Positions 1 to 64,000 of a stretch of DNA of 64,000 bases are shown piece after piece. How positions within the stretch are numbered: position 1 is the first letter of the stretch; every line of letters begins with the position of its first letter. The position numbers were made by a program, and so were the translations under genes. The stretch spans positions 32,001-96,000 of the IMG/VR virus record IMGVR_UViG_3300034684_000096. One strand, 5' to 3'. The notes under the pieces are model-generated. The model ran no database searches and had not been told where the DNA came from. It was given only the letters and a program-made list of their open reading frames with translations. This DNA comes from a virus.

Positions 1-1
1 G

Positions 2-268
2 GGTTATGATGAAGAAGGTAAACAAATTCAACATGGAGTTGATTCATTTACCAAGTATACTATCTATAGAAATATAGAGTTAGATGAAGTGGGAGATACA
101 CCAGATATTATTTTATATAGTTCTAAATTAGCAAATGATGAATTATGTAATCTAGTGTATTTCGATGACAAAGATGATAATTTAATAGCATTGGTTCAAT
201 CAAGTAGCGTATGTTACTTAATGGATGACAATGGGAAAACATTTGAAGTAGTGAGGATGAAGAAATGA
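2..268 (+). CDS. Partial hypothetical phage protein (C-terminal part, ...CYLMDDNGKTFEVVRMKK)
   Basis: Open frame 2 from the window edge to TGA at 266-268, overlapping the next start as ATGA; translated by hand, not in the ORF track. Confidence 0.75.
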   Translation, partial: GYDEEGKQIQHGVDSFTKYTIYRNIELDEVGDTPDIILYSSKLANDELCNLVYFDDKDDNLIALVQSSSVCYLMDDNGKTFEVVRMKK

Positions 269-786
269 AAGGAAAATTAATGATTATGTTACTTCTTATC
301 GGAAGTATTCTATTTGGTGCTCCAGTAATACGGGATAGTAAATCTTTTAATATAGAACTTACTATAAACCCTGTACATGAAGTAAAGATATTGGAAGCAG
401 TGCCTACTAATGTAGGAGCTTTTAATTTAGCTACCACTATTACTAACCATGGTTTTACAGAGTCAGCGACAACAGTTAGTACTTATTATATGGTAGTTAA
501 AACAAATAATAAGAGTGCGGTTAATATTGATGTGGTAGTGGAGAATATGAAGAGTACTGGTATTGATACACAGATTGCCTATACAATCAGTGCTGGGGCT
601 ATTGATATTACCTCTGCTGATACTGCGGTCACAGGGACTTTGTTTACGGAAGTAATACCTTTAGCTAGCAATGGTATGAGGATTGTCTCACAGCCTTTTA
701 CGATAGCACTGGATGACTCTAATGTTAATGATGCAACCTCTGCTACGTATACAAGCGATATTATATTTAAACTGATGGCTCCTTGA
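265..786 (+). CDS. Predicted secreted beta-rich protein with signal peptide
   Basis: Basic-hydrophobic N-terminus MKGKLMIMLLLIGSILFG; Thr/Val-rich body; C-terminal TYTSDIIFKL strand; GAGG RBS. Confidence 0.75.
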   Translation: MKGKLMIMLLLIGSILFGAPVIRDSKSFNIELTINPVHEVKILEAVPTNVGAFNLATTITNHGFTESATTVSTYYMVVKTNNKSAVNIDVVVENMKSTGIDTQIAYTISAGAIDITSADTAVTGTLFTEVIPLASNGMRIVSQPFTIALDDSNVNDATSATYTSDIIFKLMAP

Positions 787-806
787 TACTATATAGATAC
801 AAAAAT

Positions 807-830
807 AACCCACCTTGAAAAAGGTGGGTT
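807..830. terminator. Bidirectional intrinsic terminator
   Basis: AACCCACCTT-GAAA-AAGGTGGGTT flanked by A-rich and T-rich runs, between convergent genes. Confidence 0.9.
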
Positions 831-838
831 TTCTTATT

Positions 839-1261
839 TTACAATAGTTTTAAATCTTTTGTTATAGGGTCTATCCTCTCAGAAGCATCTGGACCAATTG
901 CAATACAGGTAATGGTCTTTACTCCTCCAAATTCAGTCCATCCATTATCCTCAATCAACGCTACCGGAAGTCCAGCTTCTTCTGCTTTGCTTTTAATTTC
1001 CAATAGTTCCTCTAATGAATTAACCCCTAGCACAATTTTAGTAAAATCTCCCTCAATCCATTCTACCATTTCTTTCGTTACATTTTCTATCTCATAACTA
1101 ATGACTTCAGTAGTGTCATCTCCTATTGAAGAAAAAGGATAACTTACTGACTGCTTCATTCTATCAAAGAATATCTTCATGGAAGCGTGAGCTGACTGAG
1201 AACAGGCTTTTCCTTTTCTCATGTTTAAATCTTTTCTCATTACAATAACTTGTTTAATCAT
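839..1261 (-). CDS. pth2: Peptidyl-tRNA hydrolase, Pth2 family
   Basis: KQVIVMRKDLNMRKGKACSQSAHAS, TKIVL, D-x-G-x-TE and T.IAIGP...IDPITKDLKLL motifs. Confidence 0.95.
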   Translation of the reverse strand: MIKQVIVMRKDLNMRKGKACSQSAHASMKIFFDRMKQSVSYPFSSIGDDTTEVISYEIENVTKEMVEWIEGDFTKIVLGVNSLEELLEIKSKAEEAGLPVALIEDNGWTEFGGVKTITCIAIGPDASERIDPITKDLKLL

Positions 1262-1271
1262 TTAATGCTCC

Positions 1272-1646
1272 TTATCGGTTATACCACAAAATATACTTTG
1301 CATTCTTTGGCTTTTCACCCTCATAATTTGAAGGATAGTACCTTCTCTTTATAATGTTGTACTTTTCATCAAGAATATCCCCATAGCCGTCATCATCAGT
1401 AAACCCTCCTCCGTCCACACATTTTACCCAAAATTCAAAAAGCATGAGACTCCCAATATCTCCATTTATTTTATGGTCTATCCAATTATCAGGGTAATTA
1501 TCTTCAATCCAAGCTTCTGCCTCTTCATTACAAGAGAATACCTTTTTAGTAGGGGAACCTTGCTTATACATGTAGTTGATAGTACACGTAAGGTCTTTCC
1601 TTATTTCAATTACAAAATATTCTACAACTAGGTTATTCTTTTCCAT
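1272..1646 (-). CDS. Hypothetical phage protein
   Basis: ORF in tightly packed minus-strand operon; GGFTDDDGYG and ILWYNR ending. Confidence 0.75.
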   Translation of the reverse strand: MEKNNLVVEYFVIEIRKDLTCTINYMYKQGSPTKKVFSCNEEAEAWIEDNYPDNWIDHKINGDIGSLMLFEFWVKCVDGGGFTDDDGYGDILDEKYNIIKRRYYPSNYEGEKPKNAKYILWYNR

Positions 1647-1986
1647 CTATAATCTCCCTCATAGTCTCATCTAACTCTTCACTATCCATATCCATAGCTT
1701 CCGCAGTTACTTGCTCACTGAAAGCTAACTGCAAATCTGGACTCTTCCTTACTTCATTTCTCACCTTAGCCCATACCTTCTTCCAGTAATCATTCCCTTC
1801 ATCTGTATTAGACCATTCAAACGAATACATCAGCAACCAATCTGGATTCAATGTATTCGTATCTGGAATAGCATAGTGAGCTTTTCTTGAATTATCTCCT
1901 ATTACTCTCTTATTTTTAAGAGCTGATGCATAGTGCGCCAACTCCTCCTCATCCAATATATCTAGTAGCATTTCAATATTTGTCAT
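1633..1986 (-). CDS. Hypothetical protein with FxWxxTxEGxxYW motif
   Basis: ORF with AGGAAG RBS; motif shared with 25703-26206 and 50796-51104. Confidence 0.75.
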   Translation of the reverse strand: MTNIEMLLDILDEEELAHYASALKNKRVIGDNSRKAHYAIPDTNTLNPDWLLMYSFEWSNTDEGNDYWKKVWAKVRNEVRKSPDLQLAFSEQVTAEAMDMDSEELDETMREIIDGKE

Positions 1987-1996
1987 TTATACTTCC

Positions 1997-2200
1997 TTAT
2001 ACTAAGTTAATAAAGTCTTCAACCCTCTTTTCTTCTATGTCATATTCAGTACTTACAATGTATTTAGAGATAAGTACTACTACATTCTCACCCACTACCT
2101 TGTGTTCATTATCATCATTACTAATTCCTAACCATGAACCATCAGTATAATCCACTCTCCAGAATTTACCAAATACTTTCACCATGTCATTCCGTTTCAT
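1997..2200 (-). CDS. Hypothetical protein
   Basis: Packed ORF with AGGAG RBS. Confidence 0.7.
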   Translation of the reverse strand: MKRNDMVKVFGKFWRVDYTDGSWLGISNDDNEHKVVGENVVVLISKYIVSTEYDIEEKRVEDFINLV

Positions 2201-2528
2201 TTGTCACTCCTTTTTTCATTAATGGTACATACATCCAAGCAATTACGTCACACCTATGTACAAAATCAACCCACGCTTCTTGTGTACCAAGAAAATATGG
2301 ACTTGTTTCATCATATGTTTCTATCCTATTTTCGTTAATCCAGCATTTGTATAAAATCCATCCATTCTTCTTTGGCTTCTCACTCACTGGTTTCCACATA
2401 AGTTGGGATTTTAAATTACTGTTTTCTTTCTTAAGCTCTAGTAGTTTTCGATAAAGACCCCAATAAGCATGTTTGTTTAATTCTTTCATAATTATTTCCC
2501 TACCAAATACTATAACCGCTATCATCAA
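2187..2528 (-). CDS. Hypothetical protein (WKPVSEKP, DUF551-like); true start probably at MKELN
   Basis: Similar to 40543-40830 (LKxENxxLKxQLxWxP). Confidence 0.65.
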   Translation of the reverse strand: MMIAVIVFGREIIMKELNKHAYWGLYRKLLELKKENSNLKSQLMWKPVSEKPKKNGWILYKCWINENRIETYDETSPYFLGTQEAWVDFVHRCDVIAWMYVPLMKKGVTNETE

Positions 2529-2730
2529 ACGCAGTATACAGTGTTATTACTAATGCACCAAGTAAAACCGGTATTGCGAGCACTGCTAACACTTTTGGGA
2601 ACAGTGCTCCTAAAAACCCCATACCACAAAGGATAAGTATCGTTATTATAGCTTTCACTAATGCAACTTTATTAATCATCCCAATTTCTCTACGAATCGC
2701 ATCCATTATTTTATGCTTATTGTCCATCAT
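2500..2730 (-). CDS. Small membrane protein
   Basis: Two hydrophobic segments; GGAGG RBS. Confidence 0.7.
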   Translation of the reverse strand: MMDNKHKIMDAIRREIGMINKVALVKAIITILILCGMGFLGALFPKVLAVLAIPVLLGALVITLYTAFDDSGYSIW

Positions 2731-2737
2731 AACCTCC

Positions 2738-4069
2738 TTATGCAGTCACAAAATCCATTACATTATTTCTCATAAACTCTACCGCTTCATCATTTACTAC
2801 AATATCCCTATTAGTAATATTCCTCGATAGCCCAATGCCTTCTAAGGTAGTACACCGAGATAGAGCGAGATAGACTCCAGACTCTGGAACCCAGCTTGCC
2901 GTTAAATCAACGTATAATGCATCAAGGGTCAATCCCTGACTCTTATGAAAAGTCACAGCATATGCAGGTTTACAGGCAATTTGCGTGAATGTACCAATAA
3001 CCATGTGGTCTATTCTTCCACTGTTTTCATTGTAGGAAAAGGCGTATTCTTTCCATGTTGCTTTTCCAACACTTACATGAGTGTTATTCTTTGTTACAAT
3101 CTGTACAGAATCTTCCGACATGCTCTCTACTACACCAAGTGTACCATTCTGGTACCCACCGGACTTATTATTCGCTGTACACATAACCTGTTGCCCTACA
3201 GACAGAGATATATGTGACTCCAGATGTGGATATTTAGACAAATGGAATTCATCTTCAATACGTGCTCTATAATGTTTCTTCATCTTAAACTTAGGGTCAG
3301 AGCAATACTTCTCATTCAGACGATTAACCACAGCATTAGTAGAAGCTAGGTACAGAAGTACGGGGTGTTTCTCCATATGATTATCGGCTTTCAATACTCG
3401 TGTATTCACTAACTTTAAATCCCTTGAGGTTTGCATCCCAACTCTGATTCTGAACAATGCGTCCTTAAATGCTTCATCTTCCTGTCTATATACTTGGTCT
3501 AAGTGTATAGTTTTAAAGCCCATCTTTTTATACAGATTAGCATTGAAGAAGAAGTACTTGCCATTATACATACGTTCAAAATAAGCATGTTCTTCACTAT
3601 AGCGTTTAGGAGCTACAGGAGGAAGTTGAAAAATATCTCCAAATAGAATAAGTCTTGGTCTTCGTGTCTTAGGAGCATTGATAATGATGCTCAAGATATA
3701 ATCCATTAATGAAGCATTTACCATGGATACCTCATCAATAAGGATTACTTTCGCATTGAGTAACATAGCTCGTGTCTTACTTGTGACTTTCAACCCAGCA
3801 TAAATATCCAGTGGAGGTATCGTTAACGCCGAATGGATGGTAGTGGCTGGAATATCATCTTGTACCAAGTTTGATGCACTAATTCCCGTGCTACCCATTA
3901 CTAATACATTATCCAAATGGTCGTATGCCATTCTCAACATGATAGACTTCCCTACCCCACCCGGTCCCATGATAAACAAATTCTCATTCGTATTCAATAT
4001 CATATCTAATGCTTTCTCAAATATAGGGGAAGAGGTTTCTACCCAATCCCATTTCTCGTTTAATTCCAT
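2738..4069 (-). CDS. Pif1/RecD-like SF1B DNA helicase
   Basis: Walker A GPGGVGKS, IDEVSMV, GDIFQLPPV, YRQ, AYAVTFHKSQGLTLD, YLALSRC. Confidence 0.92.
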   Translation of the reverse strand: MELNEKWDWVETSSPIFEKALDMILNTNENLFIMGPGGVGKSIMLRMAYDHLDNVLVMGSTGISASNLVQDDIPATTIHSALTIPPLDIYAGLKVTSKTRAMLLNAKVILIDEVSMVNASLMDYILSIIINAPKTRRPRLILFGDIFQLPPVAPKRYSEEHAYFERMYNGKYFFFNANLYKKMGFKTIHLDQVYRQEDEAFKDALFRIRVGMQTSRDLKLVNTRVLKADNHMEKHPVLLYLASTNAVVNRLNEKYCSDPKFKMKKHYRARIEDEFHLSKYPHLESHISLSVGQQVMCTANNKSGGYQNGTLGVVESMSEDSVQIVTKNNTHVSVGKATWKEYAFSYNENSGRIDHMVIGTFTQIACKPAYAVTFHKSQGLTLDALYVDLTASWVPESGVYLALSRCTTLEGIGLSRNITNRDIVVNDEAVEFMRNNVMDFVTA

Positions 4070-4090
4070 TATTCTCTCCTCTATATGTAT

Positions 4091-4119
4091 ATCATATCAT
4101 GGAATACAAAAAATGTCAA
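4091..4119 (-). promoter_or_regulatory. Sigma70-type promoter
   Basis: TTGACA-17 bp-TATGAT with extended TG, upstream of the helicase. Confidence 0.75.
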
Positions 4120-4154
4120 GAACTATTGCTCTTAACATTTAATTTATTTCATAC

Positions 4155-4532
4155 TTATTCATATCCTTCTATATGCATAAACTTTCCTTTTTGTACACCA
4201 ATACCATAGGGTAGCTCCTTCGCATAATAGTGCAATTCTGTTTCAGCAATGCAATTAAATCTCTTTACTATCCCATCTTCATCAGTTACAGTAATAGGTG
4301 TATCAAACACCTCACCGTCATACACCGGACGGTCATACTCATTCCATTCTTCTGCATACCTCTCCACTACATCTTTAAAATCTTTCCCCCACATGACAGT
4401 TTCGTCTCCACCATCAGTAATAGTAAATTTTTCACATGTATGAAATTTAGTCATACACTTATAGCACCTAGGGCAATAATCCATATCTTTCTCCTTTAAT
4501 TTACAAAATACACTGGGTATTCTGCTTGCCAA
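4155..4532 (-). CDS. Hypothetical protein, Cys-rich N-terminus; true start probably at MDYCP
   Basis: ORF track; AGGAG before the internal ATG. Confidence 0.65.
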   Translation of the reverse strand: MASRIPSVFCKLKEKDMDYCPRCYKCMTKFHTCEKFTITDGGDETVMWGKDFKDVVERYAEEWNEYDRPVYDGEVFDTPITVTDEDGIVKRFNCIAETELHYYAKELPYGIGVQKGKFMHIEGYE

Positions 4533-5284
4533 GTACCCGGAACTGGAATCATTCTATTCTTATTTATCACAACTTCCTTATACAACACTTCACGTTCCTC
4601 TAATTGATTCTCCAGTGAGGTTACAAGCTTCAGAGGGTCAAAATTAATATCTTTATAGCTTACTAGTACATGGAATCCAGATTTGGTAGATACAATCTTA
4701 TAATCAGTAATAGAGTAATCTAGCATAACACTATCAATACCTAATTCAGTAAACATGTTCACAGTGTTATTCTTGGTCACTAAGTCTATATCAATATCTA
4801 GATACAATCCTTTCGCATGTGCTTGCTGATAACATGTTAGTAAATTATTGTCAATCTTATTCAATCTACGAATGAAGTTTTCCCCATTACTTCCTCCAGT
4901 AGCTATTGCAATAGCTTCTGTCTGGTATTCTCCTATTAACTTCATAAACGCCTGTAGTGCTTTCGTAGTGCTTGACGGGTCAATATTTGAATAACACACC
5001 ATACACTTTTGTGGAATTTCTTCTCCGGTCCTTGTGGTGTATCCTCGTTCATCACATTCTAACCGTCTGATATGCTTAACAAACTCATCTTCACTATCGT
5101 GCCTTACAATAGTCTTAGCATACATTTCTGTTCTTCCTAAGTCATACTTCTTTCTCTCATCGTCATTCAGATATTTATTCCTTGCTGACATGGAAAGAAA
5201 ATATACTTCAGTAGGTTTTAGTCTAGGTAAACACTCTCTGTAAAATCTTCTTACCTGTTCTTCATCATGAATTATCTTATACAT
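4496..5284 (-). CDS. Conserved phage protein, possibly primase/AEP-like fold
   Basis: 262 aa; LDIDID and STKSGFHV motifs resemble AEP motifs I and II (inference). Confidence 0.6.
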   Translation of the reverse strand: MYKIIHDEEQVRRFYRECLPRLKPTEVYFLSMSARNKYLNDDERKKYDLGRTEMYAKTIVRHDSEDEFVKHIRRLECDERGYTTRTGEEIPQKCMVCYSNIDPSSTTKALQAFMKLIGEYQTEAIAIATGGSNGENFIRRLNKIDNNLLTCYQQAHAKGLYLDIDIDLVTKNNTVNMFTELGIDSVMLDYSITDYKIVSTKSGFHVLVSYKDINFDPLKLVTSLENQLEEREVLYKEVVINKNRMIPVPGTWQAEYPVYFVN

Positions 5285-5288
5285 TATC

Positions 5289-5489
5289 CTAATTTACTCC
5301 TAAATAATCTACCAGTACTCCCCAAGACATGCCCATAGGGATTGTCTTGAACCCACACTGGTCTAACTGGCCACTAATCCATTCTGCTACTTGTTCATTT
5401 GTCTTATCTTTGAAAGAATCAGAATTGTTAGCTATTACAATACCAATCTCAAAACAAAGGTCTACCAATGCTTGTTCTCTCGTTCTCAT
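5289..5489 (-). CDS. Hypothetical protein
   Basis: Packed ORF with AGGAG RBS. Confidence 0.7.
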   Translation of the reverse strand: MRTREQALVDLCFEIGIVIANNSDSFKDKTNEQVAEWISGQLDQCGFKTIPMGMSWGVLVDYLGVN

Positions 5490-5501
5490 ACTGTTGCTCC
5501 T

Positions 5502-5915
5502 TTAATCCCACCATGTAAGACTATGCTTTTTTATTATGTTTGTCAATAGCTCCAGATGAAATTTGTAACTATTTTCTGTAAATTCACGTAGTCGTTTATA
5601 ATCCTTATCATCAGTATCCAAATAATCTGGACCAAATACCACAATGTGTGCATTATCTTCAATATACCCATTAGATAATCGTTCACACACTTCAGAAGCA
5701 ATCAGCATCTCTCTAGCGGTTTTCTCGCTACGCATTAACGTACCATTCTTTTTGTGTTCTAAAGACGAATTATATAACCAGTTACCCATAAGTTCAAAAA
5801 AGAAGGTAAAGTCATACCATGGATATGCTTTCTTCATTACAAATAAGAAGATATGTTGCCATATCTTCCTTTTCATATTTTCTTTCCAAAATACATATTT
5901 CATATTAGCCCTCAA
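5502..5915 (-). CDS. Hypothetical phage protein ending in WWD
   Basis: ORF; may extend upstream. Confidence 0.7.
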   Translation of the reverse strand: MRANMKYVFWKENMKRKIWQHIFLFVMKKAYPWYDFTFFFELMGNWLYNSSLEHKKNGTLMRSEKTAREMLIASEVCERLSNGYIEDNAHIVVFGPDYLDTDDKDYKRLREFTENSYKFHLELLTNIIKKHSLTWWD

Positions 5916-6073
5916 ACAGATGGTAAAAATCCCTTTTTGTAATTTTCATCCACCATACTGCTACACTAGATGGTTCAGTACCGTCCTTATCATATTCGTA
6001 CTTCTCCGTATAGCTAAATAACTCTATCCACGACAGCCCTAACAGTAATGCAATAATTATAATTACCCACATA

Positions 6074-6532
6074 TTAGTTTATCTTTATCCCAAAAGGACG
6101 TGTATCTCCATATTCTCCGAGACAAAGTGTTTTAAATGCTTCAGAATATGAGAGGAAGCGATAATCCTTGGATTGTCCACTCATTGCCTCTGGATATCTA
6201 ACCATTACACCAGTCTTATAAATGCCACAATAACCCAAGCTTCTACCAGTCTTCTTGTCATATACTTTTTGACCAATGACAGTCAAAGCTTCAACTGCTG
6301 TTTTAAAAGGCCTGTAAGCTGGTGTTGGTTCAACAACACAAAGATATTTATTAAAATACACAGGTACTTTATATTCACCTGTATTACTGCAATATTCTTT
6401 TACTGCTGGTTCAGTATTAGTACTAATAAAACATTTAGTCCTATCTTTTGCTGTACCTAAATAATACCTTTCTTTCCATGTCTTTCTATCATCACTTACC
6501 CAAACTTTTGTACCAAATGCTATATATTCCAT
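6074..6532 (-). CDS. Hypothetical protein, paralog of 7736-8401
   Basis: Shared YRxFKxAxE and C-terminal PFGIK. Confidence 0.75.
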   Translation of the reverse strand: MEYIAFGTKVWVSDDRKTWKERYYLGTAKDRTKCFISTNTEPAVKEYCSNTGEYKVPVYFNKYLCVVEPTPAYRPFKTAVEALTVIGQKVYDKKTGRSLGYCGIYKTGVMVRYPEAMSGQSKDYRFLSYSEAFKTLCLGEYGDTRPFGIKIN

Positions 6533-6553
6533 GTATTCCTTCCTTATGTTTTA

Positions 6554-6582
6554 ATTCTACCACACCATTACTTATTTGTCAA
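6554..6582 (-). promoter_or_regulatory. Sigma70-type promoter
   Basis: TTGACA-17 bp-TAGAAT with extended TG. Confidence 0.75.
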
Positions 6583-6622
6583 GTATATACGAGAAAAAAG
6601 TTTCCATTATCAACTACATTAT

Positions 6623-6916
6623 TCATTCTTCCCCTCCCATGATTACTGCTTGGTCATAACCTGCTTCATATCCTTCTTTATAACCTTCCCCGTATCCCTC
6701 GTCGTAAGAAGTCTGTGAAGTATCTTCACATCCTTCCTCATAACCATCTCCATAACCTTCATGGTATCTATCATCTAATCCAACATCTAAGTTGTCTTCA
6801 ATCTCCCTAGCCAATTTTCGCAGAATAGCCCTAATATCGATTTCTGCCAATGCTTCATTACCTTTTGTATTATTCATACAATCCAGAATTTCTGCTACAT
6901 AATTTGCTACATTCAT
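6623..6916 (-). CDS. Acidic protein with GYxxG repeats
   Basis: YHEGYGDGYEEG...YDEGYGEGYKEGYEAGY. Confidence 0.75.
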   Translation of the reverse strand: MNVANYVAEILDCMNNTKGNEALAEIDIRAILRKLAREIEDNLDVGLDDRYHEGYGDGYEEGCEDTSQTSYDEGYGEGYKEGYEAGYDQAVIMGGEE

Positions 6917-6926
6917 TTCTTACTCC

Positions 6927-7304
6927 TTATACTTTCGTAAGTAATACACTCTGTATATTACGTTCTTGAAGCACACCGTTTTTATCAAAATATGTTACCT
7001 GTACATAACCAGTTACTATAGTGTCTGGAACATTCCAGCTTACAGTCATGTATGTTGCACTTTCTGGTACATACTTGTCACTCTTTAATACTACTACATC
7101 TCCTACAGCAAATGAATTATCATTTCTATTGGTTTTTGTAATATCTACTTCTACACAATCAAATATACTAATAAGTCGCAACCTATCCTCTACTAATTCA
7201 TATTGGTTTTCATGTCTTTCACATGGTTTTACCTCATATACTTTTCCAATCTTATCACTGTACCAATATGATGGTAATTTACTTTTAATTATTCTTACGT
7301 ACAT
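6927..7304 (-). CDS. Hypothetical protein with C-terminal YodC/DUF2158-like segment
   Basis: FAVGDVVVLKS...MTV. Confidence 0.7.
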   Translation of the reverse strand: MYVRIIKSKLPSYWYSDKIGKVYEVKPCERHENQYELVEDRLRLISIFDCVEVDITKTNRNDNSFAVGDVVVLKSDKYVPESATYMTVSWNVPDTIVTGYVQVTYFDKNGVLQERNIQSVLLTKV

Positions 7305-7307
7305 TGT

Positions 7308-7556
7308 TTACCTCTCACTCCATGTAATAGTCAGATGTTTAAATTCTGTATGACCAGCCATATACCCAGCATCTCTTAGCTCATCAATAAGAGAAAGTAC
7401 TATATCTTTAGGCCAATCAACAATATTCAATCGTGTACGTCCATATAGCACACAACTTTCTATAGTAGTAATAATTTTTTCCTTACATGCGTTATATGTA
7501 TATTCTCTCATTTTCTCCGCACTAAGAAACGTTTTTTCTTCTGCATTAAATTCCAT
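7308..7556 (-). CDS. Hypothetical protein
   Basis: Packed ORF with AGGAG RBS. Confidence 0.7.
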   Translation of the reverse strand: MEFNAEEKTFLSAEKMREYTYNACKEKIITTIESCVLYGRTRLNIVDWPKDIVLSLIDELRDAGYMAGHTEFKHLTITWSER

Positions 7557-7735
7557 AACTTAACTCCTAAATATTGTATAAAACGTATCGAATATCCATG
7601 CGATACTATAGCCAATCAACACACTAATAAGTGTAACCAAAGATTCTAATGGAAAGTACCATGCTATAGTAATTAATCCACCGAATAATAAAACTACTAG
7701 TAATGTAGCCAGTACTGCTTTAATTACTGCTCCCA

Positions 7736-8401
7736 TTATACTTCCTCCTTTATACCAAATGGTACTTCTTTCTCAAAATGATATCTTTCAAAAGCTGTAT
7801 CCCAATCCATAATTTCTTGGTCTATGATAATACCTTCTTCAGTGTACCCTTCATGCTTGAATGTTATGCCATTATAACAAATCCACTCATCTCTGTACGG
7901 TTTAAACTCTTCTGCATTCTTGAAAGCTCTGTATGGGTTATTAATGACTTCGAGCACTGTGAATGGGCATCTCCAATTTCCTACAGGTACTTCGACAATA
8001 ATACAATCATAATAAATACCAGTTACTCGCCCAATTTCCCCAACAATTTTTTTCTTCCCAACATTTTCTGTCCCAAAAATACAGTTTGAACCGTCTTCCT
8101 TAGGTGTAAAATCTCTCGTTACTCGTACTTTTGTACCTATGCATACCTTGTTCTTCACCACCCATTCCGTTTGACGTTCCTTGTATGTTGGTTCTGGTGC
8201 AGGGTAGAAATACCTATAACAGCTATTTTCTATTTTGAATGGATAATCAATTGCACTCTTGTCTCGTGTAACTAACTGTGGTTTTTCCTTTCTGACACTA
8301 TCCTCTAACCACTCCACATCATCATCTGCCCAACCAAGTTGTTCGCCTACAAATTGGTCTACGGTAATCGGGGTCAAAATTTTGTTCTTGTCAAATTTCA
8401 T
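7736..8401 (-). CDS. Hypothetical protein, paralog of 6074-6532
   Basis: ORF with AGGAG RBS; PYRAFKNAEE...PFGIK. Confidence 0.8.
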   Translation of the reverse strand: MKFDKNKILTPITVDQFVGEQLGWADDDVEWLEDSVRKEKPQLVTRDKSAIDYPFKIENSCYRYFYPAPEPTYKERQTEWVVKNKVCIGTKVRVTRDFTPKEDGSNCIFGTENVGKKKIVGEIGRVTGIYYDCIIVEVPVGNWRCPFTVLEVINNPYRAFKNAEEFKPYRDEWICYNGITFKHEGYTEEGIIIDQEIMDWDTAFERYHFEKEVPFGIKEEV

Positions 8402-8414
8402 TTTTAATTCTCCT

Positions 8415-9587
8415 TTACTCTGACGCCTTGTAATTCCATACAGGCTTTAACACTTCTACTACCTCTACCGTAGGACCAATCTGACTCAGAATAGCTTCCG
8501 GTGCTTTATAAGCAAAAGGTGCTTCATCGATAGTCAATTCACTAATACAAGTAGTATGGATACCTTCCATACTTCTTTTAAAATCTTCTAGAGAAATATT
8601 CTCTTTTGCTTGTGTCCTTGACATTACCCTACCAGCACCATGAGGAGCAGAGTAATTCCATTCTTCATTGCCTTTTCCTATTCCTATAATCATTCCATCT
8701 CTCATGTTCAATGGGATAACTACTTTCTCTCCCTCATATGCACTAATTGCTCCTTTCCTCAATATCATACTCTTCTGCTCAATGTAATTATGGGTAGAGG
8801 AAATATATTCAGTGTAATTAGCGCCACCTAATTCATGTAGAATATTATTAATAATCATGCATCGATTGATATGAGCAAACGCCGTTGCTACTTCAACACA
8901 AAAGATGTATTCCAACATATCCCTACCAGTTAAGTACTCTAACCCATTGGCTATTTCAATCTTTGGTAATTCAGCAATCTTCTTCCCTAACTCATAGCTC
9001 GTGTACTGTTCTTTCAACTTAGCAATTGCATCATTTCTCTCTTTCTTATGGTTAGTACGCTTAGCAATGTTCTGGAAATGCTTAGCAATCTTACCCCCAA
9101 AACTACGGGAACCAGTATGAACACATAGCCACTGATTACCTTCTTTATCCACATCTACCTCAACATAATGATTTCCTCCACCGAGTGTACCTAAGCCCCT
9201 AACCGCTTCCTCTGGACTCTGGTTAGTCATCTTACACACTTTATGAAAGGACATAGGAAGCTTATATTCAAGAGAAGGTCTGTAACCTGCATCAAATATT
9301 TTTTCAATAATCTCGTCCAATACATTTACGTCAATATTCTTCTCCAACTTTACAGCCAACACACCACACCCAATGTCTGGTCCAATAAGATTAGGTACCA
9401 CTTTTTTCGTAATCTTCATAGTATACCCAATTACACAATTAGCTCCAGCATGTACATCACTCATAATTCTTGTATGTGCATTTTCACTGATAGGCAAATC
9501 AACAATATGCTGTATTTGTTCCTTAGCAGTATCTTCAATTTCAGATGCAAAAATTACTGCTGTATCATACTTTCCTTCTATAATCAT
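8415..9587 (-). CDS. rtcB: RtcB family RNA ligase
   Basis: MSDVHAG, DIGCG, GTLGGGNHYVE, HTGSR, THNY, RKGA, SAPHGAGRVMSR, DEAPFAYK. Confidence 0.96.
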   Translation of the reverse strand: MIIEGKYDTAVIFASEIEDTAKEQIQHIVDLPISENAHTRIMSDVHAGANCVIGYTMKITKKVVPNLIGPDIGCGVLAVKLEKNIDVNVLDEIIEKIFDAGYRPSLEYKLPMSFHKVCKMTNQSPEEAVRGLGTLGGGNHYVEVDVDKEGNQWLCVHTGSRSFGGKIAKHFQNIAKRTNHKKERNDAIAKLKEQYTSYELGKKIAELPKIEIANGLEYLTGRDMLEYIFCVEVATAFAHINRCMIINNILHELGGANYTEYISSTHNYIEQKSMILRKGAISAYEGEKVVIPLNMRDGMIIGIGKGNEEWNYSAPHGAGRVMSRTQAKENISLEDFKRSMEGIHTTCISELTIDEAPFAYKAPEAILSQIGPTVEVVEVLKPVWNYKASE

Positions 9588-9645
9588 CTTAATCTCCTTT
9601 ATCTAAATACAGTATATCATCTACTAATAATTTTGTCAATAGCTT

Positions 9646-9900
9646 TTATTCATCTTTTACATCATCTAATGTAATAACCAATTCATCATATGATGCATCT
9701 TCTACTTCTTCATCGGATAGTTCATCAATCAAGTCAAAAGAAACATCCCAATCATCGGCTGAACTAATGAGTGCATCAAAATCATATTTCCGCTCGTTCG
9801 TTGCCTTCTCAGCTATTGCCATTGCTTTCTCTTCATCTTCCGCCTGTACAATAATACTTGCATATTCATGAAGTACAACTCCTACTCTATAGTTTTTCAT
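9646..9900 (-). CDS. Acidic hypothetical protein
   Basis: ORF with GAGG RBS. Confidence 0.7.
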   Translation of the reverse strand: MKNYRVGVVLHEYASIIVQAEDEEKAMAIAEKATNERKYDFDALISSADDWDVSFDLIDELSDEEVEDASYDELVITLDDVKDE

Positions 9901-10214
9901 TCTTCCTCTCCTAACAATTCATTAAGTGTAAACTTATTTTTATTATCGACAGAATATGAAACTTCTCGTTCGAACCTTTCTTTCTCCGCTTCACTTACAT
10001 CTGACTTAATTGAGTGCAACACACGTGCTTCCTGCTCGATAGTATCAAGGGCAAACTCATATAAAAGCCCTTCAGAAAAAGCATCATCTACAGCATTCTC
10101 AATCTCAATCTTATCTGCGGTATCCTCGCTTTCTACCAATACTGTCATAGCCTGTGTAATTACTACATCTACTAATGTTTTCATTTTTTTCTCCTTACAC
10201 CCATAGTATATCAT
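9897..10214 (-). CDS. Acidic hypothetical protein; true start probably at MKTLV
   Basis: AGGAG RBS before the internal ATG, behind a promoter. Confidence 0.7.
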   Translation of the reverse strand: MIYYGCKEKKMKTLVDVVITQAMTVLVESEDTADKIEIENAVDDAFSEGLLYEFALDTIEQEARVLHSIKSDVSEAEKERFEREVSYSVDNKNKFTLNELLGEEE

Positions 10215-10238
10215 GTACTATGGGTGTTGTCAATAGTG

Positions 10239-10544
10239 TTAATCTACAAATTCCAAATCTTTTGCCGTCAGTCTTTCTACAGGAAGGCTACACTTTTCCC
10301 CCCAATAGATAGTTCCCGTACCATCTAATGCAATGTAGAGCTTATCTCCAGCAATCAATCTCACAGCATACACAACCATACCTTCATAGATACTATCATT
10401 TTGTATTACCCCATATTCTCCGATATTCAACTCATACATGGGAATAAACTCATTTTTGTCTTTACATCTAGCTCTCATATTACAACGTCTCCTTATTTCC
10501 AGCAAACCATAGCTGGTAACTTCTACTCTTAGCTTTAAAACCAA
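10239..10544 (-). CDS. Hypothetical protein, paralog of 48864-49106; true start probably at MRARC
   Basis: Shared MxxLxxGxxxxV...EG...DGTG...CxLxVxxL pattern. Confidence 0.65.
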   Translation of the reverse strand: MVLKLRVEVTSYGLLEIRRRCNMRARCKDKNEFIPMYELNIGEYGVIQNDSIYEGMVVYAVRLIAGDKLYIALDGTGTIYWGEKCSLPVERLTAKDLEFVD

Positions 10545-11586
10545 TACTCTGGTCAGTCATACTTCTCCACACCAAGCCTTCCCTAGGCACATCAGCCAAT
10601 ACACTTGTACCTTCGCAATCTTTCAATACTTCATCCAATGTATCAGGCAAGGTAACTCCTGTACCTACAAGCGGTACCATTAAAAGGTCGTGCTTAAAAC
10701 AGAATTGTTGCAACTCATTGAAATTAAATGCTTCCCCTGTATCAACATCTGTGACCTTATAGACAAACAACATAGGCATCTTCAACCCATAAATATTCTT
10801 CTGAACATCTGGACCGCAAACCTCACCCTGTATACAAAGATTACGTTTTTCGCTCCTAAGAATTCTCTCAAGTCCGTATATCTTACCGACTCTAGCCCAT
10901 AGGTTATTGTCGTTAGAATTACGAATTACATTGTGAGAAAACACTAGATACTTCCTTCGCTTTCCATAGAGTAGCCATGCTCCGGCACTTCCCTCACACT
11001 TTTCGGTCACATAAAAACGCTCATCTGGTCTCTGCTCTTTATATGCATTAAACAACTTCTCAATATTCGTTTCATCAGACTTCTGTACTGTTTCTGGGTA
11101 CTGCCTAATTTTCTTACCACGAATCTTTGCATACAGTTTTCTAAACCACTTGAACCGCATGAAAAACAGCATAATAGGGTTCTTATGTTTATTCTGAATC
11201 TGTTGCTTACCCTGTAGTTCCTCTGGGTCATATTTACGAATACCTAGTACCTCCGATACATCAGCACCCTCTTTAATTACAAAGTCTTCTGGAAGAATGT
11301 CCAAATTGAATGCAATGCCCGAAGAGTACATCCCACACATTTTCATGTTTCTAATTCTGAACCCATCATACAGTTTAGAATATGAATTTTTTCTTAAAAA
11401 CTCAAACTCTGGTTTAACAGGAAGCAAGGTGTCGTAAAAAATATAAACACACAAATCTCCTTCTTTAAACTGGTCTTTCTGTACAATAACCGGATAGTTT
11501 TCAATCGTTGCTTTCACAACCCTATCATACTTTGGAATAGGTTCAATCTTCTGAACCTTTGCTATAATTGCTAAATCTCTTGCCAT
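10480..11586 (-). CDS. ATP-dependent RNA ligase (DRB0094/Rnl5-like, N-terminal OB domain)
   Basis: N-terminal LAIIAKV..IEPIP..DR OB domain; KxxG motif TEKCEGS; QGEVCGP; REGLVWR; FKAKS. Confidence 0.9.
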   Translation of the reverse strand: MARDLAIIAKVQKIEPIPKYDRVVKATIENYPVIVQKDQFKEGDLCVYIFYDTLLPVKPEFEFLRKNSYSKLYDGFRIRNMKMCGMYSSGIAFNLDILPEDFVIKEGADVSEVLGIRKYDPEELQGKQQIQNKHKNPIMLFFMRFKWFRKLYAKIRGKKIRQYPETVQKSDETNIEKLFNAYKEQRPDERFYVTEKCEGSAGAWLLYGKRRKYLVFSHNVIRNSNDNNLWARVGKIYGLERILRSEKRNLCIQGEVCGPDVQKNIYGLKMPMLFVYKVTDVDTGEAFNFNELQQFCFKHDLLMVPLVGTGVTLPDTLDEVLKDCEGTSVLADVPREGLVWRSMTDQSIGFKAKSRSYQLWFAGNKETL

Positions 11587-11662
11587 TGTATTACCTCTAT
11601 TATTTGTTTTATGAAATACGACTCAATATTTATAAAAATTCTTCACGTACATGCTACTTTTA

Positions 11663-11908
11663 TTAAATAATATTTCCACGAACGTCAATTTTCTTTCCTG
11701 TCTTTAGTGCTTCATATATCTCACCAATGCGCTCTGGTTTTGCAACAATATTATAGCAACGCTCAATGTGTTTATTTTTATTACTTCTTTCATACAAGCT
11801 ATGGTCACTTACTCTATATCTTCTACCCCTTATGGTAAAATAAAATGAGTTATTACATTTATTAATACGATTCTCCCAACAAAATTGTTCAATATCATAT
11901 TCATCCAT
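11663..11908 (-). CDS. Hypothetical protein (SxYF...RVSDH type)
   Basis: ORF track. Confidence 0.65.
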   Translation of the reverse strand: MDEYDIEQFCWENRINKCNNSFYFTIRGRRYRVSDHSLYERSNKNKHIERCYNIVAKPERIGEIYEALKTGKKIDVRGNII

Positions 11909-11912
11909 TATT

Positions 11913-12128
11913 CTACAACTCCTCTGCCTTCTTCCTACTTATTTCATACTCATGTTTTTTATATTCTTCATGAAATGATTTATATGCATCTAATGATTCA
12001 CATGCATAGTCACCAGTTACTTTGCATCTATTACATTCACATCTATACCTAGGTATACCAAATCTTGTGTAGTCCCTACATAAGAATATCTTTCCTCCAC
12101 ACTTACACAACTCAATATATTTTCTCAT
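11913..12128 (-). CDS. Small Cys-rich (Lar-like zinc ribbon) protein
   Basis: CKCGG...CECNRC. Confidence 0.6.
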   Translation of the reverse strand: MRKYIELCKCGGKIFLCRDYTRFGIPRYRCECNRCKVTGDYACESLDAYKSFHEEYKKHEYEISRKKAEEL

Positions 12129-12131
12129 AAT

Positions 12132-12359
12132 TTACCCCCATGAAGAAAATATCAAATTGACGTACAAAATATTCCCACAAATGATAATTAGCAAAAGTCC
12201 TACGGTAATTAATGTTGCAGTCAAAGTAAATCTTCGTACAAATTTTTTAATAGCATAGGTATCACTACGCTTACTTTCTTCATATACTTTTTGTATAAAA
12301 CCAATATACCAAGTAGAAAACACAAGAAGCAAAATTCCTAATACTAAACCAAATAGCAT
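12132..12359 (-). CDS. Small membrane protein
   Basis: Two hydrophobic helices; GAGG RBS. Confidence 0.65.
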   Translation of the reverse strand: MLFGLVLGILLLVFSTWYIGFIQKVYEESKRSDTYAIKKFVRRFTLTATLITVGLLLIIICGNILYVNLIFSSWG

Positions 12360-12418
12360 ATATATCCCTCACATTAGGTACAGGCGTTTATTTTACACCT
12401 GTACCTTAGTACAAACAC

Positions 12419-12994
12419 TTAATTAAACACTTTTCCTAGTGGGTCACCGTACTTATCAACAAAGTAATACATACAATGTTCTGTGTTGTTAAATTGCAAC
12501 ATTTTATCAGCACCATCATTTCTTACAAAAGCCAAAGTAAATCCATTAATAGTATTAGCAAATGCAAGTCTATACTCTTCATCATCCAACCCATAAACTG
12601 GTGTGTTGAAATATTCTTTTACAAATTCTTCAATAGTATATGGGTGATATAGTGTTGCTGGTGCAAGAGTAAATGAATCTGGTTCAAATCCTTGCTTTAG
12701 CAATACCTTTGCTACCTTATTAATTTCAGTCAACATGAGTAATGTGGTATTACTAAACATGTTTCCATAATCCAAACTCGTAGATACCTCATTCGCAAGA
12801 AATGCATCAGCTCTCTTTTCTGCAATTTCACGACCTGTTTTTCTACTAAATCGTTTAAAATCTTGCGCAGAAAGTGTACTCCACCCTACTACATACCTAT
12901 TTGTTCCTTCTCTGAGTTTAAAGCACAGAGACCCGACCCACTGCCCATGATACTTCACATGTACAAATACTTTTCCATCTTTGTCAAATTTCAT
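12419..12994 (-). CDS. Hypothetical protein
   Basis: ORF with GAGGAG RBS; DxxxFSRKTGRxIA motif. Confidence 0.75.
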   Translation of the reverse strand: MKFDKDGKVFVHVKYHGQWVGSLCFKLREGTNRYVVGWSTLSAQDFKRFSRKTGREIAEKRADAFLANEVSTSLDYGNMFSNTTLLMLTEINKVAKVLLKQGFEPDSFTLAPATLYHPYTIEEFVKEYFNTPVYGLDDEEYRLAFANTINGFTLAFVRNDGADKMLQFNNTEHCMYYFVDKYGDPLGKVFN

Positions 12995-12998
12995 TTAC

Positions 12999-13520
12999 TT
13001 ACTCCTCATTCTCAAAATCATCTTCATTAAAACATTCTTCGAAACATTTGTCAAGCTCTGATTCATCAATACTCAACGCTTTTACAATCTTTTTCACTTG
13101 ATTCAAATCACTTTCTGTTGCCTTCTCGTACCCTTGTCTAAAGATATATGCTGTATACCTACATTCGTCAATGTATTCCCCACTATCAATATCCAGAACT
13201 AAGTCTTTTGTGTAATCAATTGGTTGCCCGTAGCTATCAATATATTCTATAGCCTTAATCCTTATTACATCTAGATTTACTTCTTCCCCTTTAATAGTAA
13301 ATGGAGCTTTAAACAAGGTGACTTCCCAGTTCTCTGGCTCAACTGAACAAATCAGTGAAAGTTTACCAACCACTTCATGCAACTCTTTTGTCTCATAACT
13401 ACTAGAGTTAAACAAAGGACTAGTCTTTACTTTCCTTCTATGTCGTTCGATAACCCCAATTTCATTCTCGGTATCCTCAATAAAGTAGATATCCATGTGC
13501 CCATTAATCAGATACTGCAT
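12999..13520 (-). CDS. Hypothetical protein
   Basis: Packed ORF with GAGG RBS. Confidence 0.75.
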   Translation of the reverse strand: MQYLINGHMDIYFIEDTENEIGVIERHRRKVKTSPLFNSSSYETKELHEVVGKLSLICSVEPENWEVTLFKAPFTIKGEEVNLDVIRIKAIEYIDSYGQPIDYTKDLVLDIDSGEYIDECRYTAYIFRQGYEKATESDLNQVKKIVKALSIDESELDKCFEECFNEDDFENEE

Positions 13521-13523
13521 AAT

Positions 13524-14000
13524 TTACACCTCTTCTTCAGTAGTTTCTTCAACTTCTGGTTCTTCACCATTCATTTTTGCTAACGTTTCTAAATCCCACA
13601 CATCTCCCTCCTTCATTAAATCACCAAGAAACCTTGGTTGCAATGACTTTACTTCCAGTACTTCAAATTTCCAAAAAGCCTCAAGAATGAACAAGTCAAT
13701 TATTCCCTGTTCCCACTGGCTAATTGCTTTCTCATATAGTTTACCGAATACATCAGTAACTATAGTTGAAGCATACCACTGATTCTTCTTTTTGTCAATA
13801 GTTACTGTGTCTTTAAAACCAAATAAATCCAAATCATAAAGTATTGACTCAAAAGCTTTAGCCGAAGTATTTTTAGGGACCGAATCAAAGGTATGGTGTT
13901 CAATCAGTTCTCCTTTCTTGAGATTATCAATATCCTTCCCTAGTGCCTTGTACCCATAGAGATTTAGCACACATCTATATTGTTTCTTCATTCGCCCCAC
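13524..14000 (-). CDS. Hypothetical protein
   Basis: Packed ORF. Confidence 0.7.
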   Translation of the reverse strand: MGRMKKQYRCVLNLYGYKALGKDIDNLKKGELIEHHTFDSVPKNTSAKAFESILYDLDLFGFKDTVTIDKKKNQWYASTIVTDVFGKLYEKAISQWEQGIIDLFILEAFWKFEVLEVKSLQPRFLGDLMKEGDVWDLETLAKMNGEEPEVEETTEEEV

Positions 14001-14362
14001 TTCCTTGTTGATTCTTTTAGTTTGTACAGTCTTTTCTCTACGTCTGCTTTCCTTTCCCTAATTACGTCGTATTCTTCTTCTAATTCTTTAAGTTCAATAG
14101 GGAACTCTTTTACTTCACTGAACGTACTTACCATAAATTCTACTTGCTCAGTATATCCTTTAGCACTGCATCTAGCACAAAGGTATGGAAATGCTATTTC
14201 TTCCCCATGATACTTACACACTTTAGTGTCATCATAGGCGATAAACACCACTTCTTCCCAATCACTATCTTTTGCAATCCTAGCTAAAACTGGTTCGCCA
14301 AGTTTAAACTCACAACTCATATTAATTACCTCTCTATTTTTCTTCAATAAATGTACCAGCAT
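13988..14362 (-). CDS. Hypothetical protein; true start probably at MSCEF
   Basis: GAGG RBS before the internal ATG; paralog of 14334-14516. Confidence 0.7.
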   Translation of the reverse strand: MLVHLLKKNREVINMSCEFKLGEPVLARIAKDSDWEEVVFIAYDDTKVCKYHGEEIAFPYLCARCSAKGYTEQVEFMVSTFSEVKEFPIELKELEEEYDVIRERKADVEKRLYKLKESTRKWGE

Positions 14363-14516
14363 GGAATTTTATCACTTGTTCACGACTAGTGCCATTGGTC
14401 TTAGTACGAATATACGGAAACACCTCTTCTTCCCCGTGATTTATCTGTACTTTTATTCTACCACACGTAAAAGATGGGTTTTTATCTGACTGCCCTACTT
14501 TAAACTCACCGCTCAT
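14334..14516 (-). CDS. Shortened paralog of 13988-14362
   Basis: MSGEFKVG vs MSCEFKLG; HGEEEVFPY vs HGEEIAFPY; near-identical RBS region. Confidence 0.6.
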   Translation of the reverse strand: MSGEFKVGQSDKNPSFTCGRIKVQINHGEEEVFPYIRTKTNGTSREQVIKFHAGTFIEEK

Positions 14517-14630
14517 ATTGATTACCTCTCTATCTTACTCTCATTTGCATGAGGATTGTCTGTACTGTATCTTCTATATAAAGTTAATAAACTATTTAAC
14601 TTATTATAACAAATGCAGTACAGATTCATT

Positions 14631-15230
14631 TTACACTATTTCCCAGCTTACCAGAAAATCCTTCTCAACCTTTGATTTAATCCACAAAAACAATCCTTTC
14701 CCTACATACGGTTTTGTATGCATAGTACTGTATACTGGTATCTTATACCCATAGGGAATATCCCCAGTGAAGTTCAACCAGAAATTATACAATTTAAACT
14801 TCAAGTACTGCCCCCACTTTTCTACATTATTGGTAGGGAAATACCCACAGTAATGTATATACCAAGCCAACCTTTCATCATATTTAATAGGATACACAAC
14901 CTCTTTCATTGCTTCCTTCACTTGCCAATCTTGTATATCCTCAATAGGTCGGTCACTCCGGTACAACAACTGTGCTCTAGATGGTTTGAACTTATCGATA
15001 TTATTGAATGGCTGAGCAAACAACTGGAAATATCTCTTACCATCATCTTCTTCCACCATCCATAATCCAAACAGCCATCTCTTAAGACCCTTTACTTGAA
15101 AATGTATAACAGAATACTCGTCAAACGCGAAGACAAAATAGCTATTGTGAAAAACAATGTCTTTCATGACAAATTTATGATTTTTCATCATATCACAAAA
15201 CATGTCGAACAATTCTTTTCGTCTTTCCAT
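14631..15230 (-). CDS. Hypothetical protein
   Basis: ORF behind a sigma70 promoter with AGGAG RBS. Confidence 0.75.
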   Translation of the reverse strand: MERRKELFDMFCDMMKNHKFVMKDIVFHNSYFVFAFDEYSVIHFQVKGLKRWLFGLWMVEEDDGKRYFQLFAQPFNNIDKFKPSRAQLLYRSDRPIEDIQDWQVKEAMKEVVYPIKYDERLAWYIHYCGYFPTNNVEKWGQYLKFKLYNFWLNFTGDIPYGYKIPVYSTMHTKPYVGKGLFLWIKSKVEKDFLVSWEIV

Positions 15231-15283
15231 CTCTTATCTCCTTATATCTCCATTATACACCAGTGTTGTCTACTTGTCAAGAG

Positions 15284-15670
15284 TTATTCTTCAACTTTTT
15301 TAAAATCCAATGAAGGGATAAACCAATCGTCATCTATGATATGACCAATAGCATAGATTTTGTTCCAATCACTGTATATCCTCACTGTTTTACCCTTCAA
15401 ATCTTCCCATCTATCTACTCCTGCAATCTCCAATACTCGGTAAATAAAATGCCCAGCAAACGAATTTACATTATGGTAGGTATATTCTGGTGGTAGGTAT
15501 AATGACCATCCACCAAATGCTTGATAAAAGCCGTCCTCCACCTGTGTGCCAATGAAACACGAAAGTATTCCATGGTCCTCAATCTCCAGCATTACATTAT
15601 CGATAACTGCATTCTTAATAGTAGCTTTCTCAGTAACAGGCAAATCATTCTTTGTTGTCTTATATACCAT
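15284..15670 (-). CDS. Conserved phage hypothetical protein
   Basis: NAVI...IEDHGIL...QAFGG...AGVDRWEDLKGK...AIGHI. Confidence 0.8.
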   Translation of the reverse strand: MVYKTTKNDLPVTEKATIKNAVIDNVMLEIEDHGILSCFIGTQVEDGFYQAFGGWSLYLPPEYTYHNVNSFAGHFIYRVLEIAGVDRWEDLKGKTVRIYSDWNKIYAIGHIIDDDWFIPSLDFKKVEE

Positions 15671-16223
15671 ATTGAACCTCCTTTATTGGTTCATACATTA
15701 ATCGGTACACATAATCTTCATGATTAGTTCCAACTTCCAAACCAGTATACAATGTAGCAATCTCTTTATCTACACTATATACTTTACGTACATGCATATA
15801 TGACTTAGCAAGAAACGGTTCATCTGACATGTATTGCTCAATGTAATCTGGTGATACACAATAATGAAACAACATACCTTCAACAACCGAAGCCCCTAGA
15901 TAAAACGTAGGTACCCAACTTTCACTATTTGATTCTCTACACATTACTACCTGTCCGTAATCATACTCATACGGTTCATCAATGATTTTTCTTTGCGTAC
16001 TTTTTAGTTTTACAAGGTCTTCCTTGTATTTATTCTGCGCTAGAATATCCACTAGTTCAGCAATTGTGTATGTTTTATTGTCACTACAATTCATAAACTG
16101 CTCTTGACATGATGAATCAGAAAATCCACCAAGTATACCAAACACTTTAATAAACTCTGGCATTGTCAATATTGCATACCTATTTTCACTTACTTTCAAT
16201 GAAACTGCTATTGTAGCCATCAA
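15660..16223 (-). CDS. Hypothetical protein
   Basis: ORF with AGGAG RBS. Confidence 0.7.
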   Translation of the reverse strand: MMATIAVSLKVSENRYAILTMPEFIKVFGILGGFSDSSCQEQFMNCSDNKTYTIAELVDILAQNKYKEDLVKLKSTQRKIIDEPYEYDYGQVVMCRESNSESWVPTFYLGASVVEGMLFHYCVSPDYIEQYMSDEPFLAKSYMHVRKVYSVDKEIATLYTGLEVGTNHEDYVYRLMYEPIKEVQYGI

Positions 16224-16303
16224 TTACTCCTTATATTATGATTGTATCATTCCCATAAAAATATTCACTCTAACTATAATATGTAAAGAGAGTATATATT
16301 TTA

Positions 16304-16624
16304 TCAATTCTTTGGAAAAGAATCAATGATTCTTTTTGCAAGTTCTTTTGCGCTTCCCTTGTAAGCAATTTTATTTGCTTCCTTATCCCCCATGTCTGGA
16401 ACAAGTGCATCCCCTAGGGCAATATTGATATCCAACACGTAAGTAACAATATGAATTACTTTCAACAGCTTGATATAGTCATCTGGATAAAAATTGCTGT
16501 CCTCCGGTACTACATAGATATGGTCATCTGGACTGTCTATCCACTGCTCTTGATACTCCCCATTTCCCAAATTCTTCACATCGCTGGTTACAAATCTAAA
16601 CGCTTTTGTAATACTTACTTTCAC
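16304..16624 (-). CDS. Hypothetical protein
   Basis: Packed ORF with AGGAG RBS. Confidence 0.7.
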   Translation of the reverse strand: MKVSITKAFRFVTSDVKNLGNGEYQEQWIDSPDDHIYVVPEDSNFYPDDYIKLLKVIHIVTYVLDINIALGDALVPDMGDKEANKIAYKGSAKELAKRIIDSFPKN

Positions 16625-16896
16625 ATAATACTCCTTATATGTTTTATATATGCATCATATATTTCATTAAAATACATATTTCTTTCTTCAGTGCTTTCAA
16701 ACACTCCCTTGTAGTTATCAGAAAATCGATGCTGGTATATTGATTCACCGCTTTCATCTGGATACCATGCACTTAATCCCCCATAGCGCAATCTTACATA
16801 TAGTACTTGCTTGCCTTTCCTATATATCTCGTATTGTTCTGGGCAACCACCACATGACATGGAAACATCAAACTCATTCAATTCAAAATTATTCAT
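16621..16896 (-). CDS. Conserved phage hypothetical protein
   Basis: CxxCPEQY...YVRLRYG motif. Confidence 0.75.
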   Translation of the reverse strand: MNNFELNEFDVSMSCGGCPEQYEIYRKGKQVLYVRLRYGGLSAWYPDESGESIYQHRFSDNYKGVFESTEERNMYFNEIYDAYIKHIRSIM

Positions 16897-17530
16897 TTAC
16901 TTTCCTCTCATCTTTTACAATCTCTTGTTTAAAAACAAACCCTAGTTCATAGTTTCTGTTCTCTCCCTTTGGGTAAGGAAGAACAGGATAGCGCATTTGC
17001 TCTTTCCACAATCTCCTTAACTTCTTATCACTGGTGCAAAAATACACATACCGATGTTTTGGTGTCCGTACTTTCCTCAATCCTGTTTGCTTACTATGTT
17101 TATAGTGTCTGGAATGTTTGTTTCCTTCAGTGTACATATCAGTACGCTTTTTTGTTACTCCAGTATACATAAAATTAGTAGCTTGGTATATGTACCCATT
17201 ATGATTCATCCCTGTATCAGAAAATGAAACCACAATCCAATTCTTACTTCTCAATGAACGTAAGCATAGGCCAACAAACTTACTTAACGGTTCAGTCAAA
17301 TCCTCTTCTCTACATAATCTATTCAATTCATATACAGAAGCCTTAAACTCCTCACCCATAATTCCCCTACATAAAGAAGGGCTTGCTGGTTTGCCGAACG
17401 TACATACCGCCATCAACCTGTCTTGGTCGTACCATCCATATGCTACCGACACAACAGGCTTTCTTCCACTGTAGTGTCTCGGTAGCAAAAAGTCAATAGC
17501 GGTTGTATAATCAATCTCCTTGAATACCAT
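16889..17530 (-). CDS. Mom-like DNA modification protein (GNAT-fold adenine modifier)
   Basis: RHYSGR, AVCTFGKPASP, ELNRLC, VSFSD...HNGYIYQATNFMYTG, KHRYVYF; start taken at MVFKE. Confidence 0.8.
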   Translation of the reverse strand: MVFKEIDYTTAIDFLLPRHYSGRKPVVSVAYGWYDQDRLMAVCTFGKPASPSLCRGIMGEEFKASVYELNRLCREEDLTEPLSKFVGLCLRSLRSKNWIVVSFSDTGMNHNGYIYQATNFMYTGVTKKRTDMYTEGNKHSRHYKHSKQTGLRKVRTPKHRYVYFCTSDKKLRRLWKEQMRYPVLPYPKGENRNYELGFVFKQEIVKDERKVNE

Positions 17531-17531
17531 A

Positions 17532-18638
17532 CTATGTAAGATACAGGTTACTGTTCTTGGTACTAGAGATACCACCACGAATGGCTACGTTCTTTCCAGC
17601 ATTGATACCAGAATCATAAGCACCTCTATCACTGACATTTACCTTACTTCTCGTAGTCCTAAAACCACTGAAGCCGTAGATATACTGTTTTGCCAATTTA
17701 CCATTTTCTTCTTGATATTCCACAACTTCAGTACCTGTAGCTTCAACCTCCTGTTTTTTAAATCTTTCATGCATGGACCTAGATACGCCAGCATAGAAAG
17801 AAGTCTTTGAACCATAAGAGAAGTTATTACTCTTCTTTGCTTCCTTGTAGTATCTTTCCAGTTCCTTTTGCAAGTAATCAAAGAGATAAGAGGCAACCTC
17901 ACATTCTGTTTTTGTTCCATGAGCGTATGCTACACTTGCTACCCCATCATTAGACAACAAGAGCCAACAACCGGAAATTTTACAAGCGATATTTGCAACC
18001 GTCTTCAATTCTTGTGTATACTTCTTATACCTCACCAATCCTATGCGATAGATATTTGACTCATTATTTGAAGTATCATGGATACCATACGACTGCATAA
18101 GTTCTTTCGCTTTCGCCCAAGCTAAAGAAGCTTCATTCACATTATCACTTTCGGATAGCGCAAGTAGTTTCTTCACTTTATTCAATACATGGGAAGTCTG
18201 TTCAACTTGGGTAATCTTATGGGTCAATGAAGCATTACTTTGTTCAATACCTATAGCTTCACAAATGTACTTGAATGAACCATCATGTCCCATATGGTGG
18301 TACAATTGCTCGTCAATGAAATGTGCTACCTCATGCTCTACAACTTCCTTGAACGTATCATAGGATACACTCTCTGACAGCAATTCATCAGAAAAGAAGA
18401 AATGGTTGTTGTTATATTCTGCATGATAGTAACCAAGGCACTTCTCGGAATTAGGGCTAACCAAATTTGGTGAAAAAGTCACATAGTTTCTGTTAAAGTT
18501 CTTAGACAGGTAATGTGAAAAGACCATTGGCTTATCTTCAAGATTATTCCACTTACCTATCGTTGCAAGAATGATATCATCGGCAACCTTAGCCATGAAT
18601 TTTGTTCTCTTTGAATACTGCTCAAGTTTAAAAGTCAT
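17532..18638 (-). CDS. SprT-like zinc metalloprotease fused to a DUF2786 domain
   Basis: HEVAH...HDGSF SprT motif; KVKKLLALSES...EA..A..KAKELM DUF2786 signature. Confidence 0.82.
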   Translation of the reverse strand: MTFKLEQYSKRTKFMAKVADDIILATIGKWNNLEDKPMVFSHYLSKNFNRNYVTFSPNLVSPNSEKCLGYYHAEYNNNHFFFSDELLSESVSYDTFKEVVEHEVAHFIDEQLYHHMGHDGSFKYICEAIGIEQSNASLTHKITQVEQTSHVLNKVKKLLALSESDNVNEASLAWAKAKELMQSYGIHDTSNNESNIYRIGLVRYKKYTQELKTVANIACKISGCWLLLSNDGVASVAYAHGTKTECEVASYLFDYLQKELERYYKEAKKSNNFSYGSKTSFYAGVSRSMHERFKKQEVEATGTEVVEYQEENGKLAKQYIYGFSGFRTTRSKVNVSDRGAYDSGINAGKNVAIRGGISSTKNSNLYLT

Positions 18639-18700
18639 TTGTTTCTCCTTATACCTTCATTCTACCATAGGTTAACTAGTCTGTCAAGAGATATGAAGAA

Positions 18701-18919
18701 TTATTCTTCATCATTACCAAGCACTTCCTCAATATATTCAATTACTAGACCGTTATTCCATAACAACTCATCCATGTAGGCAATGTCCGTTAATGCTTCA
18801 TTTTTATCTACTGGAATAGATAAATCCCCATAAGCAAATTTCGTTGCTTCTGACTCTCTGATAAAATCTAATGCTTCTTGTTTTGTCATCTTCTCTTCCT
18901 TATATATACATTCTACCAT
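18701..18919 (-). CDS. Hypothetical protein; true start probably at MTKQE
   Basis: ORF behind a promoter. Confidence 0.65.
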   Translation of the reverse strand: MVECIYKEEKMTKQEALDFIRESEATKFAYGDLSIPVDKNEALTDIAYMDELLWNNGLVIEYIEEVLGNDEE

Positions 18920-18934
18920 GGGTAAGAGATATTG

Positions 18935-19552
18935 TCAATCCATTTTAATCGGATTTCTAAACGAATTTTTATCAAACCCATGAATAGATGCCTTTTCTTC
19001 ATCACTCATAGCTAAGGTTACATCCTTGTCATTGTTCAATGAGGAAATATAGGTTGATAGAGTTTTCCACAGTTCAAACTTATCAATCACTTTCGTAACA
19101 ATTGTATCCTTAAGAATAGGCAATGAAACAATTGTATGGTAAGACACACGTCTTCCCAATTCATCGGTAGAGGCCGGTACGCCGTACTTTCTTGTGAAGA
19201 TAGGAATATAGTTGTCCACCTGTGCTAACGCCATTACAGTGTCATTAAACAGCTTCTTGTGCTCTCTGTATACTCTTGCTAATTCAATATCAAAAGAAAC
19301 CTCTGTATAGTAGTCAGTCACTCCCTTGATATGATACAGTTTAAGCAAATATTGGGTATCCCCTACTTCCAACACTAGATACAAATCACGTGCTCTGGTT
19401 TCATTATAAAACCCACCATAATTAGCAATATTAAAGAGCATAGTATTAGTAAGATTGATTGAACCACGTCTATCAAACACCACTTTCTTGTCTACTCCAT
19501 AGATATGAGACAAATAATCATAATAGTCTTTGTTTTTATCAATAATATACAT
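18935..19552 (-). CDS. Conserved phage hypothetical protein
   Basis: MYIIDKNKDYYD...HGFDKNSFR. Confidence 0.8.
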   Translation of the reverse strand: MYIIDKNKDYYDYLSHIYGVDKKVVFDRRGSINLTNTMLFNIANYGGFYNETRARDLYLVLEVGDTQYLLKLYHIKGVTDYYTEVSFDIELARVYREHKKLFNDTVMALAQVDNYIPIFTRKYGVPASTDELGRRVSYHTIVSLPILKDTIVTKVIDKFELWKTLSTYISSLNNDKDVTLAMSDEEKASIHGFDKNSFRNPIKMD

Positions 19553-19563
19553 GTATTATGCTC

Positions 19564-19992
19564 CTAACCAGTTATAATGGTTACAAAAAAATCTTTAGAG
19601 AGAATGGTCATGGTGCCAAAGTCATAGCTAAATAGGATATCCTGTTCGAATGTTACAACCTTCCCAAAGTTAATTGGCGCACTTGTGTCAAACTTATCAA
19701 CTAAACTAATATCAACTAAACCAATGACACCAGCGTCTACAGGGAAGTCACAATCAAAATTTTCACCTCTCCCCCTATAATATCCATCTCCATATGCAGT
19801 AGACAATACAGCAAACTGTTTACCATCCACATCATACAAACCATCATCAAAAGAGAATTTCTTACCCCAATACTTTTGGTAAATGTCTTCATTCAATGCA
19901 TAGCAAATATCACCAATGTAATATGTACCAGCTTTTACTTTCAATAGACTAAATTGTCTTGACTCGGCTTTATCCAATTGCTTAACGTTCAT
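19564..19992 (-). CDS. Conserved phage hypothetical protein
   Basis: YYIGDICY, TAYGDG, FPVDAGVIGLV. Confidence 0.8.
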   Translation of the reverse strand: MNVKQLDKAESRQFSLLKVKAGTYYIGDICYALNEDIYQKYWGKKFSFDDGLYDVDGKQFAVLSTAYGDGYYRGRGENFDCDFPVDAGVIGLVDISLVDKFDTSAPINFGKVVTFEQDILFSYDFGTMTILSKDFFVTIITG

Positions 19993-20033
19993 TTGTTTTC
20001 CTCTCTTATATATACAGTATATAGTATTTTATA

Positions 20034-20285
20034 TTACTTGTCAATAGGTAAAACATCAATATGATATTTTTTATCTTTATCAAAATCATGATGAAACTGC
20101 ATTATGTCATCATAATCAAATAAGTTAATGTATGTGAGAATAGTTGTCTTTTTATCATAAAAGTAGGCTATAAACTTACCTCCCCAATTGGTACAATCTT
20201 TTTTAGCATTCTTTAATGCTTTATTAAATGTAGGATTACCTAATGTTTCAACGACCTCAAATCCATGCTGATGTGTAATAATCAT
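20034..20285 (-). CDS. Hypothetical protein
   Basis: ORF with GAGG RBS. Confidence 0.65.
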   Translation of the reverse strand: MIITHQHGFEVVETLGNPTFNKALKNAKKDCTNWGGKFIAYFYDKKTTILTYINLFDYDDIMQFHHDFDKDKKYHIDVLPIDK

Positions 20286-20294
20286 ATATAACCT

Positions 20295-20609
20295 CTAACT
20301 ATCTCTATTTGCAATGGTAAGCACTTTAGTTGCCACACTACCTAATACTCTATCACTCGGCATATAAGGTCTAAGCACCTCAACCAATTCTTCTACTGTC
20401 CAATCCTCAAACTTCCCTCTATTAACGATATCACCAGTGAGTGCAAACCACGCTCCAAAAGCAGTTACATCATCTTCATGTGCTTCTATTATTTTCGGGT
20501 TACCAACTTGTTTAATAATATATAAAGTCATCCCACCGATAGTAACAAACCCTATTTCATAAGCTCTGTCTTTTGCAATCAAATTAAAATCTAATTCTAT
20601 GTTATCCAT
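20295..20609 (-). CDS. Hypothetical protein
   Basis: Packed ORF. Confidence 0.7.
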   Translation of the reverse strand: MDNIELDFNLIAKDRAYEIGFVTIGGMTLYIIKQVGNPKIIEAHEDDVTAFGAWFALTGDIVNRGKFEDWTVEELVEVLRPYMPSDRVLGSVATKVLTIANRDS

Positions 20610-20621
20610 AATTATTACCCT

Positions 20622-20930
20622 TTATACAATCTGCTTTAGCATTGCTACCAATATACGAATAAATTTTGCGTCTACTGACCAGTCCGGTACTCCACCATGC
20701 AAATCCAATCCGTAACCGTCTTCAAAATCCACTAAGGTATTCGCAAAATAACAACTGACCATTTGTCCTAATCCATCATTATCATATGGTCCTTGATACC
20801 TTGCATCGTAGAAAGTAACCAATGGCATTTCTGGTTTATAATCAGATGAATAATCGCAAACCACATTCCATGGAATACCAGATGTAGTGTCTTTCATATT
20901 CAAGGTAAAAACAATATCCTTATGTTTCAT
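20622..20930 (-). CDS. Conserved phage hypothetical protein
   Basis: PLVTFYDARY...GQMVSxY...GLDLHGGVPDW. Confidence 0.75.
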   Translation of the reverse strand: MKHKDIVFTLNMKDTTSGIPWNVVCDYSSDYKPEMPLVTFYDARYQGPYDNDGLGQMVSCYFANTLVDFEDGYGLDLHGGVPDWSVDAKFIRILVAMLKQIV

Positions 20931-21036
20931 AGTAACTCCTCTTTATGTATATATAATACCATGGATAAAAAAGCTTGTCAATACTATTTTAGAAAAAACT
21001 ATCTTTCCAGTAGTTTATAAATAAATTGTTCTGCGG

Positions 21037-21279
21037 TTAGCATGGTGCACTCCTTGGAAGGAAACAATCTTCAAGTATATACGTCTCGTGATTCAAATGA
21101 CGATTGATACCAAAAATATCATGAGCAAAATCAAACCACTCAAAATTTAGTAATTTCTGTAGGTCTAATGACTGCTTTTCCATACAGAAATGTAAATCCA
21201 TCATAGTTGTCAAGTAAGGCATCTGTAATTCTTTTTCAGCTCTTTTTGCAATCTTTTGCATTAAATCATCTTTATTCAT
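21037..21279 (-). CDS. DUF6874-like phage protein
   Basis: MDL...LDLQKLL...DFAHDIFGINRHLN...CFLPR; start set at MNKDD after the AGGA RBS. Confidence 0.75.
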   Translation of the reverse strand: MNKDDLMQKIAKRAEKELQMPYLTTMMDLHFCMEKQSLDLQKLLNFEWFDFAHDIFGINRHLNHETYILEDCFLPRSAPC

Positions 21280-21294
21280 GTTATTTTCCTTTAT

Positions 21295-21400
21295 TGGAGG
21301 TAAGGGGAATTGAACCCCTGTCTTATTAACTCTAAGCTTTCGTAATGTAGGCATTTATCGTCGCTTCATGCAAGTTAACAATCGAACCCTGTATACCCCC
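21295..21400 (-). ncRNA. ssrA: Miniature tmRNA-like RNA (106 nt)
   Basis: Acceptor GGGGGUA/UACCUCC+A with G3:U70; stemless D loop ending GGUUCGA; P2 UUGUUAACU/AGUUAAUAA; GAC then T arm AGGGG-UUCAAUU-CCCCU; internal AUAAAU-GCC...UAG frame. Confidence 0.8.
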
Positions 21401-21409
21401 GTAATTCAT

Positions 21410-21643
21410 TTATGCATTCTGCAAGGTTACAGAACCATCGTAATCTTCAAACATGCCTATAGCCCACATATTTGAATAATGCCCAACATCAATAGCACCC
21501 CCCTTATACACCACAACCACACCAGCACCACAAGTACCATTAGAGGAATTCATGAGCACAATGTTACCACTACTGGTTGACTTCATCAATTTTGGAAAAT
21601 CACTCACATGTTCTCCCTTATCCTTCGCAATTGTTTTAATCAT
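21410..21643 (-). CDS. Hypothetical protein
   Basis: FPKLMKS...GSVTLQN; AGGAG RBS. Confidence 0.75.
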   Translation of the reverse strand: MIKTIAKDKGEHVSDFPKLMKSTSSGNIVLMNSSNGTCGAGVVVVYKGGAIDVGHYSNMWAIGMFEDYDGSVTLQNA

Positions 21644-21701
21644 CTTTCTTTCTCCTTATATAGTAAGTATATACTATTTATTATTGTTTGTCAATAACTA
21701 T

Positions 21702-21932
21702 TTAATGCTTTTCTTTATAACCTTCTGATTCAAGGTTCCTAATCGCTTCATGCAATCTCTGCTTATTTCTAAACAACCGTATATCATATATAGGTGAACC
21801 ATCGTCATGTTTCTTCACCCCATCATGGAATGACAATGCATATTTACTTCTCCCAATATTATATTGTACATAATATTCTTTCACCAGTACCACTTCCTTC
21901 TTAAAAATTTTGGATAATAAATCTACCATCAT
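21702..21932 (-). CDS. Hypothetical protein; true start probably further downstream
   Basis: IGRSKYxxSFHDGVKKHxDGS. Confidence 0.7.
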   Translation of the reverse strand: MMVDLLSKIFKKEVVLVKEYYVQYNIGRSKYALSFHDGVKKHDDGSPIYDIRLFRNKQRLHEAIRNLESEGYKEKH

Positions 21933-22200
21933 GCAACATAATTACTAACGTTTCGTCTTCGATATCCTCAATAGAAGCATATTCTTCGCCATACTCATTC
22001 TGGAATTCTTCCAATGATTCGTATTCAATAAAATCACAACAGATAGCAATTACATCCAGTTCCATTTCTTCACCAGTATCTTCCTCCAACTCTTCAAAAA
22101 ATTCGAAAAGTGCAACCAAACCATCTCTAGAGAAATTATTTCCTCTACCGTAGTCATAAAACGCATTAATAAAATCCTGTTCCGTAACTGTAGTTTTCAT
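21901..22200 (-). CDS. Highly acidic conserved phage protein
   Basis: FSRDGLVALFEFFEELEEDTGEEMELDVIAICCDF. Confidence 0.8.
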   Translation of the reverse strand: MKTTVTEQDFINAFYDYGRGNNFSRDGLVALFEFFEELEEDTGEEMELDVIAICCDFIEYESLEEFQNEYGEEYASIEDIEDETLVIMLHDGRFIIQNF

Positions 22201-22255
22201 TTGTTTTCCTTCTTATATATACAGTATATATTGTTATTTATTGTTTGTCAATAAA

Positions 22256-22525
22256 TTATGAATCAAAATCTACAAATTCCAATGCACATTTTACTTGTTT
22301 TTCCAACAAACTCTGACAATATGCCTTTGCTTCATCCACAGTCGGAAAATCTTTTTCCTCTTCTGGATAATCATTCAACATTAATGCTGCAGTATACTCA
22401 TCACCAAATCCATGATTCGATACACTAATTAAGAAACTACTAAATAAGAAACGACCTAAAAACCCATACGCTTCATATGTTTCTCCATCATCATACTCTT
22501 TCCATTGTAGTTGTTTAATTTTCAT
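22256..22525 (-). CDS. Hypothetical protein
   Basis: MKIKQLQW...TVDEAKAYCQ. Confidence 0.7.
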   Translation of the reverse strand: MKIKQLQWKEYDDGETYEAYGFLGRFLFSSFLISVSNHGFGDEYTAALMLNDYPEEEKDFPTVDEAKAYCQSLLEKQVKCALEFVDFDS

Positions 22526-22527
22526 GA

Positions 22528-22713
22528 TTAGTCCTTTATTTTCAAATATAATTCTAATACTTCATCCACGTCTAAATAATTCATTTCTGCTGTTGGCTCA
22601 AAATAGCAACTGTCACAGTACCCGATAACTACTCCGGTGCTTTCCCTTATTACCACAGTAGGTAAATCAGAATCATAACCAGTATTGTCTTCAAATCTTA
22701 ATTCCATACTCAT
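22528..22713 (-). CDS. Hypothetical protein
   Basis: ORF with AGGAG RBS. Confidence 0.6.
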   Translation of the reverse strand: MSMELRFEDNTGYDSDLPTVVIRESTGVVIGYCDSCYFEPTAEMNYLDVDEVLELYLKIKD

Positions 22714-23053
22714 TCTCCTAATGATAGTACTAATATATAGTATATAATAAATAATACACTACTCCCTAATATAATTATTGACTGTGTATTTCCTTGCAGA
22801 TAATAACTAGTAAACACACCTGTAAGTATTTGCAATACTATGCCAATGAAAACAAACAACACTCTCATTTTTAATACATCTTTCATACATAATCCCTTGG
22901 TGTCAATGTTCCTTCCCTTGGTTCCAAGAACCGTAATGCATAGGACTGCTCTACAGTAAAATGTGTTGCTTTCTTTTCATCAGTAGTCCAACCATCCACT
23001 GTTAGGTATAATTTCACACCATGAAATATTCTTGTATAAATATACTCCATTAC

Positions 23054-23272
23054 TCACTCCTCAACAAAGAATGTTCGGTTTAAGCGTTCAACCTTAGGGT
23101 ACAGAAAGCTATCTGTTTCATATATAGAATAAGTTACATCCATGGTTAACACTCCATTAACCTTTTCCACCACTGTGCATTGAATAGTATCAGTAACCCC
23201 GATGGTTTTTTCATTCGCTTCCACAAATTCCATAATAGCTTTCAAATGGTCAATCGACAAACTGAATCGCAT
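23054..23272 (-). CDS. Hypothetical protein
   Basis: ORF with GAGG RBS. Confidence 0.65.
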   Translation of the reverse strand: MRFSLSIDHLKAIMEFVEANEKTIGVTDTIQCTVVEKVNGVLTMDVTYSIYETDSFLYPKVERLNRTFFVEE

Positions 23273-23492
23273 AATGTACTTCCTCTTTATAATATTCTAC
23301 TCGGTACTCTTTGTAATACAAGTCTTCAGTAGCTTGCATTGCACGTACCACTGCATTTGCCTGTGCTTTCTTAAATGGCATTGCTTCTTTTTTATGACTA
23401 CAAAATCCTGTATCAGAAATAGCGGAAACATAAATACAAGATACTCCTCCCCCTACTGTTACTTTCCTCACCACTACATAGCGTTTACTCAT
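23250..23492 (-). CDS. Hypothetical protein
   Basis: ORF behind its own promoter with AGGAG RBS. Confidence 0.7.
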   Translation of the reverse strand: MSKRYVVVRKVTVGGGVSCIYVSAISDTGFCSHKKEAMPFKKAQANAVVRAMQATEDLYYKEYRVEYYKEEVHYAIQFVD

Positions 23493-23535
23493 TTACTCTA
23501 TCTCCTTTATCTATATACAGTATAGCATGTTACAT

Positions 23536-23775
23536 TTATTCTGTCAAGAGCATTTGTAGATTTTTCTCTACATATTCCTTGTACGCTTTCACTGCATTGT
23601 TCTCTGCTTTCTCCCTATCCTTACATTTCCCTTTTTTCATCCTGTAATAATAATTATTCATTTCCCAATGCCAAGAATCATTAATTCTCTGGACTACCAA
23701 TTGCAAACCAAAGGGAACATTAACCACCCCATACTTTTCATCTGAATTATCAAACACAATAGCTTTCATGTCCAT
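23536..23775 (-). CDS. Hypothetical protein, tandem paralog of 23819-24055
   Basis: PFGxxL.V...GxCKxxExAxxNAxxAYKxYVEK shared. Confidence 0.75.
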   Translation of the reverse strand: MDMKAIVFDNSDEKYGVVNVPFGLQLVVQRINDSWHWEMNNYYYRMKKGKCKDREKAENNAVKAYKEYVEKNLQMLLTE

Positions 23776-23818
23776 TATTAACTCCTTATCTACTTACATT
23801 CTACACTATTACTTCTTA

Positions 23819-24055
23819 TTAGTCAATACCCAATAATGTATATTTTTCCATTTCTTTTTCCACATATTTCTTGTAAGCCCTTATTGCATTACTCTTTGCT
23901 CTCTCCATTGTCTTACATTCCCCGTCTTTAATCCAGTCTAATTCATTCCCTATATTCCACGCATATTTTCCATACCAATCAAATACTTGTAATTCAATAC
24001 CGAAAGGCATGTACAGTATATACCTACCATTTCTCACATACCATTCCATTATCAA
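23819..24055 (-). CDS. Hypothetical protein, tandem paralog of 23536-23775
   Basis: As above; own promoter TTGACT...TAGAAT. Confidence 0.75.
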   Translation of the reverse strand: MIMEWYVRNGRYILYMPFGIELQVFDWYGKYAWNIGNELDWIKDGECKTMERAKSNAIRAYKKYVEKEMEKYTLLGID

Positions 24056-24079
24056 CCCCTTATCTACTTACATTCTACA

Positions 24080-24337
24080 CTATTTCCCTTTGTTAGTCAA
24101 TACTATTTTCCTAGCTATCGCAATATCTTTTTTCATCCTCTCCATGTACTCAATCTTATTATCCACAAAAACAATTTTCTCATATCCGGTATTTACATTT
24201 CTTACGAATACATACACTACCCTTTCCCCCCATTCGGTATTTACATTATACACAACACCATTATCTCTGGTATTCTTATTCAATGCATAATTCACTATTT
24301 TCAATATGTCCTCATGATTCAATTTCTCAATTATCAT
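24080..24337 (-). CDS. Hypothetical protein
   Basis: ORF with AGGAG RBS. Confidence 0.7.
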   Translation of the reverse strand: MIIEKLNHEDILKIVNYALNKNTRDNGVVYNVNTEWGERVVYVFVRNVNTGYEKIVFVDNKIEYMERMKKDIAIARKIVLTNKGK

Positions 24338-24353
24338 ATCAACTCCTTATATA

Positions 24354-24560
24354 CTACTTCTCTTTGTTAGTCAATACCTCTTTTACATATACATCTGAAT
24401 AATCACTTCTCTCTGATTCCAAACATGCAAAATTATCTACACATGCATTGTCACATAACATACAATACAAACATTTGTTATACCATGATTCTATAGCTTC
24501 AGTTATTACCCCATGCTTACCTCGATATCTGACTTTAGTTCCTATTGCTAAATCAACCAT
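24354..24560 (-). CDS. Small Cys-containing hypothetical protein
   Basis: CxxC...C...C.SERSD; AGGAG RBS. Confidence 0.7.
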   Translation of the reverse strand: MVDLAIGTKVRYRGKHGVITEAIESWYNKCLYCMLCDNACVDNFACLESERSDYSDVYVKEVLTNKEK

Positions 24561-25702
24561 TGTTATCTCCTTATATGTACATTCTATACTAGTATTAGTT
24601 ATTAGTCAAGAGTAAATGAATAAATAGTTTAAATAGATAACATATAATAGATAGATAGGTATAGTGTATATACATTGTGTATACATTGCGTATTATATGG
24701 GTTGTACATTACGTATAAGCAGAAGAGGCCCCTTTTGTTGGAAAAACAACATTTTCTTGCCACATGATAGATAACACCTGTTATGTATAGGTTTTATACT
24801 ACCCTTTATAGGTCTTATATAGGGGAAATACTATGCTATTTTATACCTTTTAGGGGTTGCAATCGCGTCTCTCGGTACATTTTTGTAGCCCAAAGCCCCT
24901 ATATAGCCCACTGTAGCCTATGCTCCTTTCCCTACACGAGCCTTAGCTACCCTAGGCTGTATCCCTACCTTACTCTACCCCTAAAACGCCGTAGAAGCCC
25001 ATTTTAGAGCCTTAGAGAGCACCTAAAAACACCCATTTTACCCTTATTTTTAGCAACTTTAGCTCCATTTTACCCTTATTTTTAGCATGTTTGGTCCTAT
25101 CTGTAACACATATTGCACAAAATATATCTAAGGCACTATTAAATTGTGCGCAATATATCTATGGTGCTAGTGGTGTTTCAGATACTATCTTCTTATAGGG
25201 CTATGACTTATGACATATGTTTAATTCCTAGTAACATGGTGGGTTTTGACATATGACATATGACATTGTCAAGTCCGACTCTAGGCATATATCTTATTAC
25301 CCTGCGTATTGTATAGGTAAAACCCTATATATACCTTGCGTATTGGTCCAGCTACGTTTCCTCTATGGTGTTTTGTTCGTGTGAAGCATGATAGGCAAAT
25401 AGAGCTGTTATTTAGCTATCGGTTAGCTTTAGCTCATTTCCTCTATGGGGTTTTTTTAGAGTATTTTGTACCTTCATTTGAGAGCGTTATTTGAGGGTGT
25501 AAGATTTGCATAGGGGCAAAATATTTTTACCCCGTACAAAAAAGTAGAGATTTCGGGGTGTTGACCCTCAAATAAACGCTCTATTTACAGGTTGGCTGAA
25601 ATTCAAACAAAAGCAGCGGTACAAAAATGAAGATACAAAGAAAGCCCCTCTACTGGAAATGACTAGAAACCAGTAGAGGGGCAAAGGGTATATAAAGAGA
25701 GA
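24561..25702. other. 1.1 kb non-coding region with short repeats
   Basis: No credible ORF; CCATTTTACCCTTATTTTTAGCA twice near 25034-25087; TGACATA cluster near 25200-25270. Confidence 0.6.
25644..25682 (-). terminator. Intrinsic terminator of the early cassette block
   Basis: GCCCCTCTACTGG/CCAGTAGAGGGGC inverted repeat followed by a U-rich run on the minus strand, just after ORF 25703. Confidence 0.75.
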
Positions 25703-26206
25703 CTAGGTAATTTTAAGGTTTTGACGTTTCTTAGTAATGGCTTTACTAAGGCTGTGCCAATACTCACATCCTTCATCTGTAGTTTCCCATTCAAACAAAC
25801 AGTCGACGTTAGAAGATTCAAGAAGTATATTGAATACTTCAGCGTCTACATCATATTTGTATTCAGCATTACACACGTTTCTGATAATCTTATCCAGTAC
25901 CTCTTCAGTCAACCACTGTGTGTAATGTGCATAACCATTGATATCATCTTTGAAGTAGTTGATATAGTCATCATACTCTTCAATGGGTTTGGCTTCATAG
26001 GTGCCATACATGGAGTCTACTCCATTGAGTACTGAAGCAATGAATTCCGCATTCTTCATATCTGTGGTATAGAGATTAGATTTGTCTTTCGTCTTCTTTA
26101 CAAGCTCTCCATCATTGTCAAGTACAAACTTTTCACCTTGTAATGCACCACACGTTACTTCATGTTCGATATAATATTCCATACTGTTTACTCCTTTAGT
26201 CTTCAA
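25703..26206 (-). CDS. Hypothetical protein with C-terminal FEWETTDEGCEYW motif; true start probably at MEYYI
   Basis: AGGAG RBS before the internal ATG. Confidence 0.75.
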   Translation of the reverse strand: MKTKGVNSMEYYIEHEVTCGALQGEKFVLDNDGELVKKTKDKSNLYTTDMKNAEFIASVLNGVDSMYGTYEAKPIEEYDDYINYFKDDINGYAHYTQWLTEEVLDKIIRNVCNAEYKYDVDAEVFNILLESSNVDCLFEWETTDEGCEYWHSLSKAITKKRQNLKIT

Positions 26207-26492
26207 ACCAAAAGCTTAATCTTGTTTTAGCTTCATTTGTTTTATCTTGTAATTGGTCCTCAAATACCTTCTGTTCTTCCATGATGGTAGGAAGCTCAGA
26301 GATATGATGAAAAGTCAAGTATTCACCTAAAGAGTCAATGAACAAGTCAGAGAAAGCATGAGTGATACATAAGGCCATTTCTTCAGTGAATAGCATCGGT
26401 TCTGGTATACCATTGTAGTGGAAGTATTTATCCGTTTCCAGAATAGCTACACCAGTGTATGGATTGGTGTATACAATAAAGTATTGTTTCAT
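26196..26492 (-). CDS. Hypothetical protein (LFTEExAL..xxAFS family)
   Basis: Motif shared with 26489-26911. Confidence 0.7.
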   Translation of the reverse strand: MKQYFIVYTNPYTGVAILETDKYFHYNGIPEPMLFTEEMALCITHAFSDLFIDSLGEYLTFHHISELPTIMEEQKVFEDQLQDKTNEAKTRLSFWFED

Positions 26493-26911
26493 AGTTTCTC
26501 CTTTACACCAAGTACCATATAATCATTACTAAAGGCTTTGGCAATGATTAGTGCTTGTTCTTCAGTGAATAGCAAAGGAGGTGTGTTGTATGTACTATGA
26601 AAACAACCATCAGTTCCTAAATACCTATCACCTAATGCTTTAGCGATACCAATGAATGAAGCAACAATCATATATTGAGTATCATCTACGTCTTTCAACC
26701 ATGCGTCAGAAATTCCATAACCCAATGCCCTACACTGTTCTACAGGCATACCGTCACATGCATGAGGCCAAAGGTACTCACGTCTTCTTTCTTTAGCTTC
26801 TGGATATAGACGGTTCATATCCTCTAGGTAAGTCTCTCTATCAAATACTTTCATTTGTCTCTCCTTATACCTGTACTGCATTGTATAGGCATTCGTATGA
26901 AGCATCAACAT
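26489..26911 (-). CDS. Hypothetical protein; true start probably at MKVFD
   Basis: AGGAG RBS before the internal ATG. Confidence 0.7.
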   Translation of the reverse strand: MLMLHTNAYTMQYRYKERQMKVFDRETYLEDMNRLYPEAKERRREYLWPHACDGMPVEQCRALGYGISDAWLKDVDDTQYMIVASFIGIAKALGDRYLGTDGCFHSTYNTPPLLFTEEQALIIAKAFSNDYMVLGVKEKL

Positions 26912-27062
26912 ATCTAAGTGCCATACAGATTGCTTCCGCCTGTTCCCTTGTCATGATGAACATGTCTGTTGCATGCTGGTATGTCTTGAACCCCTCATCC
27001 ATGCACAAGTAGAGGCATGGTTGCTCTTGGTCTGCTGGTGTAAGTTGTACTGTGTATCCCAT
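26865..27062 (-). CDS. Hypothetical protein
   Basis: Follows a promoter-hairpin element and AGGAGAG RBS. Confidence 0.7.
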   Translation of the reverse strand: MGYTVQLTPADQEQPCLYLCMDEGFKTYQHATDMFIMTREQAEAICMALRYVDASYECLYNAVQV

Positions 27063-27087
27063 ATTGTTTGTCTCTCCTTATAATTCA

Positions 27088-27122
27088 AGTATATCATAGG
27101 GTTGGTTGTTAGTCAACCCTAT
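27088..27122 (-). promoter_or_regulatory. Promoter-hairpin element, copy 1 of 8
   Basis: ATAGGGTTGAC...CAACCCTAT palindrome containing the -35 TTGACT; 17 bp to TGaTATACT. Confidence 0.85.
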
Positions 27123-27136
27123 TTGTAGAAGTTTTT

Positions 27137-27340
27137 CTAGTTTCTGTGCCGGAAATACAGTTCTTTGATTGGTGCATACATATCAAAATCTTCTATTTTC
27201 TGTATGACTTCATTCATTATCTGTCTTGTCTTCTTTTCCCCTACTTCATTGTACAGGGTTGGTACAATAGCTTCCATCATCATGCTTGACATCAGGGACA
27301 TACTCTCTTCAATCAATTGCAATACTTTTTCATCACTCAT
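27137..27340 (-). CDS. Hypothetical protein
   Basis: Own promoter and AGGAGAG RBS. Confidence 0.7.
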   Translation of the reverse strand: MSDEKVLQLIEESMSLMSSMMMEAIVPTLYNEVGEKKTRQIMNEVIQKIEDFDMYAPIKELYFRHRN

Positions 27341-27394
27341 GTTTGTCTCTCCTTATGGTTCTATAATACCATAGTTTATGAATACTGTCAATAC

Positions 27395-27601
27395 CTAAAG
27401 ATTGAACACTTTATTCAATCTTTCTACTAATAGAAGTACAGGACACGTTTCACAATGGTCATAGGCATTGTTATCTACCGGACAATTTAAACAGAATTCA
27501 TCCAACTCATTGATGACTTGTTTCGCTTCCTCTTCAGTAGTGGGTACTACGATGGAAGTGTTTCTTCCTTGCGCTTCTAGGTAAATAGTGTTTACGTTCA
27601 T
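27395..27601 (-). CDS. Small CxxC...CxxC protein
   Basis: CLNCP...CETCP; own promoter. Confidence 0.7.
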   Translation of the reverse strand: MNVNTIYLEAQGRNTSIVVPTTEEEAKQVINELDEFCLNCPVDNNAYDHCETCPVLLLVERLNKVFNL

Positions 27602-27641
27602 AATTGCTCCTTATGTTTCTATAATACAATGGTTTAGGTGA

Positions 27642-28175
27642 TTAGTCAATAGGTAAACCGAAGATTTCCCTAACTATATTTCCCAATGGTTCAGTGTACT
27701 GGTCAATATCTACAGTTTCGTTAACAATACCTTGTAAGAATGCATTATACTCATAATCTGGCATTGTCTTGGAATTCTTAATCATACGGAAGGTAATGTA
27801 GTTTGTACCATCGTGGTGCATACCTTTGGCTTTGAATTCATTCCCCTCTAGGTAATACATACCATAGTCTTGGTGGTGGTTAGGGTGAATACAGTTGCTT
27901 AAGTTATAATCCAACAGACTGAAGCCTTGCTTCCTTCCATTCCATAATCCTAGGCTTGCGATAGCAATAATCCTACCTTCCAGTTCCTTATCCAAAGTAT
28001 ATTTCAATTCATCTAATTGGAATTCAAGGTCAGCTGCTATAAAGTTCCATGCCTCATAATCAGATACACTAGCAATAGTTTCTTCCACATCATCTGATAA
28101 GTCAAACAATTGCTCTTTTGCTTCCTGTACTGCTTCTTCACTATAAGCGTTTTCATTGCTCCATAAAATAATCAT
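27642..28175 (-). CDS. Conserved phage hypothetical protein
   Basis: IIAIASLGLWNGRKQG...HHDGTNYITFR. Confidence 0.8.
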   Translation of the reverse strand: MIILWSNENAYSEEAVQEAKEQLFDLSDDVEETIASVSDYEAWNFIAADLEFQLDELKYTLDKELEGRIIAIASLGLWNGRKQGFSLLDYNLSNCIHPNHHQDYGMYYLEGNEFKAKGMHHDGTNYITFRMIKNSKTMPDYEYNAFLQGIVNETVDIDQYTEPLGNIVREIFGLPID

Positions 28176-28429
28176 TTGTTTCTCTCCTGTATGTTTTGCA
28201 TTCTCTTTCTATGAATACGGATACTTTCATTCAACTCTTCAATCATAGTTTCAATAGTACTATAGAAGCTATCCCATTCTAGAGTACGTGCAACCCCTAT
28301 GGTGGTTTCTGGACTGTAGAATTCAACTTCAAGGTTGTCTTGCTCATAACCGATAAATACTTTCATGGTATCAGTTTCTAGGTCCAAAAGCTCTGCAATC
28401 ATTCTCTTCACCTTGTCTTGGTAATTCAT
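28172..28429 (-). CDS. Hypothetical protein
   Basis: Follows a promoter-hairpin element. Confidence 0.7.
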   Translation of the reverse strand: MNYQDKVKRMIAELLDLETDTMKVFIGYEQDNLEVEFYSPETTIGVARTLEWDSFYSTIETMIEELNESIRIHRKRMQNIQERNK

Positions 28430-28454
28430 TTGCTTTCCCTCTCTTTATAACTCT

Positions 28455-28490
28455 ATTGTACCATAGGGGTTGGTTGTTGTCAACCCCTAT
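28455..28490 (-). promoter_or_regulatory. Promoter-hairpin element, copy 2
   Basis: ATAGGGGTTGACA...CAACCCCTAT then GGTACAAT. Confidence 0.8.
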
Positions 28491-28503
28491 TTCAGAAGTT
28501 TTT

Positions 28504-28863
28504 CTAAATAATCGCTAGAGCATAAGGTACATAGTTTCCACAGTTGTCACTAATCTCTAGGTTTGCATACAACTTGGCCAAAGCGTCAGTATAAGAGGTT
28601 GCATCGTGCACAATCTTCTTGCTTGCTTCAGAAACATGCAGAAGGTTTAAAGCATTCAACAACGCTTGTTGATAGTCATATTTTTGCCACGACCGATTAA
28701 CCCATGAATACGTTCCACGCACCGCATGTACCATTTCATAATCAGAATCAAACAATGAGATAGTTACAAACTCATAAGAATATGCTTTGGTGGTCTTGTC
28801 TCTCGTAGTGAAAATAATTGTGTTAGCCATTTGTTTTCCCTCTTTATAATTCAAGTATACCAT
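28504..28863 (-). CDS. Hypothetical protein; true start probably at MANTI
   Basis: NRSWQKYDYQ motif; follows a promoter-hairpin element. Confidence 0.7.
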   Translation of the reverse strand: MVYLNYKEGKQMANTIIFTTRDKTTKAYSYEFVTISLFDSDYEMVHAVRGTYSWVNRSWQKYDYQQALLNALNLLHVSEASKKIVHDATSYTDALAKLYANLEISDNCGNYVPYALAII

Positions 28864-28889
28864 AGGGGTTGGTTTAAGTCAACCCCTAT
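28854..28889 (-). promoter_or_regulatory. Promoter-hairpin element, copy 3
   Basis: ATAGGGGTTGACT...CAACCCCTAT then GGTATACT. Confidence 0.8.
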
Positions 28890-28901
28890 TTGATAAGTTT
28901 T

Positions 28902-29216
28902 TTAGAAAAACATAGTAATGTTAGTCCCCAATGTATGATGAATTCGTACAAGGAATTCCCCTGCAAGTGAATTAGCATTCATGATACTGTTTACTTCACT
29001 GTACCATCTATTCATACAGAAGCCATCACCATAAAATTGGTAGGCATCATCATAGAACCTAATACCTCTTTGGGTAATTTCCCCGTCTTTGGTGAATTGT
29101 ACCCCATACAACTCACCTTCCTCACTGGTATTAGTGATATAGCCGAAAGTTGCTTTCTTTTCTTTTACCGCTTCCATTTCTGCAAGTACTCTAAATTTGA
29201 ATTCTTCTTTAGTCAT
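28902..29216 (-). CDS. Hypothetical protein
   Basis: Own promoter and AGGAG RBS. Confidence 0.7.
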   Translation of the reverse strand: MTKEEFKFRVLAEMEAVKEKKATFGYITNTSEEGELYGVQFTKDGEITQRGIRFYDDAYQFYGDGFCMNRWYSEVNSIMNANSLAGEFLVRIHHTLGTNITMFF

Positions 29217-29319
29217 TGTTGTTTCTCCTTGTTCTCTTTATACCTAATTCTACCATGTATAAGGTATGGTGTCAATAGTATTTGAAAAAATAAATAAAAA
29301 AGTTTTTTCTTTTTAGGTA

Positions 29320-29539
29320 TTGACAACGGTGTGAAAGTATGATATACTGAACAAAAAAGACTTTATTTTTTCTTAAATTTGTATACAGATTAACGTATGA
29401 CTTATGTCATATGTCAGAAGTTCGGAAGTCATAAGTTCTGACATATGTCATAAGCTAACTTCTCACATAAAAAAGCCAACTTTTGACATATGTCATATGA
29501 CAAGCGCGAAGACCGATATATGATAATATATCGGTCTTC
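29320..29539 (+). repeat. TGACATA repeat module 1 (promoter, repeats, terminal hairpin)
   Basis: TTGACA 29320-25, TATACT 29343-48; repeat body; hairpin GAAGACCGATATAT/ATATATCGGTCTTC at 29508-29539. Confidence 0.85.
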
Positions 29540-29592
29540 AATTTAATTACACGCTATAAAATAAGGGACTATCTCTAGTCCCTTATCAGTTG

Positions 29593-30006
29593 TCACCTCA
29601 TGTACAATTTAATTGGTTCTTTCTCTGATGGAATTTTTACCAAGAAGGTATTGACTCCAGTCTCTCTATCACAGTCAATTTCCATTTGCTCTATCAATTC
29701 CCATTTGTCGGAATATTCATCAGAATAAGCAATGAGCCTATCTGGTTGTTTCTTTGAACGTTTGATGTTCATAGTTATTCCGGAATCAGAAACCAAGAAT
29801 ACCCATGAATAATTACCATCATCATCTAATGAATAATCATTGATGACTACCATGTACAAGTATTCGCTTAAGTATTCATTCCATTCTCTATCGTCAACAA
29901 TCTTCTGGAAGTCTTCCATGGAAGGATTGAACAGCGTAATGTGAGTGTTATGTGCTCCTTCTGTGAAGTTTCCACCATTTTTCTTTTTCCAGTCTTGAAT
30001 AGTCAT
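29593..30006 (-). CDS. Hypothetical protein
   Basis: Follows a promoter-hairpin element; hairpin ATAAGGGACTA/TAGTCCCTTAT downstream. Confidence 0.75.
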   Translation of the reverse strand: MTIQDWKKKNGGNFTEGAHNTHITLFNPSMEDFQKIVDDREWNEYLSEYLYMVVINDYSLDDDGNYSWVFLVSDSGITMNIKRSKKQPDRLIAYSDEYSDKWELIEQMEIDCDRETGVNTFLVKIPSEKEPIKLYMR

Positions 30007-30028
30007 TGTTATCTCTCCTTATAATTCA

Positions 30029-30063
30029 AGTATAGCATAGGGTTGGTTGTTAGTCAACCCTAT
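30029..30063 (-). promoter_or_regulatory. Promoter-hairpin element, copy 4
   Basis: Near-identical to copy 1. Confidence 0.85.
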
Positions 30064-30075
30064 TTCATAAGTTTT

Positions 30076-30390
30076 TTAGATAAATTCTACTTTCATGTAT
30101 TGCTCACTAATCATGATACAATCTTGTTTGAGGATATTTTTCAATACTTGTGCTATGTTGTTAGCTTGGAAGTCATTGTCCATAACTTCCAATACATAGG
30201 AAGTCTCTTGTACACCATTCCAATAACCATCAGTGGTATACAGTGTATATCCTTCCCATTGGGTATTGTGTCTGTTGTACGCTTCCCTAGCTATTTCTAT
30301 AGCGTTTACAACTTCTTCTTTTGTGAAAGTCTGTTTGACTTCTGAATTGCTACCAGTCTGTGAACCAATGTAAAGTTTTGTTACTTTCAT
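30076..30390 (-). CDS. Candidate S-adenosylmethionine lyase-like (or DUF3574-like) protein
   Basis: GYTLxxxxGYWNGVQETSYVLEV...LKQDCIM resembles the phage SAM lyase GxW..ExS...QE pattern (by eye). Confidence 0.5.
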   Translation of the reverse strand: MKVTKLYIGSQTGSNSEVKQTFTKEEVVNAIEIAREAYNRHNTQWEGYTLYTTDGYWNGVQETSYVLEVMDNDFQANNIAQVLKNILKQDCIMISEQYMKVEFI

Positions 30391-30492
30391 GTAGTTTCTC
30401 CTTGCTCTCTTTATACTTAATATTACTATATATATAATATAGTGTCAATAGTATTTGAAAAAATAAGTAAAAAAGTTTTTTCTTTTTTAGTA

Positions 30493-30751
30493 TTGACAAA
30501 GTAATAAACATATGATATACTATAAAGATATGGTTATTTTTATATCCTAGTGTCAGTGTAGACTATGACTTATGTCATATGTGTAGGGTATGACTTATGA
30601 CATCAGTATATGGTATGACATATGTCAGAAGTTCGGAATCCAGAAGTTGCACAGTTGTCATATGACATAAGTTTCCCATAAAAAGACCAACTTTTGACAC
30701 ATGTCATATGACAAGCGCGAAGACCAAAAATAATATATTATTTTTGGTCTT
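30493..30751 (+). repeat. TGACATA repeat module 2
   Basis: TTGACA 30493-98, TATACT 30516-21; repeats; hairpin AAGACCAAAAATAAT/ATTATTTTTGGTCTT. Confidence 0.85.
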
Positions 30752-31268
30752 TATTAATCAATTCTCTAAATGAAGCATTATCAATGTATTCTTCTATATG
30801 CTTGCACGCGCTTACATAAATATTGTGTGCTTCCTCTTCAGTAGCATAACGACCCAAATGTATAACCTTTTTGCCTATCCGTATCTTTGCCTCGTACCTA
30901 CCCTTATGTTTATCAAAATAACAACCAACAAGTTTACCTTTCCTGTGTACTTTTCGATTTTGATTATTTCCCCTATCAGTAACCAATCTTAAGTTTTCAA
31001 ACCTATTGTCAATCCTATTTCCGTTAATATGGTCAATCTGCATTCCTTCTGGAATATCTTCACCTGTTGTTAATACCCAAACAATAGTATGATAGTATAT
31101 CCGCATACTATTGAACCTTACTTGACAATAACCATTATTAGTACCATTGTTCTTAACAAGAACCCATTTAGTACTTGGGTAACTTCTCAGCCTTTCCAAA
31201 GTACCATCCTTAAGCCTAAATACTTTCTTCAATTCCTCTACATCAATAGGTTTTCTTTTCATATACAC
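30738..31268 (-). CDS. HNH homing endonuclease with AP2-like C-terminal domain
   Basis: YHTIVW...IDHINGNRIDNRFENLRLV..RGNNQN; YEAKIR...HLGRYATEEEAH. Confidence 0.92.
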   Translation of the reverse strand: MYMKRKPIDVEELKKVFRLKDGTLERLRSYPSTKWVLVKNNGTNNGYCQVRFNSMRIYYHTIVWVLTTGEDIPEGMQIDHINGNRIDNRFENLRLVTDRGNNQNRKVHRKGKLVGCYFDKHKGRYEAKIRIGKKVIHLGRYATEEEAHNIYVSACKHIEEYIDNASFRELINKDQK

Positions 31269-31282
31269 TCCTTGAAATAAAA

Positions 31283-31386
31283 ACCCTATTATACTATCTC
31301 CCCCTTTCGGGTCAGCACGGAAACAGTATAATAGGGTAAGATTTTACTCAAGGAAACAAGAAAGTGCTGATGTCTCTTGTTTCCTC
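31283..31386 (-). promoter_or_regulatory. Two-hairpin leader with complementary loops upstream of the HNH gene
   Basis: Stems AGGAAACAAGA/TCTTGTTTCCT and ACCCTATTATACT/AGTATAATAGGGT; loops carry TCAGCAC and GTGCTGA. Confidence 0.65.
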
Positions 31387-31511
31387 AAACCATATAAAGA
31401 GTGTATCACATTCCATATGACATTGTCAAGTCCTACTCTAGAAAAAAGTCAACTTATGATATACATATTTCCGGCTTTATAACTAAAGGGGAAGTTACTC
31501 CCCTTGTTGAT

Positions 31512-31724
31512 TTAAAGATAGGATACAATGTTCTGGATATCCGTAACTCTAAGACTGTCAGAACACCCGCTTTCCATGTACAACTTCAGTACGTCGATTG
31601 GTTTCATTTCGTCAATCTCATACGCTGGTACTCTACCCAATGCTCTGTACTCTGTAAGGTTTTGAATCCTTGAGTAAACGTTTGTGTAATACTTTTGTTT
31701 CATCATTTGTCTCTCCTTGTTCAT
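31512..31724 (-). CDS. Hypothetical protein
   Basis: Follows a promoter-hairpin element. Confidence 0.65.
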   Translation of the reverse strand: MNKERQMMKQKYYTNVYSRIQNLTEYRALGRVPAYEIDEMKPIDVLKLYMESGCSDSLRVTDIQNIVSYL

Positions 31725-31745
31725 CTTGCCTCTCCTTATAATTCA

Positions 31746-31780
31746 AGTATATCATAGGGTTAACTAATTGTCAACCCTAT
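31746..31780 (-). promoter_or_regulatory. Promoter-hairpin element, copy 5
   Basis: ATAGGGTTGACA...AACCCTAT then GATATACT. Confidence 0.8.
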
Positions 31781-31791
31781 ATCCAGAAGTT

Positions 31792-32145
31792 TTACAATGT
31801 TTTTATGAAGTTTTGAATACTTGTGATATCCTCATCAAGGTCGTTGTATGCCTGTTTAGCTCTTCCATATGTGTAATCTAGCAGAAGGTTTGGAAGTGCC
31901 TTCACAAGTGCCTCATGTACGCTTACCAGCTCAAGGAGCGTAATGTGTCCGTTATTATACTTTTGTTGGTATTCTGCAAGAGTATCCGCTTGGGTACGCA
32001 TGGCAGTAATGTTCATCTCAAGCTCGTTGGTCAAAGACTTTCCTCTCTTCCTCAACTCTTCCTTCAGGTTTTCTACTGATTTGTTCATCTCTTCTTTTGT
32101 GTTCATGTTGTCTCTCCTTGTTCTCTTTATACCTAATTCTACCAT
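31792..32145 (-). CDS. Helical hypothetical protein; true start probably at MNTKE
   Basis: AGGAGAG RBS before the internal ATG. Confidence 0.7.
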   Translation of the reverse strand: MVELGIKRTRRDNMNTKEEMNKSVENLKEELRKRGKSLTNELEMNITAMRTQADTLAEYQQKYNNGHITLLELVSVHEALVKALPNLLLDYTYGRAKQAYNDLDEDITSIQNFIKTL

Positions 32146-32209
32146 GTACTATAGATAATGTCAATAGTTTTTCAAAAAATAAATAAAAAAGTTTTTTCTT
32201 TTTTTGGTA

Positions 32210-32431
32210 TTGACATATAGAGTAAAGTATGGTATACTGTAAATAGTATGGTTTGTTTTCATATCCTAGCATGTTGCTTGCCTATGACTTATGACATAAG
32301 TGAGTTAGAAGTTCAGAAGTCATAAGCCCTGACATATGACATAAGTAAACTTCTCACATAAAAAAGCCAACTTTTGACATATGTCATATGACAAGCGTGA
32401 AGACCAAAAATAATATATTATTTTTGGTCTT
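32210..32431 (+). repeat. TGACATA repeat module 3
   Basis: TTGACA 32210-15, TATACT 32233-38; body nearly identical to module 1; hairpin identical to module 2. Confidence 0.85.
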
Positions 32432-32435
32432 TATT

Positions 32436-32588
32436 TTACTTCACCTCTTTAAGTATCACGTCTGTTTCGATTCCATTGTACTTAAGTTTAAGCTCTGTTA
32501 CAATCTGTTGTGCAGTACATAAGTGCTCACATACTGCTACACAATTCCAGTCATCTTGACAACCAGCCATTACTAGATATACTTTCAT
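32436..32588 (-). CDS. Small protein MKVYLVMAGCQDDWNCVAVC...ILKEVK (below ORF-track cutoff)
   Basis: Translated by hand; AGGAGAG RBS and promoter-hairpin element upstream. Confidence 0.6.
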   Translation of the reverse strand: MKVYLVMAGCQDDWNCVAVCEHLCTAQQIVTELKLKYNGIETDVILKEVK

Positions 32589-32616
32589 ACTCTCTCCTTG
32601 TTCTCTTTATACCTTA

Positions 32617-32652
32617 AGTATATCATAGGGTTGGCTTAACTGTCAACCCTAT
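32617..32652 (-). promoter_or_regulatory. Promoter-hairpin element, copy 6
   Basis: ATAGGGTTGACA...CAACCCTAT then GATATACT. Confidence 0.8.
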
Positions 32653-32664
32653 TTGATAAGTTTC

Positions 32665-33003
32665 CTAGAAAATTTTATAGATAAGCTCTTCAAACTTCTC
32701 TCTTGATGGATACTCATAATCACAATAAATGACTTTCCCTTCTACCATAACAACAAAGCTGAAATAGTTGTCCTTGTTCAAAGAATCTTTTATCACAATG
32801 TAGTTATCACTCGTACACTCTGAAGAGATATATACCTTTGTTTTTCCTTCTCCCTCGTAAGTTATGGATACAAGGAACGTAACATTTGTACAAATCGCTT
32901 TATCCAGTTTTTGCAATTCCTGCATTAAACTTACAGGTAGGAATGTTTCTTGCACACCAGAACCCGTTCTCACAATCTTTCCATTTACTGAATATACAAT
33001 CAT
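32665..33003 (-). CDS. Hypothetical protein
   Basis: Cassette between promoter-hairpin elements. Confidence 0.7.
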   Translation of the reverse strand: MIVYSVNGKIVRTGSGVQETFLPVSLMQELQKLDKAICTNVTFLVSITYEGEGKTKVYISSECTSDNYIVIKDSLNKDNYFSFVVMVEGKVIYCDYEYPSREKFEELIYKIF

Positions 33004-33025
33004 CTTTGTCCTTCCTTATAATGTA

Positions 33026-33061
33026 AGTATATCATAGGGATTGATTAATGTCAATCCCTAT
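33026..33061 (-). promoter_or_regulatory. Promoter-hairpin element, copy 7
   Basis: ATAGGGATTGACA...CAATCCCTAT (compensatory change) then GATATACT. Confidence 0.8.
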
Positions 33062-33073
33062 GTAAGAATGTTT

Positions 33074-33586
33074 CTACAAGTATTTTACCAGTAGTTCTGT
33101 ATCGATATACACTGAACCTCCCATCTCAATACAAGCGTACTGACTGTAATTGTTCTTCAGTTCCTCGTAAGCTCTCTGCTTCAGTCCATAAGGAATTTCA
33201 TCCTTATAATCATCCCAAGCTTTCAATACTGCTTTGTATTCATATTCTGCCACAGCTTCGTCGTCAATTGCTGGATATACTGCTAGGTTTGCCACAACAT
33301 CATAAATTCTCTGCATGGTATTCAAGGATACCTTATCGAAATCAACGACTACCGCAACTGAACCATAATCACTGAAGAATCTTTTCACTCCCTTGATGTT
33401 GCGGAACATTTTCATAAACTCCTGTACGTTGGCTCTTTCCACACCGCAAGAGGAATCATAATCCCCATAGCAACAGAATGGAATTGACGCATAGTTCGTG
33501 TTGTCCCAATTTTGATAGCACTTGTCCAGCATTGCAACTTCTTTGATAAGCTCCATAGTCTGTTTTGTGAGTTCTTTTCTAGTCAT
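33074..33586 (-). CDS. Conserved phage hypothetical protein
   Basis: GDYDxSxxVERANV...LAVYPAIDDE. Confidence 0.8.
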   Translation of the reverse strand: MTRKELTKQTMELIKEVAMLDKCYQNWDNTNYASIPFCCYGDYDSSCGVERANVQEFMKMFRNIKGVKRFFSDYGSVAVVVDFDKVSLNTMQRIYDVVANLAVYPAIDDEAVAEYEYKAVLKAWDDYKDEIPYGLKQRAYEELKNNYSQYACIEMGGSVYIDTELLVKYL

Positions 33587-33607
33587 TGTTCTCTCCTCTA
33601 TAATGTA

Positions 33608-33643
33608 AGTATATCATAGGGATTGCTTAATGTCAATCCCTAT
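33608..33643 (-). promoter_or_regulatory. Promoter-hairpin element, copy 8
   Basis: ATAGGGATTGACA...CAATCCCTAT then GATATACT. Confidence 0.8.
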
Positions 33644-33656
33644 ATTTGAAGTTTTT

Positions 33657-33932
33657 TCAGAACGGCATCATTTCTCCATCCCTGTACATATGTCGTAACC
33701 TTTGACCAACGACCATTGGTTCAATTGTGTATGTATACATACCATACTTGTGATGTAATGTACATTTGGAAGTGTATCCAGCTCGTAAGATACTTGCAAT
33801 TTCAGCTTGTGCCAACAGGTAGGTTGTGTGAGCTGAGTGAAAGTCCATTTTTCCAGTTGCTGCGTTGTACACGTAGACTCTATTGATTGCTTTATCCGTT
33901 GCGTAGCTTGCTTTTCTTGGAACGTTTGTCAT
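33657..33932 (-). CDS. Hypothetical protein
   Basis: Own promoter and AGGAG RBS. Confidence 0.7.
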   Translation of the reverse strand: MTNVPRKASYATDKAINRVYVYNAATGKMDFHSAHTTYLLAQAEIASILRAGYTSKCTLHHKYGMYTYTIEPMVVGQRLRHMYRDGEMMPF

Positions 33933-34039
33933 TGCCTTTTCTCCTTTACTCTTTAACTATCTATAGTATAGTGGATACTAGTATAAATGTCAATACTATT
34001 GTAAAAAAAAAGATTTATTTTTTATTTTCTGTTTTACTA

Positions 34040-34460
34040 TTGACAAAACTGTATTTTTATGATACAGTTTTTTATAGTGGGGAGCTTATGACACATGACA
34101 TAAGTCATAAGTTCAAAATAGAAGTCACTTATGTCTTATGACTTATGACATAAGTTGGTAAAAAAAGCCGTTTTAAGATATGTCATATGACACAAGCGCG
34201 AAGACCAATATAATACTTATGTCATATGACATAAGTTAAGTTCGGAAGTCATAAGTCCTGACATATGACATAGGCAAACTTCTCACATAAAAAAGGCCAC
34301 TTATGACATATGACATATGACATAAGTCAAGCCGGATATTTACCATATCCGGCTTGTGACATAAGTATAATCCCCATAAGTCATAAGTTCGGAAGTTCGC
34401 TATACACATATAGTGGTTGCCTAGTTTCTCCCCAACTTTTGACCAACTTATGACATTGCC
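34040..34460 (+). repeat. TGACATA repeat modules 4 and 5 (expanded tandem copy)
   Basis: TTGACA 34040-45, TACAGT 34063-68; two repeat bodies; hairpin CAAGCCGGATAT/ATATCCGGCTTG near 34328-34356. Confidence 0.85.
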
Positions 34461-34949
34461 TATAGAACAGGTACAAAGCTATATATAGAATGGTAAAAAT
34501 AGCCAAAAAAAATAGCCAAACCCAACGTATGAAACGTTGGGTTTGGTGGTAGTATGGTATATTACATATTATCCAAAGTAGTATACCATACCAGTTTTCT
34601 CATTATAGCATACGCTATAAAGTCCCTCTTTATCCAATATAGCTTGGATACGCTTGTCATCGTACCCAACATACAACTTGTGACGAAACACACGATTGAC
34701 CCATCTTATTATGTTACTCATATTCAATATCCTTTATATTTTAGGGTAGTACATTACATACTACCCTAGTCATTAATTATAAAGTACCTGTTTTTATACC
34801 TCGAAATTTCATTACTGCTAGTACTTTCTTCCCTTCCCTAGTATTGTACTTTTTAGCGCATACAATACTATCAACCCAGTGCAATCCTGTATAGTAAACT
34901 CGATACTTGTCTTTCATATACCGGACCTTTATATCACGATATATAATCA

Positions 34950-35228
34950 TCAATAGTACCTTTCATCTTTGGGTACTATATCGTTATACATGTTTTGTAT
35001 CAACATGTTATTAGTAACCTTATGATACAAGGGTTTATGCTCTCTTGCTTTTCTAGGTTTACTATGTACAGACTTATGAATTCTATACATTGCTGTATCC
35101 AAATTGAATAGGTCGTTGAATTTAGCCCGTTCTATACAAGCCTTCTCTACCAGTTCCTTGTAACTGTTACAATTACAAGCTTTAGCTTTCTTGCTACCAG
35201 ACAATTCTAAAAACCGTACTTTAGTCAT
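34950..35228 (-). CDS. Basic hypothetical protein
   Basis: GGGGA RBS after a hairpin. Confidence 0.65.
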   Translation of the reverse strand: MTKVRFLELSGSKKAKACNCNSYKELVEKACIERAKFNDLFNLDTAMYRIHKSVHSKPRKAREHKPLYHKVTNNMLIQNMYNDIVPKDERYY

Positions 35229-35285
35229 TTTTAAATCCCCTTTATATTTTAGGGTAGTACATTACATACTACCCTAGTCATTAAC

Positions 35286-35588
35286 CTAGCAGATAAAACT
35301 GTACTCACCTAACTCTATACCACCGTACCCATAAGTGAAACTTACAAGGTTTTCAAAACTGAATGTGTTCCATTCTAATTCAGTAACATACAGGGTATTA
35401 ATTTTTACCTTGCCATTTAATGCATACAGCCAGTGGTCTACGAATACCAGCCTTGTGCCGCTTGTAAATTCTACAGTAGTGATATCCAAGTGCGTTGATA
35501 CTTTACTGTATACCCTACCACCATGTGCCATTAGAAACTCAATAATTGTATCCTTGTCAATAGAATTGACAACCGTGTGTTTATCCAT
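35286..35588 (-). CDS. Hypothetical protein
   Basis: GGGGA RBS after a hairpin. Confidence 0.7.
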   Translation of the reverse strand: MDKHTVVNSIDKDTIIEFLMAHGGRVYSKVSTHLDITTVEFTSGTRLVFVDHWLYALNGKVKINTLYVTELEWNTFSFENLVSFTYGYGGIELGEYSFIC

Positions 35589-35643
35589 TTAAATCCCCTT
35601 TATATTCTAGGGTGGTACATTACATACCACCCTAGTCATTAAT

Positions 35644-36027
35644 TTAGTTAAACATAAACTTGTATAACTTCTCTCGTACTACTTTCCTACTAGGGATAGT
35701 CCAGTCTGCATATCGAGTATAGTCGACTAGTTTCTCACTATTCTTATGCTGACTATAGGTGAACCTTACTGTATTATCGTAAAATGAGTAATACATAGAA
35801 TGGCAATGTATATACGGTAAGTCAATATGTTCAACTACCATATATACATCATGGTTGCAATGAGTGTTAATTCTAGCGTTCCAACCAACACCGTTTACTT
35901 GCTTATTCAATGTTGCAACCATTGATTCGAATTCGTAAAGCAAATAGCTATACTTGCTCCCGATAGTCTCTACTACCGTCTCTCGACTCGACTCATTGTA
36001 ATCAACACAATACTGAATTGTAATCAT
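35644..36027 (-). CDS. Hypothetical protein
   Basis: ORF between hairpins. Confidence 0.7.
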   Translation of the reverse strand: MITIQYCVDYNESSRETVVETIGSKYSYLLYEFESMVATLNKQVNGVGWNARINTHCNHDVYMVVEHIDLPYIHCHSMYYSFYDNTVRFTYSQHKNSEKLVDYTRYADWTIPSRKVVREKLYKFMFN

Positions 36028-36090
36028 TATAAATACCCTTTATAAAAGCTTGTATAAGGTAGGGTAAAATACCCTACCCTAGAATGTTAC

Positions 36091-36282
36091 CTAACAAGTA
36101 GTGTTATTCAATAACCACTGTTTGCTAGCGTTGTCAATATGCTGGACCTTGCTATCTGCTAGTAATGTTTCGTATGCCTCTTTAAGCTCTTTATTGCTAT
36201 AATCTTTCAACTCTATAGCAAACAGCTCTACATAAGACTTAGAATATAGCTTAGAAGCTAGCTCAATAATTTTTTCTATCAT
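36091..36282 (-). CDS. Hypothetical protein, first gene of the early-like block
   Basis: GGAGG RBS. Confidence 0.65.
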   Translation of the reverse strand: MIEKIIELASKLYSKSYVELFAIELKDYSNKELKEAYETLLADSKVQHIDNASKQWLLNNTTC

Positions 36283-36989
36283 GGTATATGCCTCCCTCTA
36301 TTGAGATACGATACTACAAAGTAGTATTTTTCAGATATCCTACGGGTTACACGCTGAACTACTAGGGTCAGTCCTCAACTGACGGCTTTTTATCTGGTAA
36401 CCGGATATCATGCTAGTTAATGTAAAAAAACCTTATCTATACTTAAGAGTATGGGCTGCCAATGTGTTCTTGTGTTGTATGATTTATAGAGTGTTTATGT
36501 AGTATGTGTGGTTTATGTGTAGTAGTGTATCTAGTAGCATATACATAAACATGCGATATCATAGTACTATCTAATTTGCTCTCATTTGCACGTGAGGCGG
36601 CCTAGAATCAATCTTATATATCAAGTTAAAGAATTACACCGGCCATGTTAATAAAATGCAGTAGCGACAATATACGGGTTTTTACAATATACTACTAGTA
36701 TAAAAGTTATATAAGAATTATATAGGATAGCATAGTGTATATTTTATGCATAGAGATTGCATAAACAGGTTGTATGGTATTGCTATAGTTGTTGTATAAA
36801 AGTTATATAGGTTTTATACAGGTTTTATACAGGTTTTATATAGGACTGATATTTGTCCGATATCAAAGTTATATAGGTTTTATATTAAAATAGTTGAGTT
36901 TTTGTATAGGTTTTATATGGGGGGTACTGCGCACTCCCCTCTCGCAATTTTTGCACTATTTTCCATTCCCTATTTAGGAATTTTTGTGC

Positions 36990-37132
36990 GTAAGTTGCTT
37001 ATAAGGGTGGTTTAATTCCGGTAAGTTGCTTATAAGGGTGGTTTAATTCCGGTAAGTTGCATATTAGGGTGGTTTAATTCCGGTAAGTTGCTTATAAGGG
37101 TGGTTTAATTCCGGTAAGTTGCATATTAGGGT
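36990..37132. repeat. 31-bp tandem repeat, about 4.6 copies
   Basis: GTAAGTTGC(T/A)TAT(A/T)AGGGTGGTTTAATTCCG head to tail, no spacers. Confidence 0.95.
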
Positions 37133-37372
37133 TTTGAATGTCTCTATATAGGTAAGTTGCATACATGATACATAACATCTGTTATATAACAACTACTACG
37201 ATAATGTTTCTTATATCTCATTTCTTTACTGAACAGCTACTATAGTATTACTTATACCCTATATGGTATATTTAATAAATAACCCTTAAAAGGTATAAGT
37301 TCGGATATGAAAAAAGGGAAGTAGTATATAAACTACCTCCCTCTATATTTTTTCCTCCCAATTTTTTATTAC

Positions 37373-37603
37373 TTATTGGGTCAATTTCGCTTCTATGTCA
37401 TCAACATATGATGTAGGCTCTTTTTTATCATGTTCTTTTCTTATATTCTCTAGTTGCTGGCTATACTTCTCATCTATTGAATCTAATGCTTTACCAATTC
37501 TTTTATTAGTTACGATTAAGGATATGATTTCTATAATATCCTTTATTGCTGAGATTAGACCATAGACCCCGAATCCCATAAATACTAATGCTAGTGTTTC
37601 CAT
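37373..37603 (-). CDS. Small membrane-anchored protein
   Basis: Hydrophobic N-terminus. Confidence 0.65.
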   Translation of the reverse strand: METLALVFMGFGVYGLISAIKDIIEIISLIVTNKRIGKALDSIDEKYSQQLENIRKEHDKKEPTSYVDDIEAKLTQ

Positions 37604-37620
37604 CTGTATATTCCTTTATA

Positions 37621-37845
37621 TTATACTCTGTTGTTCCAATCATTAACAAGTTTTATTGCCTTCTCTCTTGTGAACTTTTTATCATCACTCCAACAAATAT
37701 TCAAAGTACAGCCATCAATCCAGCCCCATGCAGTGCCATTTGTGTTTGGGTGCCTATTTGTATGTACTTCTAGTGTTACATTATCGTTTATTGGTATGAT
37801 TTCTTGCTTACAACAATCAATTCCTAATACAATCTTTTCCATCAC
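37621..37845 (-). CDS. Hypothetical protein
   Basis: Packed ORF with GGAGG RBS. Confidence 0.7.
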   Translation of the reverse strand: MMEKIVLGIDCCKQEIIPINDNVTLEVHTNRHPNTNGTAWGWIDGCTLNICWSDDKKFTREKAIKLVNDWNNRV

Positions 37846-38225
37846 ACCCTCCTATTCCAGATGTCTATCGCCTCTTGCTTTGTTTTTCCTGTTCCGACCT
37901 CTGCTAAACAATCATCATTGGTACAGCAATACCAAAAATACCCATTGTTTTCTAGATTTGGATATTCCCCACAGAACGGGCATGGCAAGCATCCATCCTC
38001 GTTGAGGATACCAAGGTCTTTGAAGGAAATTACTTTTGGGTCTGAATTCGAACAACTACTCCCAACATCAAGATTTGCTTCAACCCCATTTCCAGTTTCC
38101 CTGTATACCCACCTATAACCAAAGCCATACTCCTCAACCAATTTAAACATGTGACGAGTACCATCCTTTAATGTTTCAACCCACTGTTCACCTAACTTTC
38201 TCTTTTCCATCATTTCTCCTCCCAT
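37842..38225 (-). CDS. Lar (restriction alleviation)-like zinc-ribbon protein
   Basis: LPCPFCGE...CxxxxC...EAIDIWNRRV. Confidence 0.75.
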   Translation of the reverse strand: MGGEMMEKRKLGEQWVETLKDGTRHMFKLVEEYGFGYRWVYRETGNGVEANLDVGSSCSNSDPKVISFKDLGILNEDGCLPCPFCGEYPNLENNGYFWYCCTNDDCLAEVGTGKTKQEAIDIWNRRV

Positions 38226-38668
38226 TCGTCGGGCAGGGTGAGTGAATCTTTCCAGTTGCCTGTGTAGTCGATGAGGTTTTTTGGTAGTTCTTCACCAAAA
38301 CTCCCGAACTGATTGTCATACCAAATCCATGTAACCAACCCTATTTCAGGCTTCTTTGGGAACCACCACAACCTGTTTTCTGCATCGATTGCGACAGGTT
38401 TACCGAGAATGTTTGCCCATTCCTTGAGCGATTTCTTCCCACCACTCATTAGCCTGTCATAGGCTTTGGCTTTATTAAAAGCATCTATGCAATATGCCTT
38501 CATCCATTCAAGATAGCCTTGTGGTGTCCTTGTGCCATCCCACTCAATCCCCGTCTCTTCCTCAAACCGCTTCATCATTTCAGTCTTTTCCATCATTTTT
38601 CCTCCAATCCGTCGGGCAATGTGAGTGAGTCTCGCCAGTCTCCGGTGTAGTAAACCGGAATACCACAT
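38210..38668 (-). CDS. MEKTEMMKR-family protein; true start probably at MMEKT
   Basis: Paralog of 38593-38991 and 39939-40187. Confidence 0.7.
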   Translation of the reverse strand: MWYSGLLHRRLARLTHIARRIGGKMMEKTEMMKRFEEETGIEWDGTRTPQGYLEWMKAYCIDAFNKAKAYDRLMSGGKKSLKEWANILGKPVAIDAENRLWWFPKKPEIGLVTWIWYDNQFGSFGEELPKNLIDYTGNWKDSLTLPDEWEEK

Positions 38669-38991
38669 ATCTCCACATAATCTTCAGAGCTACTGCTCCA
38701 AAAATCAAAATAAGCTCCTTTTATGATTTTAGGCATAGATTTGTGGGCTGTGAAAGTGCCATCACTTTCTTGCACCACAGGAAGACCAACAAAATTAGCT
38801 AATTCCTTTATAGACATTCCCCCACCACTCATCAGCCTGTCGTAGGCGTCGGCTTTGGCTTCAAGCCATTGAAGATACTGATAATGCCAGATATCAAACC
38901 AAACATTATGGATACCGTCAGTTATGCCTCTTACACTCTTCCTACCAGTCTCCGCTTCATACCTCTTCATCATTTCAGTCTTTTCCATCAT
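38593..38991 (-). CDS. MEKTEMMKR-family protein
   Basis: AYDRLMSG and YTGxWxDSLTLPD shared with its neighbour. Confidence 0.75.
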   Translation of the reverse strand: MMEKTEMMKRYEAETGRKSVRGITDGIHNVWFDIWHYQYLQWLEAKADAYDRLMSGGGMSIKELANFVGLPVVQESDGTFTAHKSMPKIIKGAYFDFWSSSSEDYVEICGIPVYYTGDWRDSLTLPDGLEEK

Positions 38992-39170
38992 TTCAACTCC
39001 TTGTAATAATCAATCATTTTGTTATAGATGGCAAAGAACGTCTCCGCTATTGTTCCCACATCCTCAACACTAAATTTTGCTCCCCTCCCTGTGTAGAGTT
39101 GTTCCAACGGCTTCACACCTTCTTCAAGAATTGAGACAACCTTTTCATAAATCTCATTGGTTTCTTCCAT
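38988..39170 (-). CDS. Hypothetical protein
   Basis: Packed ORF with GAGG RBS. Confidence 0.65.
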   Translation of the reverse strand: MEETNEIYEKVVSILEEGVKPLEQLYTGRGAKFSVEDVGTIAETFFAIYNKMIDYYKELK

Positions 39171-39462
39171 GCAATTCCTCCTTGATTCTCTCTATCAGTT
39201 CCTTCGCTTCTATCGGGTGCGTCTTTGGGTCGAGTAGTACAGCATCATTGCACTTCAGACTGCACACGGTAGCTATGTTCAATGGGTGGTGAATCACTTC
39301 CTTTCCGTATTGCTTCAAGTAGCTCTTGCTTTTCGCTATCCTATGAGCTATCTGTAGGTTGCCGAGGTGCAACGGTTTCCCGCACACCTCGCATTTACAA
39401 CCACGCTCTACCATCAAGCGGATACGGTTCTCTTGACAGTCCAATCGTTCTCGTTCTGTCAT
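39154..39462 (-). CDS. HNH-like zinc-finger nuclease
   Basis: CEVCG...AHRI...NIATVCSLKCN. Confidence 0.7.
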   Translation of the reverse strand: MTERERLDCQENRIRLMVERGCKCEVCGKPLHLGNLQIAHRIAKSKSYLKQYGKEVIHHPLNIATVCSLKCNDAVLLDPKTHPIEAKELIERIKEELHGRNQ

Positions 39463-39929
39463 GAAAGCATCTCGTGGTTGTCGTGAATATTGCCGATGAC
39501 TTCAAAATCTGCATCACAAAAATTCAATTCTGAGAATGGCGTTAGGTAATCCATATCAAGTTCATCCGCTCCAACAAAATCTCTCCATTCTTTGTTTTTA
39601 ACGCCTTTAAGCTGGAACGACATATTATCTGATGAATACACAATCGTTCCTGTAAGTTCTGATTCTCTCTCTGCGCCATCAAACCACCACCATATAAATC
39701 TAACAATATCACCCTCAAAAATCATTTTTCCATTGCGGTCTTTAAGGCCAGTGAATTGCTCAATTACAACATTGTCACTGAATTTCGTGTTGAATGGAGA
39801 TAGGCTTGCAGAATCATCTACATCTAATCCACCATTCATTGGATTAATGTAGAACGCTCCAAATTTACCAACCATAACATCATACTCATAGTTTACCCCA
39901 TTCCAAACCCTAAACAATATCTCTCTCAT
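39459..39929 (-). CDS. YopX family protein
   Basis: MREILFRVW...QFTGLKDRNGKMIFEGDIV...EVIGNIHDN. Confidence 0.92.
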   Translation of the reverse strand: MREILFRVWNGVNYEYDVMVGKFGAFYINPMNGGLDVDDSASLSPFNTKFSDNVVIEQFTGLKDRNGKMIFEGDIVRFIWWWFDGAERESELTGTIVYSSDNMSFQLKGVKNKEWRDFVGADELDMDYLTPFSELNFCDADFEVIGNIHDNHEMLS

Positions 39930-39938
39930 GCTTTCCTC

Positions 39939-40187
39939 CTAAAACGGAATTCCTAAATCTGAACTATCATCAGCAAAACTCTCCGGTCCACTCTGTTGCT
40001 TCAGGTATCGGTTCTCTTCCTTCGGCTCGCTCTTACCACTCATCAGCCTGTCATAGGCTTCGGCTTCTAGCCATCGAGTATACTCATCAAACGGGTATTC
40101 AGTAAGGTAGTCCACAGCCTCCCTACCAGTCTCCGCCTCATACCTCTTCATCATTTCAGTCTTTTCCATCACACCCTCCAGTTCCAT
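39939..40187 (-). CDS. Chimeric MEKTEMMKR-family protein with SSB-like acidic IPF tail
   Basis: N-terminus shared with 38593; ends GPESFADDSSDLGIPF. Confidence 0.65.
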   Translation of the reverse strand: MELEGVMEKTEMMKRYEAETGREAVDYLTEYPFDEYTRWLEAEAYDRLMSGKSEPKEENRYLKQQSGPESFADDSSDLGIPF

Positions 40188-40546
40188 GCGTCTATAATCT
40201 GCTTTAAGAAATAGGCCATATCTGTGGAATAACCCCTCATAATATGCTCATAATACCCACAAGTAAGTTTGATAAAATGCCAACCCCCTATTGGCTCAAT
40301 ACCTCTTTCAATCTTTGGATACTCCCCACAGAACGGGCAGGGAAGCAAGCCATCGTCATTAAGTATGCCAAGGTCTTTGATGATAAAAAAACTTCCCATC
40401 TGACAGTCGTCAAAACCCTTCCAGCAACAACCACCTTGATTGCAGTTGAATAGGCATCCTTTGCACAGTTCAATAGGTGCCACCGCCTTCACCATATGCT
40501 TCTGCCCGTCGATAATCTCTATCCACTGCTCTCCTAGTTCTCTCAT
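40169..40546 (-). CDS. Lar-like zinc-ribbon protein, paralog of 37842-38225
   Basis: RxLGEQW...KDLGILN.DG.LPCPFCGEYP...IDAWNWRV. Confidence 0.75.
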   Translation of the reverse strand: MRELGEQWIEIIDGQKHMVKAVAPIELCKGCLFNCNQGGCCWKGFDDCQMGSFFIIKDLGILNDDGLLPCPFCGEYPKIERGIEPIGGWHFIKLTCGYYEHIMRGYSTDMAYFLKQIIDAWNWRV

Positions 40547-40830
40547 ATTGGTTCTCCCTCTGGTACTGGTGGGATGGGGACATATCTAATTACTTGATAA
40601 CGACCTAGCCATCCACCAACGTATTGGCATAGGTTGTAATGAACACTTCCTGTCTCGTTATCAAGTAACTCGCACCAATATAGTCCTGCCTTTTCCGGCT
40701 TCTCAGTTGTTGGTCGCCAGCGGAGTTGGGCTTTCAGTTTAGTATTTTCTAATTTCATAATAGAAAATTTCTCTCTTAACATACGAATCTCTTGATACAT
40801 ATTTTTCTCAAAGTCATTCATTTCAAACAC
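40543..40830 (-). CDS. Hypothetical protein (DUF551-like)
   Basis: WRPTTEKP...VIRYVPIPPVP. Confidence 0.65.
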   Translation of the reverse strand: MFEMNDFEKNMYQEIRMLREKFSIMKLENTKLKAQLRWRPTTEKPEKAGLYWCELLDNETGSVHYNLCQYVGGWLGRYQVIRYVPIPPVPEGEPI

Positions 40831-40839
40831 ACCCCTCTA

Positions 40840-41148
40840 TCATAGCTTCTCCAATAATGCATCCACCATTTCAAAGGTTTCTTTATCTGCGTAATCAATA
40901 TGGTAGTCAGTACATAATGATACTAATGCTTCTTCAAAACCATCAACATCACCTATGTAATTGAATATATCATAGAGATTGTATTCTGCGGTTACTTTTG
41001 CACAGTTATTGCAAACCCTCCACGTGTAGATATCATCATTCTCTTCCACCACTTCTTTCAGATATTCAGTACCTGTAGTAATAGATTGAGAACAATAGCT
41101 ACAGAAATATTGTTTGTCTGCTTTAACTATTTCACAGCTTAGTGTCAT
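40840..41148 (-). CDS. Zinc-finger phage protein
   Basis: KADKQYFCSYC..I..GTEY...CNNC. Confidence 0.7.
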   Translation of the reverse strand: MTLSCEIVKADKQYFCSYCSQSITTGTEYLKEVVEENDDIYTWRVCNNCAKVTAEYNLYDIFNYIGDVDGFEEALVSLCTDYHIDYADKETFEMVDALLEKL

Positions 41149-41151
41149 AGT

Positions 41152-41433
41152 TTACTCACATACCTCATAAGTCTTTTCAAAGATATCAGGTTTACATGGG
41201 TAGAATTCACCATTTACACCCCGAATAATCCAGTCCCCTTCATTAGCTTTCATAACTCCCTCTAGTGTTTCAATATTTAAAGAAAATATTGGAGGAGCAA
41301 TACCTGCTACATATGCGGTTTCGGATTCTAGATTTTCCTCAAGTTCCTTGCCGATAAATGCTTCAATCTCTTGCCTATTGTATTTTGTATATTGAATCGC
41401 TTCAATTACCACTGGTTTCTTTCTAAATTTCAT
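41152..41433 (-). CDS. Conserved phage protein (KKPVVIEA...GEFYPCKPDIF family)
   Basis: IETLEGVMKA..GDWIIRGVNGEFYPCKPDIFEKTYE. Confidence 0.85.
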   Translation of the reverse strand: MKFRKKPVVIEAIQYTKYNRQEIEAFIGKELEENLESETAYVAGIAPPIFSLNIETLEGVMKANEGDWIIRGVNGEFYPCKPDIFEKTYEVCE

Positions 41434-41627
41434 GAATTAACTCCTAAATACTCTTCGCCCATATAATCGTTATATCTACTAGTACTCTCAGCATAAGCCA
41501 AGGCTTCAAATAAAGCATCTTTAGTAATAAATGTTCTAATACTTACTTCATTAGAAGTATTTTTTAAATCAATCTGATAGGCATTTCTATATACCTCGAT
41601 GTCTGTAATTATGTAGCTATCTCCCAT
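41430..41627 (-). CDS. Hypothetical protein
   Basis: Packed ORF with AGGAG RBS. Confidence 0.65.
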   Translation of the reverse strand: MGDSYIITDIEVYRNAYQIDLKNTSNEVSIRTFITKDALFEALAYAESTSRYNDYMGEEYLGVNS

Positions 41628-41628
41628 A

Positions 41629-41820
41629 TTATTTATCTCCTATAATTGTATGCTTTGGCTCTACTTGATGGTCACAATCAATCATAATGTTCTCATTTCT
41701 ATCAATGATGATATCTTCATTCAATAACTGTCGTGACTCTTTATCAAATGAAGAGTAAATAAGAACATTTGCACTGTCAGATAAATCTGCCAATAGGTGT
41801 TTCAGTTCATATACTAACAT
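41629..41820 (-). CDS. Hypothetical protein
   Basis: Packed ORF with GGAGG RBS. Confidence 0.65.
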   Translation of the reverse strand: MLVYELKHLLADLSDSANVLIYSSFDKESRQLLNEDIIIDRNENIMIDCDHQVEPKHTIIGDK

Positions 41821-42133
41821 TATCTACTACCTCCAATTTAGTACCAAAAGTATTAGCATAATACTCTTGTTCTTCAGTCAAATTATCTTCAAATACATGT
41901 CCGTGTTCCCATAAACTATCATTTACTTTATCAAAAGCAATTGGTCTGGTGTTATAGCTCACAATTGTTTGTGTATAGAGAGTGAACGGTCTCCCACAAC
42001 GGTCGCATTCGGTTATCTGACTATCTTCATCCATATACTCCCAAGAGTCTGAGAATTTATGCCCACAGTAAGGGCAGATAATGGCATCGGTATAGGCGCA
42101 GTCTACAAAACTCGTCTTTACTTTAACTTTCAT
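41807..42133 (-). CDS. Zinc-ribbon protein
   Basis: ICPYCG...DSWE...ECDRCGRPF. Confidence 0.75.
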   Translation of the reverse strand: MKVKVKTSFVDCAYTDAIICPYCGHKFSDSWEYMDEDSQITECDRCGRPFTLYTQTIVSYNTRPIAFDKVNDSLWEHGHVFEDNLTEEQEYYANTFGTKLEVVDNVSI

Positions 42134-42380
42134 TCTTTAATCCTTCTTCACAGTACTCTTTACGGTTATACACAGTGCCTTGTTGCATATCCACCCTATA
42201 CCAGTTATGTTCCCCTACATCTTTATTACCTTCAATATTTTTATTAGGTAACACATTTATTTCAAATGTATCATCTCGCATACAAATAGCTATTTCATTA
42301 CCTTCTTCTGTTCTCATAACAAAATTACTATATACTTCCTCAATAATAAAGCATCTATCTTCATCTACACTAACTTTCAT
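42123..42380 (-). CDS. Hypothetical protein
   Basis: Packed ORF with GGAGG RBS. Confidence 0.7.
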   Translation of the reverse strand: MKVSVDEDRCFIIEEVYSNFVMRTEEGNEIAICMRDDTFEINVLPNKNIEGNKDVGEHNWYRVDMQQGTVYNRKEYCEEGLKNES

Positions 42381-42816
42381 TCTTTCCTCCGTTTGGAACC
42401 CATTCCATTGCTTGATAATCCTCTTCTACTTCATAAACCGGAACAAAATGATGCTTTTCATAAAACCCTTGCACATCTTTGTGAGCATATAAAAGTAACT
42501 TTTGCTGTAAGTTCTTTGCCATGACTTTAAATGCAAATACAGCGAGTGAGCCAAAACCCTGTCCTCTGTAAGACTCATGAACACAAAGAGGACCAATATA
42601 AATCATTTCTCCACTCCGCTCACTGAATCCATATTCAAAACCAAATACACATGCTACATTATCGTCTTGAAAAATAGCAGAGAAAGTAGTTTTTCGTTTA
42701 CCACTTATATAATCTGGGTCATATTTTCTACACGCTACTGCGGTGACTAACATAGGCCATTCCCCGGTATTTGCTAATTCTTCAACCTCTTGGAATGTTA
42801 TCTCTTTCATATTCAT
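42370..42816 (-). CDS. GNAT family acetyltransferase
   Basis: LCVHESYRGQGFGS acetyl-CoA motif; GFYEKHHF. Confidence 0.85.
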   Translation of the reverse strand: MNMKEITFQEVEELANTGEWPMLVTAVACRKYDPDYISGKRKTTFSAIFQDDNVACVFGFEYGFSERSGEMIYIGPLCVHESYRGQGFGSLAVFAFKVMAKNLQQKLLLYAHKDVQGFYEKHHFVPVYEVEEDYQAMEWVPNGGKNES

Positions 42817-42835
42817 TGTTCCTTGTTTACGTTTT

Positions 42836-42871
42836 AGGCTATCTGTTAATTTTTTGGTCCAACAGATAGCC
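42836..42871. terminator. Intergenic hairpin, probable terminator
   Basis: AGGCTATCTGTT/AACAGATAGCCT inverted repeat. Confidence 0.6.
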
Positions 42872-42883
42872 TTTATATTTCTA

Positions 42884-43189
42884 TCAAACCTCTAAGACAT
42901 GCTTATGTGCTCTGTCAAGCAATATTATTGTGCGGTGAAGTAGGTCAAGCATTTCTTCTGCCATAGCATCTGGTACTGGTCTTTCTTCCTCTTTGTAATC
43001 ATACCCAAAGTACTTTCCACCCCTGTCTCTAACATCTAAATCAAGATATACAGCCGTTTCGTATACTCTATGGATTTCTTTTCTCAACTCATCCATAAAC
43101 CCTTGTTCTTGTTTTACTTCCTGTTTTGCTTTTTCACTCATAATATCTCCTTTTTTGTTATTCTCTTTACTGGTTGTCCACCAAGCCAA
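42884..43189 (-). CDS. Hypothetical protein; true start probably at MSEKA
   Basis: AGGAG RBS before the internal ATG. Confidence 0.65.
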   Translation of the reverse strand: MAWWTTSKENNKKGDIMSEKAKQEVKQEQGFMDELRKEIHRVYETAVYLDLDVRDRGGKYFGYDYKEEERPVPDAMAEEMLDLLHRTIILLDRAHKHVLEV

Positions 43190-43395
43190 GCATAAACATT
43201 CTTTATCCTTCTATGATTGAAAGGACTGACAAATTGCCAGTTTCCTTGCCTTCCTATGTCTATGTAATAGGCAAATCTTACATTACCCAACTCATCAGTT
43301 ACAAGATATTTATCATAAGTCCTATTACTGTAAGGAGGAGGATAAGTAGGATATTTTCCTTCAGGTAATCGTTCTGATACAAGTGTCCATTCCAT
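43138..43395 (-). CDS. DUF551-like protein
   Basis: MEWTLVSERLPE...YLVT...VYAW. Confidence 0.7.
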   Translation of the reverse strand: MEWTLVSERLPEGKYPTYPPPYSNRTYDKYLVTDELGNVRFAYYIDIGRQGNWQFVSPFNHRRIKNVYAWLGGQPVKRITKKEIL

Positions 43396-43733
43396 TATTT
43401 TATCTCCTTTTTTGTTATTCTAGCTTGTGCCATACCAAGCTTTACTGCTTCTTCGATTGCAGACATGGTAGCTATATTATCTTCTGGTAGGTGCTCAACT
43501 AGTGCAATAGCTACACTTGCAAGTTGCACTGCATACTTCTGTATTTTGGCTAAATCATTGGTTGGCTTTTTACCTAGATAAGCATCATTCGTAGCCTGTG
43601 CAAGCTTTCCAAACTCCTCACCTAGTATAGAAATCCACTCAAAAGGAGAGTTGTTCTGCGGGTATCCCCATTTTGCGTCCTGCTTATTACGTTCTTCAGT
43701 AACCTTTCTAAAGACACTATCTCTTTGAATCAT
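43395..43733 (-). CDS. MazG-like nucleotide pyrophosphohydrolase
   Basis: ERNKQDAKWG...WISILGEEFG...VQLASVA; some acidic metal ligands appear substituted. Confidence 0.75.
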   Translation of the reverse strand: MIQRDSVFRKVTEERNKQDAKWGYPQNNSPFEWISILGEEFGKLAQATNDAYLGKKPTNDLAKIQKYAVQLASVAIALVEHLPEDNIATMSAIEEAVKLGMAQARITKKEIK

Positions 43734-44023
43734 CCATTTTCTCCTATTATTTTCTCATTCCATTCCTTAATTACCTCTTCTTTTGTGTTGGCGTATGCCT
43801 CACAATGAATATAAGGTGAATCAATATAAGGTCCATTTTTATATAAAACTTGTGCAAGCCAATAATTACCTTGTTGTGTTATTGAAGGATATTGCCCATT
43901 ATGGTGAGGTAGACAACCTTGGTAATCTTTCTTTTGTGCAGTATATTCCTTAGAAAAATCACATTCTTGGATTTGGTTTTTAGCCAACATTGCTGACCCA
44001 AGTGAATCAATTACATATTCCAT
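43730..44023 (-). CDS. Hypothetical protein
   Basis: Packed ORF. Confidence 0.65.
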   Translation of the reverse strand: MEYVIDSLGSAMLAKNQIQECDFSKEYTAQKKDYQGCLPHHNGQYPSITQQGNYWLAQVLYKNGPYIDSPYIHCEAYANTKEEVIKEWNEKIIGENG

Positions 44024-44277
44024 TATTCTTTATCCCTAGTTTCATTTTGCTCTTCTTTCGCTCGTTCTACATGTGCATAAAGATTTCGGTTATTTACATT
44101 CATTTCAATGCAAACCATTTCTGCATAAGAAGGTGATTCATGACTAAACAAAATATTACCATTTATGTCAACAATATTATATTTCATTATTCTTCCTCCT
44201 ACTTCCTAGTCCATCTATCAAGCAAATAAAATTCCATAGCAACTACTATAACAGCTAACATGGCTGACGATAATGTA

Positions 44278-44661
44278 TTAGTATCCATAGCCTTCCCCCA
44301 ACTTCTCTATATTATACTCAAAAGTATCCTCACTTGGTTCCTTGCCTTCTAGTTTTCTCATTCGTTCTACATGTTCTTTACCAAAAGCAACTACTTTAAG
44401 CAAGTCTTCATTAGGTACTCCAGCACAAGCATTGACACAAGCTACTATACGCTCAGCATTGGCTTCAGAGTCAATAGACCAAGCCACGTCATAGTCTTCT
44501 GACTCACTAAATATCTCATAGCTGTTATCCACGCCTACCACATACCAAGGCTCCTTTATATGCTTTCTCTTACACATATCTGCCACACTCCTCAAACACA
44601 GGAGCACCTTCATAGTAAGGAACACCTCCATCCCAATCAACTCCAATTTGCTTACCTTCAT
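44278..44661 (-). CDS. Hypothetical protein, paralog of 44570-44953; true start probably at MCKRK
   Basis: KHxKEPW...AxRIVACVNAC shared. Confidence 0.7.
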   Translation of the reverse strand: MKVSKLELIGMEVFLTMKVLLCLRSVADMCKRKHIKEPWYVVGVDNSYEIFSESEDYDVAWSIDSEANAERIVACVNACAGVPNEDLLKVVAFGKEHVERMRKLEGKEPSEDTFEYNIEKLGEGYGY

Positions 44662-44953
44662 TTAGAACCAAAGCAACACCATCGGCAACAATACCACTTT
44701 GCAACACTTCATTGGTAAGTCCAATACAAGCATTCACACAAGCCACGATACGCCGTGCATCAATCTCATCTACTGCCCAGTCATCTACTACTACCATTGG
44801 TTCATCTTTCCATGGATGGTCAGGAGATATTCGCTCTCCATATGTCTGTACTCTGCTTACAATACGACTAGACCAATTATAGTCCTCTACTGTATTAATA
44901 ACTGCCCAAGGTTCTTTTGTATGCTTCATACTTCCTCCATTTCTTATACTCAT
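44570..44953 (-). CDS. Hypothetical protein; true start probably at MKHTK
   Basis: GGAGG RBS; ARRIVACVNAC. Confidence 0.75.
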   Translation of the reverse strand: MSIRNGGSMKHTKEPWAVINTVEDYNWSSRIVSRVQTYGERISPDHPWKDEPMVVVDDWAVDEIDARRIVACVNACIGLTNEVLQSGIVADGVALVLNEGKQIGVDWDGGVPYYEGAPVFEECGRYV

Positions 44954-45073
44954 ATACTATCATACTTTAGCATAAATGTCAATAGGAAAATAAAAAATAA
45001 ATAAAAAACCTCCATGGAGTTCATGGAGGAAGTAGGTCTGGGGAATCTATGTGTAGGGGTATCGACCTACTTT

Positions 45074-45730
45074 TTAATTATTACTTCTTAGTCTACTCTT
45101 CAAAAACAGAGTAAAGTCTTTATTCATATTTATAGGATATATTACAATCTGTGCATTTATTCCTATAAATAGGTGTATGTCTGGTTGCCTATTAAATTTT
45201 CTAAAATACACATTTGTTCCATCTATCTTATAGGTAGGAATCATGTCATGAAATTTTATAACGTCGTGTCCGTCATGTAAAGCCAATGCTGTTAATTGCC
45301 TCTCAAGGTGTGAAGGAGAATCAAAACCTGACTCTACAACAAATATATTTTGTATTTCTCTATTTGGTCGTTCTGTATTCTTATAGAAATAACGTAACAC
45401 ATAACTAATATCTTCTTCTGGCATTACTCTAATATCATTATCTAAAGTAGCAAACACATACACATTTTCAGCAATAACGTAGCCCGAAAGCACTATTTCC
45501 TTACCCTCATCATAGAAGTTTATTTTTCTAATTACTCCGGTACTTTCTAACCAATATAAAATCTTTCCCAATTGTATTCTATTATCAAAATTACCCTGTA
45601 CACTTAGCTCTTGTAAGATATCTTCCTCTGTTATAGCGAACCCGTTATATATGTAATTATATGTGTAAATGATTCTTGCTACATCTTCTTTATCAAACAT
45701 ATTATTCTTCCTTATAATCTTTAGCATCAT
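45074..45730 (-). CDS. Hypothetical protein, possible N-terminal winged helix
   Basis: 218-aa ORF; LYWLESTGVIRK (inference). Confidence 0.7.
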   Translation of the reverse strand: MMLKIIRKNNMFDKEDVARIIYTYNYIYNGFAITEEDILQELSVQGNFDNRIQLGKILYWLESTGVIRKINFYDEGKEIVLSGYVIAENVYVFATLDNDIRVMPEEDISYVLRYFYKNTERPNREIQNIFVVESGFDSPSHLERQLTALALHDGHDVIKFHDMIPTYKIDGTNVYFRKFNRQPDIHLFIGINAQIVIYPINMNKDFTLFLKSRLRSNN

Positions 45731-45765
45731 ATATAATTCCTACTGTACCTATTACTCGCTTCATA

Positions 45766-45966
45766 TTATACTACCAATAACTTCATGCAAACTAACATTG
45801 TTATCAAAGCTACGGAAGTATAAAGAAAATACAACCCAGTAAACAATAATAGTTTATCAATAAAATCATAAGGCATTATTGCCTTCTTTGAGTCACACGT
45901 TACTGTTATAAAAGCTACCAACGCTGGTATAATTACCAGAGAAAACAAAATGAATACAAGTTCCAT
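45766..45966 (-). CDS. Small membrane protein
   Basis: Two hydrophobic helices; AGGAG RBS. Confidence 0.7.
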   Translation of the reverse strand: MELVFILFSLVIIPALVAFITVTCDSKKAIMPYDFIDKLLLFTGLYFLYTSVALITMLVCMKLLVV

Positions 45967-46024
45967 ACTTACTCCTTCTTATACTTAAGATACTAGCATA
46001 AAATAGAAAAATAGTCAAGTACTT

Positions 46025-46693
46025 TTACAATATTATTTTTCTATTTTCTCTCTGTGCTTTTACTTCCAAGTAATCCCAGTTGTCAATGCCTTGGAGTTTT
46101 TCAATAACTTGCTCACTACTAATTGGTTTATAATCCCAGAATTCACAGTTGACATTAAGTTGTCTTCCATCTTTAATAATATCCGGGGTACCTTTATGAA
46201 TATGCCCATATAAGTTAATACTATTGTAATGAGAACAGTCCCACACTTTTAGAGGATAATGGCAGAGGAAGAATTTATGATTTAAATCTTTAACCATAAG
46301 ATACTCGTGATAAGGTATCTTACTGGTTCGTGCCATTCTCTGTACAAAACTTTTGTCATGGTTTCCATGTATCAAATGCAATTGTACTGCCTTTGGCTTA
46401 TGTGCTAGTAGCTTTGCCATACCTTCTTGAGAGAAAGCAATGTCCCCTAGTACGTATAAATCACTTCCTTTTGGAATATCGTATATTCTATCCAACACCC
46501 AGTCATCATACTCAGCAACAGTTTTTACAGACACATCCCTATGCTTTAATATAGAAAGATGACCTAAGTGCAGGTCACTCGTGAAGTACTTCATCCTTAG
46601 CCTCCTTATAACATTCAGGGGGTTCCATAAATTGAAATAACCAGACTCCTTCTGGGATATCTTCTGGTACTCTCCTAAAGCAATTCTCTCCAT
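46025..46693 (-). CDS. Calcineurin-like metallophosphoesterase
   Basis: TSDLHLGH, LGD, GNHD, LCHYP, LYGHIH. Confidence 0.92.
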   Translation of the reverse strand: MERIALGEYQKISQKESGYFNLWNPLNVIRRLRMKYFTSDLHLGHLSILKHRDVSVKTVAEYDDWVLDRIYDIPKGSDLYVLGDIAFSQEGMAKLLAHKPKAVQLHLIHGNHDKSFVQRMARTSKIPYHEYLMVKDLNHKFFLCHYPLKVWDCSHYNSINLYGHIHKGTPDIIKDGRQLNVNCEFWDYKPISSEQVIEKLQGIDNWDYLEVKAQRENRKIIL

Positions 46694-46731
46694 CTATACA
46701 TGATTCCCAAAATGGACAAAAGGTCATATCT

Positions 46732-47553
46732 CTATATATCATTAGCATTTCCTTTTAGTAGTTCTTTAAACTGTTCTAATTCTTTAACCATAGAATCAAC
46801 TTTTTCAATAACACCATGCTCTGGATGTTCATTTCTTTCAAACCAGTCAGATAGTGTTTTTCTTGAAGGAGTATTCTCCTCTAATATATTATGTACTAAC
46901 TGATAATGATGAAGACCAAATACATCATATACCTTTTTAAAGAAAGTATCAATATCGTTTGCTTGTTCTTCTAATCGTTTCTTAGTACGTACTATATCTT
47001 CTTTATCATATTCAAGTTGTCTCAATTCATGCTGTAGATTCTGAGCCACATATTTACCAATAGCACTAAAGGTCGCTTTCCCTTCTTTGTACGCAGTAAA
47101 ATCATTAAGCTTCTTTACTCTTCTCATTAACTCATAGTCTGAATCAGATAACATCTTATCTTTATTCTTCAATCTATTGACAATAAGTGCTCTCCAGAAA
47201 CCTTCTGGTATCTCTACTTCCCGTACCGGTGCTTTTATCTTTGTCAGCAACCTTTTCTCTGTGGCTAGTATAAAACCAAAGCCCTCTGGTAGCTCACCAT
47301 CTTTTACTACACCTTTAGGAGCTACCAGATACATTTGATTGCAGTAAGGCATATACTCTTGCATCTTAGTGTCATGAAGAAAATCAGCACGTGATACTTT
47401 TACTTCATACGCAGTAACAAGACTCTTGGTATATGAAGGTTTCATAGCCCACGCATCCATTCTTCTTTGTCCAGAGTTTATAGCGACTTCTGAGAAGAAG
47501 GCATCGTCTTTATGTCTTGTCTCTAACATACTAATAATATCTACTGCTTTCAT
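46732..47553 (-). CDS. MmcB-like PD-(D/E)XK nuclease-domain protein
   Basis: RMDAW...YEVKVSRADFLHD.K...YCNQMYLVAPKG. Confidence 0.8.
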   Translation of the reverse strand: MKAVDIISMLETRHKDDAFFSEVAINSGQRRMDAWAMKPSYTKSLVTAYEVKVSRADFLHDTKMQEYMPYCNQMYLVAPKGVVKDGELPEGFGFILATEKRLLTKIKAPVREVEIPEGFWRALIVNRLKNKDKMLSDSDYELMRRVKKLNDFTAYKEGKATFSAIGKYVAQNLQHELRQLEYDKEDIVRTKKRLEEQANDIDTFFKKVYDVFGLHHYQLVHNILEENTPSRKTLSDWFERNEHPEHGVIEKVDSMVKELEQFKELLKGNANDI

Positions 47554-47727
47554 TACTACTTCCTTATTTCAATACTGGTCCACGTAATTCAAGAAATTCT
47601 CCGTCATAGAAAAAGCTTCTTAGTTCTGTTGGGATACCGAACCCCTCTTCATCCCCATAACCATACCCAAGCACATATACACTAGCTTCTTCATCCAACC
47701 CACTTAAAATACTTATTAATTCTTTTA

Positions 47728-48060
47728 CTAACATACTTCCTCACTTTTTTCTTCTAAAAAATCTCCGTCTGCTGTCTTTACTGTTTGATGTAACAAATCA
47801 GCAAACATGTCTACTAACTCTTCATCTTTTTGAAGTTCTGTTCTATTCAATTGTCTAAAAATCCAATGTACTAGCTCATGCAAGAATACATGTTCTAATT
47901 GTTCATGAGTCATCTTAAACGTTGCGGTATTCGGGGCAATAAAGATTTTGTTTCTCCGATAATTAGCCATTCCCATTGCATCACTATCCAACATCATATC
48001 TGCATTGTATTCTAATTCAATAGTCGTTCCCATTAACTCAAACTTCTTAGGTATTTTCAC
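47728..48060 (-). CDS. Zinc metallopeptidase-like protein
   Basis: FLHELVHWI...DEELVD. Confidence 0.75.
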   Translation of the reverse strand: MKIPKKFELMGTTIELEYNADMMLDSDAMGMANYRRNKIFIAPNTATFKMTHEQLEHVFLHELVHWIFRQLNRTELQKDEELVDMFADLLHQTVKTADGDFLEEKSEEVC

Positions 48061-48361
48061 TATTTTTCTCCAATTTAGGTAATTTTTTTAACAATTCCAT
48101 CACTATATATATTGCTTCATCAAAGGTGTTACACACTCCCGATTCAACAATTATAAAATTAATTCTCCCAATATGCCCTACGTTAACTACATTATGTATT
48201 GGATGCTTCTTAATAGACCAATACACTTCACCTAGTACTTTGTACATCTCTATTAAGTAGCCCTTTCGTATTGCCCTAACATACTCATCTCCGTTAAATT
48301 TCTTTCGTCCCAATGGAGCAATGTCAATCTCAGCCATGATGTACTCCTTGCATGTATACAT
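48047..48361 (-). CDS. Hypothetical protein
   Basis: Packed ORF; AGGAG before MAEID. Confidence 0.6.
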   Translation of the reverse strand: MYTCKEYIMAEIDIAPLGRKKFNGDEYVRAIRKGYLIEMYKVLGEVYWSIKKHPIHNVVNVGHIGRINFIIVESGVCNTFDEAIYIVMELLKKLPKLEKNSENT

Positions 48362-48867
48362 AATTCATCAAATAAAGGAAGCCATTCTTGAATATCCTTT
48401 TCTGTTTCTGGGTGAAAAATCATACTGTTTTTATGTTTACGATAATAGACTGATGTACTCATTTCACGGTATAAAAGAGTTTCCACTGTTAAATTAAGCA
48501 ACACCTTGAACAGCATATAAGTAGGTATCTTTATTGGCTCAATACCATCTTTGTTTACTAACATCCAATACTGCCACCGATAATCTTCAAAATGTTGTAA
48601 TTCCAACATAGCGTACTCATGCTCATCTTTGCTATACGCATTCCCTAGAGTATTCCTATCATATAGTACAGAAGAGTACTCCCTAGAGAAATTAAAGTAG
48701 TCATATATTTTAATCTTACTCTTAACTCTGCTTGCCTCTTCTTCTGATAGTGTACTTAAGTATGTTTTCACTTTCGGAAAAGTCTGCAATCTTATTAATA
48801 AATGTTTATATACCTTTTGTCGTAAAGCAAATATTGAGTAATAGTTAGTCTTCTTCTGGTACTTCAT
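48253..48867 (-). CDS. Hypothetical protein
   Basis: 204-aa ORF coupled to the upstream stop. Confidence 0.65.
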   Translation of the reverse strand: MKYQKKTNYYSIFALRQKVYKHLLIRLQTFPKVKTYLSTLSEEEASRVKSKIKIYDYFNFSREYSSVLYDRNTLGNAYSKDEHEYAMLELQHFEDYRWQYWMLVNKDGIEPIKIPTYMLFKVLLNLTVETLLYREMSTSVYYRKHKNSMIFHPETEKDIQEWLPLFDELCIHARSTSWLRLTLLHWDERNLTEMSMLGQYERAT

Positions 48868-49106
48868 ACAACTTCTAACCTGTCACCTATGCCTAAAATT
48901 CTTACATCTAATGCACAAGTTCCAGAAAAGTAGTCACCTGTACCATCAGGAACTAAGAAGTACTTTCCTAACTCCTCATTATATGTACAAAGAACTAATC
49001 TTCCCTCATGAGGGGTAGTGTGGTCAACGACTTCTGCAATATCTCCTAATTCTAGTGTATGCATTTCAACAACAGGAGCTTCATTTCTTACTAACTTCAA
49101 TTTCAT
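48864..49106 (-). CDS. Hypothetical protein, paralog of 10239-10544
   Basis: AGGAG RBS; shared pattern. Confidence 0.7.
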   Translation of the reverse strand: MKLKLVRNEAPVVEMHTLELGDIAEVVDHTTPHEGRLVLCTYNEELGKYFLVPDGTGDYFSGTCALDVRILGIGDRLEVV

Positions 49107-49115
49107 ACTGTTCTC

Positions 49116-49736
49116 CTAATATCTCTTGCCGTGCTTAAATTCTCTCGTAACGTTATACCTATGTTTTAGTTCTGCAAATTCAATAAGTTCAAAATCATAC
49201 TCATACTTAGCGAGATACATAACAAGATAAATTACATCACACAGGTGTCCAGCAATATCATCAGTCTCTGCCATCCAAGCCACATATTTCTCCATAAGAA
49301 GCAGTATCTTTTTTGGATTAGTATAGGTTTTCTTACCTTTTTCATCATCCCAAACTAACCTACTTAATAATTCGGAGACATCATCAAGGTACTTTTGTAG
49401 TGTAGGTGTGTCTCTGTCATTCTCTAATTCATATCCATATAAATCTAGACATCTGATAAAGAAGTCTGTTAATTCCATTTCAAAAGTATCTTTTAAAAGA
49501 AATTCAAATAGAGTCGTCCAGCTTTCAGAACCTTCGTTGTAAGCATCAACCACTTTCTGTACATCGGCTTCCTTAGCGTGTAACCACTTACGGTCAGCTT
49601 CAATCGCCTCAGATATTTCACAGTTAAGAAGTAGCAAGGAGTTAATCAGGTCAAAATCTAAGTAAAACCCCTTAGTAACGGCATTTTTATGAAATATTTC
49701 CACGTAATCATCTAAGTCTTTTCCTATCGTCCCCAT
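49116..49736 (-). CDS. MazG/dUTPase-superfamily NTP pyrophosphohydrolase
   Basis: CEISEAIEADR, ELTDFFIRCLD, KHRYNVTREFKHGKRY. Confidence 0.8.
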   Translation of the reverse strand: MGTIGKDLDDYVEIFHKNAVTKGFYLDFDLINSLLLLNCEISEAIEADRKWLHAKEADVQKVVDAYNEGSESWTTLFEFLLKDTFEMELTDFFIRCLDLYGYELENDRDTPTLQKYLDDVSELLSRLVWDDEKGKKTYTNPKKILLLMEKYVAWMAETDDIAGHLCDVIYLVMYLAKYEYDFELIEFAELKHRYNVTREFKHGKRY

Positions 49737-50110
49737 TTTTCCCTCTTTTCATCTGAAATCTGTTCCACAAAATCTGGGTAGGTAAGCAGTTTGTCAAGGT
49801 ATTCGTCAAATGGAATATCTTTCTTATTTTCCCTGTCCCAGATAAGAAATAGTACATCACAAGCCAAATGTGCTAAATGTGACTCACCTGATTCCTTATC
49901 AAACTCTTCTCCATCATTGAAGTACTGTTTCCAATGACGAATAATTGCATCTGCATATGCTGCTTTATGAGGAACATACTTCCAATTATTTTTACAATAT
50001 TTCGTAGTAGCACCATAATTTAACACATCTATGACGGGCAGTAAGGCATCCATAGGAAGTAAACTCCATCTAGCCTTATCTTTATATTCCTTTACACCAT
50101 TATCATCCAT
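49724..50110 (-). CDS. dATP/dGTP diphosphohydrolase domain protein (DUF5664)
   Basis: K.RWSLLP...VLNYGAxKYxxNNW...A..RH...GEEFDKESGESHLAHLACDVLFL. Confidence 0.85.
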   Translation of the reverse strand: MDDNGVKEYKDKARWSLLPMDALLPVIDVLNYGATTKYCKNNWKYVPHKAAYADAIIRHWKQYFNDGEEFDKESGESHLAHLACDVLFLIWDRENKKDIPFDEYLDKLLTYPDFVEQISDEKREKWGR

Positions 50111-50111
50111 T

Positions 50112-50555
50112 CTATCTTTCCCTCCGATACTCTAAGTCAAACCAGTCACAATACATATCACGATATTCCACAGGAAGATGCTCTGGGTATTTAACCTCAG
50201 GTAAAGGCTCATATTTAACAAAAGGTTTCTTTACCATAACTACCAAATCATCCGGTATAGATGAATCTTCTATTGGCAATAGATTAAACCACAGCTCATA
50301 ATACAAATGCTGTTGTATCCACTGTACATTGTTAGGACTTAAACGTATACTACTGATATCATATGCATACCCTTCATTAGGTGTGCTCATATAGGTAAAC
50401 TCAAATAATCTATCACACCACTCTAAATACATCTCAAGATTTTTGTTAAAATTAGAAGCATGTGGTCTAAATCTAGTACGAAACACAAACTTAAAAGGTA
50501 ATTCTATCTTTTTATCAAAATCCTTAATAAAAACTATCTCAGGGCTTGTATACAT
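50112..50555 (-). CDS. Hypothetical protein
   Basis: Packed ORF with GAGG RBS. Confidence 0.7.
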   Translation of the reverse strand: MYTSPEIVFIKDFDKKIELPFKFVFRTRFRPHASNFNKNLEMYLEWCDRLFEFTYMSTPNEGYAYDISSIRLSPNNVQWIQQHLYYELWFNLLPIEDSSIPDDLVVMVKKPFVKYEPLPEVKYPEHLPVEYRDMYCDWFDLEYRRER

Positions 50556-50826
50556 CCAAAAACCTCTCTTCTAGACTACGTGCCAAGTGAGTGTTACAGG
50601 CTTCAATTACTTCTTCCACTGAAACACCAGTATACAGCTTCTCTGTCTCATACTTGAACTCAGTAGAGGTATCCACAAACTGACAAGTCCATATACCGTT
50701 TTTGTATTGTGCAATATAATGACCATACACACCTTGTGATGCCAAAATATCCATATCCTCGCTATAATCAAACACCAATGGTCTTATTGTATACATTATC
50801 CAAACATCCCCGCTATTCTTTTCCAA
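50539..50826 (-). CDS. Hypothetical protein; true start probably at MYTIR
   Basis: Packed ORF. Confidence 0.65.
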   Translation of the reverse strand: MEKNSGDVWIMYTIRPLVFDYSEDMDILASQGVYGHYIAQYKNGIWTCQFVDTSTEFKYETEKLYTGVSVEEVIEACNTHLARSLEERFLDVYKP

Positions 50827-51104
50827 AACCCATATCCTTCATAGGTACTACTCCAATCAAATAACTCACTCAATAAAGCATCGTCCTTGATATATGTATA
50901 AATAAGTTCTGGTCCGTGCTGTGAAATACCGTGCATTACTGCAACAGTCCAAACAATATCTAACCCTATTTCCTGCAAATTCTTCTTCAATGTACAGTTA
51001 GGAGTGTTTTCTGTGATAGAGTTTACCAACGGTGCATAAAATGAGTTCTTATCCATCATCTTTGTCAATGTGTATTCAAAATCAGTATCTGTGTATTTCT
51101 TCAT
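50796..51104 (-). CDS. Hypothetical protein with FDWSSTYEGYGFW motif
   Basis: AGGAG RBS; motif shared with two other ORFs. Confidence 0.7.
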   Translation of the reverse strand: MKKYTDTDFEYTLTKMMDKNSFYAPLVNSITENTPNCTLKKNLQEIGLDIVWTVAVMHGISQHGPELIYTYIKDDALLSELFDWSSTYEGYGFWKRIAGMFG

Positions 51105-51334
51105 GCTTGCTCCTGCTCCTCTGGTGACTTACTAAATAAAAGAAACAAAAATACTATAATAAATAAAATTGCTCCCGTTCCTGCAAGTAGAATTGTTGGG
51201 GCTAAAACGTATAACCATGTCCAATTAATTACATCAAGCAGTTTTAAGATAACAAATGGCAATTGTAAGAGAAGATAATTCAACACCTTCAATTGCCATG
51301 CTACTGAGTTTACCTGTACTATTAGTTGTTCCAT
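51101..51334 (-). CDS. Small membrane protein, paralog of 54740-54952
   Basis: FVILKL..VI.W.WL.VLAP. Confidence 0.75.
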   Translation of the reverse strand: MEQLIVQVNSVAWQLKVLNYLLLQLPFVILKLLDVINWTWLYVLAPTILLAGTGAILFIIVFLFLLFSKSPEEQEQA

Positions 51335-51735
51335 TAATCACTCTCCAGTACTAATGTGTTTTCCTCTAACTCTTCATCAACAGTAATCCACGGTTTGTAA
51401 AAGTCTGTGTTTAATAACTTATCCTTAAAATACTCAAACACATTACTCGCCATGTTAATTTTTGAGGCTTCCGGGAACTCTTCTTTAATGCTTTCAAGAA
51501 ACTGATTATATTTTATAGCATTCTCTTTTACAATATCCTTCCAACACTTAGTCTTTCTTACTATTCCTGCATAAGAAGTCATTCCCAGCTCTTCTGGGTT
51601 AAACTCTAATGTGAATGGATATTCTGGTGATATCATTTCTTCTACTTCTGTGTCTTCTTCAGTTACCTTTAGTGGTAAATCCAATACCTGCTTATCAATA
51701 GTTATTTTGTAATCATCTACTTCATCGTTGTTCAT
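51334..51735 (-). CDS. Acidic hypothetical protein
   Basis: ORF with GAGG RBS. Confidence 0.7.
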   Translation of the reverse strand: MNNDEVDDYKITIDKQVLDLPLKVTEEDTEVEEMISPEYPFTLEFNPEELGMTSYAGIVRKTKCWKDIVKENAIKYNQFLESIKEEFPEASKINMASNVFEYFKDKLLNTDFYKPWITVDEELEENTLVLESD

Positions 51736-51863
51736 CTATATCTTCCTCTTCATCTTCGTCATAAGCCAAACACATAAGAGTATGTGCTTCTTCATCATAA
51801 TCATCATCTTCATCAATATATTCAGAAAGCCTCAAATTACACTCTCCTATGTGTTAAATGCTA

Positions 51864-51947
51864 TACTCAGGGAGGGACTTGAACCCTCACATCCGAAGAC
51901 ACTAGCTCCTTAAACTAGCGTGTTTACCAATATTACACCACTTGGCA
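51864..51947 (-). tRNA. tRNA-Leu(AAG) with mismatched acceptor stem (possibly pseudo or split)
   Basis: Anticodon arm CTAGT-TTAAGGA-GCTAG; long variable arm; T arm GAGGG-TTCAAGT-CCCTC; acceptor TGCCAAG/CCTGAGT pairs poorly. Confidence 0.65.
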
Positions 51948-51950
51948 ATT

Positions 51951-52024
51951 TAGCTAGGGAGGAACTCGAATCCTCATTCATCGAATTTTAAGTCCGATTG
52001 CGTTACCATTTAGCATACCTAGCC
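51951..52024 (-). tRNA. tRNA-Leu(TAA) with short variable loop
   Basis: GGCTAGG/CCTAGCT; TCGGA-CTTAAAA-TTCGA; GAGGA-TTCGAGT-TCCTC. Confidence 0.8.
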
Positions 52025-52032
52025 ATATATCT

Positions 52033-52785
52033 TTATAACTTAATTCCGAGACTTTTAAGGTCTTCTTTTTCTAAAATTATAATCTTTCTATTAGGATTAT
52101 AATTTAAAACTGCTTCCATCTTTCTCCTATCATCAACTCTACCATCAGCAGTTTTCCAATAATATCCTTTAACCTCAACAAAAGAGTTAGAGTCTGGAAG
52201 ATAGAAATCAGGATAATAATAATGAGTATAATCATCTTCAAAAAGCTTATATTTTAAATGTTTTTTCTTAGTTTTTTCCCAATTAATGTTATTCTCATTT
52301 AAATATATAGCATATTTGTACTCCCAACTTCCTTGAAGAGAAACTTCTCTATTCATATAAGGACTAAATAGTTTATACCATTTTGTTCTTACACAACCAT
52401 TATTTCTTACTCCCATACTATTTGATATTTTTTGTTTTGTCTCTTTTGTATGCTTTCTTCCTAAAAAAGGTGGAGCAATCTTATTTTCTTTTATATTATT
52501 TGTATAGGTTTTTCCTTGTTTTATTCTACTTTCTTTTTCTTTTTCTTTATTATTCTCTCTCCACTCTTCTGAAGCCATTCCAAAAGGTCCTTTTCTATCT
52601 TTAAAAGAATAACTCTTAGGATATTCTTTATGAGCTTTTTTAACCCCTTTTGAATTTTTTTGCTTATTAATTGGACATTTAGAAGGTGAGCTTTCACAAA
52701 TTAATTTTCCATTTTTTAATCTATATTTTGCTACATTTCCACATCCATAATAACACAGTTCTTCTGTTTCTATTTTTTCTAGCAT
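52033..52785 (-). CDS. NUMOD3-containing PD-(D/E)XK homing-type endonuclease
   Basis: CYYGCG zinc motif; GRKHTKETKQKIS NUMOD3; GSWE...YYPDFYL...VEVKGY; AT-richer than neighbours. Confidence 0.85.
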   Translation of the reverse strand: MLEKIETEELCYYGCGNVAKYRLKNGKLICESSPSKCPINKQKNSKGVKKAHKEYPKSYSFKDRKGPFGMASEEWRENNKEKEKESRIKQGKTYTNNIKENKIAPPFLGRKHTKETKQKISNSMGVRNNGCVRTKWYKLFSPYMNREVSLQGSWEYKYAIYLNENNINWEKTKKKHLKYKLFEDDYTHYYYPDFYLPDSNSFVEVKGYYWKTADGRVDDRRKMEAVLNYNPNRKIIILEKEDLKSLGIKL

Positions 52786-52830
52786 ATTATAACCCTCTCA
52801 TTATTATAATAATTATAATATCTATAATAA

Positions 52831-52850
52831 GCCTATTCCACCACCTAAGC
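52831..52850 (-). pseudogene. Orphan 5' fragment of a tRNA-Leu
   Basis: GCTTAGG-TG-GTGGAATAGGC; GCTTAGG pairs with CCTGAGT at 51865-51871. Confidence 0.6.
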
Positions 52851-52858
52851 AAAATCAA

Positions 52859-52931
52859 TCAGAATGGTAGGACTCGAACCTACGACTTCCTGAATCCAAA
52901 TCAGGCACGCTACCAACTGCGCCACACTCTG
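52859..52931 (-). tRNA. tRNA-Pro(TGG)
   Basis: CAGAGTG/CATTCTG; CCTGA-TTTGGAT-TCAGG; canonical D and T arms. Confidence 0.95.
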
Positions 52932-52950
52932 AAGATGTGTTATACACACA

Positions 52951-54477
52951 TCATGTAATTTTTACAAACTCTGTGTTTAATGCAGTAATCACAGATGCAT
53001 ATCGCTCACTCTCTAAAACTGAGTTCATATATGCTACAGGGTCTGCACCACCCGTGACTGAACTAAATACAGAAGGAGACAGTCCAGAAACCAGTACCAC
53101 ATTGTCCTCATTATACCTAACAGGTATTGTATCATTCCTAGCCGATGCATTCCAGAACACAATCTTAGGCATCTCTACCCCAGCTTCTTTAAACGCTTGC
53201 TTAGCTCTATCAAAGTTACTTACTTTGTGAACCTCAGAGGAATCAAACTCCATATCGGTAACAAAGATAAGTGTATTAGGTACATCTTTTTTGTTTGCCA
53301 ATTGAGCAGACTGTAAGAAAATATCAAACACTGCATTGATGTTTGTGCTATACCCAACTCCTGTATCTTCAACAAAAGAAACTTTTGAGTAGATATCCTT
53401 TGTATCAGGTACTGAAATCAATTTAGGGTTAGAAGAAAACGTCATATACTTTCCAGCAAATGCCCCTGTATTCCTTTCTGCAAAATAGATAGCTAGAGCG
53501 ATAGACACAGACATCGGATGATAAGGAGTATCTCCCCATGTCATGGAGTTAGATACATCTGCTACCACAAGTGCTTTCATATCTTTGCCAACATAGTTAG
53601 GTAGATTATACCAAAGCATATTTGCATCTTCACGTGCATACTCTTTTTCTCGGACCTTTTCTACAATCTGATAAGGGTAAAGAGTAGAGGTATTTACTTT
53701 CTCAGTACCGCCCAATACTGCTTGTCGATACTCCGTGTACCTTTCCTCATCATGTCTTTTAAAAGCTTTCACATGTTTAAACATAGCTTGCGAAGGAACG
53801 TGAGGATAGTCAATAGAAGCCCACTCTTGAGCAGACATCTTCTGTTCAAGAATATTCAACACAGAACGCAATGTTGACAATGTTTTGCGATATTCTTTAT
53901 AAGAGTATCCTATTTTTCTAGCAAAGAATTGTGCTTTCTTTACAGTCTCTTTAGAAGATGTGTTAATAGAAGGCATCCACTTAGCTAACAGTGATACTGA
54001 ACCTTGTATCTCGTCAGTATATCTATCCCGTGCATTTACAACAGACAAATCAGCTCTCAACTGTGAAATAATAATGGAAAGAGCAAGTCCATCGTCGTGA
54101 GCGTATGCAATTTCTACTAAATCATCCCACCTACCATACTCCGCTACCAAATATAGTAGATTATGTATCTTACTTCTTCCAAAATCTGTCACAAAAATAG
54201 GGTAATATTTGTGAAAAACTACTCTGAAGAATCTACGTTCTCCTTGTCCACCTCGTACATCACGAAGATAGAAAAGGCATACCAGTGCTTTTACTTTATC
54301 TTCCGTATAAGCTTGGTAAAACAAAGAACAGATATCTTCGTCTGTTCTTGAACGGTATGCTCCCCCTAAGGCAAACATATCTAGTACTTTAACTAAACTG
54401 GAGCTATAGGCCATAGCTCCGTTCTCGGTTACTTTCTCCGTAAGTGTAGACTCCATTCTCTCAAAAAATGTATTCAT
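52951..54477 (-). CDS. DUF2828-family protein (TROVE/Ro60-like helical domain plus C-terminal vWA)
   Basis: TENGA, LRDVRGGQGERRFFR, EYGRWDDL, LAKWMPS, YPHVPSQAM, TLYPYQIV, MIDAS ADVSNSM, TDMEFD, IVFWN. Confidence 0.9.
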   Translation of the reverse strand: MNTFFERMESTLTEKVTENGAMAYSSSLVKVLDMFALGGAYRSRTDEDICSLFYQAYTEDKVKALVCLFYLRDVRGGQGERRFFRVVFHKYYPIFVTDFGRSKIHNLLYLVAEYGRWDDLVEIAYAHDDGLALSIIISQLRADLSVVNARDRYTDEIQGSVSLLAKWMPSINTSSKETVKKAQFFARKIGYSYKEYRKTLSTLRSVLNILEQKMSAQEWASIDYPHVPSQAMFKHVKAFKRHDEERYTEYRQAVLGGTEKVNTSTLYPYQIVEKVREKEYAREDANMLWYNLPNYVGKDMKALVVADVSNSMTWGDTPYHPMSVSIALAIYFAERNTGAFAGKYMTFSSNPKLISVPDTKDIYSKVSFVEDTGVGYSTNINAVFDIFLQSAQLANKKDVPNTLIFVTDMEFDSSEVHKVSNFDRAKQAFKEAGVEMPKIVFWNASARNDTIPVRYNEDNVVLVSGLSPSVFSSVTGGADPVAYMNSVLESERYASVITALNTEFVKIT

Positions 54478-54489
54478 TGTAAACTCCTC

Positions 54490-54685
54490 GACGCATTTTT
54501 TTATTACACCAAATAAATATTTCTGCTGTTTGCGTCAATAAAACCTAGATGCGAAATTGTTTTCTAAACCTATTATAGAATTAATTATTGCTTGCTGTAT
54601 GCATCTATTGTATTCATTTCAAAAAACATGACACATATAAAATTCAACTTAAAAGGTTGGTCTATAGATTTGCTGTTTGTGTCAT
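54490..54685 (-). ncRNA. Array of three ACAGCA-bulge hairpins in the DUF2828 leader
   Basis: Stems GACGCA/TGCGTC, TAGATGC/GCATCTA, ATGACACA/TGTGTCAT, each followed by an unpaired WACAGCA. Confidence 0.75.
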
Positions 54686-54698
54686 CCTTTATACTCAT

Positions 54699-54727
54699 AT
54701 ACTATCACATTTTCATCATCTTGTCAA
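54699..54727 (-). promoter_or_regulatory. Sigma70-type promoter driving the hairpin array and DUF2828
   Basis: TTGACA-17 bp-TAGTAT with extended TG. Confidence 0.75.
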
Positions 54728-54739
54728 GTACTTTTCACA

Positions 54740-54952
54740 TTATTCTTTACTTTTTTTGTCAAGTATTACACTTGCTATAATAAGAACAATTAGTAAGAAA
54801 ATACCTAAACAAGCAGGTATCCATATTGGTGCCAATACCCACAACCAACTCCATTCGATTACACCAACGAGTTTCAGTATTACAAAAGCCACCGCCAATA
54901 AATTGGCAAAACTTACCGCTTGTACAGTTACAGTACCATTTTCTTCTTGCAT
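54740..54952 (-). CDS. Small phage membrane protein
   Basis: FVILKLVGVIEWSWLWVLAPIWIP; AGGAG RBS. Confidence 0.8.
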   Translation of the reverse strand: MQEENGTVTVQAVSFANLLAVAFVILKLVGVIEWSWLWVLAPIWIPACLGIFLLIVLIIASVILDKKSKE

Positions 54953-55062
54953 TATCTACTCCTTACAGTCTACAAATGGTATTCCCATTGACACTTACCT
55001 TCTTTCTTATGTGTTTTATAGGTTCTACACACTATATTGATAAAATATAGAACCTATATTGT

Positions 55063-55144
55063 TGCCTAGGGAGGGACTCGAACCCTCACGTCTGGAGACA
55101 CTGGTTTCTAAGACCAGCACGTATACCCATTCCATCACCTAGGC
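55063..55144 (-). tRNA. tRNA-Leu(TAG)
   Basis: GCCTAGG/CCTAGGC; CTGGT-CTTAGAA-ACCAG; long variable arm. Confidence 0.95.
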
Positions 55145-55148
55145 GTTT

Positions 55149-55221
55149 CGTATAGCGTAGGGCTTGAACCTACAACCCTCTGATTAACAGTCAGAAGCTC
55201 TACCAATTGAGCTAGCTACAC
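55149..55221 (-). tRNA. tRNA-Asn(GTT)
   Basis: GTGTAGC/GCTATAC, G73; TCTGA-CTGTTAA-TCAGA. Confidence 0.93.
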
Positions 55222-55226
55222 ATGAG

Positions 55227-55310
55227 CGGAACAAGGAGGATTTGAACCTCAACGTTTTACCGTCAATCGGTTTAGCAAACCGTTGTACATCCCCTGTACT
55301 TCTCTGTTCC
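55227..55310 (-). tRNA. tRNA-Ser(GCT) with atypical D arm
   Basis: GGAACAG/TTGTTCC, G73; CGGT-TTGCTAA-ACCG; long variable arm. Confidence 0.75.
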
Positions 55311-55313
55311 TCC

Positions 55314-55418
55314 TAATTAAGTACCTCTTACCGTTCTATGCCTCTGAACTACTGCCCCTGCCTCTCGGAGTGACCTTCTGGATTTGAACCAGTGTTTGTA
55401 ATCTACAGTACTTAATTA
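55314..55418 (-). ncRNA. Circularly permuted tRNA-like RNA (YrlA/Y-RNA-like topology)
   Basis: 11-bp terminal stem TAATTAAGTAC/GTACTTAATTA; T arm CTGG-TTCAAAT-CCAG precedes D arm TA-GTTC-AGAGGCATA-GAAC. Confidence 0.65.
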
Positions 55419-55423
55419 TTTTA

Positions 55424-55493
55424 TAGCTAAGGGAGGACTCGAACCTCTACGCAGTCATGCTTATGAGACAGACCGGCAACCTTGCACTCAGCG
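55424..55493 (-). tRNA. Degenerate tRNA with CAT anticodon and truncated D arm
   Basis: CGCTGAG/CTTAGCT with 1:72 mismatch; loop CTCATAA; T arm GAGG-TTCGAGT-CCTC. Confidence 0.6.
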
Positions 55494-55633
55494 ATGAGCG
55501 GGCAGTTTTTCAATTTATCTATGGCTACCCCGCATTCTCCACAGTTTAGTCAGGAGCTACCCGACCTACTCTAATCTGTACGGACTTTTCTTTTACGATG
55601 CAGTCCTACATCATTATGCTCGTTACAGCGGAA

Positions 55634-55705
55634 AGCCAGCAGAAGGATTTGAACCTCCACCAAACAGTGTACAAGGCTGTTATCATGCCATTAGACCATG
55701 CTGGC
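55634..55705 (-). tRNA. tRNA-Thr(TGT)
   Basis: GCCAGCA/TGCTGGC, U73; loop CTTGTAC; one anticodon-stem mismatch. Confidence 0.85.
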
Positions 55706-55770
55706 AAAATGTAGTGGGTTTCCTCTACTGCGCTAGTAGAAGCATAAACAACTTCACCCACAAAGCATTT

Positions 55771-55895
55771 TAGGACTGACAGGATTTGATACCTGCACGA
55801 ATGGGTTGAGTGACCTTGCGTTTCATCCTACCCCTATGTAGGGTCGCACCATTCTCCAGAAGTCTTGCTGTAGCGTCTACTTCCGCCACAGTCCT
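55771..55895 (-). ncRNA. 125-nt tRNA-like RNA with oversized branched variable arm
   Basis: Perfect acceptor AGGACTG/CAGTCCT; D arm GCGGAAGTAGACGC; T arm GCAGG-TATCAAAT-CCTGT; insert closed by GAATGG/CCATTC. Confidence 0.7.
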
Positions 55896-56055
55896 CCGCT
55901 CTTCTATGGTGAGCATTCCCGTCGTTCTCCGAAAAGATACGATGCGATTATCGAATTGAGTAACCCACTGATTTGAGGAATTCATTACTGAATCTAGCCT
56001 TAGTAGGTATTGTTAAATATACTATAGCATATTTTTAATCTTTTGTCAAGTCCTT

Positions 56056-56277
56056 TTAAGAAATATCTTCAACTTCTAATCCATTTTCTCTCAACACTTC
56101 ATGAAAATAGTGCCAAAGCTCCTCTTTATTCTTTGATGGCTCTGGTCCGTGTTTATACCAGCTATATAACTCAGAGTATATATCTGATAAAGCACCCATA
56201 AATTTCTCCGCCTTAGCACCAACCCTTTCAAATTGACATAAATCATAATCCGTTAGCTCTATAGTGACTTTTTTCAT
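56056..56277 (-). CDS. Hypothetical protein
   Basis: AGGAG RBS. Confidence 0.7.
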   Translation of the reverse strand: MKKVTIELTDYDLCQFERVGAKAEKFMGALSDIYSELYSWYKHGPEPSKNKEELWHYFHEVLRENGLEVEDIS

Positions 56278-56306
56278 AGTATATACTCCTACTTATTTTT
56301 CTAGGA

Positions 56307-56341
56307 TTGGCTAGGTAGGCTTCGAACCTACAAATGCCCTG
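56307..56341 (-). pseudogene. Orphan 3' part of a tRNA (variable loop, T arm, acceptor strand)
   Basis: CAGGG-CATTT-GTAGG-TTCGAAG-CCTAC-CTAGCCA; partner TGGCTAG at 57603-57609. Confidence 0.7.
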
Positions 56342-56342
56342 T

Positions 56343-57581
56343 TTATAGTATCTCATTCCCATATAAGGAATTAGTAGACACTTCAAGGAAACTGCCTTGA
56401 GGATTATAAACTAATCTTCTTGGTCTTACAGTTTCTCCATGCCTGTACTCGTCGTACTCCGACGATTTTAAAAATTCATTCTCAATATTGATTGAGGCAT
56501 TCAAATCTCTGTCAATTTCAAAACCACAATCACATTTATACACTCTATCAGAAAGATTTAAATCTTTATTTACTTTCCCACAACTAGAACAAGTCTTTGA
56601 ACTAGGAAAGAATCTATCAACTTTGTATACTGTTGTATTGTACTGTTTGGCTTTTTGTTCCAATCTAATAACAAATGAACTCCAATTAATATTCTGAATA
56701 CTGTGGCTCAACTTTCTGTTTTTCTTCATACCAGAAACATTTAAATCTTCAAGTACTATAGCTTGGTTTTCACTACATAACTTGTTGGATAAATGCCACT
56801 GAAAATGATTAAGATAATTTTGCCTATATTCATACAACATATTCAATCGTCGTTTACAAGCATACCATCTATTGGAACCTTTTACTTTTCTTGATAGATG
56901 TTTTTGTTGTTTTCTAATAGTACTATCTAATCCTGCTATCTTGTCTTTTATACCATAAATAAAATCTCCGTTTGAACAAACTGCAAATTCTTTTAATCCT
57001 AAATCAACACCAACTATATTATCAGAAACCCTTTTACGCTTTTCGATTTGTTCCTTTTCTACCAATATAGATGCGTAATATTTTCCTGATTTAGCCTTAG
57101 ATACTGTAACGTTTTTTATAATACCTGAAAAATCTCCTGATAACCCTCTTATTTTTACTTTCCCAAGCTTTAAAAGAACTATTCTTGTATTCTCTTCTGT
57201 TAATCTTGGTAATTCTTTAATGATGCATTCTCTATAAGAATCATTACATTTTCCTTTCTTTTTAAACTTCGGGAAACCCGGTTTATGCCCTTGCTTTACC
57301 CTTCTAAAGAAGTTAGTGTATGCCTTATCCAAATTAAGTTGACTTTGGTTGAGTGCACTAGCAGATACCTCTTTCAACCAAGAAAATTCTTTTCTAAGAT
57401 TTTTAATAGTAGGATACTTATAGGTTTTTAACATTTCTTTATTGTCCTTATATTTTTCATAAAAAGAAATTCTATCGGCCAAAGAATAGTTATACACATA
57501 TCTACAACAGCCTATTGTTTTATTAATAAGTTCTGCTTGTTGTTTTGTTGGGTATAGTCTTACTTTGTATGCTTTGTACAT
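56343..57581 (-). mobile_element. tnpB: Solo TnpB RNA-guided endonuclease (IS200/IS605/IS607 family), no transposase nearby
   Basis: KAYKVRLYPT HTH; RuvC GVDLG, LEDL, DRDLNA; zinc finger CSSC...CDC. Confidence 0.93.
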
Positions 57582-57613
57582 TAAATAACCTCTTTGTTTC
57601 CACTAGCCAGTTA

Positions 57614-57697
57614 CGGAAGATGAGGGACTCGAACCCCCAAGGCTTTTACACCCAGCAATTTTCAAGACTGCCTGTTTACCAATTAACATAATCTTCC
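57614..57697 (-). tRNA. tRNA-Ser(TGA)
   Basis: GGAAGAT/ATCTTCC, G73; GCAGT-CTTGAAA-ATTGC; long variable arm. Confidence 0.95.
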
Positions 57698-57703
57698 TTA
57701 CCT

Positions 57704-57775
57704 CAGCCACAGGAGGAATTGAACCTCCAATAACAGAATCAAAATCTGTTGTGTTTCCAATTACACTATATGGCT
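57704..57775 (-). tRNA. tRNA-Gln(TTG)
   Basis: AGCCATA/TGTGGCT, G73; ACAGA-TTTTGAT-TCTGT. Confidence 0.93.
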
Positions 57776-57819
57776 CTATTCAGTAAAGCGAAAAACTCTG
57801 TCAATAGTTTTGGAGACTC

Positions 57820-58188
57820 TTATGTTTCCACTACACCAACGACCCATTTACCATCTTCAAGTACTTCTACTTTGATATTTTCATCTTTCAAAGCACTTTC
57901 AACTTTTTCTTCTATATCAACATATTCACCAAGTGCTTGCGAAGTTCTTATTTTAAGCCACTCTTGAAACTTCTTTGACTTCACCACATTGTTAAAAGCA
58001 TCCTTCTGATTAGAAACCCTATCTCTCTGAGACTGACCAGTACCAATCGCACCAGATTCTTTGTGAATAATTCTACAGCAATTCTGGTGTTTGTTCTTAT
58101 ATTGTCCTCCCGGACCCGTACCAGAAAACCAAGTAACTGTAAAGTCCTTCTTTGTAACTGAAAAAAGTAACTCTCTTTCTTTATCCAT
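57820..58188 (-). CDS. Peptide chain release factor-like protein (GGQ domain only, ArfB/PrfH-like)
   Basis: FSGTGPGGQYKNK..NCCRIIH..SG...Q.QRD...NQKDAF; no stop-codon recognition domain in 122 aa. Confidence 0.88.
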   Translation of the reverse strand: MDKERELLFSVTKKDFTVTWFSGTGPGGQYKNKHQNCCRIIHKESGAIGTGQSQRDRVSNQKDAFNNVVKSKKFQEWLKIRTSQALGEYVDIEEKVESALKDENIKVEVLEDGKWVVGVVET

Positions 58189-58216
58189 AAAATAATCCTC
58201 TTCACATCATGAATAT

Positions 58217-58245
58217 ACTATAGCATACATTAACACAAATGTCAA
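58217..58245 (-). promoter_or_regulatory. Sigma70-type promoter upstream of the RF-like gene and tRNA cluster
   Basis: TTGACA-17 bp-TATAGT with extended TG. Confidence 0.75.
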
Positions 58246-58273
58246 GAGGATTTATCAATAAATATGAAAAATA

Positions 58274-60169
58274 TTATGTTATTTCACAAGCACCACCTCC
58301 ACAGGCTACTTCTCCTTGCCTGTCTGTAGAGTCTATGTCCTCATAAACGGCAGTTAAATCAATATCACTAAGATATTTAACTGCTTCCTCATATTCTTCT
58401 TTAGTACATTCCTCAAACGGACTCTGTGTATAAGTGCCTCCATCATAGGGCAATACAGCGATACCTGTATAACTATCACGATTATTCCACATCCACTCAC
58501 CAACCTCAGACCACTCATCAGGTTTAACGGAAATAGTACAAGAGGTGTTATTAAAATTTGCTCCTTCACGGTGTCCGGGTTGAATCCACTCAAGGTTCAT
58601 ACGTTTAACACGTTCTAAAGTATCTAAAGCAGACTCATATCTAAGCATTGCTCCTTCAGGCGCTTTCATAGGAATTTTAATCTTTGCCATAGTAGTAGGT
58701 TTAAAATAATCATCTTCTAGAAGCTCTGGGTGATTATCTCTAAGATAGGCGTAAATTGGCTCATCCTTACCTACAGATATTCTTCTCCAATAGTACTGTG
58801 CATACCAAGCATGTACTCCAGAAGATGTACCAAGCATCAGACTACTACTACCTTCTGGTTTGACAACCGTAGTTCTCGCAGCTTTGTTAATCCCTAGCTT
58901 ACTAGCAAATTCCTCATTCTCTTTCATCACCTCATTCGAAGCTTCTTCGATGTTTAATGATAGAAAATTTCTATCTGCAATACCTGTGATTGAAACACCA
59001 ATTAAAGCCTCGTCCTCTGCATTTTCTCTCCATTCTTTACGCAAATAGTAAAAATCAGTATATGCTGCTTGAAGAGTAGCAATACGTGATGCCATCTTAG
59101 CTCTCAAATTAAAGTCTTCTTGGTCAACAATCGATGTTGCATTAATCGTTGAAAGGTTGCAGAATGAGAAACTTTGGAGACTCACTTCAGCACATGGGTT
59201 GGTTAAAAGTTCAATATCATTTGTAAAGAAGATACCGGGTTCACCTGAACCACTTGCCTGTACCTTTTTCCACAGAGAATCAAAAACATCTTTTGTGATA
59301 AGGTTTCTATCAACTACTACAGAATTATTAGCCCTACCACGCTGTGGATTCTTTTCCCACCAATCACCATATTTACAGGTAAGCATATCTTCATCATCAA
59401 GAGAAAACAGCGCAATAGTAGCCGAGCGCCTAATTCCACCACACAACACAGCATCTGCCAAATGACAAATAATATCATACGCTTCCAGAGTAGTCAACTT
59501 TGTACCACTTCCTCTTGTATCTACTGCGTTATCCAAAACAGAAGCAATCTCTAATAAGCATATTCTTAAAGGTTCTGGACCCGGAGCATGTCCTCCTGAT
59601 GTTTTTAATGGAGCACCTTTCTTACGAATATCTCGAAAATCAAAATCAATCTCACGCTCCCCATAAAAATGAGACTCCATCAACTCTCTAACAGCATCTG
59701 CCCACCCAACAATACTATCTTGGATAAGAAATCTTCGCTTATGTTGCCTTCCAATAGGCTTACTAACACCTTTTAGAGGTGGTAATTGACGAACATGATG
59801 TTTCTGTATTGAGAAACCAGTCCCAGTACCCATCAACAGTAGATACATAATCTCAGAAAATGCCTTTATATCTGTAATAGCCAAAGCAGAGCAATTGTAA
59901 ATTCTCACAGGAGACATCTCTATCGCTGTACCAGCAAATTGTGCACTCCTACCTGAAGGCCATATCTTCTTTTCATAAACTAACTCATACGCTTCTTCAA
60001 TCTCATCTTTTAAATCTGGAAATTTACGTAAATGCATTTCCTTATTTCTTGTAACAATTTCTTCATAGGTTTCCCGCCTATGAAGCTCTGGCAAATACTT
60101 TGCATATTTCATATGGGTAATGATATCGCCCATGATTTTAGTTGACAGATTCTTCTCTTCCATTTTCAC
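58274..60169 (-). CDS. nrdJ: Class II (adenosylcobalamin-dependent) ribonucleotide reductase
   Basis: IYNCS, GGIRRSATI, TNPCAE, FCNL, VKPEGS, C-terminal ACGGGACEI. Confidence 0.93.
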   Translation of the reverse strand: MKMEEKNLSTKIMGDIITHMKYAKYLPELHRRETYEEIVTRNKEMHLRKFPDLKDEIEEAYELVYEKKIWPSGRSAQFAGTAIEMSPVRIYNCSALAITDIKAFSEIMYLLLMGTGTGFSIQKHHVRQLPPLKGVSKPIGRQHKRRFLIQDSIVGWADAVRELMESHFYGEREIDFDFRDIRKKGAPLKTSGGHAPGPEPLRICLLEIASVLDNAVDTRGSGTKLTTLEAYDIICHLADAVLCGGIRRSATIALFSLDDEDMLTCKYGDWWEKNPQRGRANNSVVVDRNLITKDVFDSLWKKVQASGSGEPGIFFTNDIELLTNPCAEVSLQSFSFCNLSTINATSIVDQEDFNLRAKMASRIATLQAAYTDFYYLRKEWRENAEDEALIGVSITGIADRNFLSLNIEEASNEVMKENEEFASKLGINKAARTTVVKPEGSSSLMLGTSSGVHAWYAQYYWRRISVGKDEPIYAYLRDNHPELLEDDYFKPTTMAKIKIPMKAPEGAMLRYESALDTLERVKRMNLEWIQPGHREGANFNNTSCTISVKPDEWSEVGEWMWNNRDSYTGIAVLPYDGGTYTQSPFEECTKEEYEEAVKYLSDIDLTAVYEDIDSTDRQGEVACGGGACEIT

Positions 60170-60707
60170 TCCGTTGTTCTTTTAATATTTCAGTCATTGT
60201 CTTAAATTTTTCAATTCTTCGTTCTGTTTGTTCCATACCTAAATTTTTATAAGGCTCTATAATTTCTCTCGCCTCATCCCCACATACTACCCCATCTTCA
60301 GTAATGACCATAGGTAAAAACACATTAGCTTTCTTGTTCTCCCCATCCTCATATACCTTCATACTTGCTAATAAGTTCTTCATATAACTATCAAGCACAT
60401 TTCCGTATGCGAGCAATATATTACTTCTTTTTTGAGGATAATTTTTATTTCGTAAATCCTCTGAACCAATAAAAATAAGTCTACTACCATTGGATAAAGT
60501 AATACCTAATGTAGAAGAATCCTGCATGTATTTATCTTTTGTCTCCTTAGTTACCCCTAAGTAGAATAATATCGCAGTATCCACATTAAGCTTTCTATCA
60601 CTCATGATATAAGCTATTGTGTTAGGAAATGTAACACATAACTGTACAATACTTTCTTCAATTTCTGTAGAAGAAGTTAATTCTCCATTTTTAAACTTGA
60701 ACGCCAA
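60138..60707 (-). CDS. Hypothetical protein
   Basis: GAGGAG RBS; packed ORF. Confidence 0.7.
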   Translation of the reverse strand: MAFKFKNGELTSSTEIEESIVQLCVTFPNTIAYIMSDRKLNVDTAILFYLGVTKETKDKYMQDSSTLGITLSNGSRLIFIGSEDLRNKNYPQKRSNILLAYGNVLDSYMKNLLASMKVYEDGENKKANVFLPMVITEDGVVCGDEAREIIEPYKNLGMEQTERRIEKFKTMTEILKEQRSENGREESVN

Positions 60708-61150
60708 TTCCTCTCCTCCTCTTCCACATATTCACTCAAATGAGCCTCATCATCAATATATATATCATTGATACACATGTTAGGTACATCAATGAAACAA
60801 TACCCCTTTGGTACTGAATCATCAGCAGTGAAGAAATTTTTACCTACATCTGTAGGATGTAGGCTTTGTCTCACTCGCTCATAATCTTCAGGGTTTATAT
60901 GTAAAGCACTGTAATTATATATCGAATATGGCGGTGAGTGGTGTGGCATAATACTTCCTAAAAACTCTCGTATTATGCGTATCAGCTTAGTGTAGTTTCT
61001 TTCTGTCTTTGCCTTCCAGTAATTCAAATCATCCTTTGGTACTGGTTGCATATTCCGTAATCGTTCAAATTCTACTAACATACTAATCCTCAGCAAATAT
61101 ATACATACCGTCATCACACTGTGAACAAAAGTACTTATTCCACCACTCAC
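60677..61150 (-). CDS. Hypothetical protein; true start probably at MLVEF
   Basis: GAGG before the internal ATG. Confidence 0.65.
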   Translation of the reverse strand: MSGGISTFVHSVMTVCIYLLRISMLVEFERLRNMQPVPKDDLNYWKAKTERNYTKLIRIIREFLGSIMPHHSPPYSIYNYSALHINPEDYERVRQSLHPTDVGKNFFTADDSVPKGYCFIDVPNMCINDIYIDDEAHLSEYVEEEERNWRSSLKMEN

Positions 61151-61376
61151 TGTTCTTTTTCAATGCGCGAAGTATTGCTTTATTGTCTTCCCAAACCCCT
61201 GTATTCAAATATAGCTGTGCAGATGACGCATCACTAGAGTCACATTCTTCAAACACAGAACCCATGTCTAATATCCAAACATGGGTGAGCAACTCTACCA
61301 TTTCGGAAAATGTAAAATGTTCTTTTCTTATTTTTTCTAGTAATGACATATTTACGTCCATACAACTTCCATCCAA
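61083..61376 (-). CDS. Conserved phage hypothetical protein
   Basis: LNTGVWEDNxAILxAL...WW. Confidence 0.7.
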   Translation of the reverse strand: MDGSCMDVNMSLLEKIRKEHFTFSEMVELLTHVWILDMGSVFEECDSSDASSAQLYLNTGVWEDNKAILRALKKNSEWWNKYFCSQCDDGMYIFAED

Positions 61377-61418
61377 CTACAAATAAAGTATATCACAAAT
61401 ATTACATCATGTCAAGGA

Positions 61419-61691
61419 CTATGAGGTAATATTGTTAAAAAATTCTTTCTCTCTACTCAGTGCTCTGCGAACAGCATCCTGACTATCTTTGGTAAATTCC
61501 GGATTTACAAAAAACTCTTGTTTTACCATACCTCTTGGTACGATAAATATTTCTGCTAAATCAACTTCCCCTACTCCATGACAATAAGGACATTGCATCT
61601 TCTTATACAGAGGATAATTATCTTCATCCAATGAATATTCATAGTATACAATCCCTGTACCAGCACAGGAAGGGCATTTCATTAAAACCAT
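61419..61691 (-). CDS. DnaJ-type zinc-finger protein
   Basis: CPSCAGTG and CPYCHGVG. Confidence 0.75.
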   Translation of the reverse strand: MVLMKCPSCAGTGIVYYEYSLDEDNYPLYKKMQCPYCHGVGEVDLAEIFIVPRGMVKQEFFVNPEFTKDSQDAVRRALSREKEFFNNITS

Positions 61692-61692
61692 A

Positions 61693-62910
61693 TTAACCTC
61701 GCATAAATCTAGGCTTGTAGGTAAATTCTGCTAGCTTACCTAAGTCATAATCAAACATACGAATCAATCCTTCTCTCACGTGGTAGTACCCTTCAGAAGA
61801 AGACCAAGCATCTTCAGGCACCATTGCCGGATGCTGAACTACCAACACATTCTGTTGATATTCTTTTGTTACATCCATATTCTTCAATGTATGTAAATGT
61901 CCGGTATTCATAATCAAATCTGTACATGAGGCACAATCTTGAGGCCATAGGCTATACATGCTCTGTACTACATTTCCTTTCAACTCATGTGAGTATGCTA
62001 GCAAGGTATTGCCAAATACAATTCTCTTCCTTGGTGTAGGTTCACACATTACATTCACTGATTCATCGTTTCTGTAATATGCTTGAATAAACCTACCTAA
62101 CATCAGTATTCTCGTAGCATCATGATTCCCCGGAACAATCATCAAGGTAATATTCTCGCTTATCTCATGCAAAGACTCAATAGCATCAACCAACATACTT
62201 TCAGCATATGCCTGTGTTTTTATATAGCGAGAATCTTCTGCCTGTGCAGTACCAGCTACTGTGGTGTTAGCAGATGAATCAACATTGAACCAATCACCTA
62301 ATAGTTCTAATACAATTTCTTTTGGATGATAGGGTGTAATCACCATTTTTGCATACGCAATATAGTTTTCAAACTCAGACCTTGATTCATGAATATCCCA
62401 GTTATCTCCACCACCTGAGACTTCCTTACCCCAGACCTGTTTTCCATGGTGCCAGTCAGCTAGAGATATAGTTGCCATCATGTTATTGAAATCATGAACA
62501 ACTCTATCAAAAACAGGAGTCTTATATTCTGAAACAAACTCTCTAAATGCGTCTGCATATGCTGAAGGATTCATTACCCCAGCATCTACTGTGGGAACAA
62601 ATGAGGCTTTGAATTGTAATTTACCATCAGCTCTCTGATTATAATCAACTCTATGTGGTTTCCATGTTGAAGCATCAAGCTTACCATAGTCCATTGCTTC
62701 AAATACATTGGTAATTGGTTTATTATCAGTTGAAGTTATTTCTACAGTCCCATTTGGTTTTTCATTAATACCTTCTTTTGACTGTTGCTTGTATAAGTTA
62801 ATATACCTTTTCACAGACTTTACAGAGATATCAAAATATTCACTTGTTTCTTCAAAACCATGGTCCATAAAATAATCATATACTTCATTCAATTTTTTAT
62901 TACTTATCAC
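61693..62910 (-). CDS. Phage metallophosphoesterase with N-terminal HTH
   Basis: LADWHHG, LGDWF, PGNHD, SH, TGHLH motifs. Confidence 0.85.
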   Translation of the reverse strand: MISNKKLNEVYDYFMDHGFEETSEYFDISVKSVKRYINLYKQQSKEGINEKPNGTVEITSTDNKPITNVFEAMDYGKLDASTWKPHRVDYNQRADGKLQFKASFVPTVDAGVMNPSAYADAFREFVSEYKTPVFDRVVHDFNNMMATISLADWHHGKQVWGKEVSGGGDNWDIHESRSEFENYIAYAKMVITPYHPKEIVLELLGDWFNVDSSANTTVAGTAQAEDSRYIKTQAYAESMLVDAIESLHEISENITLMIVPGNHDATRILMLGRFIQAYYRNDESVNVMCEPTPRKRIVFGNTLLAYSHELKGNVVQSMYSLWPQDCASCTDLIMNTGHLHTLKNMDVTKEYQQNVLVVQHPAMVPEDAWSSSEGYYHVREGLIRMFDYDLGKLAEFTYKPRFMRG

Positions 62911-63211
62911 TACATAGTTCTCCTATCAATAGAATCAGTGTATCATAATTCATATGCCATTGTCAAGTCCATTAATTCCTAAACAGAGTATTTATATTGT
63001 TAAAATGAAATCTTCTGATAAGTAAAGATTTTTCAAAATCTGTTGTAGGACTTGAAAAGTCCTTATATTACGAAGTAATATTCTTTTCTTTTATATAGTA
63101 TTATATATATTATATTATTGCAGGATTCGTGCCAACTTTTTTATAACTTAGTAACTGCTTATCTTATAATAGTTTACTGTTAATGGATAAAAATATATTT
63201 ACTTCAGCCTA

Positions 63212-63320
63212 CACCCAAAAACCATGGAACGGCTATGTACCGTCACCCAAAAACCCGGGAATGGTATCAAAGGTCTGAGTACCGACACCTAAAAACCCGG
63301 GAATGGTAGTAAAGGTCTGA
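63212..63320. repeat. Three imperfect direct repeats in the strand-switch intergenic region
   Basis: CACC(C/T)AAAAACCCGGGAATGGTA..AAAGGTCTGA at 63244 and 63286; degenerate copy at 63212. Confidence 0.8.
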
Positions 63321-63375
63321 TTATTTATATTTTAAAATAAGATAGTTAACAAATATATAAAGTTTCTGTACAGAC

Positions 63376-63404
63376 TTGACAATGGCGTAAATACGTGATA
63401 TACT
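63376..63404 (+). promoter_or_regulatory. Sigma70-type promoter for the terminase gene
   Basis: TTGACA-17 bp-TATACT with extended TG; AGGAG RBS follows. Confidence 0.85.
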
Positions 63405-63429
63405 GGTTATATATGAGAAGGAGAATAGG

Positions 63430-64000
63430 ATGAGTAGTTATGCTGACTTTGGATTAGATTTTAATTTGTTTCCTAAGCAAATGTTAATGTTCGCACACCC
63501 TGATGTGATACCACCGGGCTATGAAATACCGAGAGAAGTGCTGTTCGGGGGCGCTGCAGGTGGCGGCAAATCTTATAGCATGAGAGCTATGAGTATTGCA
63601 TTAGCTATTGAATGTCCCGGTGTTAATATTTACTTGTTCAGAAAAACATACACAGAGCTAGACTCAAACCATATGCTTGGTCCTAGTGGCTACCGTGCAA
63701 TGTTGTCGACTGCTGTGGAAAAGAAACTTGTACGTATTGATTCACAGAAGAACTTGATTCAGTTTAAGAATGGTCCAAATGGTTCCTTTGCTGGCGGTTC
63801 AACAATATTCTTACGCCATGTGCAGTACGATAAAGATGTGTACATTTATCAGGGAGCTGAAATACATGTGCTTATGATAGATGAGGCTACTCACTTTTCT
63901 GAACCAATTTATAACTTCCTTAGAGGTCGTGTGCGTCTAGGAGATTGGAAACCACCAGAAAAGTGGAAGAATTGGTTCCCTAGAATCATCTGTTCATCTA
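63430..64000 (+). CDS. terL: Terminase large subunit (partial, runs off the window)
   Basis: Hand translation: FPKQ, VLFGGAAGGGKS (Walker A), FRKTYTEL, YQGAEIHVLMIDEATHF (Walker B). Confidence 0.92.
   Translation, partial: MSSYADFGLDFNLFPKQMLMFAHPDVIPPGYEIPREVLFGGAAGGGKSYSMRAMSIALAIECPGVNIYLFRKTYTELDSNHMLGPSGYRAMLSTAVEKKLVRIDSQKNLIQFKNGPNGSFAGGSTIFLRHVQYDKDVYIYQGAEIHVLMIDEATHFSEPIYNFLRGRVRLGDWKPPEKWKNWFPRIICSS

Follow-up and report, generated by a model that had tools for sequence, protein, structure and literature searches.

The closest described counterpart of the RNA gene presented here is carried by Mycobacterium phage DS6A. In the tmRNA database paper of 2025, nine unique sequences of a 'standard, no CDS' form are reported, and phage DS6A is named as an earlier example (PMC11915505). 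The DS6A element (JN698994.1, about positions 28478 to 28560) has a length of 83 nt and reaches 43.2 bits with the Rfam model RF00023, to which it was aligned from end to end. Such a molecule, consisting of the tRNA-like domain only (TLD-only), is described as a strong inhibitor of tmRNA in E. coli, chargeable or not (PMC4131195, citing Mao et al. 2009), and SmpB titration is suggested in PMC4131195 as perhaps being the cause; inhibition of tmRNA in E. coli by the DS6A-like molecule is also stated in PMC11915505.

Further CDS-less tmRNAs originate from organelles, namely the mitochondria of jakobids and oomycetes (RF02544) and the plastids of Mallomonadaceae, the latter with forms of about 65 bp. 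They have a tRNA-like domain without a tag frame in common with the element of this study and, according to PMC11915505, are thought still to act with SmpB. However, they are mostly permuted two-piece organelle genes, represent independent reductions and are not phage genes. Very short natural tags of two amino acids are reported for Fermentibacterota tmRNAs, which are listed apart from the groups without a tag CDS (PMC11915505) and bear on the short-frame alternatives weighed below. Compared to the one-piece bacterial tmRNA (SsrA, RF00023), the mini-tmRNA described here features the tRNA-like domain, helix P2 and the alanine identity elements and passes the Rfam cut-off, whereas pseudoknots and a conserved tag frame are missing, the length is about one third, and the program ARAGORN does not call it. 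An Ala-Ala end is typical of degradation tags; unlike the tmRNA of MAG G001 (372 nt, tag AKKEDNVSYDAEYALAA), the mini-tmRNA does not encode a hydrophobic Ala-Ala tag end.

Location and Structure of the Mini-tmRNA Gene

The DNA analyzed, referred to as the window, is a stretch of 64,000 nt belonging to a 120-kb IMG/VR virus record (85% complete according to CheckV; 35% G+C). A mini-tmRNA gene of 106 nt was located on its minus strand at positions 21295–21400, and its delimitation is supported by an RF00023 score of 52.1 bits and by covariation among five sequences. All features described in this section are on the minus strand, the RNA position being 21401 minus the window coordinate. In a preliminary description, made from the sequence without database searches, the acceptor GGGGGUA with the G3:U70 pair, a stemless D loop, helix P2, and GAC plus the T arm had been recognized, and all of these parts are indeed present in the sequence.

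The acceptor is built from the 5′ strand GGGGGUA containing G3 (RNA 1–7; 21394–21400) and the 3′ strand UACCUCC (RNA 99–105), the latter being followed by the discriminator A106 (together 21295–21302); pairing of positions 1–7 with 99–105 is evident from sequence and covariation. The D-loop analogue UAUACAGGGUUCGA (RNA 8–19; 21382–21393) is stemless and unpaired, ends with GGGUUCGA and matches the Rfam consensus GGaUUCGA, its GG and UUCGA being unchanged in five out of five subfamily sequences. Helix P2a consists of ten pairs between RNA 20–29 (21372–21381) and RNA 69–78 (21323–21332), with 100% of the pair cells paired and six pairs changed on both sides, that is, with covariation. It is followed by an asymmetric junction loop, GCAUG (RNA 30–34; 21367–21371), for which the family pattern is G-N-N-U-R, and by helix P2b, in which AAGC (RNA 35–38; 21363–21366) pairs with GCUU (RNA 64–67, with A68 at 21333–21337); P2b is paired in all subfamily sequences and reads AAGAC/GUCUU in the relative L014. 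The A-rich apical region (RNA 39–63; 21338–21362) comprises 25 nt in four of the five subfamily sequences and 24 nt in L155, and features the conserved motifs ACGA...GCC...CGAA. On the 3′ side, the GAC linker (RNA 79–81; 21320–21322), corresponding to the Rfam consensus GGAC, is unchanged in all five sequences and precedes the T arm AGGGG-UUCAAUU-CCCCU (RNA 82–98; 21303–21319), three of whose five pairs show compensatory change. On the plus strand, a 'terminator-like' match coincides with the T-arm hairpin.

Thus, the parts of a tmRNA tRNA-like domain were found together, namely a 7-bp acceptor with G3:U70 and A73, a stemless GGnUUCGA, GAC, and a T arm of the type GGUUCRAnUCC. A D stem and an anticodon arm of a tRNA or tRNA-Ala (RF00005) were called at the element neither by ARAGORN nor by Rfam. 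The 3′ end does not encode CCA, the discriminator being followed by AUA. Between the two P2a strands lie only about 40 nt, leaving no room for pseudoknots; accordingly, the folds obtained show nested helices only, and neither PK1–PK4 nor a substitute for PK1 was supported. The single-sequence fold of the 106-nt element (−27.6 kcal/mol, z −1.94) is mildly beyond shuffles, 5 of 200 shuffled sequences being equal or better. Two further interpretations of the loops were rejected: by eye, no conserved 7-nt loop with U33 and purine 37 is common to the five sequences, such as an anticodon-loop mimic at the apex would have, and the order of G and A residues in the junction loop seems unlike the kink-turn consensus.

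Searches with Rfam and ARAGORN had been suggested as checks in the preliminary description, and they diverged. With RF00023, the element was detected at 52.1 bits, above the gathering score of 47 (E-value 1.2e-17 over the whole window), the alignment spanning all 374 model positions, with an insert of only 36 nt where the model has about 300 interior positions, so that the score comes from the tRNA-like domain and P2 alone. ARAGORN called eight tRNA genes in the window and did not call the mini-tmRNA.

The element combines a non-permuted order, a complete tRNA-like domain and a closed P2 with the absence of a tag CDS. As a tRNA-like domain without pseudoknots or a conserved message, it was therefore placed in the rare 'standard, no CDS' form. 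Similar to the DS6A element, it is phage-borne, with an acceptor containing G3:U70, a stemless D loop, a T arm and a closed P2; both lack the entire region of message and pseudoknots, Rfam aligns the two ends and skips the interior, and CCA is not encoded (as read for DS6A from the RF00023 alignment). In contrast, the window's element has 106 nt with a skipped interior of 36 nt and a G+C content of 0.42, compared to 83 nt, 20 nt and 0.69 for DS6A, and there is no recognizable sequence similarity beyond the tRNA-like domain. Moreover, the window's subfamily adds the conserved junction loop, helix P2b and the A-rich cap. The element is thus a member of a known, rare kind of CDS-less TLD-only tmRNA, within a subfamily possessing its own conserved interior.

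Genomic Setting

The mini-tmRNA gene is located between two small protein-coding genes of the same strand. Upstream, an ORF of 77 aa (21410–21643, minus; PHROG 34898, unknown function) ends with its stop 9 nt before RNA position 1, and downstream an 80-aa gene (21037–21279, minus) starts with an ATG 15 nt after the discriminator, with AAAGGA in between. Domain DUF6874 covers residues 3–78 of the downstream protein, whose relatives show 57–72% identity. A longer ORF running through the 3′ half of the RNA (21037–21354) was rejected as protein-coding, since gene callers and homologues agree on 80 aa from the ATG at 21279; tblastn similarity of this ORF to other loci is confined to 18 codons over the T arm. 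A promoter-like TTGACA-17-TATACT (21666–21694, minus; 11 out of 12 consensus matches) was identified 266 nt upstream of the element and is the probable start of the transcript carrying the mini-tmRNA; it is one of three near-consensus sites on the minus strand within 2 kb, and the total count of promoter-like sites is not above that in shuffles.

The phage appears distant from cultured ones. Megablast of 5 kb around the element yielded no match among cultured phages, and the Dda-like helicase of the record is at most about 32% identical to that of any cultured phage. No relative of the 368-aa neighbor of the element was found in viral contigs. Distant blastn searches with the element itself returned only T-arm matches of 24–34 nt; among these, the match in Synechococcus phage S-CAM1 was dismissed as a mini form, being a full permuted tmRNA of the cyanobacterial type. 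Nine tRNA genes, RtcB and an RNA ligase are encoded by the phage, and none of the nine tRNA genes contains an encoded CCA. A CCA-adding enzyme of family PF01743 was not found in the record, and there was no match to the integrase family PF00589. The tmRNA of MAG G001 was considered as the donor of the element and rejected, having only the generic tRNA-like domain in common with it; the binning of the phage-like contig into this MAG is itself doubtful.

Conservation of the Subfamily

Exact-pattern scans revealed four further distinct sequences with an interior of the window's type and a length of about 105 nt, designated L014, L143, L139 and L155. L014 is an IMG/VR contig also encoding an endolysin and a methyltransferase, and the element of L143 recurs without change in L146, a phage-like contig assigned to a Spirochaetia MAG by binning. 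Within IMG/VR, only L014 and L155 share the window's interior. The subfamily thus comprises only five distinct sequences, effectively about four lineages.

In the alignment of the window, L143, L139, L014 and L155 (A3), the structure formed by the acceptor, P2a, P2b and the T arm (26 pairs) was scored. In total, 98.5% of the 130 pair cells are paired, and 12 out of 26 pairs show changes on both sides. These values were reached by 0 of 500 shuffles, a control that overstates significance for five related sequences. A second control, which does not share this weakness, used structures slid by one to three columns on the same alignment; here, 39–59% of the cells were paired, with at most one pair changed on both sides. 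Pairs 5, 6 and 7 of the acceptor covary, and G3:U70 is kept in all five sequences. For L155 this pair was not imposed by the search, as the pattern used left the acceptor free.

A variant of the element from a near-identical strain, found in a sequencing run of another study (X12), differs by four changes in 106 nt (RNA A11G, G34A, A53U and C54U), all of them at positions that are unpaired in the four scored helices. The aligned piece as a whole (21271–21797) contains 44 mismatches and 12 gaps, and the mini-tmRNA is kept though the downstream gene has been replaced by 371 unrelated letters. In a comparison covering the window, L146/L143, L139 and L014, these loci had no protein-coding neighbor in common; the RNA thus behaves like a conserved module that is independent of its gene neighborhood. 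Judged by the alignment and its controls, the mini-tmRNA is a real conserved phage gene, with a tRNA-like domain and P2 far beyond chance; by the same measure, an intact tRNA-like domain is maintained by selection, and G3:U70 looks selected.

Interior of the RNA and the Proposed Tag Frame

The preliminary description had read, in an interior of about 40 nt, the string AUAAAU-GCC-UAC-AUU-ACG-AAA-GCU-UAG as a resume signal followed by a six-codon tag frame and a stop. The string itself is present (RNA 43–69), GCC-UAC-AUU-ACG-AAA falling into the apical region and GCU-UAG into the 3′ strand of P2b. The claim that a resume signal and tag are kept, for which loss of the frame among homologues had been named as the refuting outcome, did not hold, as the homologues conserve neither the GCC frame nor its stop. 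Starting from the homologous GCC, L139 encodes Ala and then a stop, L143 and L014 stay open up to the 3′ end of the RNA, and L155 shows no in-frame stop within the stretch read by eye. The sequence CUUAG, which supplies the final sense codon together with the stop, is unchanged in all five members, because it represents the 3′ strand of P2b pairing with AAG, plus the junction. The best-conserved motif of the interior, AUGCCUA, falls into two different frames, AAU-GCC-UAC in the window and AUG-CCU-ACA in L143 and L139, as a consequence of two compensating 1-nt indels.

When the same frame is begun at G37, 12 nt before the GCC, it stays open up to a stop codon in each of the five sequences. Its first codons are GCG, GCA, GCA, GAC and GCG, and its peptides, in the same order ATINAYITKA, ATKMPTHANA, ATKMPKHTNA, DNEKPK and AT (10, 10, 10, 6 and 2 codons), are unrelated; none of them has an Ala-Ala end. 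In addition, the junction loop reads G-N-N followed by U-R-A in the five sequences and in the X12 variant, a possible codon plus stop. Frames of this kind arise readily: when the 40-nt interior was shuffled with its composition preserved, GCN with at least five sense codons and an in-frame stop appeared in 37% of the cases, and after shuffling of the apical 25 nt the 10-codon G37 frame was still open in 54%. Among the unique mini-tmRNAs of at least 85 nt from the scans (n = 23), seven are without any stop-closed GCN frame, and nine have one of at least six codons. By these counts, the GCC and G37 tag frames and the codon–stop of the junction loop are not beyond chance. As far as the comparison of the five sequences goes, the interior is conserved as an RNA and not as a peptide, and the element is a mini-tmRNA without a conserved tag message.

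Proposed Function and Alternative Explanations

We consider it moderately probable that the element is a working gene of the phage whose product, a CDS-less, TLD-only tmRNA, interferes with tmRNA-based rescue and tagging in the host. Keeping the alanine-accepting end without a conserved tag message, the mini-tmRNA most likely interferes with the rescue-and-destroy system of the host rather than itself tagging proteins. According to this model, an early polycistronic transcript would be cut by host RNase P at the 5′ side and by a 3′ tRNA-processing nuclease to release the mini-tmRNA, to which host enzymes would add CCA and alanine. The RNA would then bind SmpB (and EF-Tu) of the host and compete with the full-length host tmRNA for SmpB and stalled ribosomes. 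No SmpB was found in the 120-kb record, which is 85% complete, and hence a host SmpB would be needed as the partner. The phage would probably profit in that nascent chains whose messages are broken or cleaved escape the host degradation tag. Competing with host tmRNA would suit a phage equipped with nine tRNA genes, RtcB and an RNA ligase, as part of a fight over the translation apparatus. The apparent selection on G3:U70 argues that plain soaking up of SmpB is not the whole story, and so does the conservation of the junction loop, P2b and cap motifs, none of which would be required of a plain SmpB sponge. Since inhibition is described as independent of chargeability (PMC4131195), the seemingly selected G3:U70 hints that the RNA enters the ribosome and does more than titrate SmpB. 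Of the two readings left side by side in the preliminary description, the miniature tmRNA acting as an SmpB/AlaRS decoy fits the evidence, given the intact tRNA-like domain, the lack of pseudoknots and of a conserved message, and the DS6A precedent, whereas the retained resume signal and six-codon tag frame have to be given up.

That the RNA is instead a minimal true tmRNA, on which the ribosome resumes at G37 (GCG, GCA or GAC) and not at GCC49 to add a short non-degron tag of 2–10 codons, so that rescue would not lead to proteolysis, is unlikely, but several observations agree with it. The G37 frame is open and stop-closed in all five sequences and has ten codons in three of them, the most frequent natural tag length (PMC11915505); the compensating 1-nt indels leave this length unchanged from the window to L143/L139, the A-rich interior shows only weak structure, and natural tags of two amino acids are reported in PMC11915505. 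Against this stand the shuffle frequencies of 54% and 37%, the unrelated peptides of uneven length without an Ala-Ala end, the occurrence of AUGCCUA in two frames, and the set of 23 longer mini-tmRNAs, in which seven are without a stop-closed GCN frame and only nine have one of at least six codons. Furthermore, the resume and stop codons sit in the two strands of helix P2b, neither pseudoknot 1 nor a substitute precedes the resume site, and, from known ribosome structures, a 40-nt loop would presumably be too short for the mRNA channel with P2 intact. An even shorter message, in which G30-N-N-U33-R-A35 of the junction loop (GCA-UGA in the window) serves as resume codon and stop and one or two residues are added, is highly unlikely. 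Its appeal lies in the series GCA-UGA (window), GCC-UGA (L143), GCU-UAA (L014) and GUU-UGA (L139 and L155), in which the middle two loop bases vary while G and U-R-A stay, and in the X12 variant, which turns UGA into UAA. However, GUU in two of the five is not an alanine codon, only five sequences are available, and only 10 nt separate the site from the tRNA-like domain, a single-stranded leader being absent. A structured junction would explain the pattern equally well, as A35 also takes part in the first P2b pair and P2a directly adjoins the loop. The broader idea that the subfamily of about 105 nt represents the smallest natural RNA doing complete trans-translation, with alanine charging and resumption at G37 or G30-N-N over 1–10 codons, is quite doubtful for us. 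If true, the phage would rescue ribosomes on cleaved messages while its products are spared the host degradation tag, and message switching would be shown to work without pseudoknots and without a long ring of RNA encircling the head of the 30S subunit.

Explanations apart from ribosome rescue were also weighed. It is quite unlikely that the RNA is a decoy for host defense or RNA-damage factors recognizing the tRNA-like domain of tmRNA, such as tmRNA-cutting nucleases or restriction systems with SmpB-like domains. CoCoNuT systems are described as carrying SmpB-like domains predicted to bind tmRNA, and tmRNA is named as the most frequent bacterial target of RtcB (both PMC11090510); the phage itself encodes RtcB and an RNA ligase. 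However, a direct link is lacking, RtcB being encoded 12 kb from the mini-tmRNA, and a conserved G3:U70 would be superfluous for this role. A role as tRNA-like punctuation, where an RNase P or 3′-nuclease site separates the flanking small ORFs or stabilizes mRNA ends, appears very unlikely, although the tight spacing of 9 nt after an ORF stop and 15 nt before the next start, in an apparent early operon, would match it, as would the same layout in L155 with an ATG 12 nt downstream. For punctuation any tRNA-like fold suffices, but here the tmRNA D-loop motif, GAC, G3:U70 and interior motifs are conserved, and the flanking genes are not the same in the four loci compared (window, L146/L143, L139 and L014). 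Scarcely credible is an ssrA fragment or attP core left behind when a phage inserted itself into the tmRNA gene of a host. As stated in the Melnitz paper (PMC9004378), ssrA is a frequent integration site of phages, which then carry the 3′ end of the gene, but in this case both halves are present and covary, the record is without an integrase, five unrelated contexts contain the same RNA, and the tmRNA of MAG G001, the sole host candidate encountered, bears no special resemblance to it. Interference with host tmRNA remains the reading we prefer. With its conserved interior module, the subfamily offers a natural test of the minimal tmRNA for each step, namely SmpB binding, A-site entry and message switching.

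Occurrence of Mini-tmRNAs in Viral Datasets

To evaluate how common such RNAs are, IMG/VR was scanned with strict patterns of the form GGGG...GGNUUCGA...GGUUCRANUCC...CCUCCA. As the patterns fix GGGG and CCUCCA, the G3:U70 pair is imposed in these scans. For gaps of 15–44, 45–75 and 76–106 nt between UUCGA and the T arm, 112, 19 and 4 loci were obtained, respectively (135 loci). Together with the window, these represent 136 elements with 93 unique sequences. They share the tRNA-like domain and a closed P2, and a full 7-bp acceptor and 5-bp T stem were found in 134 of them. In the literature searched, no phage mini-tmRNA family beyond DS6A was described; the supplementary tables of PMC11915505, which list 'standard, no CDS' and phage sequences, may already include relatives of this subfamily. 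By these pattern matches, phage mini-tmRNAs seem far commoner than the single published phage case suggests.

Standard annotation misses these genes. ARAGORN called none of the 136 elements, and of the six elements scored with Rfam, comprising the five subfamily members and DS6A, three pass the cut-off and three fail. Within the subfamily, L155 (53.7 bits) and L143 (50.6 bits) pass as the window does, whereas L014 (44.6 bits) and L139 (38.3 bits) are missed at the curated cut-off, since they score below 47 bits. If phage mini-tmRNAs block or redirect trans-translation, they would constitute a compact, RNA-only counter-measure against a near-universal bacterial quality control, and they could be put to use in the laboratory for the specific inhibition of trans-translation.

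The lengths of the 136 elements cluster at 64–65 nt (27 elements), 79–80 nt (47) and 102–108 nt (11). Most of the IMG/VR mini-tmRNAs belong to the 64–65-nt or 79–80-nt forms, whose interiors are unrelated to that of the window. CCA is encoded in 69 of the 136 elements.

Genomic Surroundings of the mini-tmRNA

The mini-tmRNA was retained in the close strain represented by another study's sequencing run (X12), while the neighbouring DUF6874 gene, which encodes 80 amino acids, was absent there: 371 unrelated letters replace the 289 letters carrying this gene (window 20981-21271). This replacement is a gene swap immediately adjoining the mini-tmRNA.

In this part of the window, a run of small ORFs is interspersed with three near-consensus (11/12) TTGACA-17-TATA(C/T)T sites on the minus strand (22223-22251, 21666-21694, and 20953-20981), which are probably early promoters. 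The total number of promoter-like sites showed no excess over shuffles.

Related tmRNA Elements in Other Sequences

The subfamily member on contig L139 (946-1050) features U instead of G at RNA position 1, resulting in a U1/C72 mismatch in the acceptor, and this represents either a contig error or a different mature 5' end. On two further contigs, a mini-tmRNA of approximately 70 nt follows a tRNA-like T arm and acceptor (L141 2880-2978 and L142 1262-1360), with only a few bases separating the end of the latter from the start of the former; therefore, tRNA arrays can house mini-tmRNAs.

A permuted cyanobacterial-type tmRNA (RF01851, 128 bits) was identified in Synechococcus phage S-CAM1, where it adjoins tRNA-Arg and tRNA-Val (stretch L156 354-622, corresponding to HQ634177.1 ~108674-108942). 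No annotated feature in HQ634177.1 covers this element.

RNA Repair Genes and the tRNA Gene Cluster

The window encodes RtcB (8415-9587) and an RNA ligase with PF09414 and a PHA02142 OB domain (10480-11586), both on the minus strand and together constituting a tRNA-repair set. In one publication, tmRNA is described as the most frequent target of bacterial RtcB (PMC11090510).

The tRNA cluster (51864-57775, minus strand) comprises eight genes called by ARAGORN (Leu-taa, Pro, Leu-tag, Asn, Ser-gct, Thr, Ser-tga, and Gln) and a ninth, tRNA-like element (51864-51946) represented only by a weak Rfam match of 33.4 bits; CCA is encoded in none of the nine. The cluster also harbours, on the same strand, an IS605 OrfB/TnpB-like gene (56343-57581; PF01385, PF07282, and PF12323; PHROG 506, transposase). 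Moreover, tRNA genes lie on either side of a minus-strand gene (52951-54477) for a 508-aa protein that carries DUF2828 and DUF7788, matches vWA weakly, and is assigned to PHROG 850, which is labelled 'RNA-binding protein'.

Follow-up and report, generated by a model that had tools for sequence, protein, structure and literature searches.

The early region of an uncultured 120-kb phage contains a gene-less cassette in several copies, in which units made of 7-base repeats lie behind a strong promoter and, in most runs, a hairpin closes the array. That this module family is real and conserved is the new result of this analysis; its anatomy, conservation, polarity and hairpin compensation are observed directly. 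Within the window (the whole 64,000-nt stretch of DNA analyzed), five full units lie behind four of its strongest promoters, together with two partial units. A transcription-unit anatomy of the modules is supported, at the level of sequence, by the promoter found in a distant relative, the single polarity and the hairpin pattern. We tentatively interpret the modules as genes for abundant immediate-early non-coding RNAs that would serve as multivalent decoys, a reading to which we give somewhat less than an even chance.

Promoters and modules of the early region

The initial annotation proposed four near-consensus plus-strand promoters, each back-to-back with a minus-strand promoter, and our analysis agrees. 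The plus promoters at 29320, 30493 and 32210 read TTGACA-17-TATACT (11/12 matches plus TG) and the one at 34040 reaches 10/12 plus TG, all four being assigned by consensus match; minus-strand early promoters lie back-to-back with them at 29275, 30448, 32164 and 33993. In the interval 24000–36000, 14 sites have at least 11/12 matches, against 0.8 ± 0.8 expected (largest 4) from 200 mononucleotide shuffles. The features are as follows (coordinates, strand, description).

25198..25290, plus, partial unit C0, a heptad cluster (nhmmer unit profile 25201–25289, E 2.5e-10)
29247..29275, minus, early promoter, partner of P+1 (TTGACA-17-TAGAAT, 11/12 with TG; within family D3)
29320..29348, plus, promoter P+1 (TTGACA-17-TATACT, 11/12 with TG)
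29355..29545, plus, module M1, inferred transcript (unit 29396–29518; hairpin 29508–29539)
30420..30448, minus, early promoter, partner of P+2 (TTGACA-17-TAATAT, 10/12)
30493..30521, plus, promoter P+2 (TTGACA-17-TATACT, 11/12 with TG)
30528..30755, plus, module M2 (tandem 30564–30632; unit 30609–30729; hairpin with T-rich tail 30719–30752)
32136..32164, minus, early promoter, partner of P+3 (TTGACA-17-TAGAAT, 11/12 with TG)
32210..32238, plus, promoter P+3 (TTGACA-17-TATACT, 11/12 with TG)
32245..32440, plus, module M3 (one unit 32283–32409; hairpin with T-rich tail 32397–32434)
33965..33993, minus, early promoter, partner of P+4 (TTGACA-17-TATACT, 11/12)
34040..34068, plus, promoter P+4 (TTGACA-17-TACAGT, 10/12 with TG)
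34075..34460, plus, module M4, tandem run (units 4a and 4b, palindrome, hairpin, partial third unit)

An A/T tract (29276–29319) separates P+1 from its minus partner, and a 155-nt repeated block, family D3, holds a gene start, minus promoter, A/T tract and plus promoter together. The predicted minus promoter at 33965..33993 was assigned to a 91-aa gene (33657–33932). Other gene cassettes of the early region are bounded by a further family, D1, of nine promoter-in-hairpin elements.

Each of the four plus promoters leads into one to three ORF-free units of about 120 nt (range about 115–130 nt); three of the four modules have a single unit, and M4 has tandem units. The start site of M1 was inferred from the -10 box. 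In M2, the tandem (25 nt × 2.8) carries heptads, and the stop codon of an HNH gene (30738–31262) falls within the hairpin. M4 begins with unit 4a (34087–34210), which has no hairpin, followed by a perfect 22-bp palindrome (34215–34236), unit 4b (34218–34338) with its hairpin (34330–34354), and a partial third unit at about 34355–34460. The heptad cluster noted earlier near 25200–25270 turned out to be the partial unit C0, located in a 1-kb non-coding region (24640–25700); its segment 25250–25284 is 89% identical to 31407–31441 (family D10).

Module GC content is 0.30–0.36. No credible ORF was found in the modules, as had been claimed: the longest plus-strand ATG ORFs are 26–47 aa, and indels of 1, 2 and 4 columns in the unit alignment A3 preclude a reading frame common to the copies. 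The conserved blocks described previously, and the paralogy of the copies, are visible in alignment A1 and in the repeat families D2, D3 and D5.

Heptad lattice and polarity of the unit

Each unit consists of GWC-WTAW heptads and polar conserved blocks. The window contains 36 copies of TGACATA, where 15.95 ± 3.9 would be expected; 0 of 100 shuffles reach this count, and 30 of the 36 copies fall inside the four modules or 25211–25260. Across the whole 120-kb record, 39 of 64 TGACATA/TGACTTA sites are confined to five 1-kb bins. The GWCWTAW lattice has 74 sites within 1124 nt of modules (65.8/kb, compared with 0.87/kb elsewhere in the genome), and TRF detects period-7 arrays at 25247–25266 and 34302–34324, confirming the 7-nt phasing of the initial annotation. 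The heptad consensus is WATGWCW (TATGACA, TATGTCA, TTATGAC). In-register contiguous heptads form runs of 2–4 in both orientations, with 76 TGACA versus 48 TGTCA on one strand. The GWC-WTAW lattice is its own reverse complement; the sole freely varying position is the center W of TGWCA, which flips between A and T without compensation and also flips in natural variants (29493 T>A in two X4 contigs). At two places, 25198–25290 and the spacer of the HNH-gene promoter (31407–31441), heptads have no strong plus promoter upstream. Measured from the inferred plus start site, the first heptads lie about 40 nt farther downstream, and about 120 nt separate them from the minus promoter; the arrays thus lie over neither promoter.

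The conserved blocks are non-palindromic and give the unit a polarity. Each unit has two of them, AAGUUCGGAA..AGAAGU and the A-rich block CACAnAAAAAAGC. All 19 units, taken from four sources, point the same way, against the direction of the genes.

Closing hairpins and RNA structure

All four modules have a closing hairpin, as noted initially, and the internal unit 4a has none. Overall, 14 of 19 units end in a perfect hairpin of 8–17 bp. The 5′ arms comprise 13 distinct sequences among the 14, in about eight classes (for example GATTATAG/CTATAATC versus GATCATAG/CTATGATC), and pairing is fully kept; these 14 units thereby show the compensated 3′ hairpin of a promoter-to-terminator gene. A T-rich tail follows the hairpin in seven cases and is absent in the other seven. 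Four units, all internal members of tandem runs, have no hairpin, so the runs would be co-transcribed; one further unit (L029rc 5433) has a degenerate hairpin only.

The unit body behaves differently from these hairpins. RNAalifold returned 0 pairs over the 19 units. The heptad–heptad helix is 76.4% paired, a value equaled by 472 of 500 shuffles, and its covariation score (0.046) is below the shuffle mean (0.063). The center bases of paired heptads do not covary either (complementary versus same, 5 to 10 and 4 to 15 in the two best registers). Mean pairing probability across units is 0.0–0.3 in the A-rich block and 0.6–0.9 in the heptads. The copy alignment and covariation check suggested initially thus gave no sign of structural covariation within the RNA body. 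Searches against Rfam, CRISPR-repeat and ToxI models included, gave no family matching the units (all E at least 0.88), and a structured-RNA family is not supported. Of the small-RNA family first envisaged, the transcription-unit anatomy stands and the structured RNA does not, which leaves two options: an RNA acting through linear motifs (a sponge or decoy), or a role at the DNA level.

Conservation in a distant relative

A metagenome scan yielded three related contigs. One of them, the 14-kb relative L029, has 10 units at 67%–85% nucleotide identity in unchanged orientation, so the family is conserved among relatives. Its promoters are likewise 67%–85% identical at the nucleotide level, and the shared proteins are 47%–58% identical in eight of ten matching gene pairs and 25%–32% in the other two. 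Judged by these identities, the cassettes are better preserved in the distant relative than the neighboring genes. A near-consensus plus promoter precedes 7 of the 10 units (sites at 5321, 7915 and 9744 and a TTGATA variant around 5964, in reverse-complement numbering), and the order of promoter, leader, unit and hairpin is repeated. The synteny of the 91-aa gene with a module is also present, and three unit subtypes are common to both phages. Related-phage contigs from other runs break or join at modules and several end inside them; one X4 contig has a joint from 29535 to 31475.

A putative decoy mechanism and its alternatives

For the decoy RNA, we infer that RNA is produced from the modules and is itself the active molecule. 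Host RNA polymerase would start at the near-consensus sigma-70-type plus promoter, which would have a common A/T-rich upstream region with the divergent early-gene promoter. After a leader of some 40 nt it would read through between one and three units, each about 120 nt long, before stopping at the intrinsic-terminator-like hairpin. Each unit RNA would offer three UAUGWCA heptad clusters and two polar blocks, of which the A-rich one is unpaired in all predicted ensembles. By mass action, the RNA may titrate a sequence-specific host factor, the putative partner being an RNA-binding regulator or a defense nuclease, during host takeover and alongside the surrounding anti-defense-like ORFans. In favor of this reading are the near-consensus promoters and their number, the layout repeated in L029, the common strand of the units, their hairpins and polar blocks, the low pairing of the A-rich block, the lack of a conserved ORF and the small early ORFans nearby, with the phage K RNAs and the phage RNA decoys as precedent. 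Of the runs listed for this stretch, none is registered as RNA. Against such an RNA, the unit body has no conserved secondary structure, and neither the heptad helix nor the center bases of paired heptads covary. The lattice is its own reverse complement, as a symmetric dsDNA binder would select, and a single-stranded RNA motif gives no obvious reason for this; heptads also occur at 25198–25290 and 31407–31441 without a strong plus promoter, and half of the hairpins (7/14) have no T-rich tail.

The symmetry points to the main rival possibility, to which we give a somewhat smaller chance: the heptad clusters could be cooperative dsDNA-binding arrays for a small dimeric, omega-like protein of phage or host, with transcription as an accessory that may clear or reset the protein–DNA complex. 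Such arrays might repress the early promoters on either side or set their timing, or they might tether or organize the first-entering DNA. The strand-symmetric lattice with uncompensated A/T flips at the center W, also in natural variants, both heptad orientations on one strand, the constant location of the arrays beside four bidirectional early-promoter cassettes, and the heptads outside promoter-driven modules (for example in the promoter spacer 31407–31441) are all in line with it. In the omega system of pSM19035, 7-bp WATCACW repeats follow one another without gaps, each in one or the other orientation; every heptad binds one dimer, two repeats are enough for high affinity and six dispersed sites lie at promoters (PMC9499535). 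The phage arrays resemble it in their unspaced 7-bp repeats, direct and inverted mixed, and in having several dispersed sites per replicon adjoining promoters. However, the phage consensus WATGWCW differs at one fixed position; the arrays have 2–4 heptads (longest contiguous runs 3–4) rather than the 7–10 overlapping promoters in pSM19035, and lie inside a putative transcribed, terminator-closed unit instead of over a promoter. No ribbon-helix-helix, ParB, ParA or Xre-type family is among the 25 of 34 Pfam families listed for 128 small proteins or the 25 of 30 listed for 55 larger ones (one HTH_17 match), these being the predicted proteins of a record about 85% complete; neither of two small proteins conserved in synteny yielded a DNA-binding fold. 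Moreover, binding arrays leave the constant polarity, the polar blocks, the hairpin compensation and the restriction of the hairpin to the last unit unexplained.

Selfish or architectural modules are improbable but share some of the evidence. T4-type PeSL cassettes are promoter–terminator units that shuffle early genes, and the modules could similarly be mobile bidirectional promoter-plus-terminator units shuffling early genes by recombination, the plus promoter boosting the divergent one through UP elements or supercoiling and its transcript having no function in trans. The breaks and joints of related contigs at modules (such as the X4 joint), the repetition of D3 as one block and the bounding of other gene cassettes by D1 fit this scheme. 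Yet a terminator would suffice as insulator. The scheme leaves unexplained why heptads and blocks spanning about 120 nt stay 67%–85% identical between phages with proteins of about 50% identity, why both phages have three unit subtypes in common, and why units have multiplied in tandem after a single promoter. Slightly less probable still are transcription-activated replication or priming sites, namely R-loop origins resembling those of T4 (oriF/oriG) or ColE1, or a T5-kind injection-stop or tethering signal. In their favor are strong promoters that serve no gene, AT-rich repeats behind them, dispersed copies and an early block between two long non-coding regions (24640–25700 and 36290–37370). 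An RNA-releasing hairpin speaks against a persistent R-loop, and a more classical candidate origin exists at 36803–37132 (11-bp × 3.8 repeats and 31-bp × 4.6 iterons); an origin is less likely because the iteron array of the latter (36990–37132) lies 2.5 kb from the modules. As for T5, its first-injected DNA is reported to contain untranslated repeat regions that outlast the surrounding ORFs, one of them split by an HNH gene (10.1101/866236), a parallel that would also suit binding arrays. The modules resemble these regions in direct repeats, inverted repeats and palindromes within a non-coding, earliest-expressed region, in higher conservation than ORFs and in an HNH endonuclease gene inserted beside one. 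The T5 regions, however, are defined by paired DnaA boxes and have not been presented as promoter-to-terminator units. Of 18 DnaA boxes (TTWTNCACA) in the window, 0 lie within 29300–34460 or 25150–25300, so the modules lack the feature proposed to define the T5 signal. By its capsid, too, the phage is not T5-like: the capsid protein shares no more than 33% identity with that of any cultured phage, and the 12 best of 27 matching records include no T5-like phage. The phage record itself is a linear fragment without end repeats. Among the DNA elements proposed initially, an origin thus appears less likely and an injection stop lacks its DnaA boxes, while a protein-loading array may still apply.

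Comparison with known RNAs and host takeover

The modules had no match in 50,697 phage records, and no described counterpart of the cassettes, as RNA or DNA element, was found in the literature. CsrB/RsmZ are multi-motif sponge RNAs, and ToxI-like arrays repeat a toxin-binding unit, a few tens of nt long, directly and in tandem. A ToxI-like or pseudo-ToxI array was rejected for the modules, given units of about 115–130 nt, single in three of four modules, and no Rfam match. Phage RNA decoys have been described as Racr, made of solitary CRISPR-repeat RNAs (PMC10651486), and as pseudo-ToxI repeats (PMC3475682). As far as these accounts go, such decoy and sponge RNAs have their own promoter, are non-coding, sometimes occur in several copies or tandem repeats, and act early in infection through mimicry or titration of a host protein; their units measure about 30–45 nt versus about 120 nt here, where the motif is a self-complementary heptad. 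Racr imitates a CRISPR repeat of its host in sequence and structure; among the Rfam models, no CRISPR direct-repeat model matches the units. Putative small non-coding RNAs are also reported from the early, terminal-repeat region of phage K, a Kayvirus (PMC9241854). They likewise come from an immediate-early region with many small genes, in a phage that is large and virulent, and some of them run against the early genes. RNA-seq revealed them, most being antisense to genes; that account describes no repeated heptad architecture or multicopy family, and the search of the phage records shows no relation in sequence to the modules.

Going beyond the decoy RNA, the modules might represent an unseen class of host-takeover factor, which we regard as possible but doubtful. 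Starting in the first minute of infection, the phage's strongest promoters would make multi-unit RNAs with self-complementary heptad arrays and exposed A-rich blocks, by which they would soak up a sequence-specific host protein or defense nuclease; alternatively, DNA arrays and RNA copies would bind one common factor, and transcription would titrate the protein off the incoming genome. If true, this would be an RNA-based counterpart of protein anti-defense genes, with several subtypes kept across divergent phages. The genes around the modules are small early ORFans, among them a sub-threshold SAM-lyase-like match, and two Lar-like restriction-alleviation proteins are encoded elsewhere in the phage.

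A conserved cassette family in the early region

The modules M1–M4, cassettes laid out like transcription units, form a real and conserved family within the early region of a phage from an isolated lineage; as far as our searches reach, this family is undescribed. In each module, a plus-strand promoter leads through a leader of about 40 nt into one to three ORF-free units of about 120 nt, which are built from 7-nt heptads of the TGACATA/TATGTCA type and mostly closed by a hairpin.

29355–29545, plus strand: M1, promoter at 29320, minus-strand partner promoter at 29275
30528–30755, plus strand: M2, promoter at 30493, minus-strand partner promoter at 30448
32245–32440, plus strand: M3, promoter at 32210, minus-strand partner promoter at 32164
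34075–34460, plus strand: M4, promoter at 34040, minus-strand partner promoter at 33993
25198–25290: partial unit

As the initial annotation had proposed, all four plus-strand promoters are near-consensus: those of M1–M3 read TTGACA-17-TATACT (11/12, with TG), and that of M4 scores 10/12 with TG. Their back-to-back layout also holds, each minus-strand partner lying 45–47 bp off across an A/T tract. Fourteen promoter sites of this quality occur in 12 kb, against 0.8 ± 0.8 expected from 200 mononucleotide shuffles. TGACATA is in excess (36 in the window versus 16 ± 4 expected), with 30 of the 36 copies inside the modules or at 25211–25260; the further cluster suspected near 25200 is the partial unit. 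The heptads follow a general lattice, GWC-WTAW, which is its own reverse complement and reaches 65.8 sites/kb in the modules versus 0.87/kb in the remaining genome. Sequence comparison revealed that M1–M4 are paralogues of one another; M4 holds two full units and part of a third in tandem. The modules indeed lack a credible ORF: plus-strand ORFs are just 26–47 aa long, with a frame not kept between copies. A coding leader peptide was ruled out, as the frame differs between M2 and M3.

The modules are located at 25.7–36.3 kb, where small genes, most of them ORFans, form a block and each gene has its own consensus promoter. On either side of this 10.6-kb early block lies a non-coding region of roughly 1 kb (24640–25700 and 36290–37370), and the block could represent a terminal repeat or the segment that enters first. 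The region 24640–25700 contains a heptad cluster and several direct repeats of 26–28 nt; in the related contig L029, a non-coding stretch at 900–1500 of the reverse complement is likewise rich in repeats and carries a related motif. A 68-nt family with nine copies in 24561–33655 (e.g. 27068–27135, 30009–30076 and 31726–31793) has the -35 boxes of the minus-strand early promoters embedded in the hairpin that closes the gene before. Such promoter-in-terminator cassettes set single-gene units apart and resemble T4-type promoter-early stem-loop cassettes.

Two early genes adjoin the modules. A free-standing HNH endonuclease gene (30738–31262) has its stop codon within the M2 closing hairpin and is preceded by a long hairpin (31270–31356) and a promoter with a heptad-like spacer (31400–31441). 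Metagenome contig L025 shows this arrangement of unit and HNH gene again, at 88% identity, and in one related strain (run X4) position 29535 is joined straight to 31475, the HNH segment being absent. The 104-aa early protein encoded at 30076–30390 matches the S-adenosylmethionine lyase family below threshold, at 23.4 bits versus a cut-off of 28. L029 encodes two copies of it, about 47% identical, and a distant third (25%), each adjoining a module.

Conservation in relatives

No DNA similar to the modules was found in 50,697 phage records, and IMG/VR yielded no exact match for two module motifs and no relative of a 170-aa neighbour protein; its capsid relatives are short fragments, the best (74% identity) on an 11-kb contig. 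Close-relative contigs (~90–97% identity; aquatic, sludge and hydrocarbon runs) carry the modules and often break or join at them; none of the 20 sequencing runs listed for this stretch is recorded as RNA. Scanning metagenome contigs with the module pattern gave seven loci, three of which are true relatives, the other four (L026, L028, L030 and L031) being chance matches.

Metagenome contigs carrying true relatives of the modules
L025: one unit and an HNH gene
L027: three tandem units
L029: 14,270-bp contig with 10 units

L029 and the window phage have ten genes in common (about eight protein pairs 47–58% identical, one 62.5% and two 25–32%), and their units with promoter cassettes are kept at 67–85% nucleotide identity. 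All 10 units of L029 have the same orientation relative to its genes, and upstream of seven stands a near-consensus plus promoter, again with the A/T tract and a divergent partner. In both phages, a tandem M4-type module lies divergent to the gene of a 91-aa protein, termed P0001 in the window (33657–33932). Three unit subtypes in A3, our alignment of 19 units, are also common to both, so homogenisation inside a single genome is not the whole explanation for the copies.

A second scan, of genome contigs with a three-heptad pattern, gave 68 loci, none of which contains the full unit. Many are plain (TATGWCA)n tandem repeats of one GC-57% MAG and were judged unrelated or chance, as was a Propionispira pair of heptad sites between unrelated genes. 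In this MAG, labelled Heliobacteriaceae, loci L033–L091 are (TATGTCA)n or (TATGACA)n runs of 5–10 copies on at least 13 contigs; they adjoin other short tandem repeats and constitute a dispersed STR family unrelated to the phage units.

Unit anatomy and the selected product

In A3, the unit consists of five parts: a 5' heptad cluster; a polar block, TAAGTT(C)GRAA-NNN-AGAAGT; a central heptad cluster, TGWCATATGWCATAWG; a polar A-rich block, C-N-CA-N-AAAAAAGC; and a 3' cluster, TGACATATGWCATATGACA, followed by AAG and, mostly, the hairpin. The sole freely varying heptad position is the centre base, W in TGWCA. Both the promoter conserved in the relative and the uniform polarity of all 19 units count for the transcript as the selected product. 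The closing hairpin described initially stands as a perfect 8–17-bp stem in 14 of the 19 units, seven of them with a T-rich tail, but is absent in four and degenerate in one (L029rc 5433). Among the 14 hairpins there are 13 distinct arms in about eight classes, single compensatory pairs included, and pairing is kept. The four hairpin-less units all occupy internal positions in tandem runs, a pattern to be expected if each run yields a single transcript. Promoter, polarity, hairpin pairing and internal-unit pattern together favour the transcript as the selected product.

The covariation check suggested for the family failed in the unit body, where RNAalifold found no consensus pair across the 19 units. 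Folded singly, the sequences give very stable structures (z -4.6 to -9.0), which differ between copies except for the last hairpin. The most plausible helix, between the central and 3' heptads, is 76.4% paired, yet 472 of 500 column shuffles equal it; its covariation score is below the shuffle mean, and the centre W shows no covariation with its would-be partner base. These results argue against a structured RNA in the unit body. The pairing potential is therefore a by-product of the conserved palindromic lattice.

Possible functions of the modules

We tentatively read the modules as sources of an abundant immediate-early decoy RNA. In predicted ensembles the heptads are mostly paired (0.6–0.9) and the A-rich block is always exposed (0.0–0.3), a weaker regularity that would fit such an RNA. 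The symmetry of the lattice is the strongest argument for recognition of double-stranded DNA by a symmetric protein, and fits a transcribed cooperative DNA-binding array, the main rival, which we consider somewhat less likely than the decoy RNA. The closest mechanistic analogue for the heptads is omega/ParB of pSM19035, with contiguous 7-bp WATCACW repeats in either orientation, bound cooperatively by one ribbon-helix-helix dimer per heptad at six dispersed sites at promoters (PMC9499535). The window heptad differs from this consensus at one fixed position. Unlike omega arrays, the modules have short runs and do not lie over promoters, and no ribbon-helix-helix, ParB or ParA was found among the Pfam families listed (25 of 34 for 128 small proteins; 25 of 30 for 55 larger ones). 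Thus, the modules are not members of the omega family. P0001 has three homologues and a structure model with pLDDT 79, for which Foldseek gave no match at E ≤0.001, the best VIA Z (6.6) was within noise and Atlas gave none. P0007, a basic 92-aa protein, has one homologue and a model (pTM 0.43) with no structural match. Screening 21 neighbouring proteins against Pfam or PHROGs returned only HNH, the sub-threshold lyase match and DUF7336 in the early block, and, farther down the arm, four unrelated families of enzymes or motifs. No binder of the modules was found computationally among P0001, P0007, the neighbours and the Pfam families listed.

A regulatory or recombination cassette without trans function is improbable, and a priming, origin or injection signal is very unlikely. 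An origin role is less likely because 31-bp ×4.6 iterons with 11-bp repeats are present at 36803–37132. They lie in the 1.1-kb non-coding region 36290–37370 (tandem iterons at 36990–37132, 11-bp ×3.8/22-bp repeats at 36784–36890), the most classical replication-origin candidate in the window. The T5 terminal repeat has untranslated regions, defined by DnaA boxes, whose repeats are conserved more strongly than the early ORFs and in which an HNH gene is inserted (preprint 10.1101/866236). The modules share this stronger conservation of repeats and the inserted HNH gene, but lack DnaA boxes.

With regard to the preferred decoy RNA, the phage RNA decoys Racr (PMC10651486) and pseudo-ToxI (PMC3475682), together with the putative terminal-repeat small RNAs of phage K (PMC9241854), attest to non-coding RNAs early in phage infection; as described, none has the module-type design. 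Rfam gave no module match at the gathering threshold, nor at E up to 5, and in the literature the exact heptad strings turned up in three unrelated papers only, while no paper on an early phage heptamer-repeat non-coding RNA was found. An anticodon-loop or T-arm mimic, a MazF UACAU decoy, a Chi site in AAGCGCG and -35 decoys were each rejected because the 19 units do not all keep the motif. Likewise rejected, for wrong location and layout, was an omegaRNA of the TnpB-like gene 56343–57581.

The early regions of large virulent phages are usually seen as rows of small anti-host proteins. In this early region, conservation is highest not in the proteins but in a multicopy non-coding cassette of very regular design, which marks recombination boundaries shaping mosaicism in the lineage. 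A decoy RNA would represent a new family and a new heptad-array design among the few known RNA-based phage counter-measures, and would point to a host factor recognising TGWCA-TA repeats. A DNA array would take cooperative heptad recognition of the omega type beyond plasmid partition and into the control of early phage genes. Under either reading, the element is short, modular and easily testable in vitro.

The phage genome

The source record is linear, 120,004 bp long and an estimated 85% complete. Its lineage is isolated, since the capsid protein reaches no more than 33% identity with any cultured phage; the best 12 of 27 matching records include no T5-like phage. In our ORF call, all genes at 839–61959 are on the minus strand, and structural genes are on the plus strand from 63430; a 42-bp ×2 tandem repeat (90% match, 63237–63320) lies directly upstream of the first of these. 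The phage encodes a DnaB-like helicase, primase, RecA-like protein, SNF2 helicase, Thy1 and class II-like ribonucleotide reductase, besides the RNA-related RtcB, RNA ligase, Pth2, a Ro/TROVE-like protein and eight or nine tRNA genes. An RNA-centred toolkit occupies the same arm as the modules: RtcB (8415–9587), RNA ligase (10480–11586), a mini-tmRNA match (Rfam, 52.1 bits; 21292–21400), the Ro/TROVE-like protein (phrog_850; 52951–54477) and tRNA genes (51864–57775). Pth2 and an RF-1-domain protein are among the small predicted phage proteins. The 412-aa protein at 56343–57581, flanked by tRNA genes, matches the phage 'transposase' families phrog_506 and phrog_13964 and may belong to a TnpB/IS605-type element.
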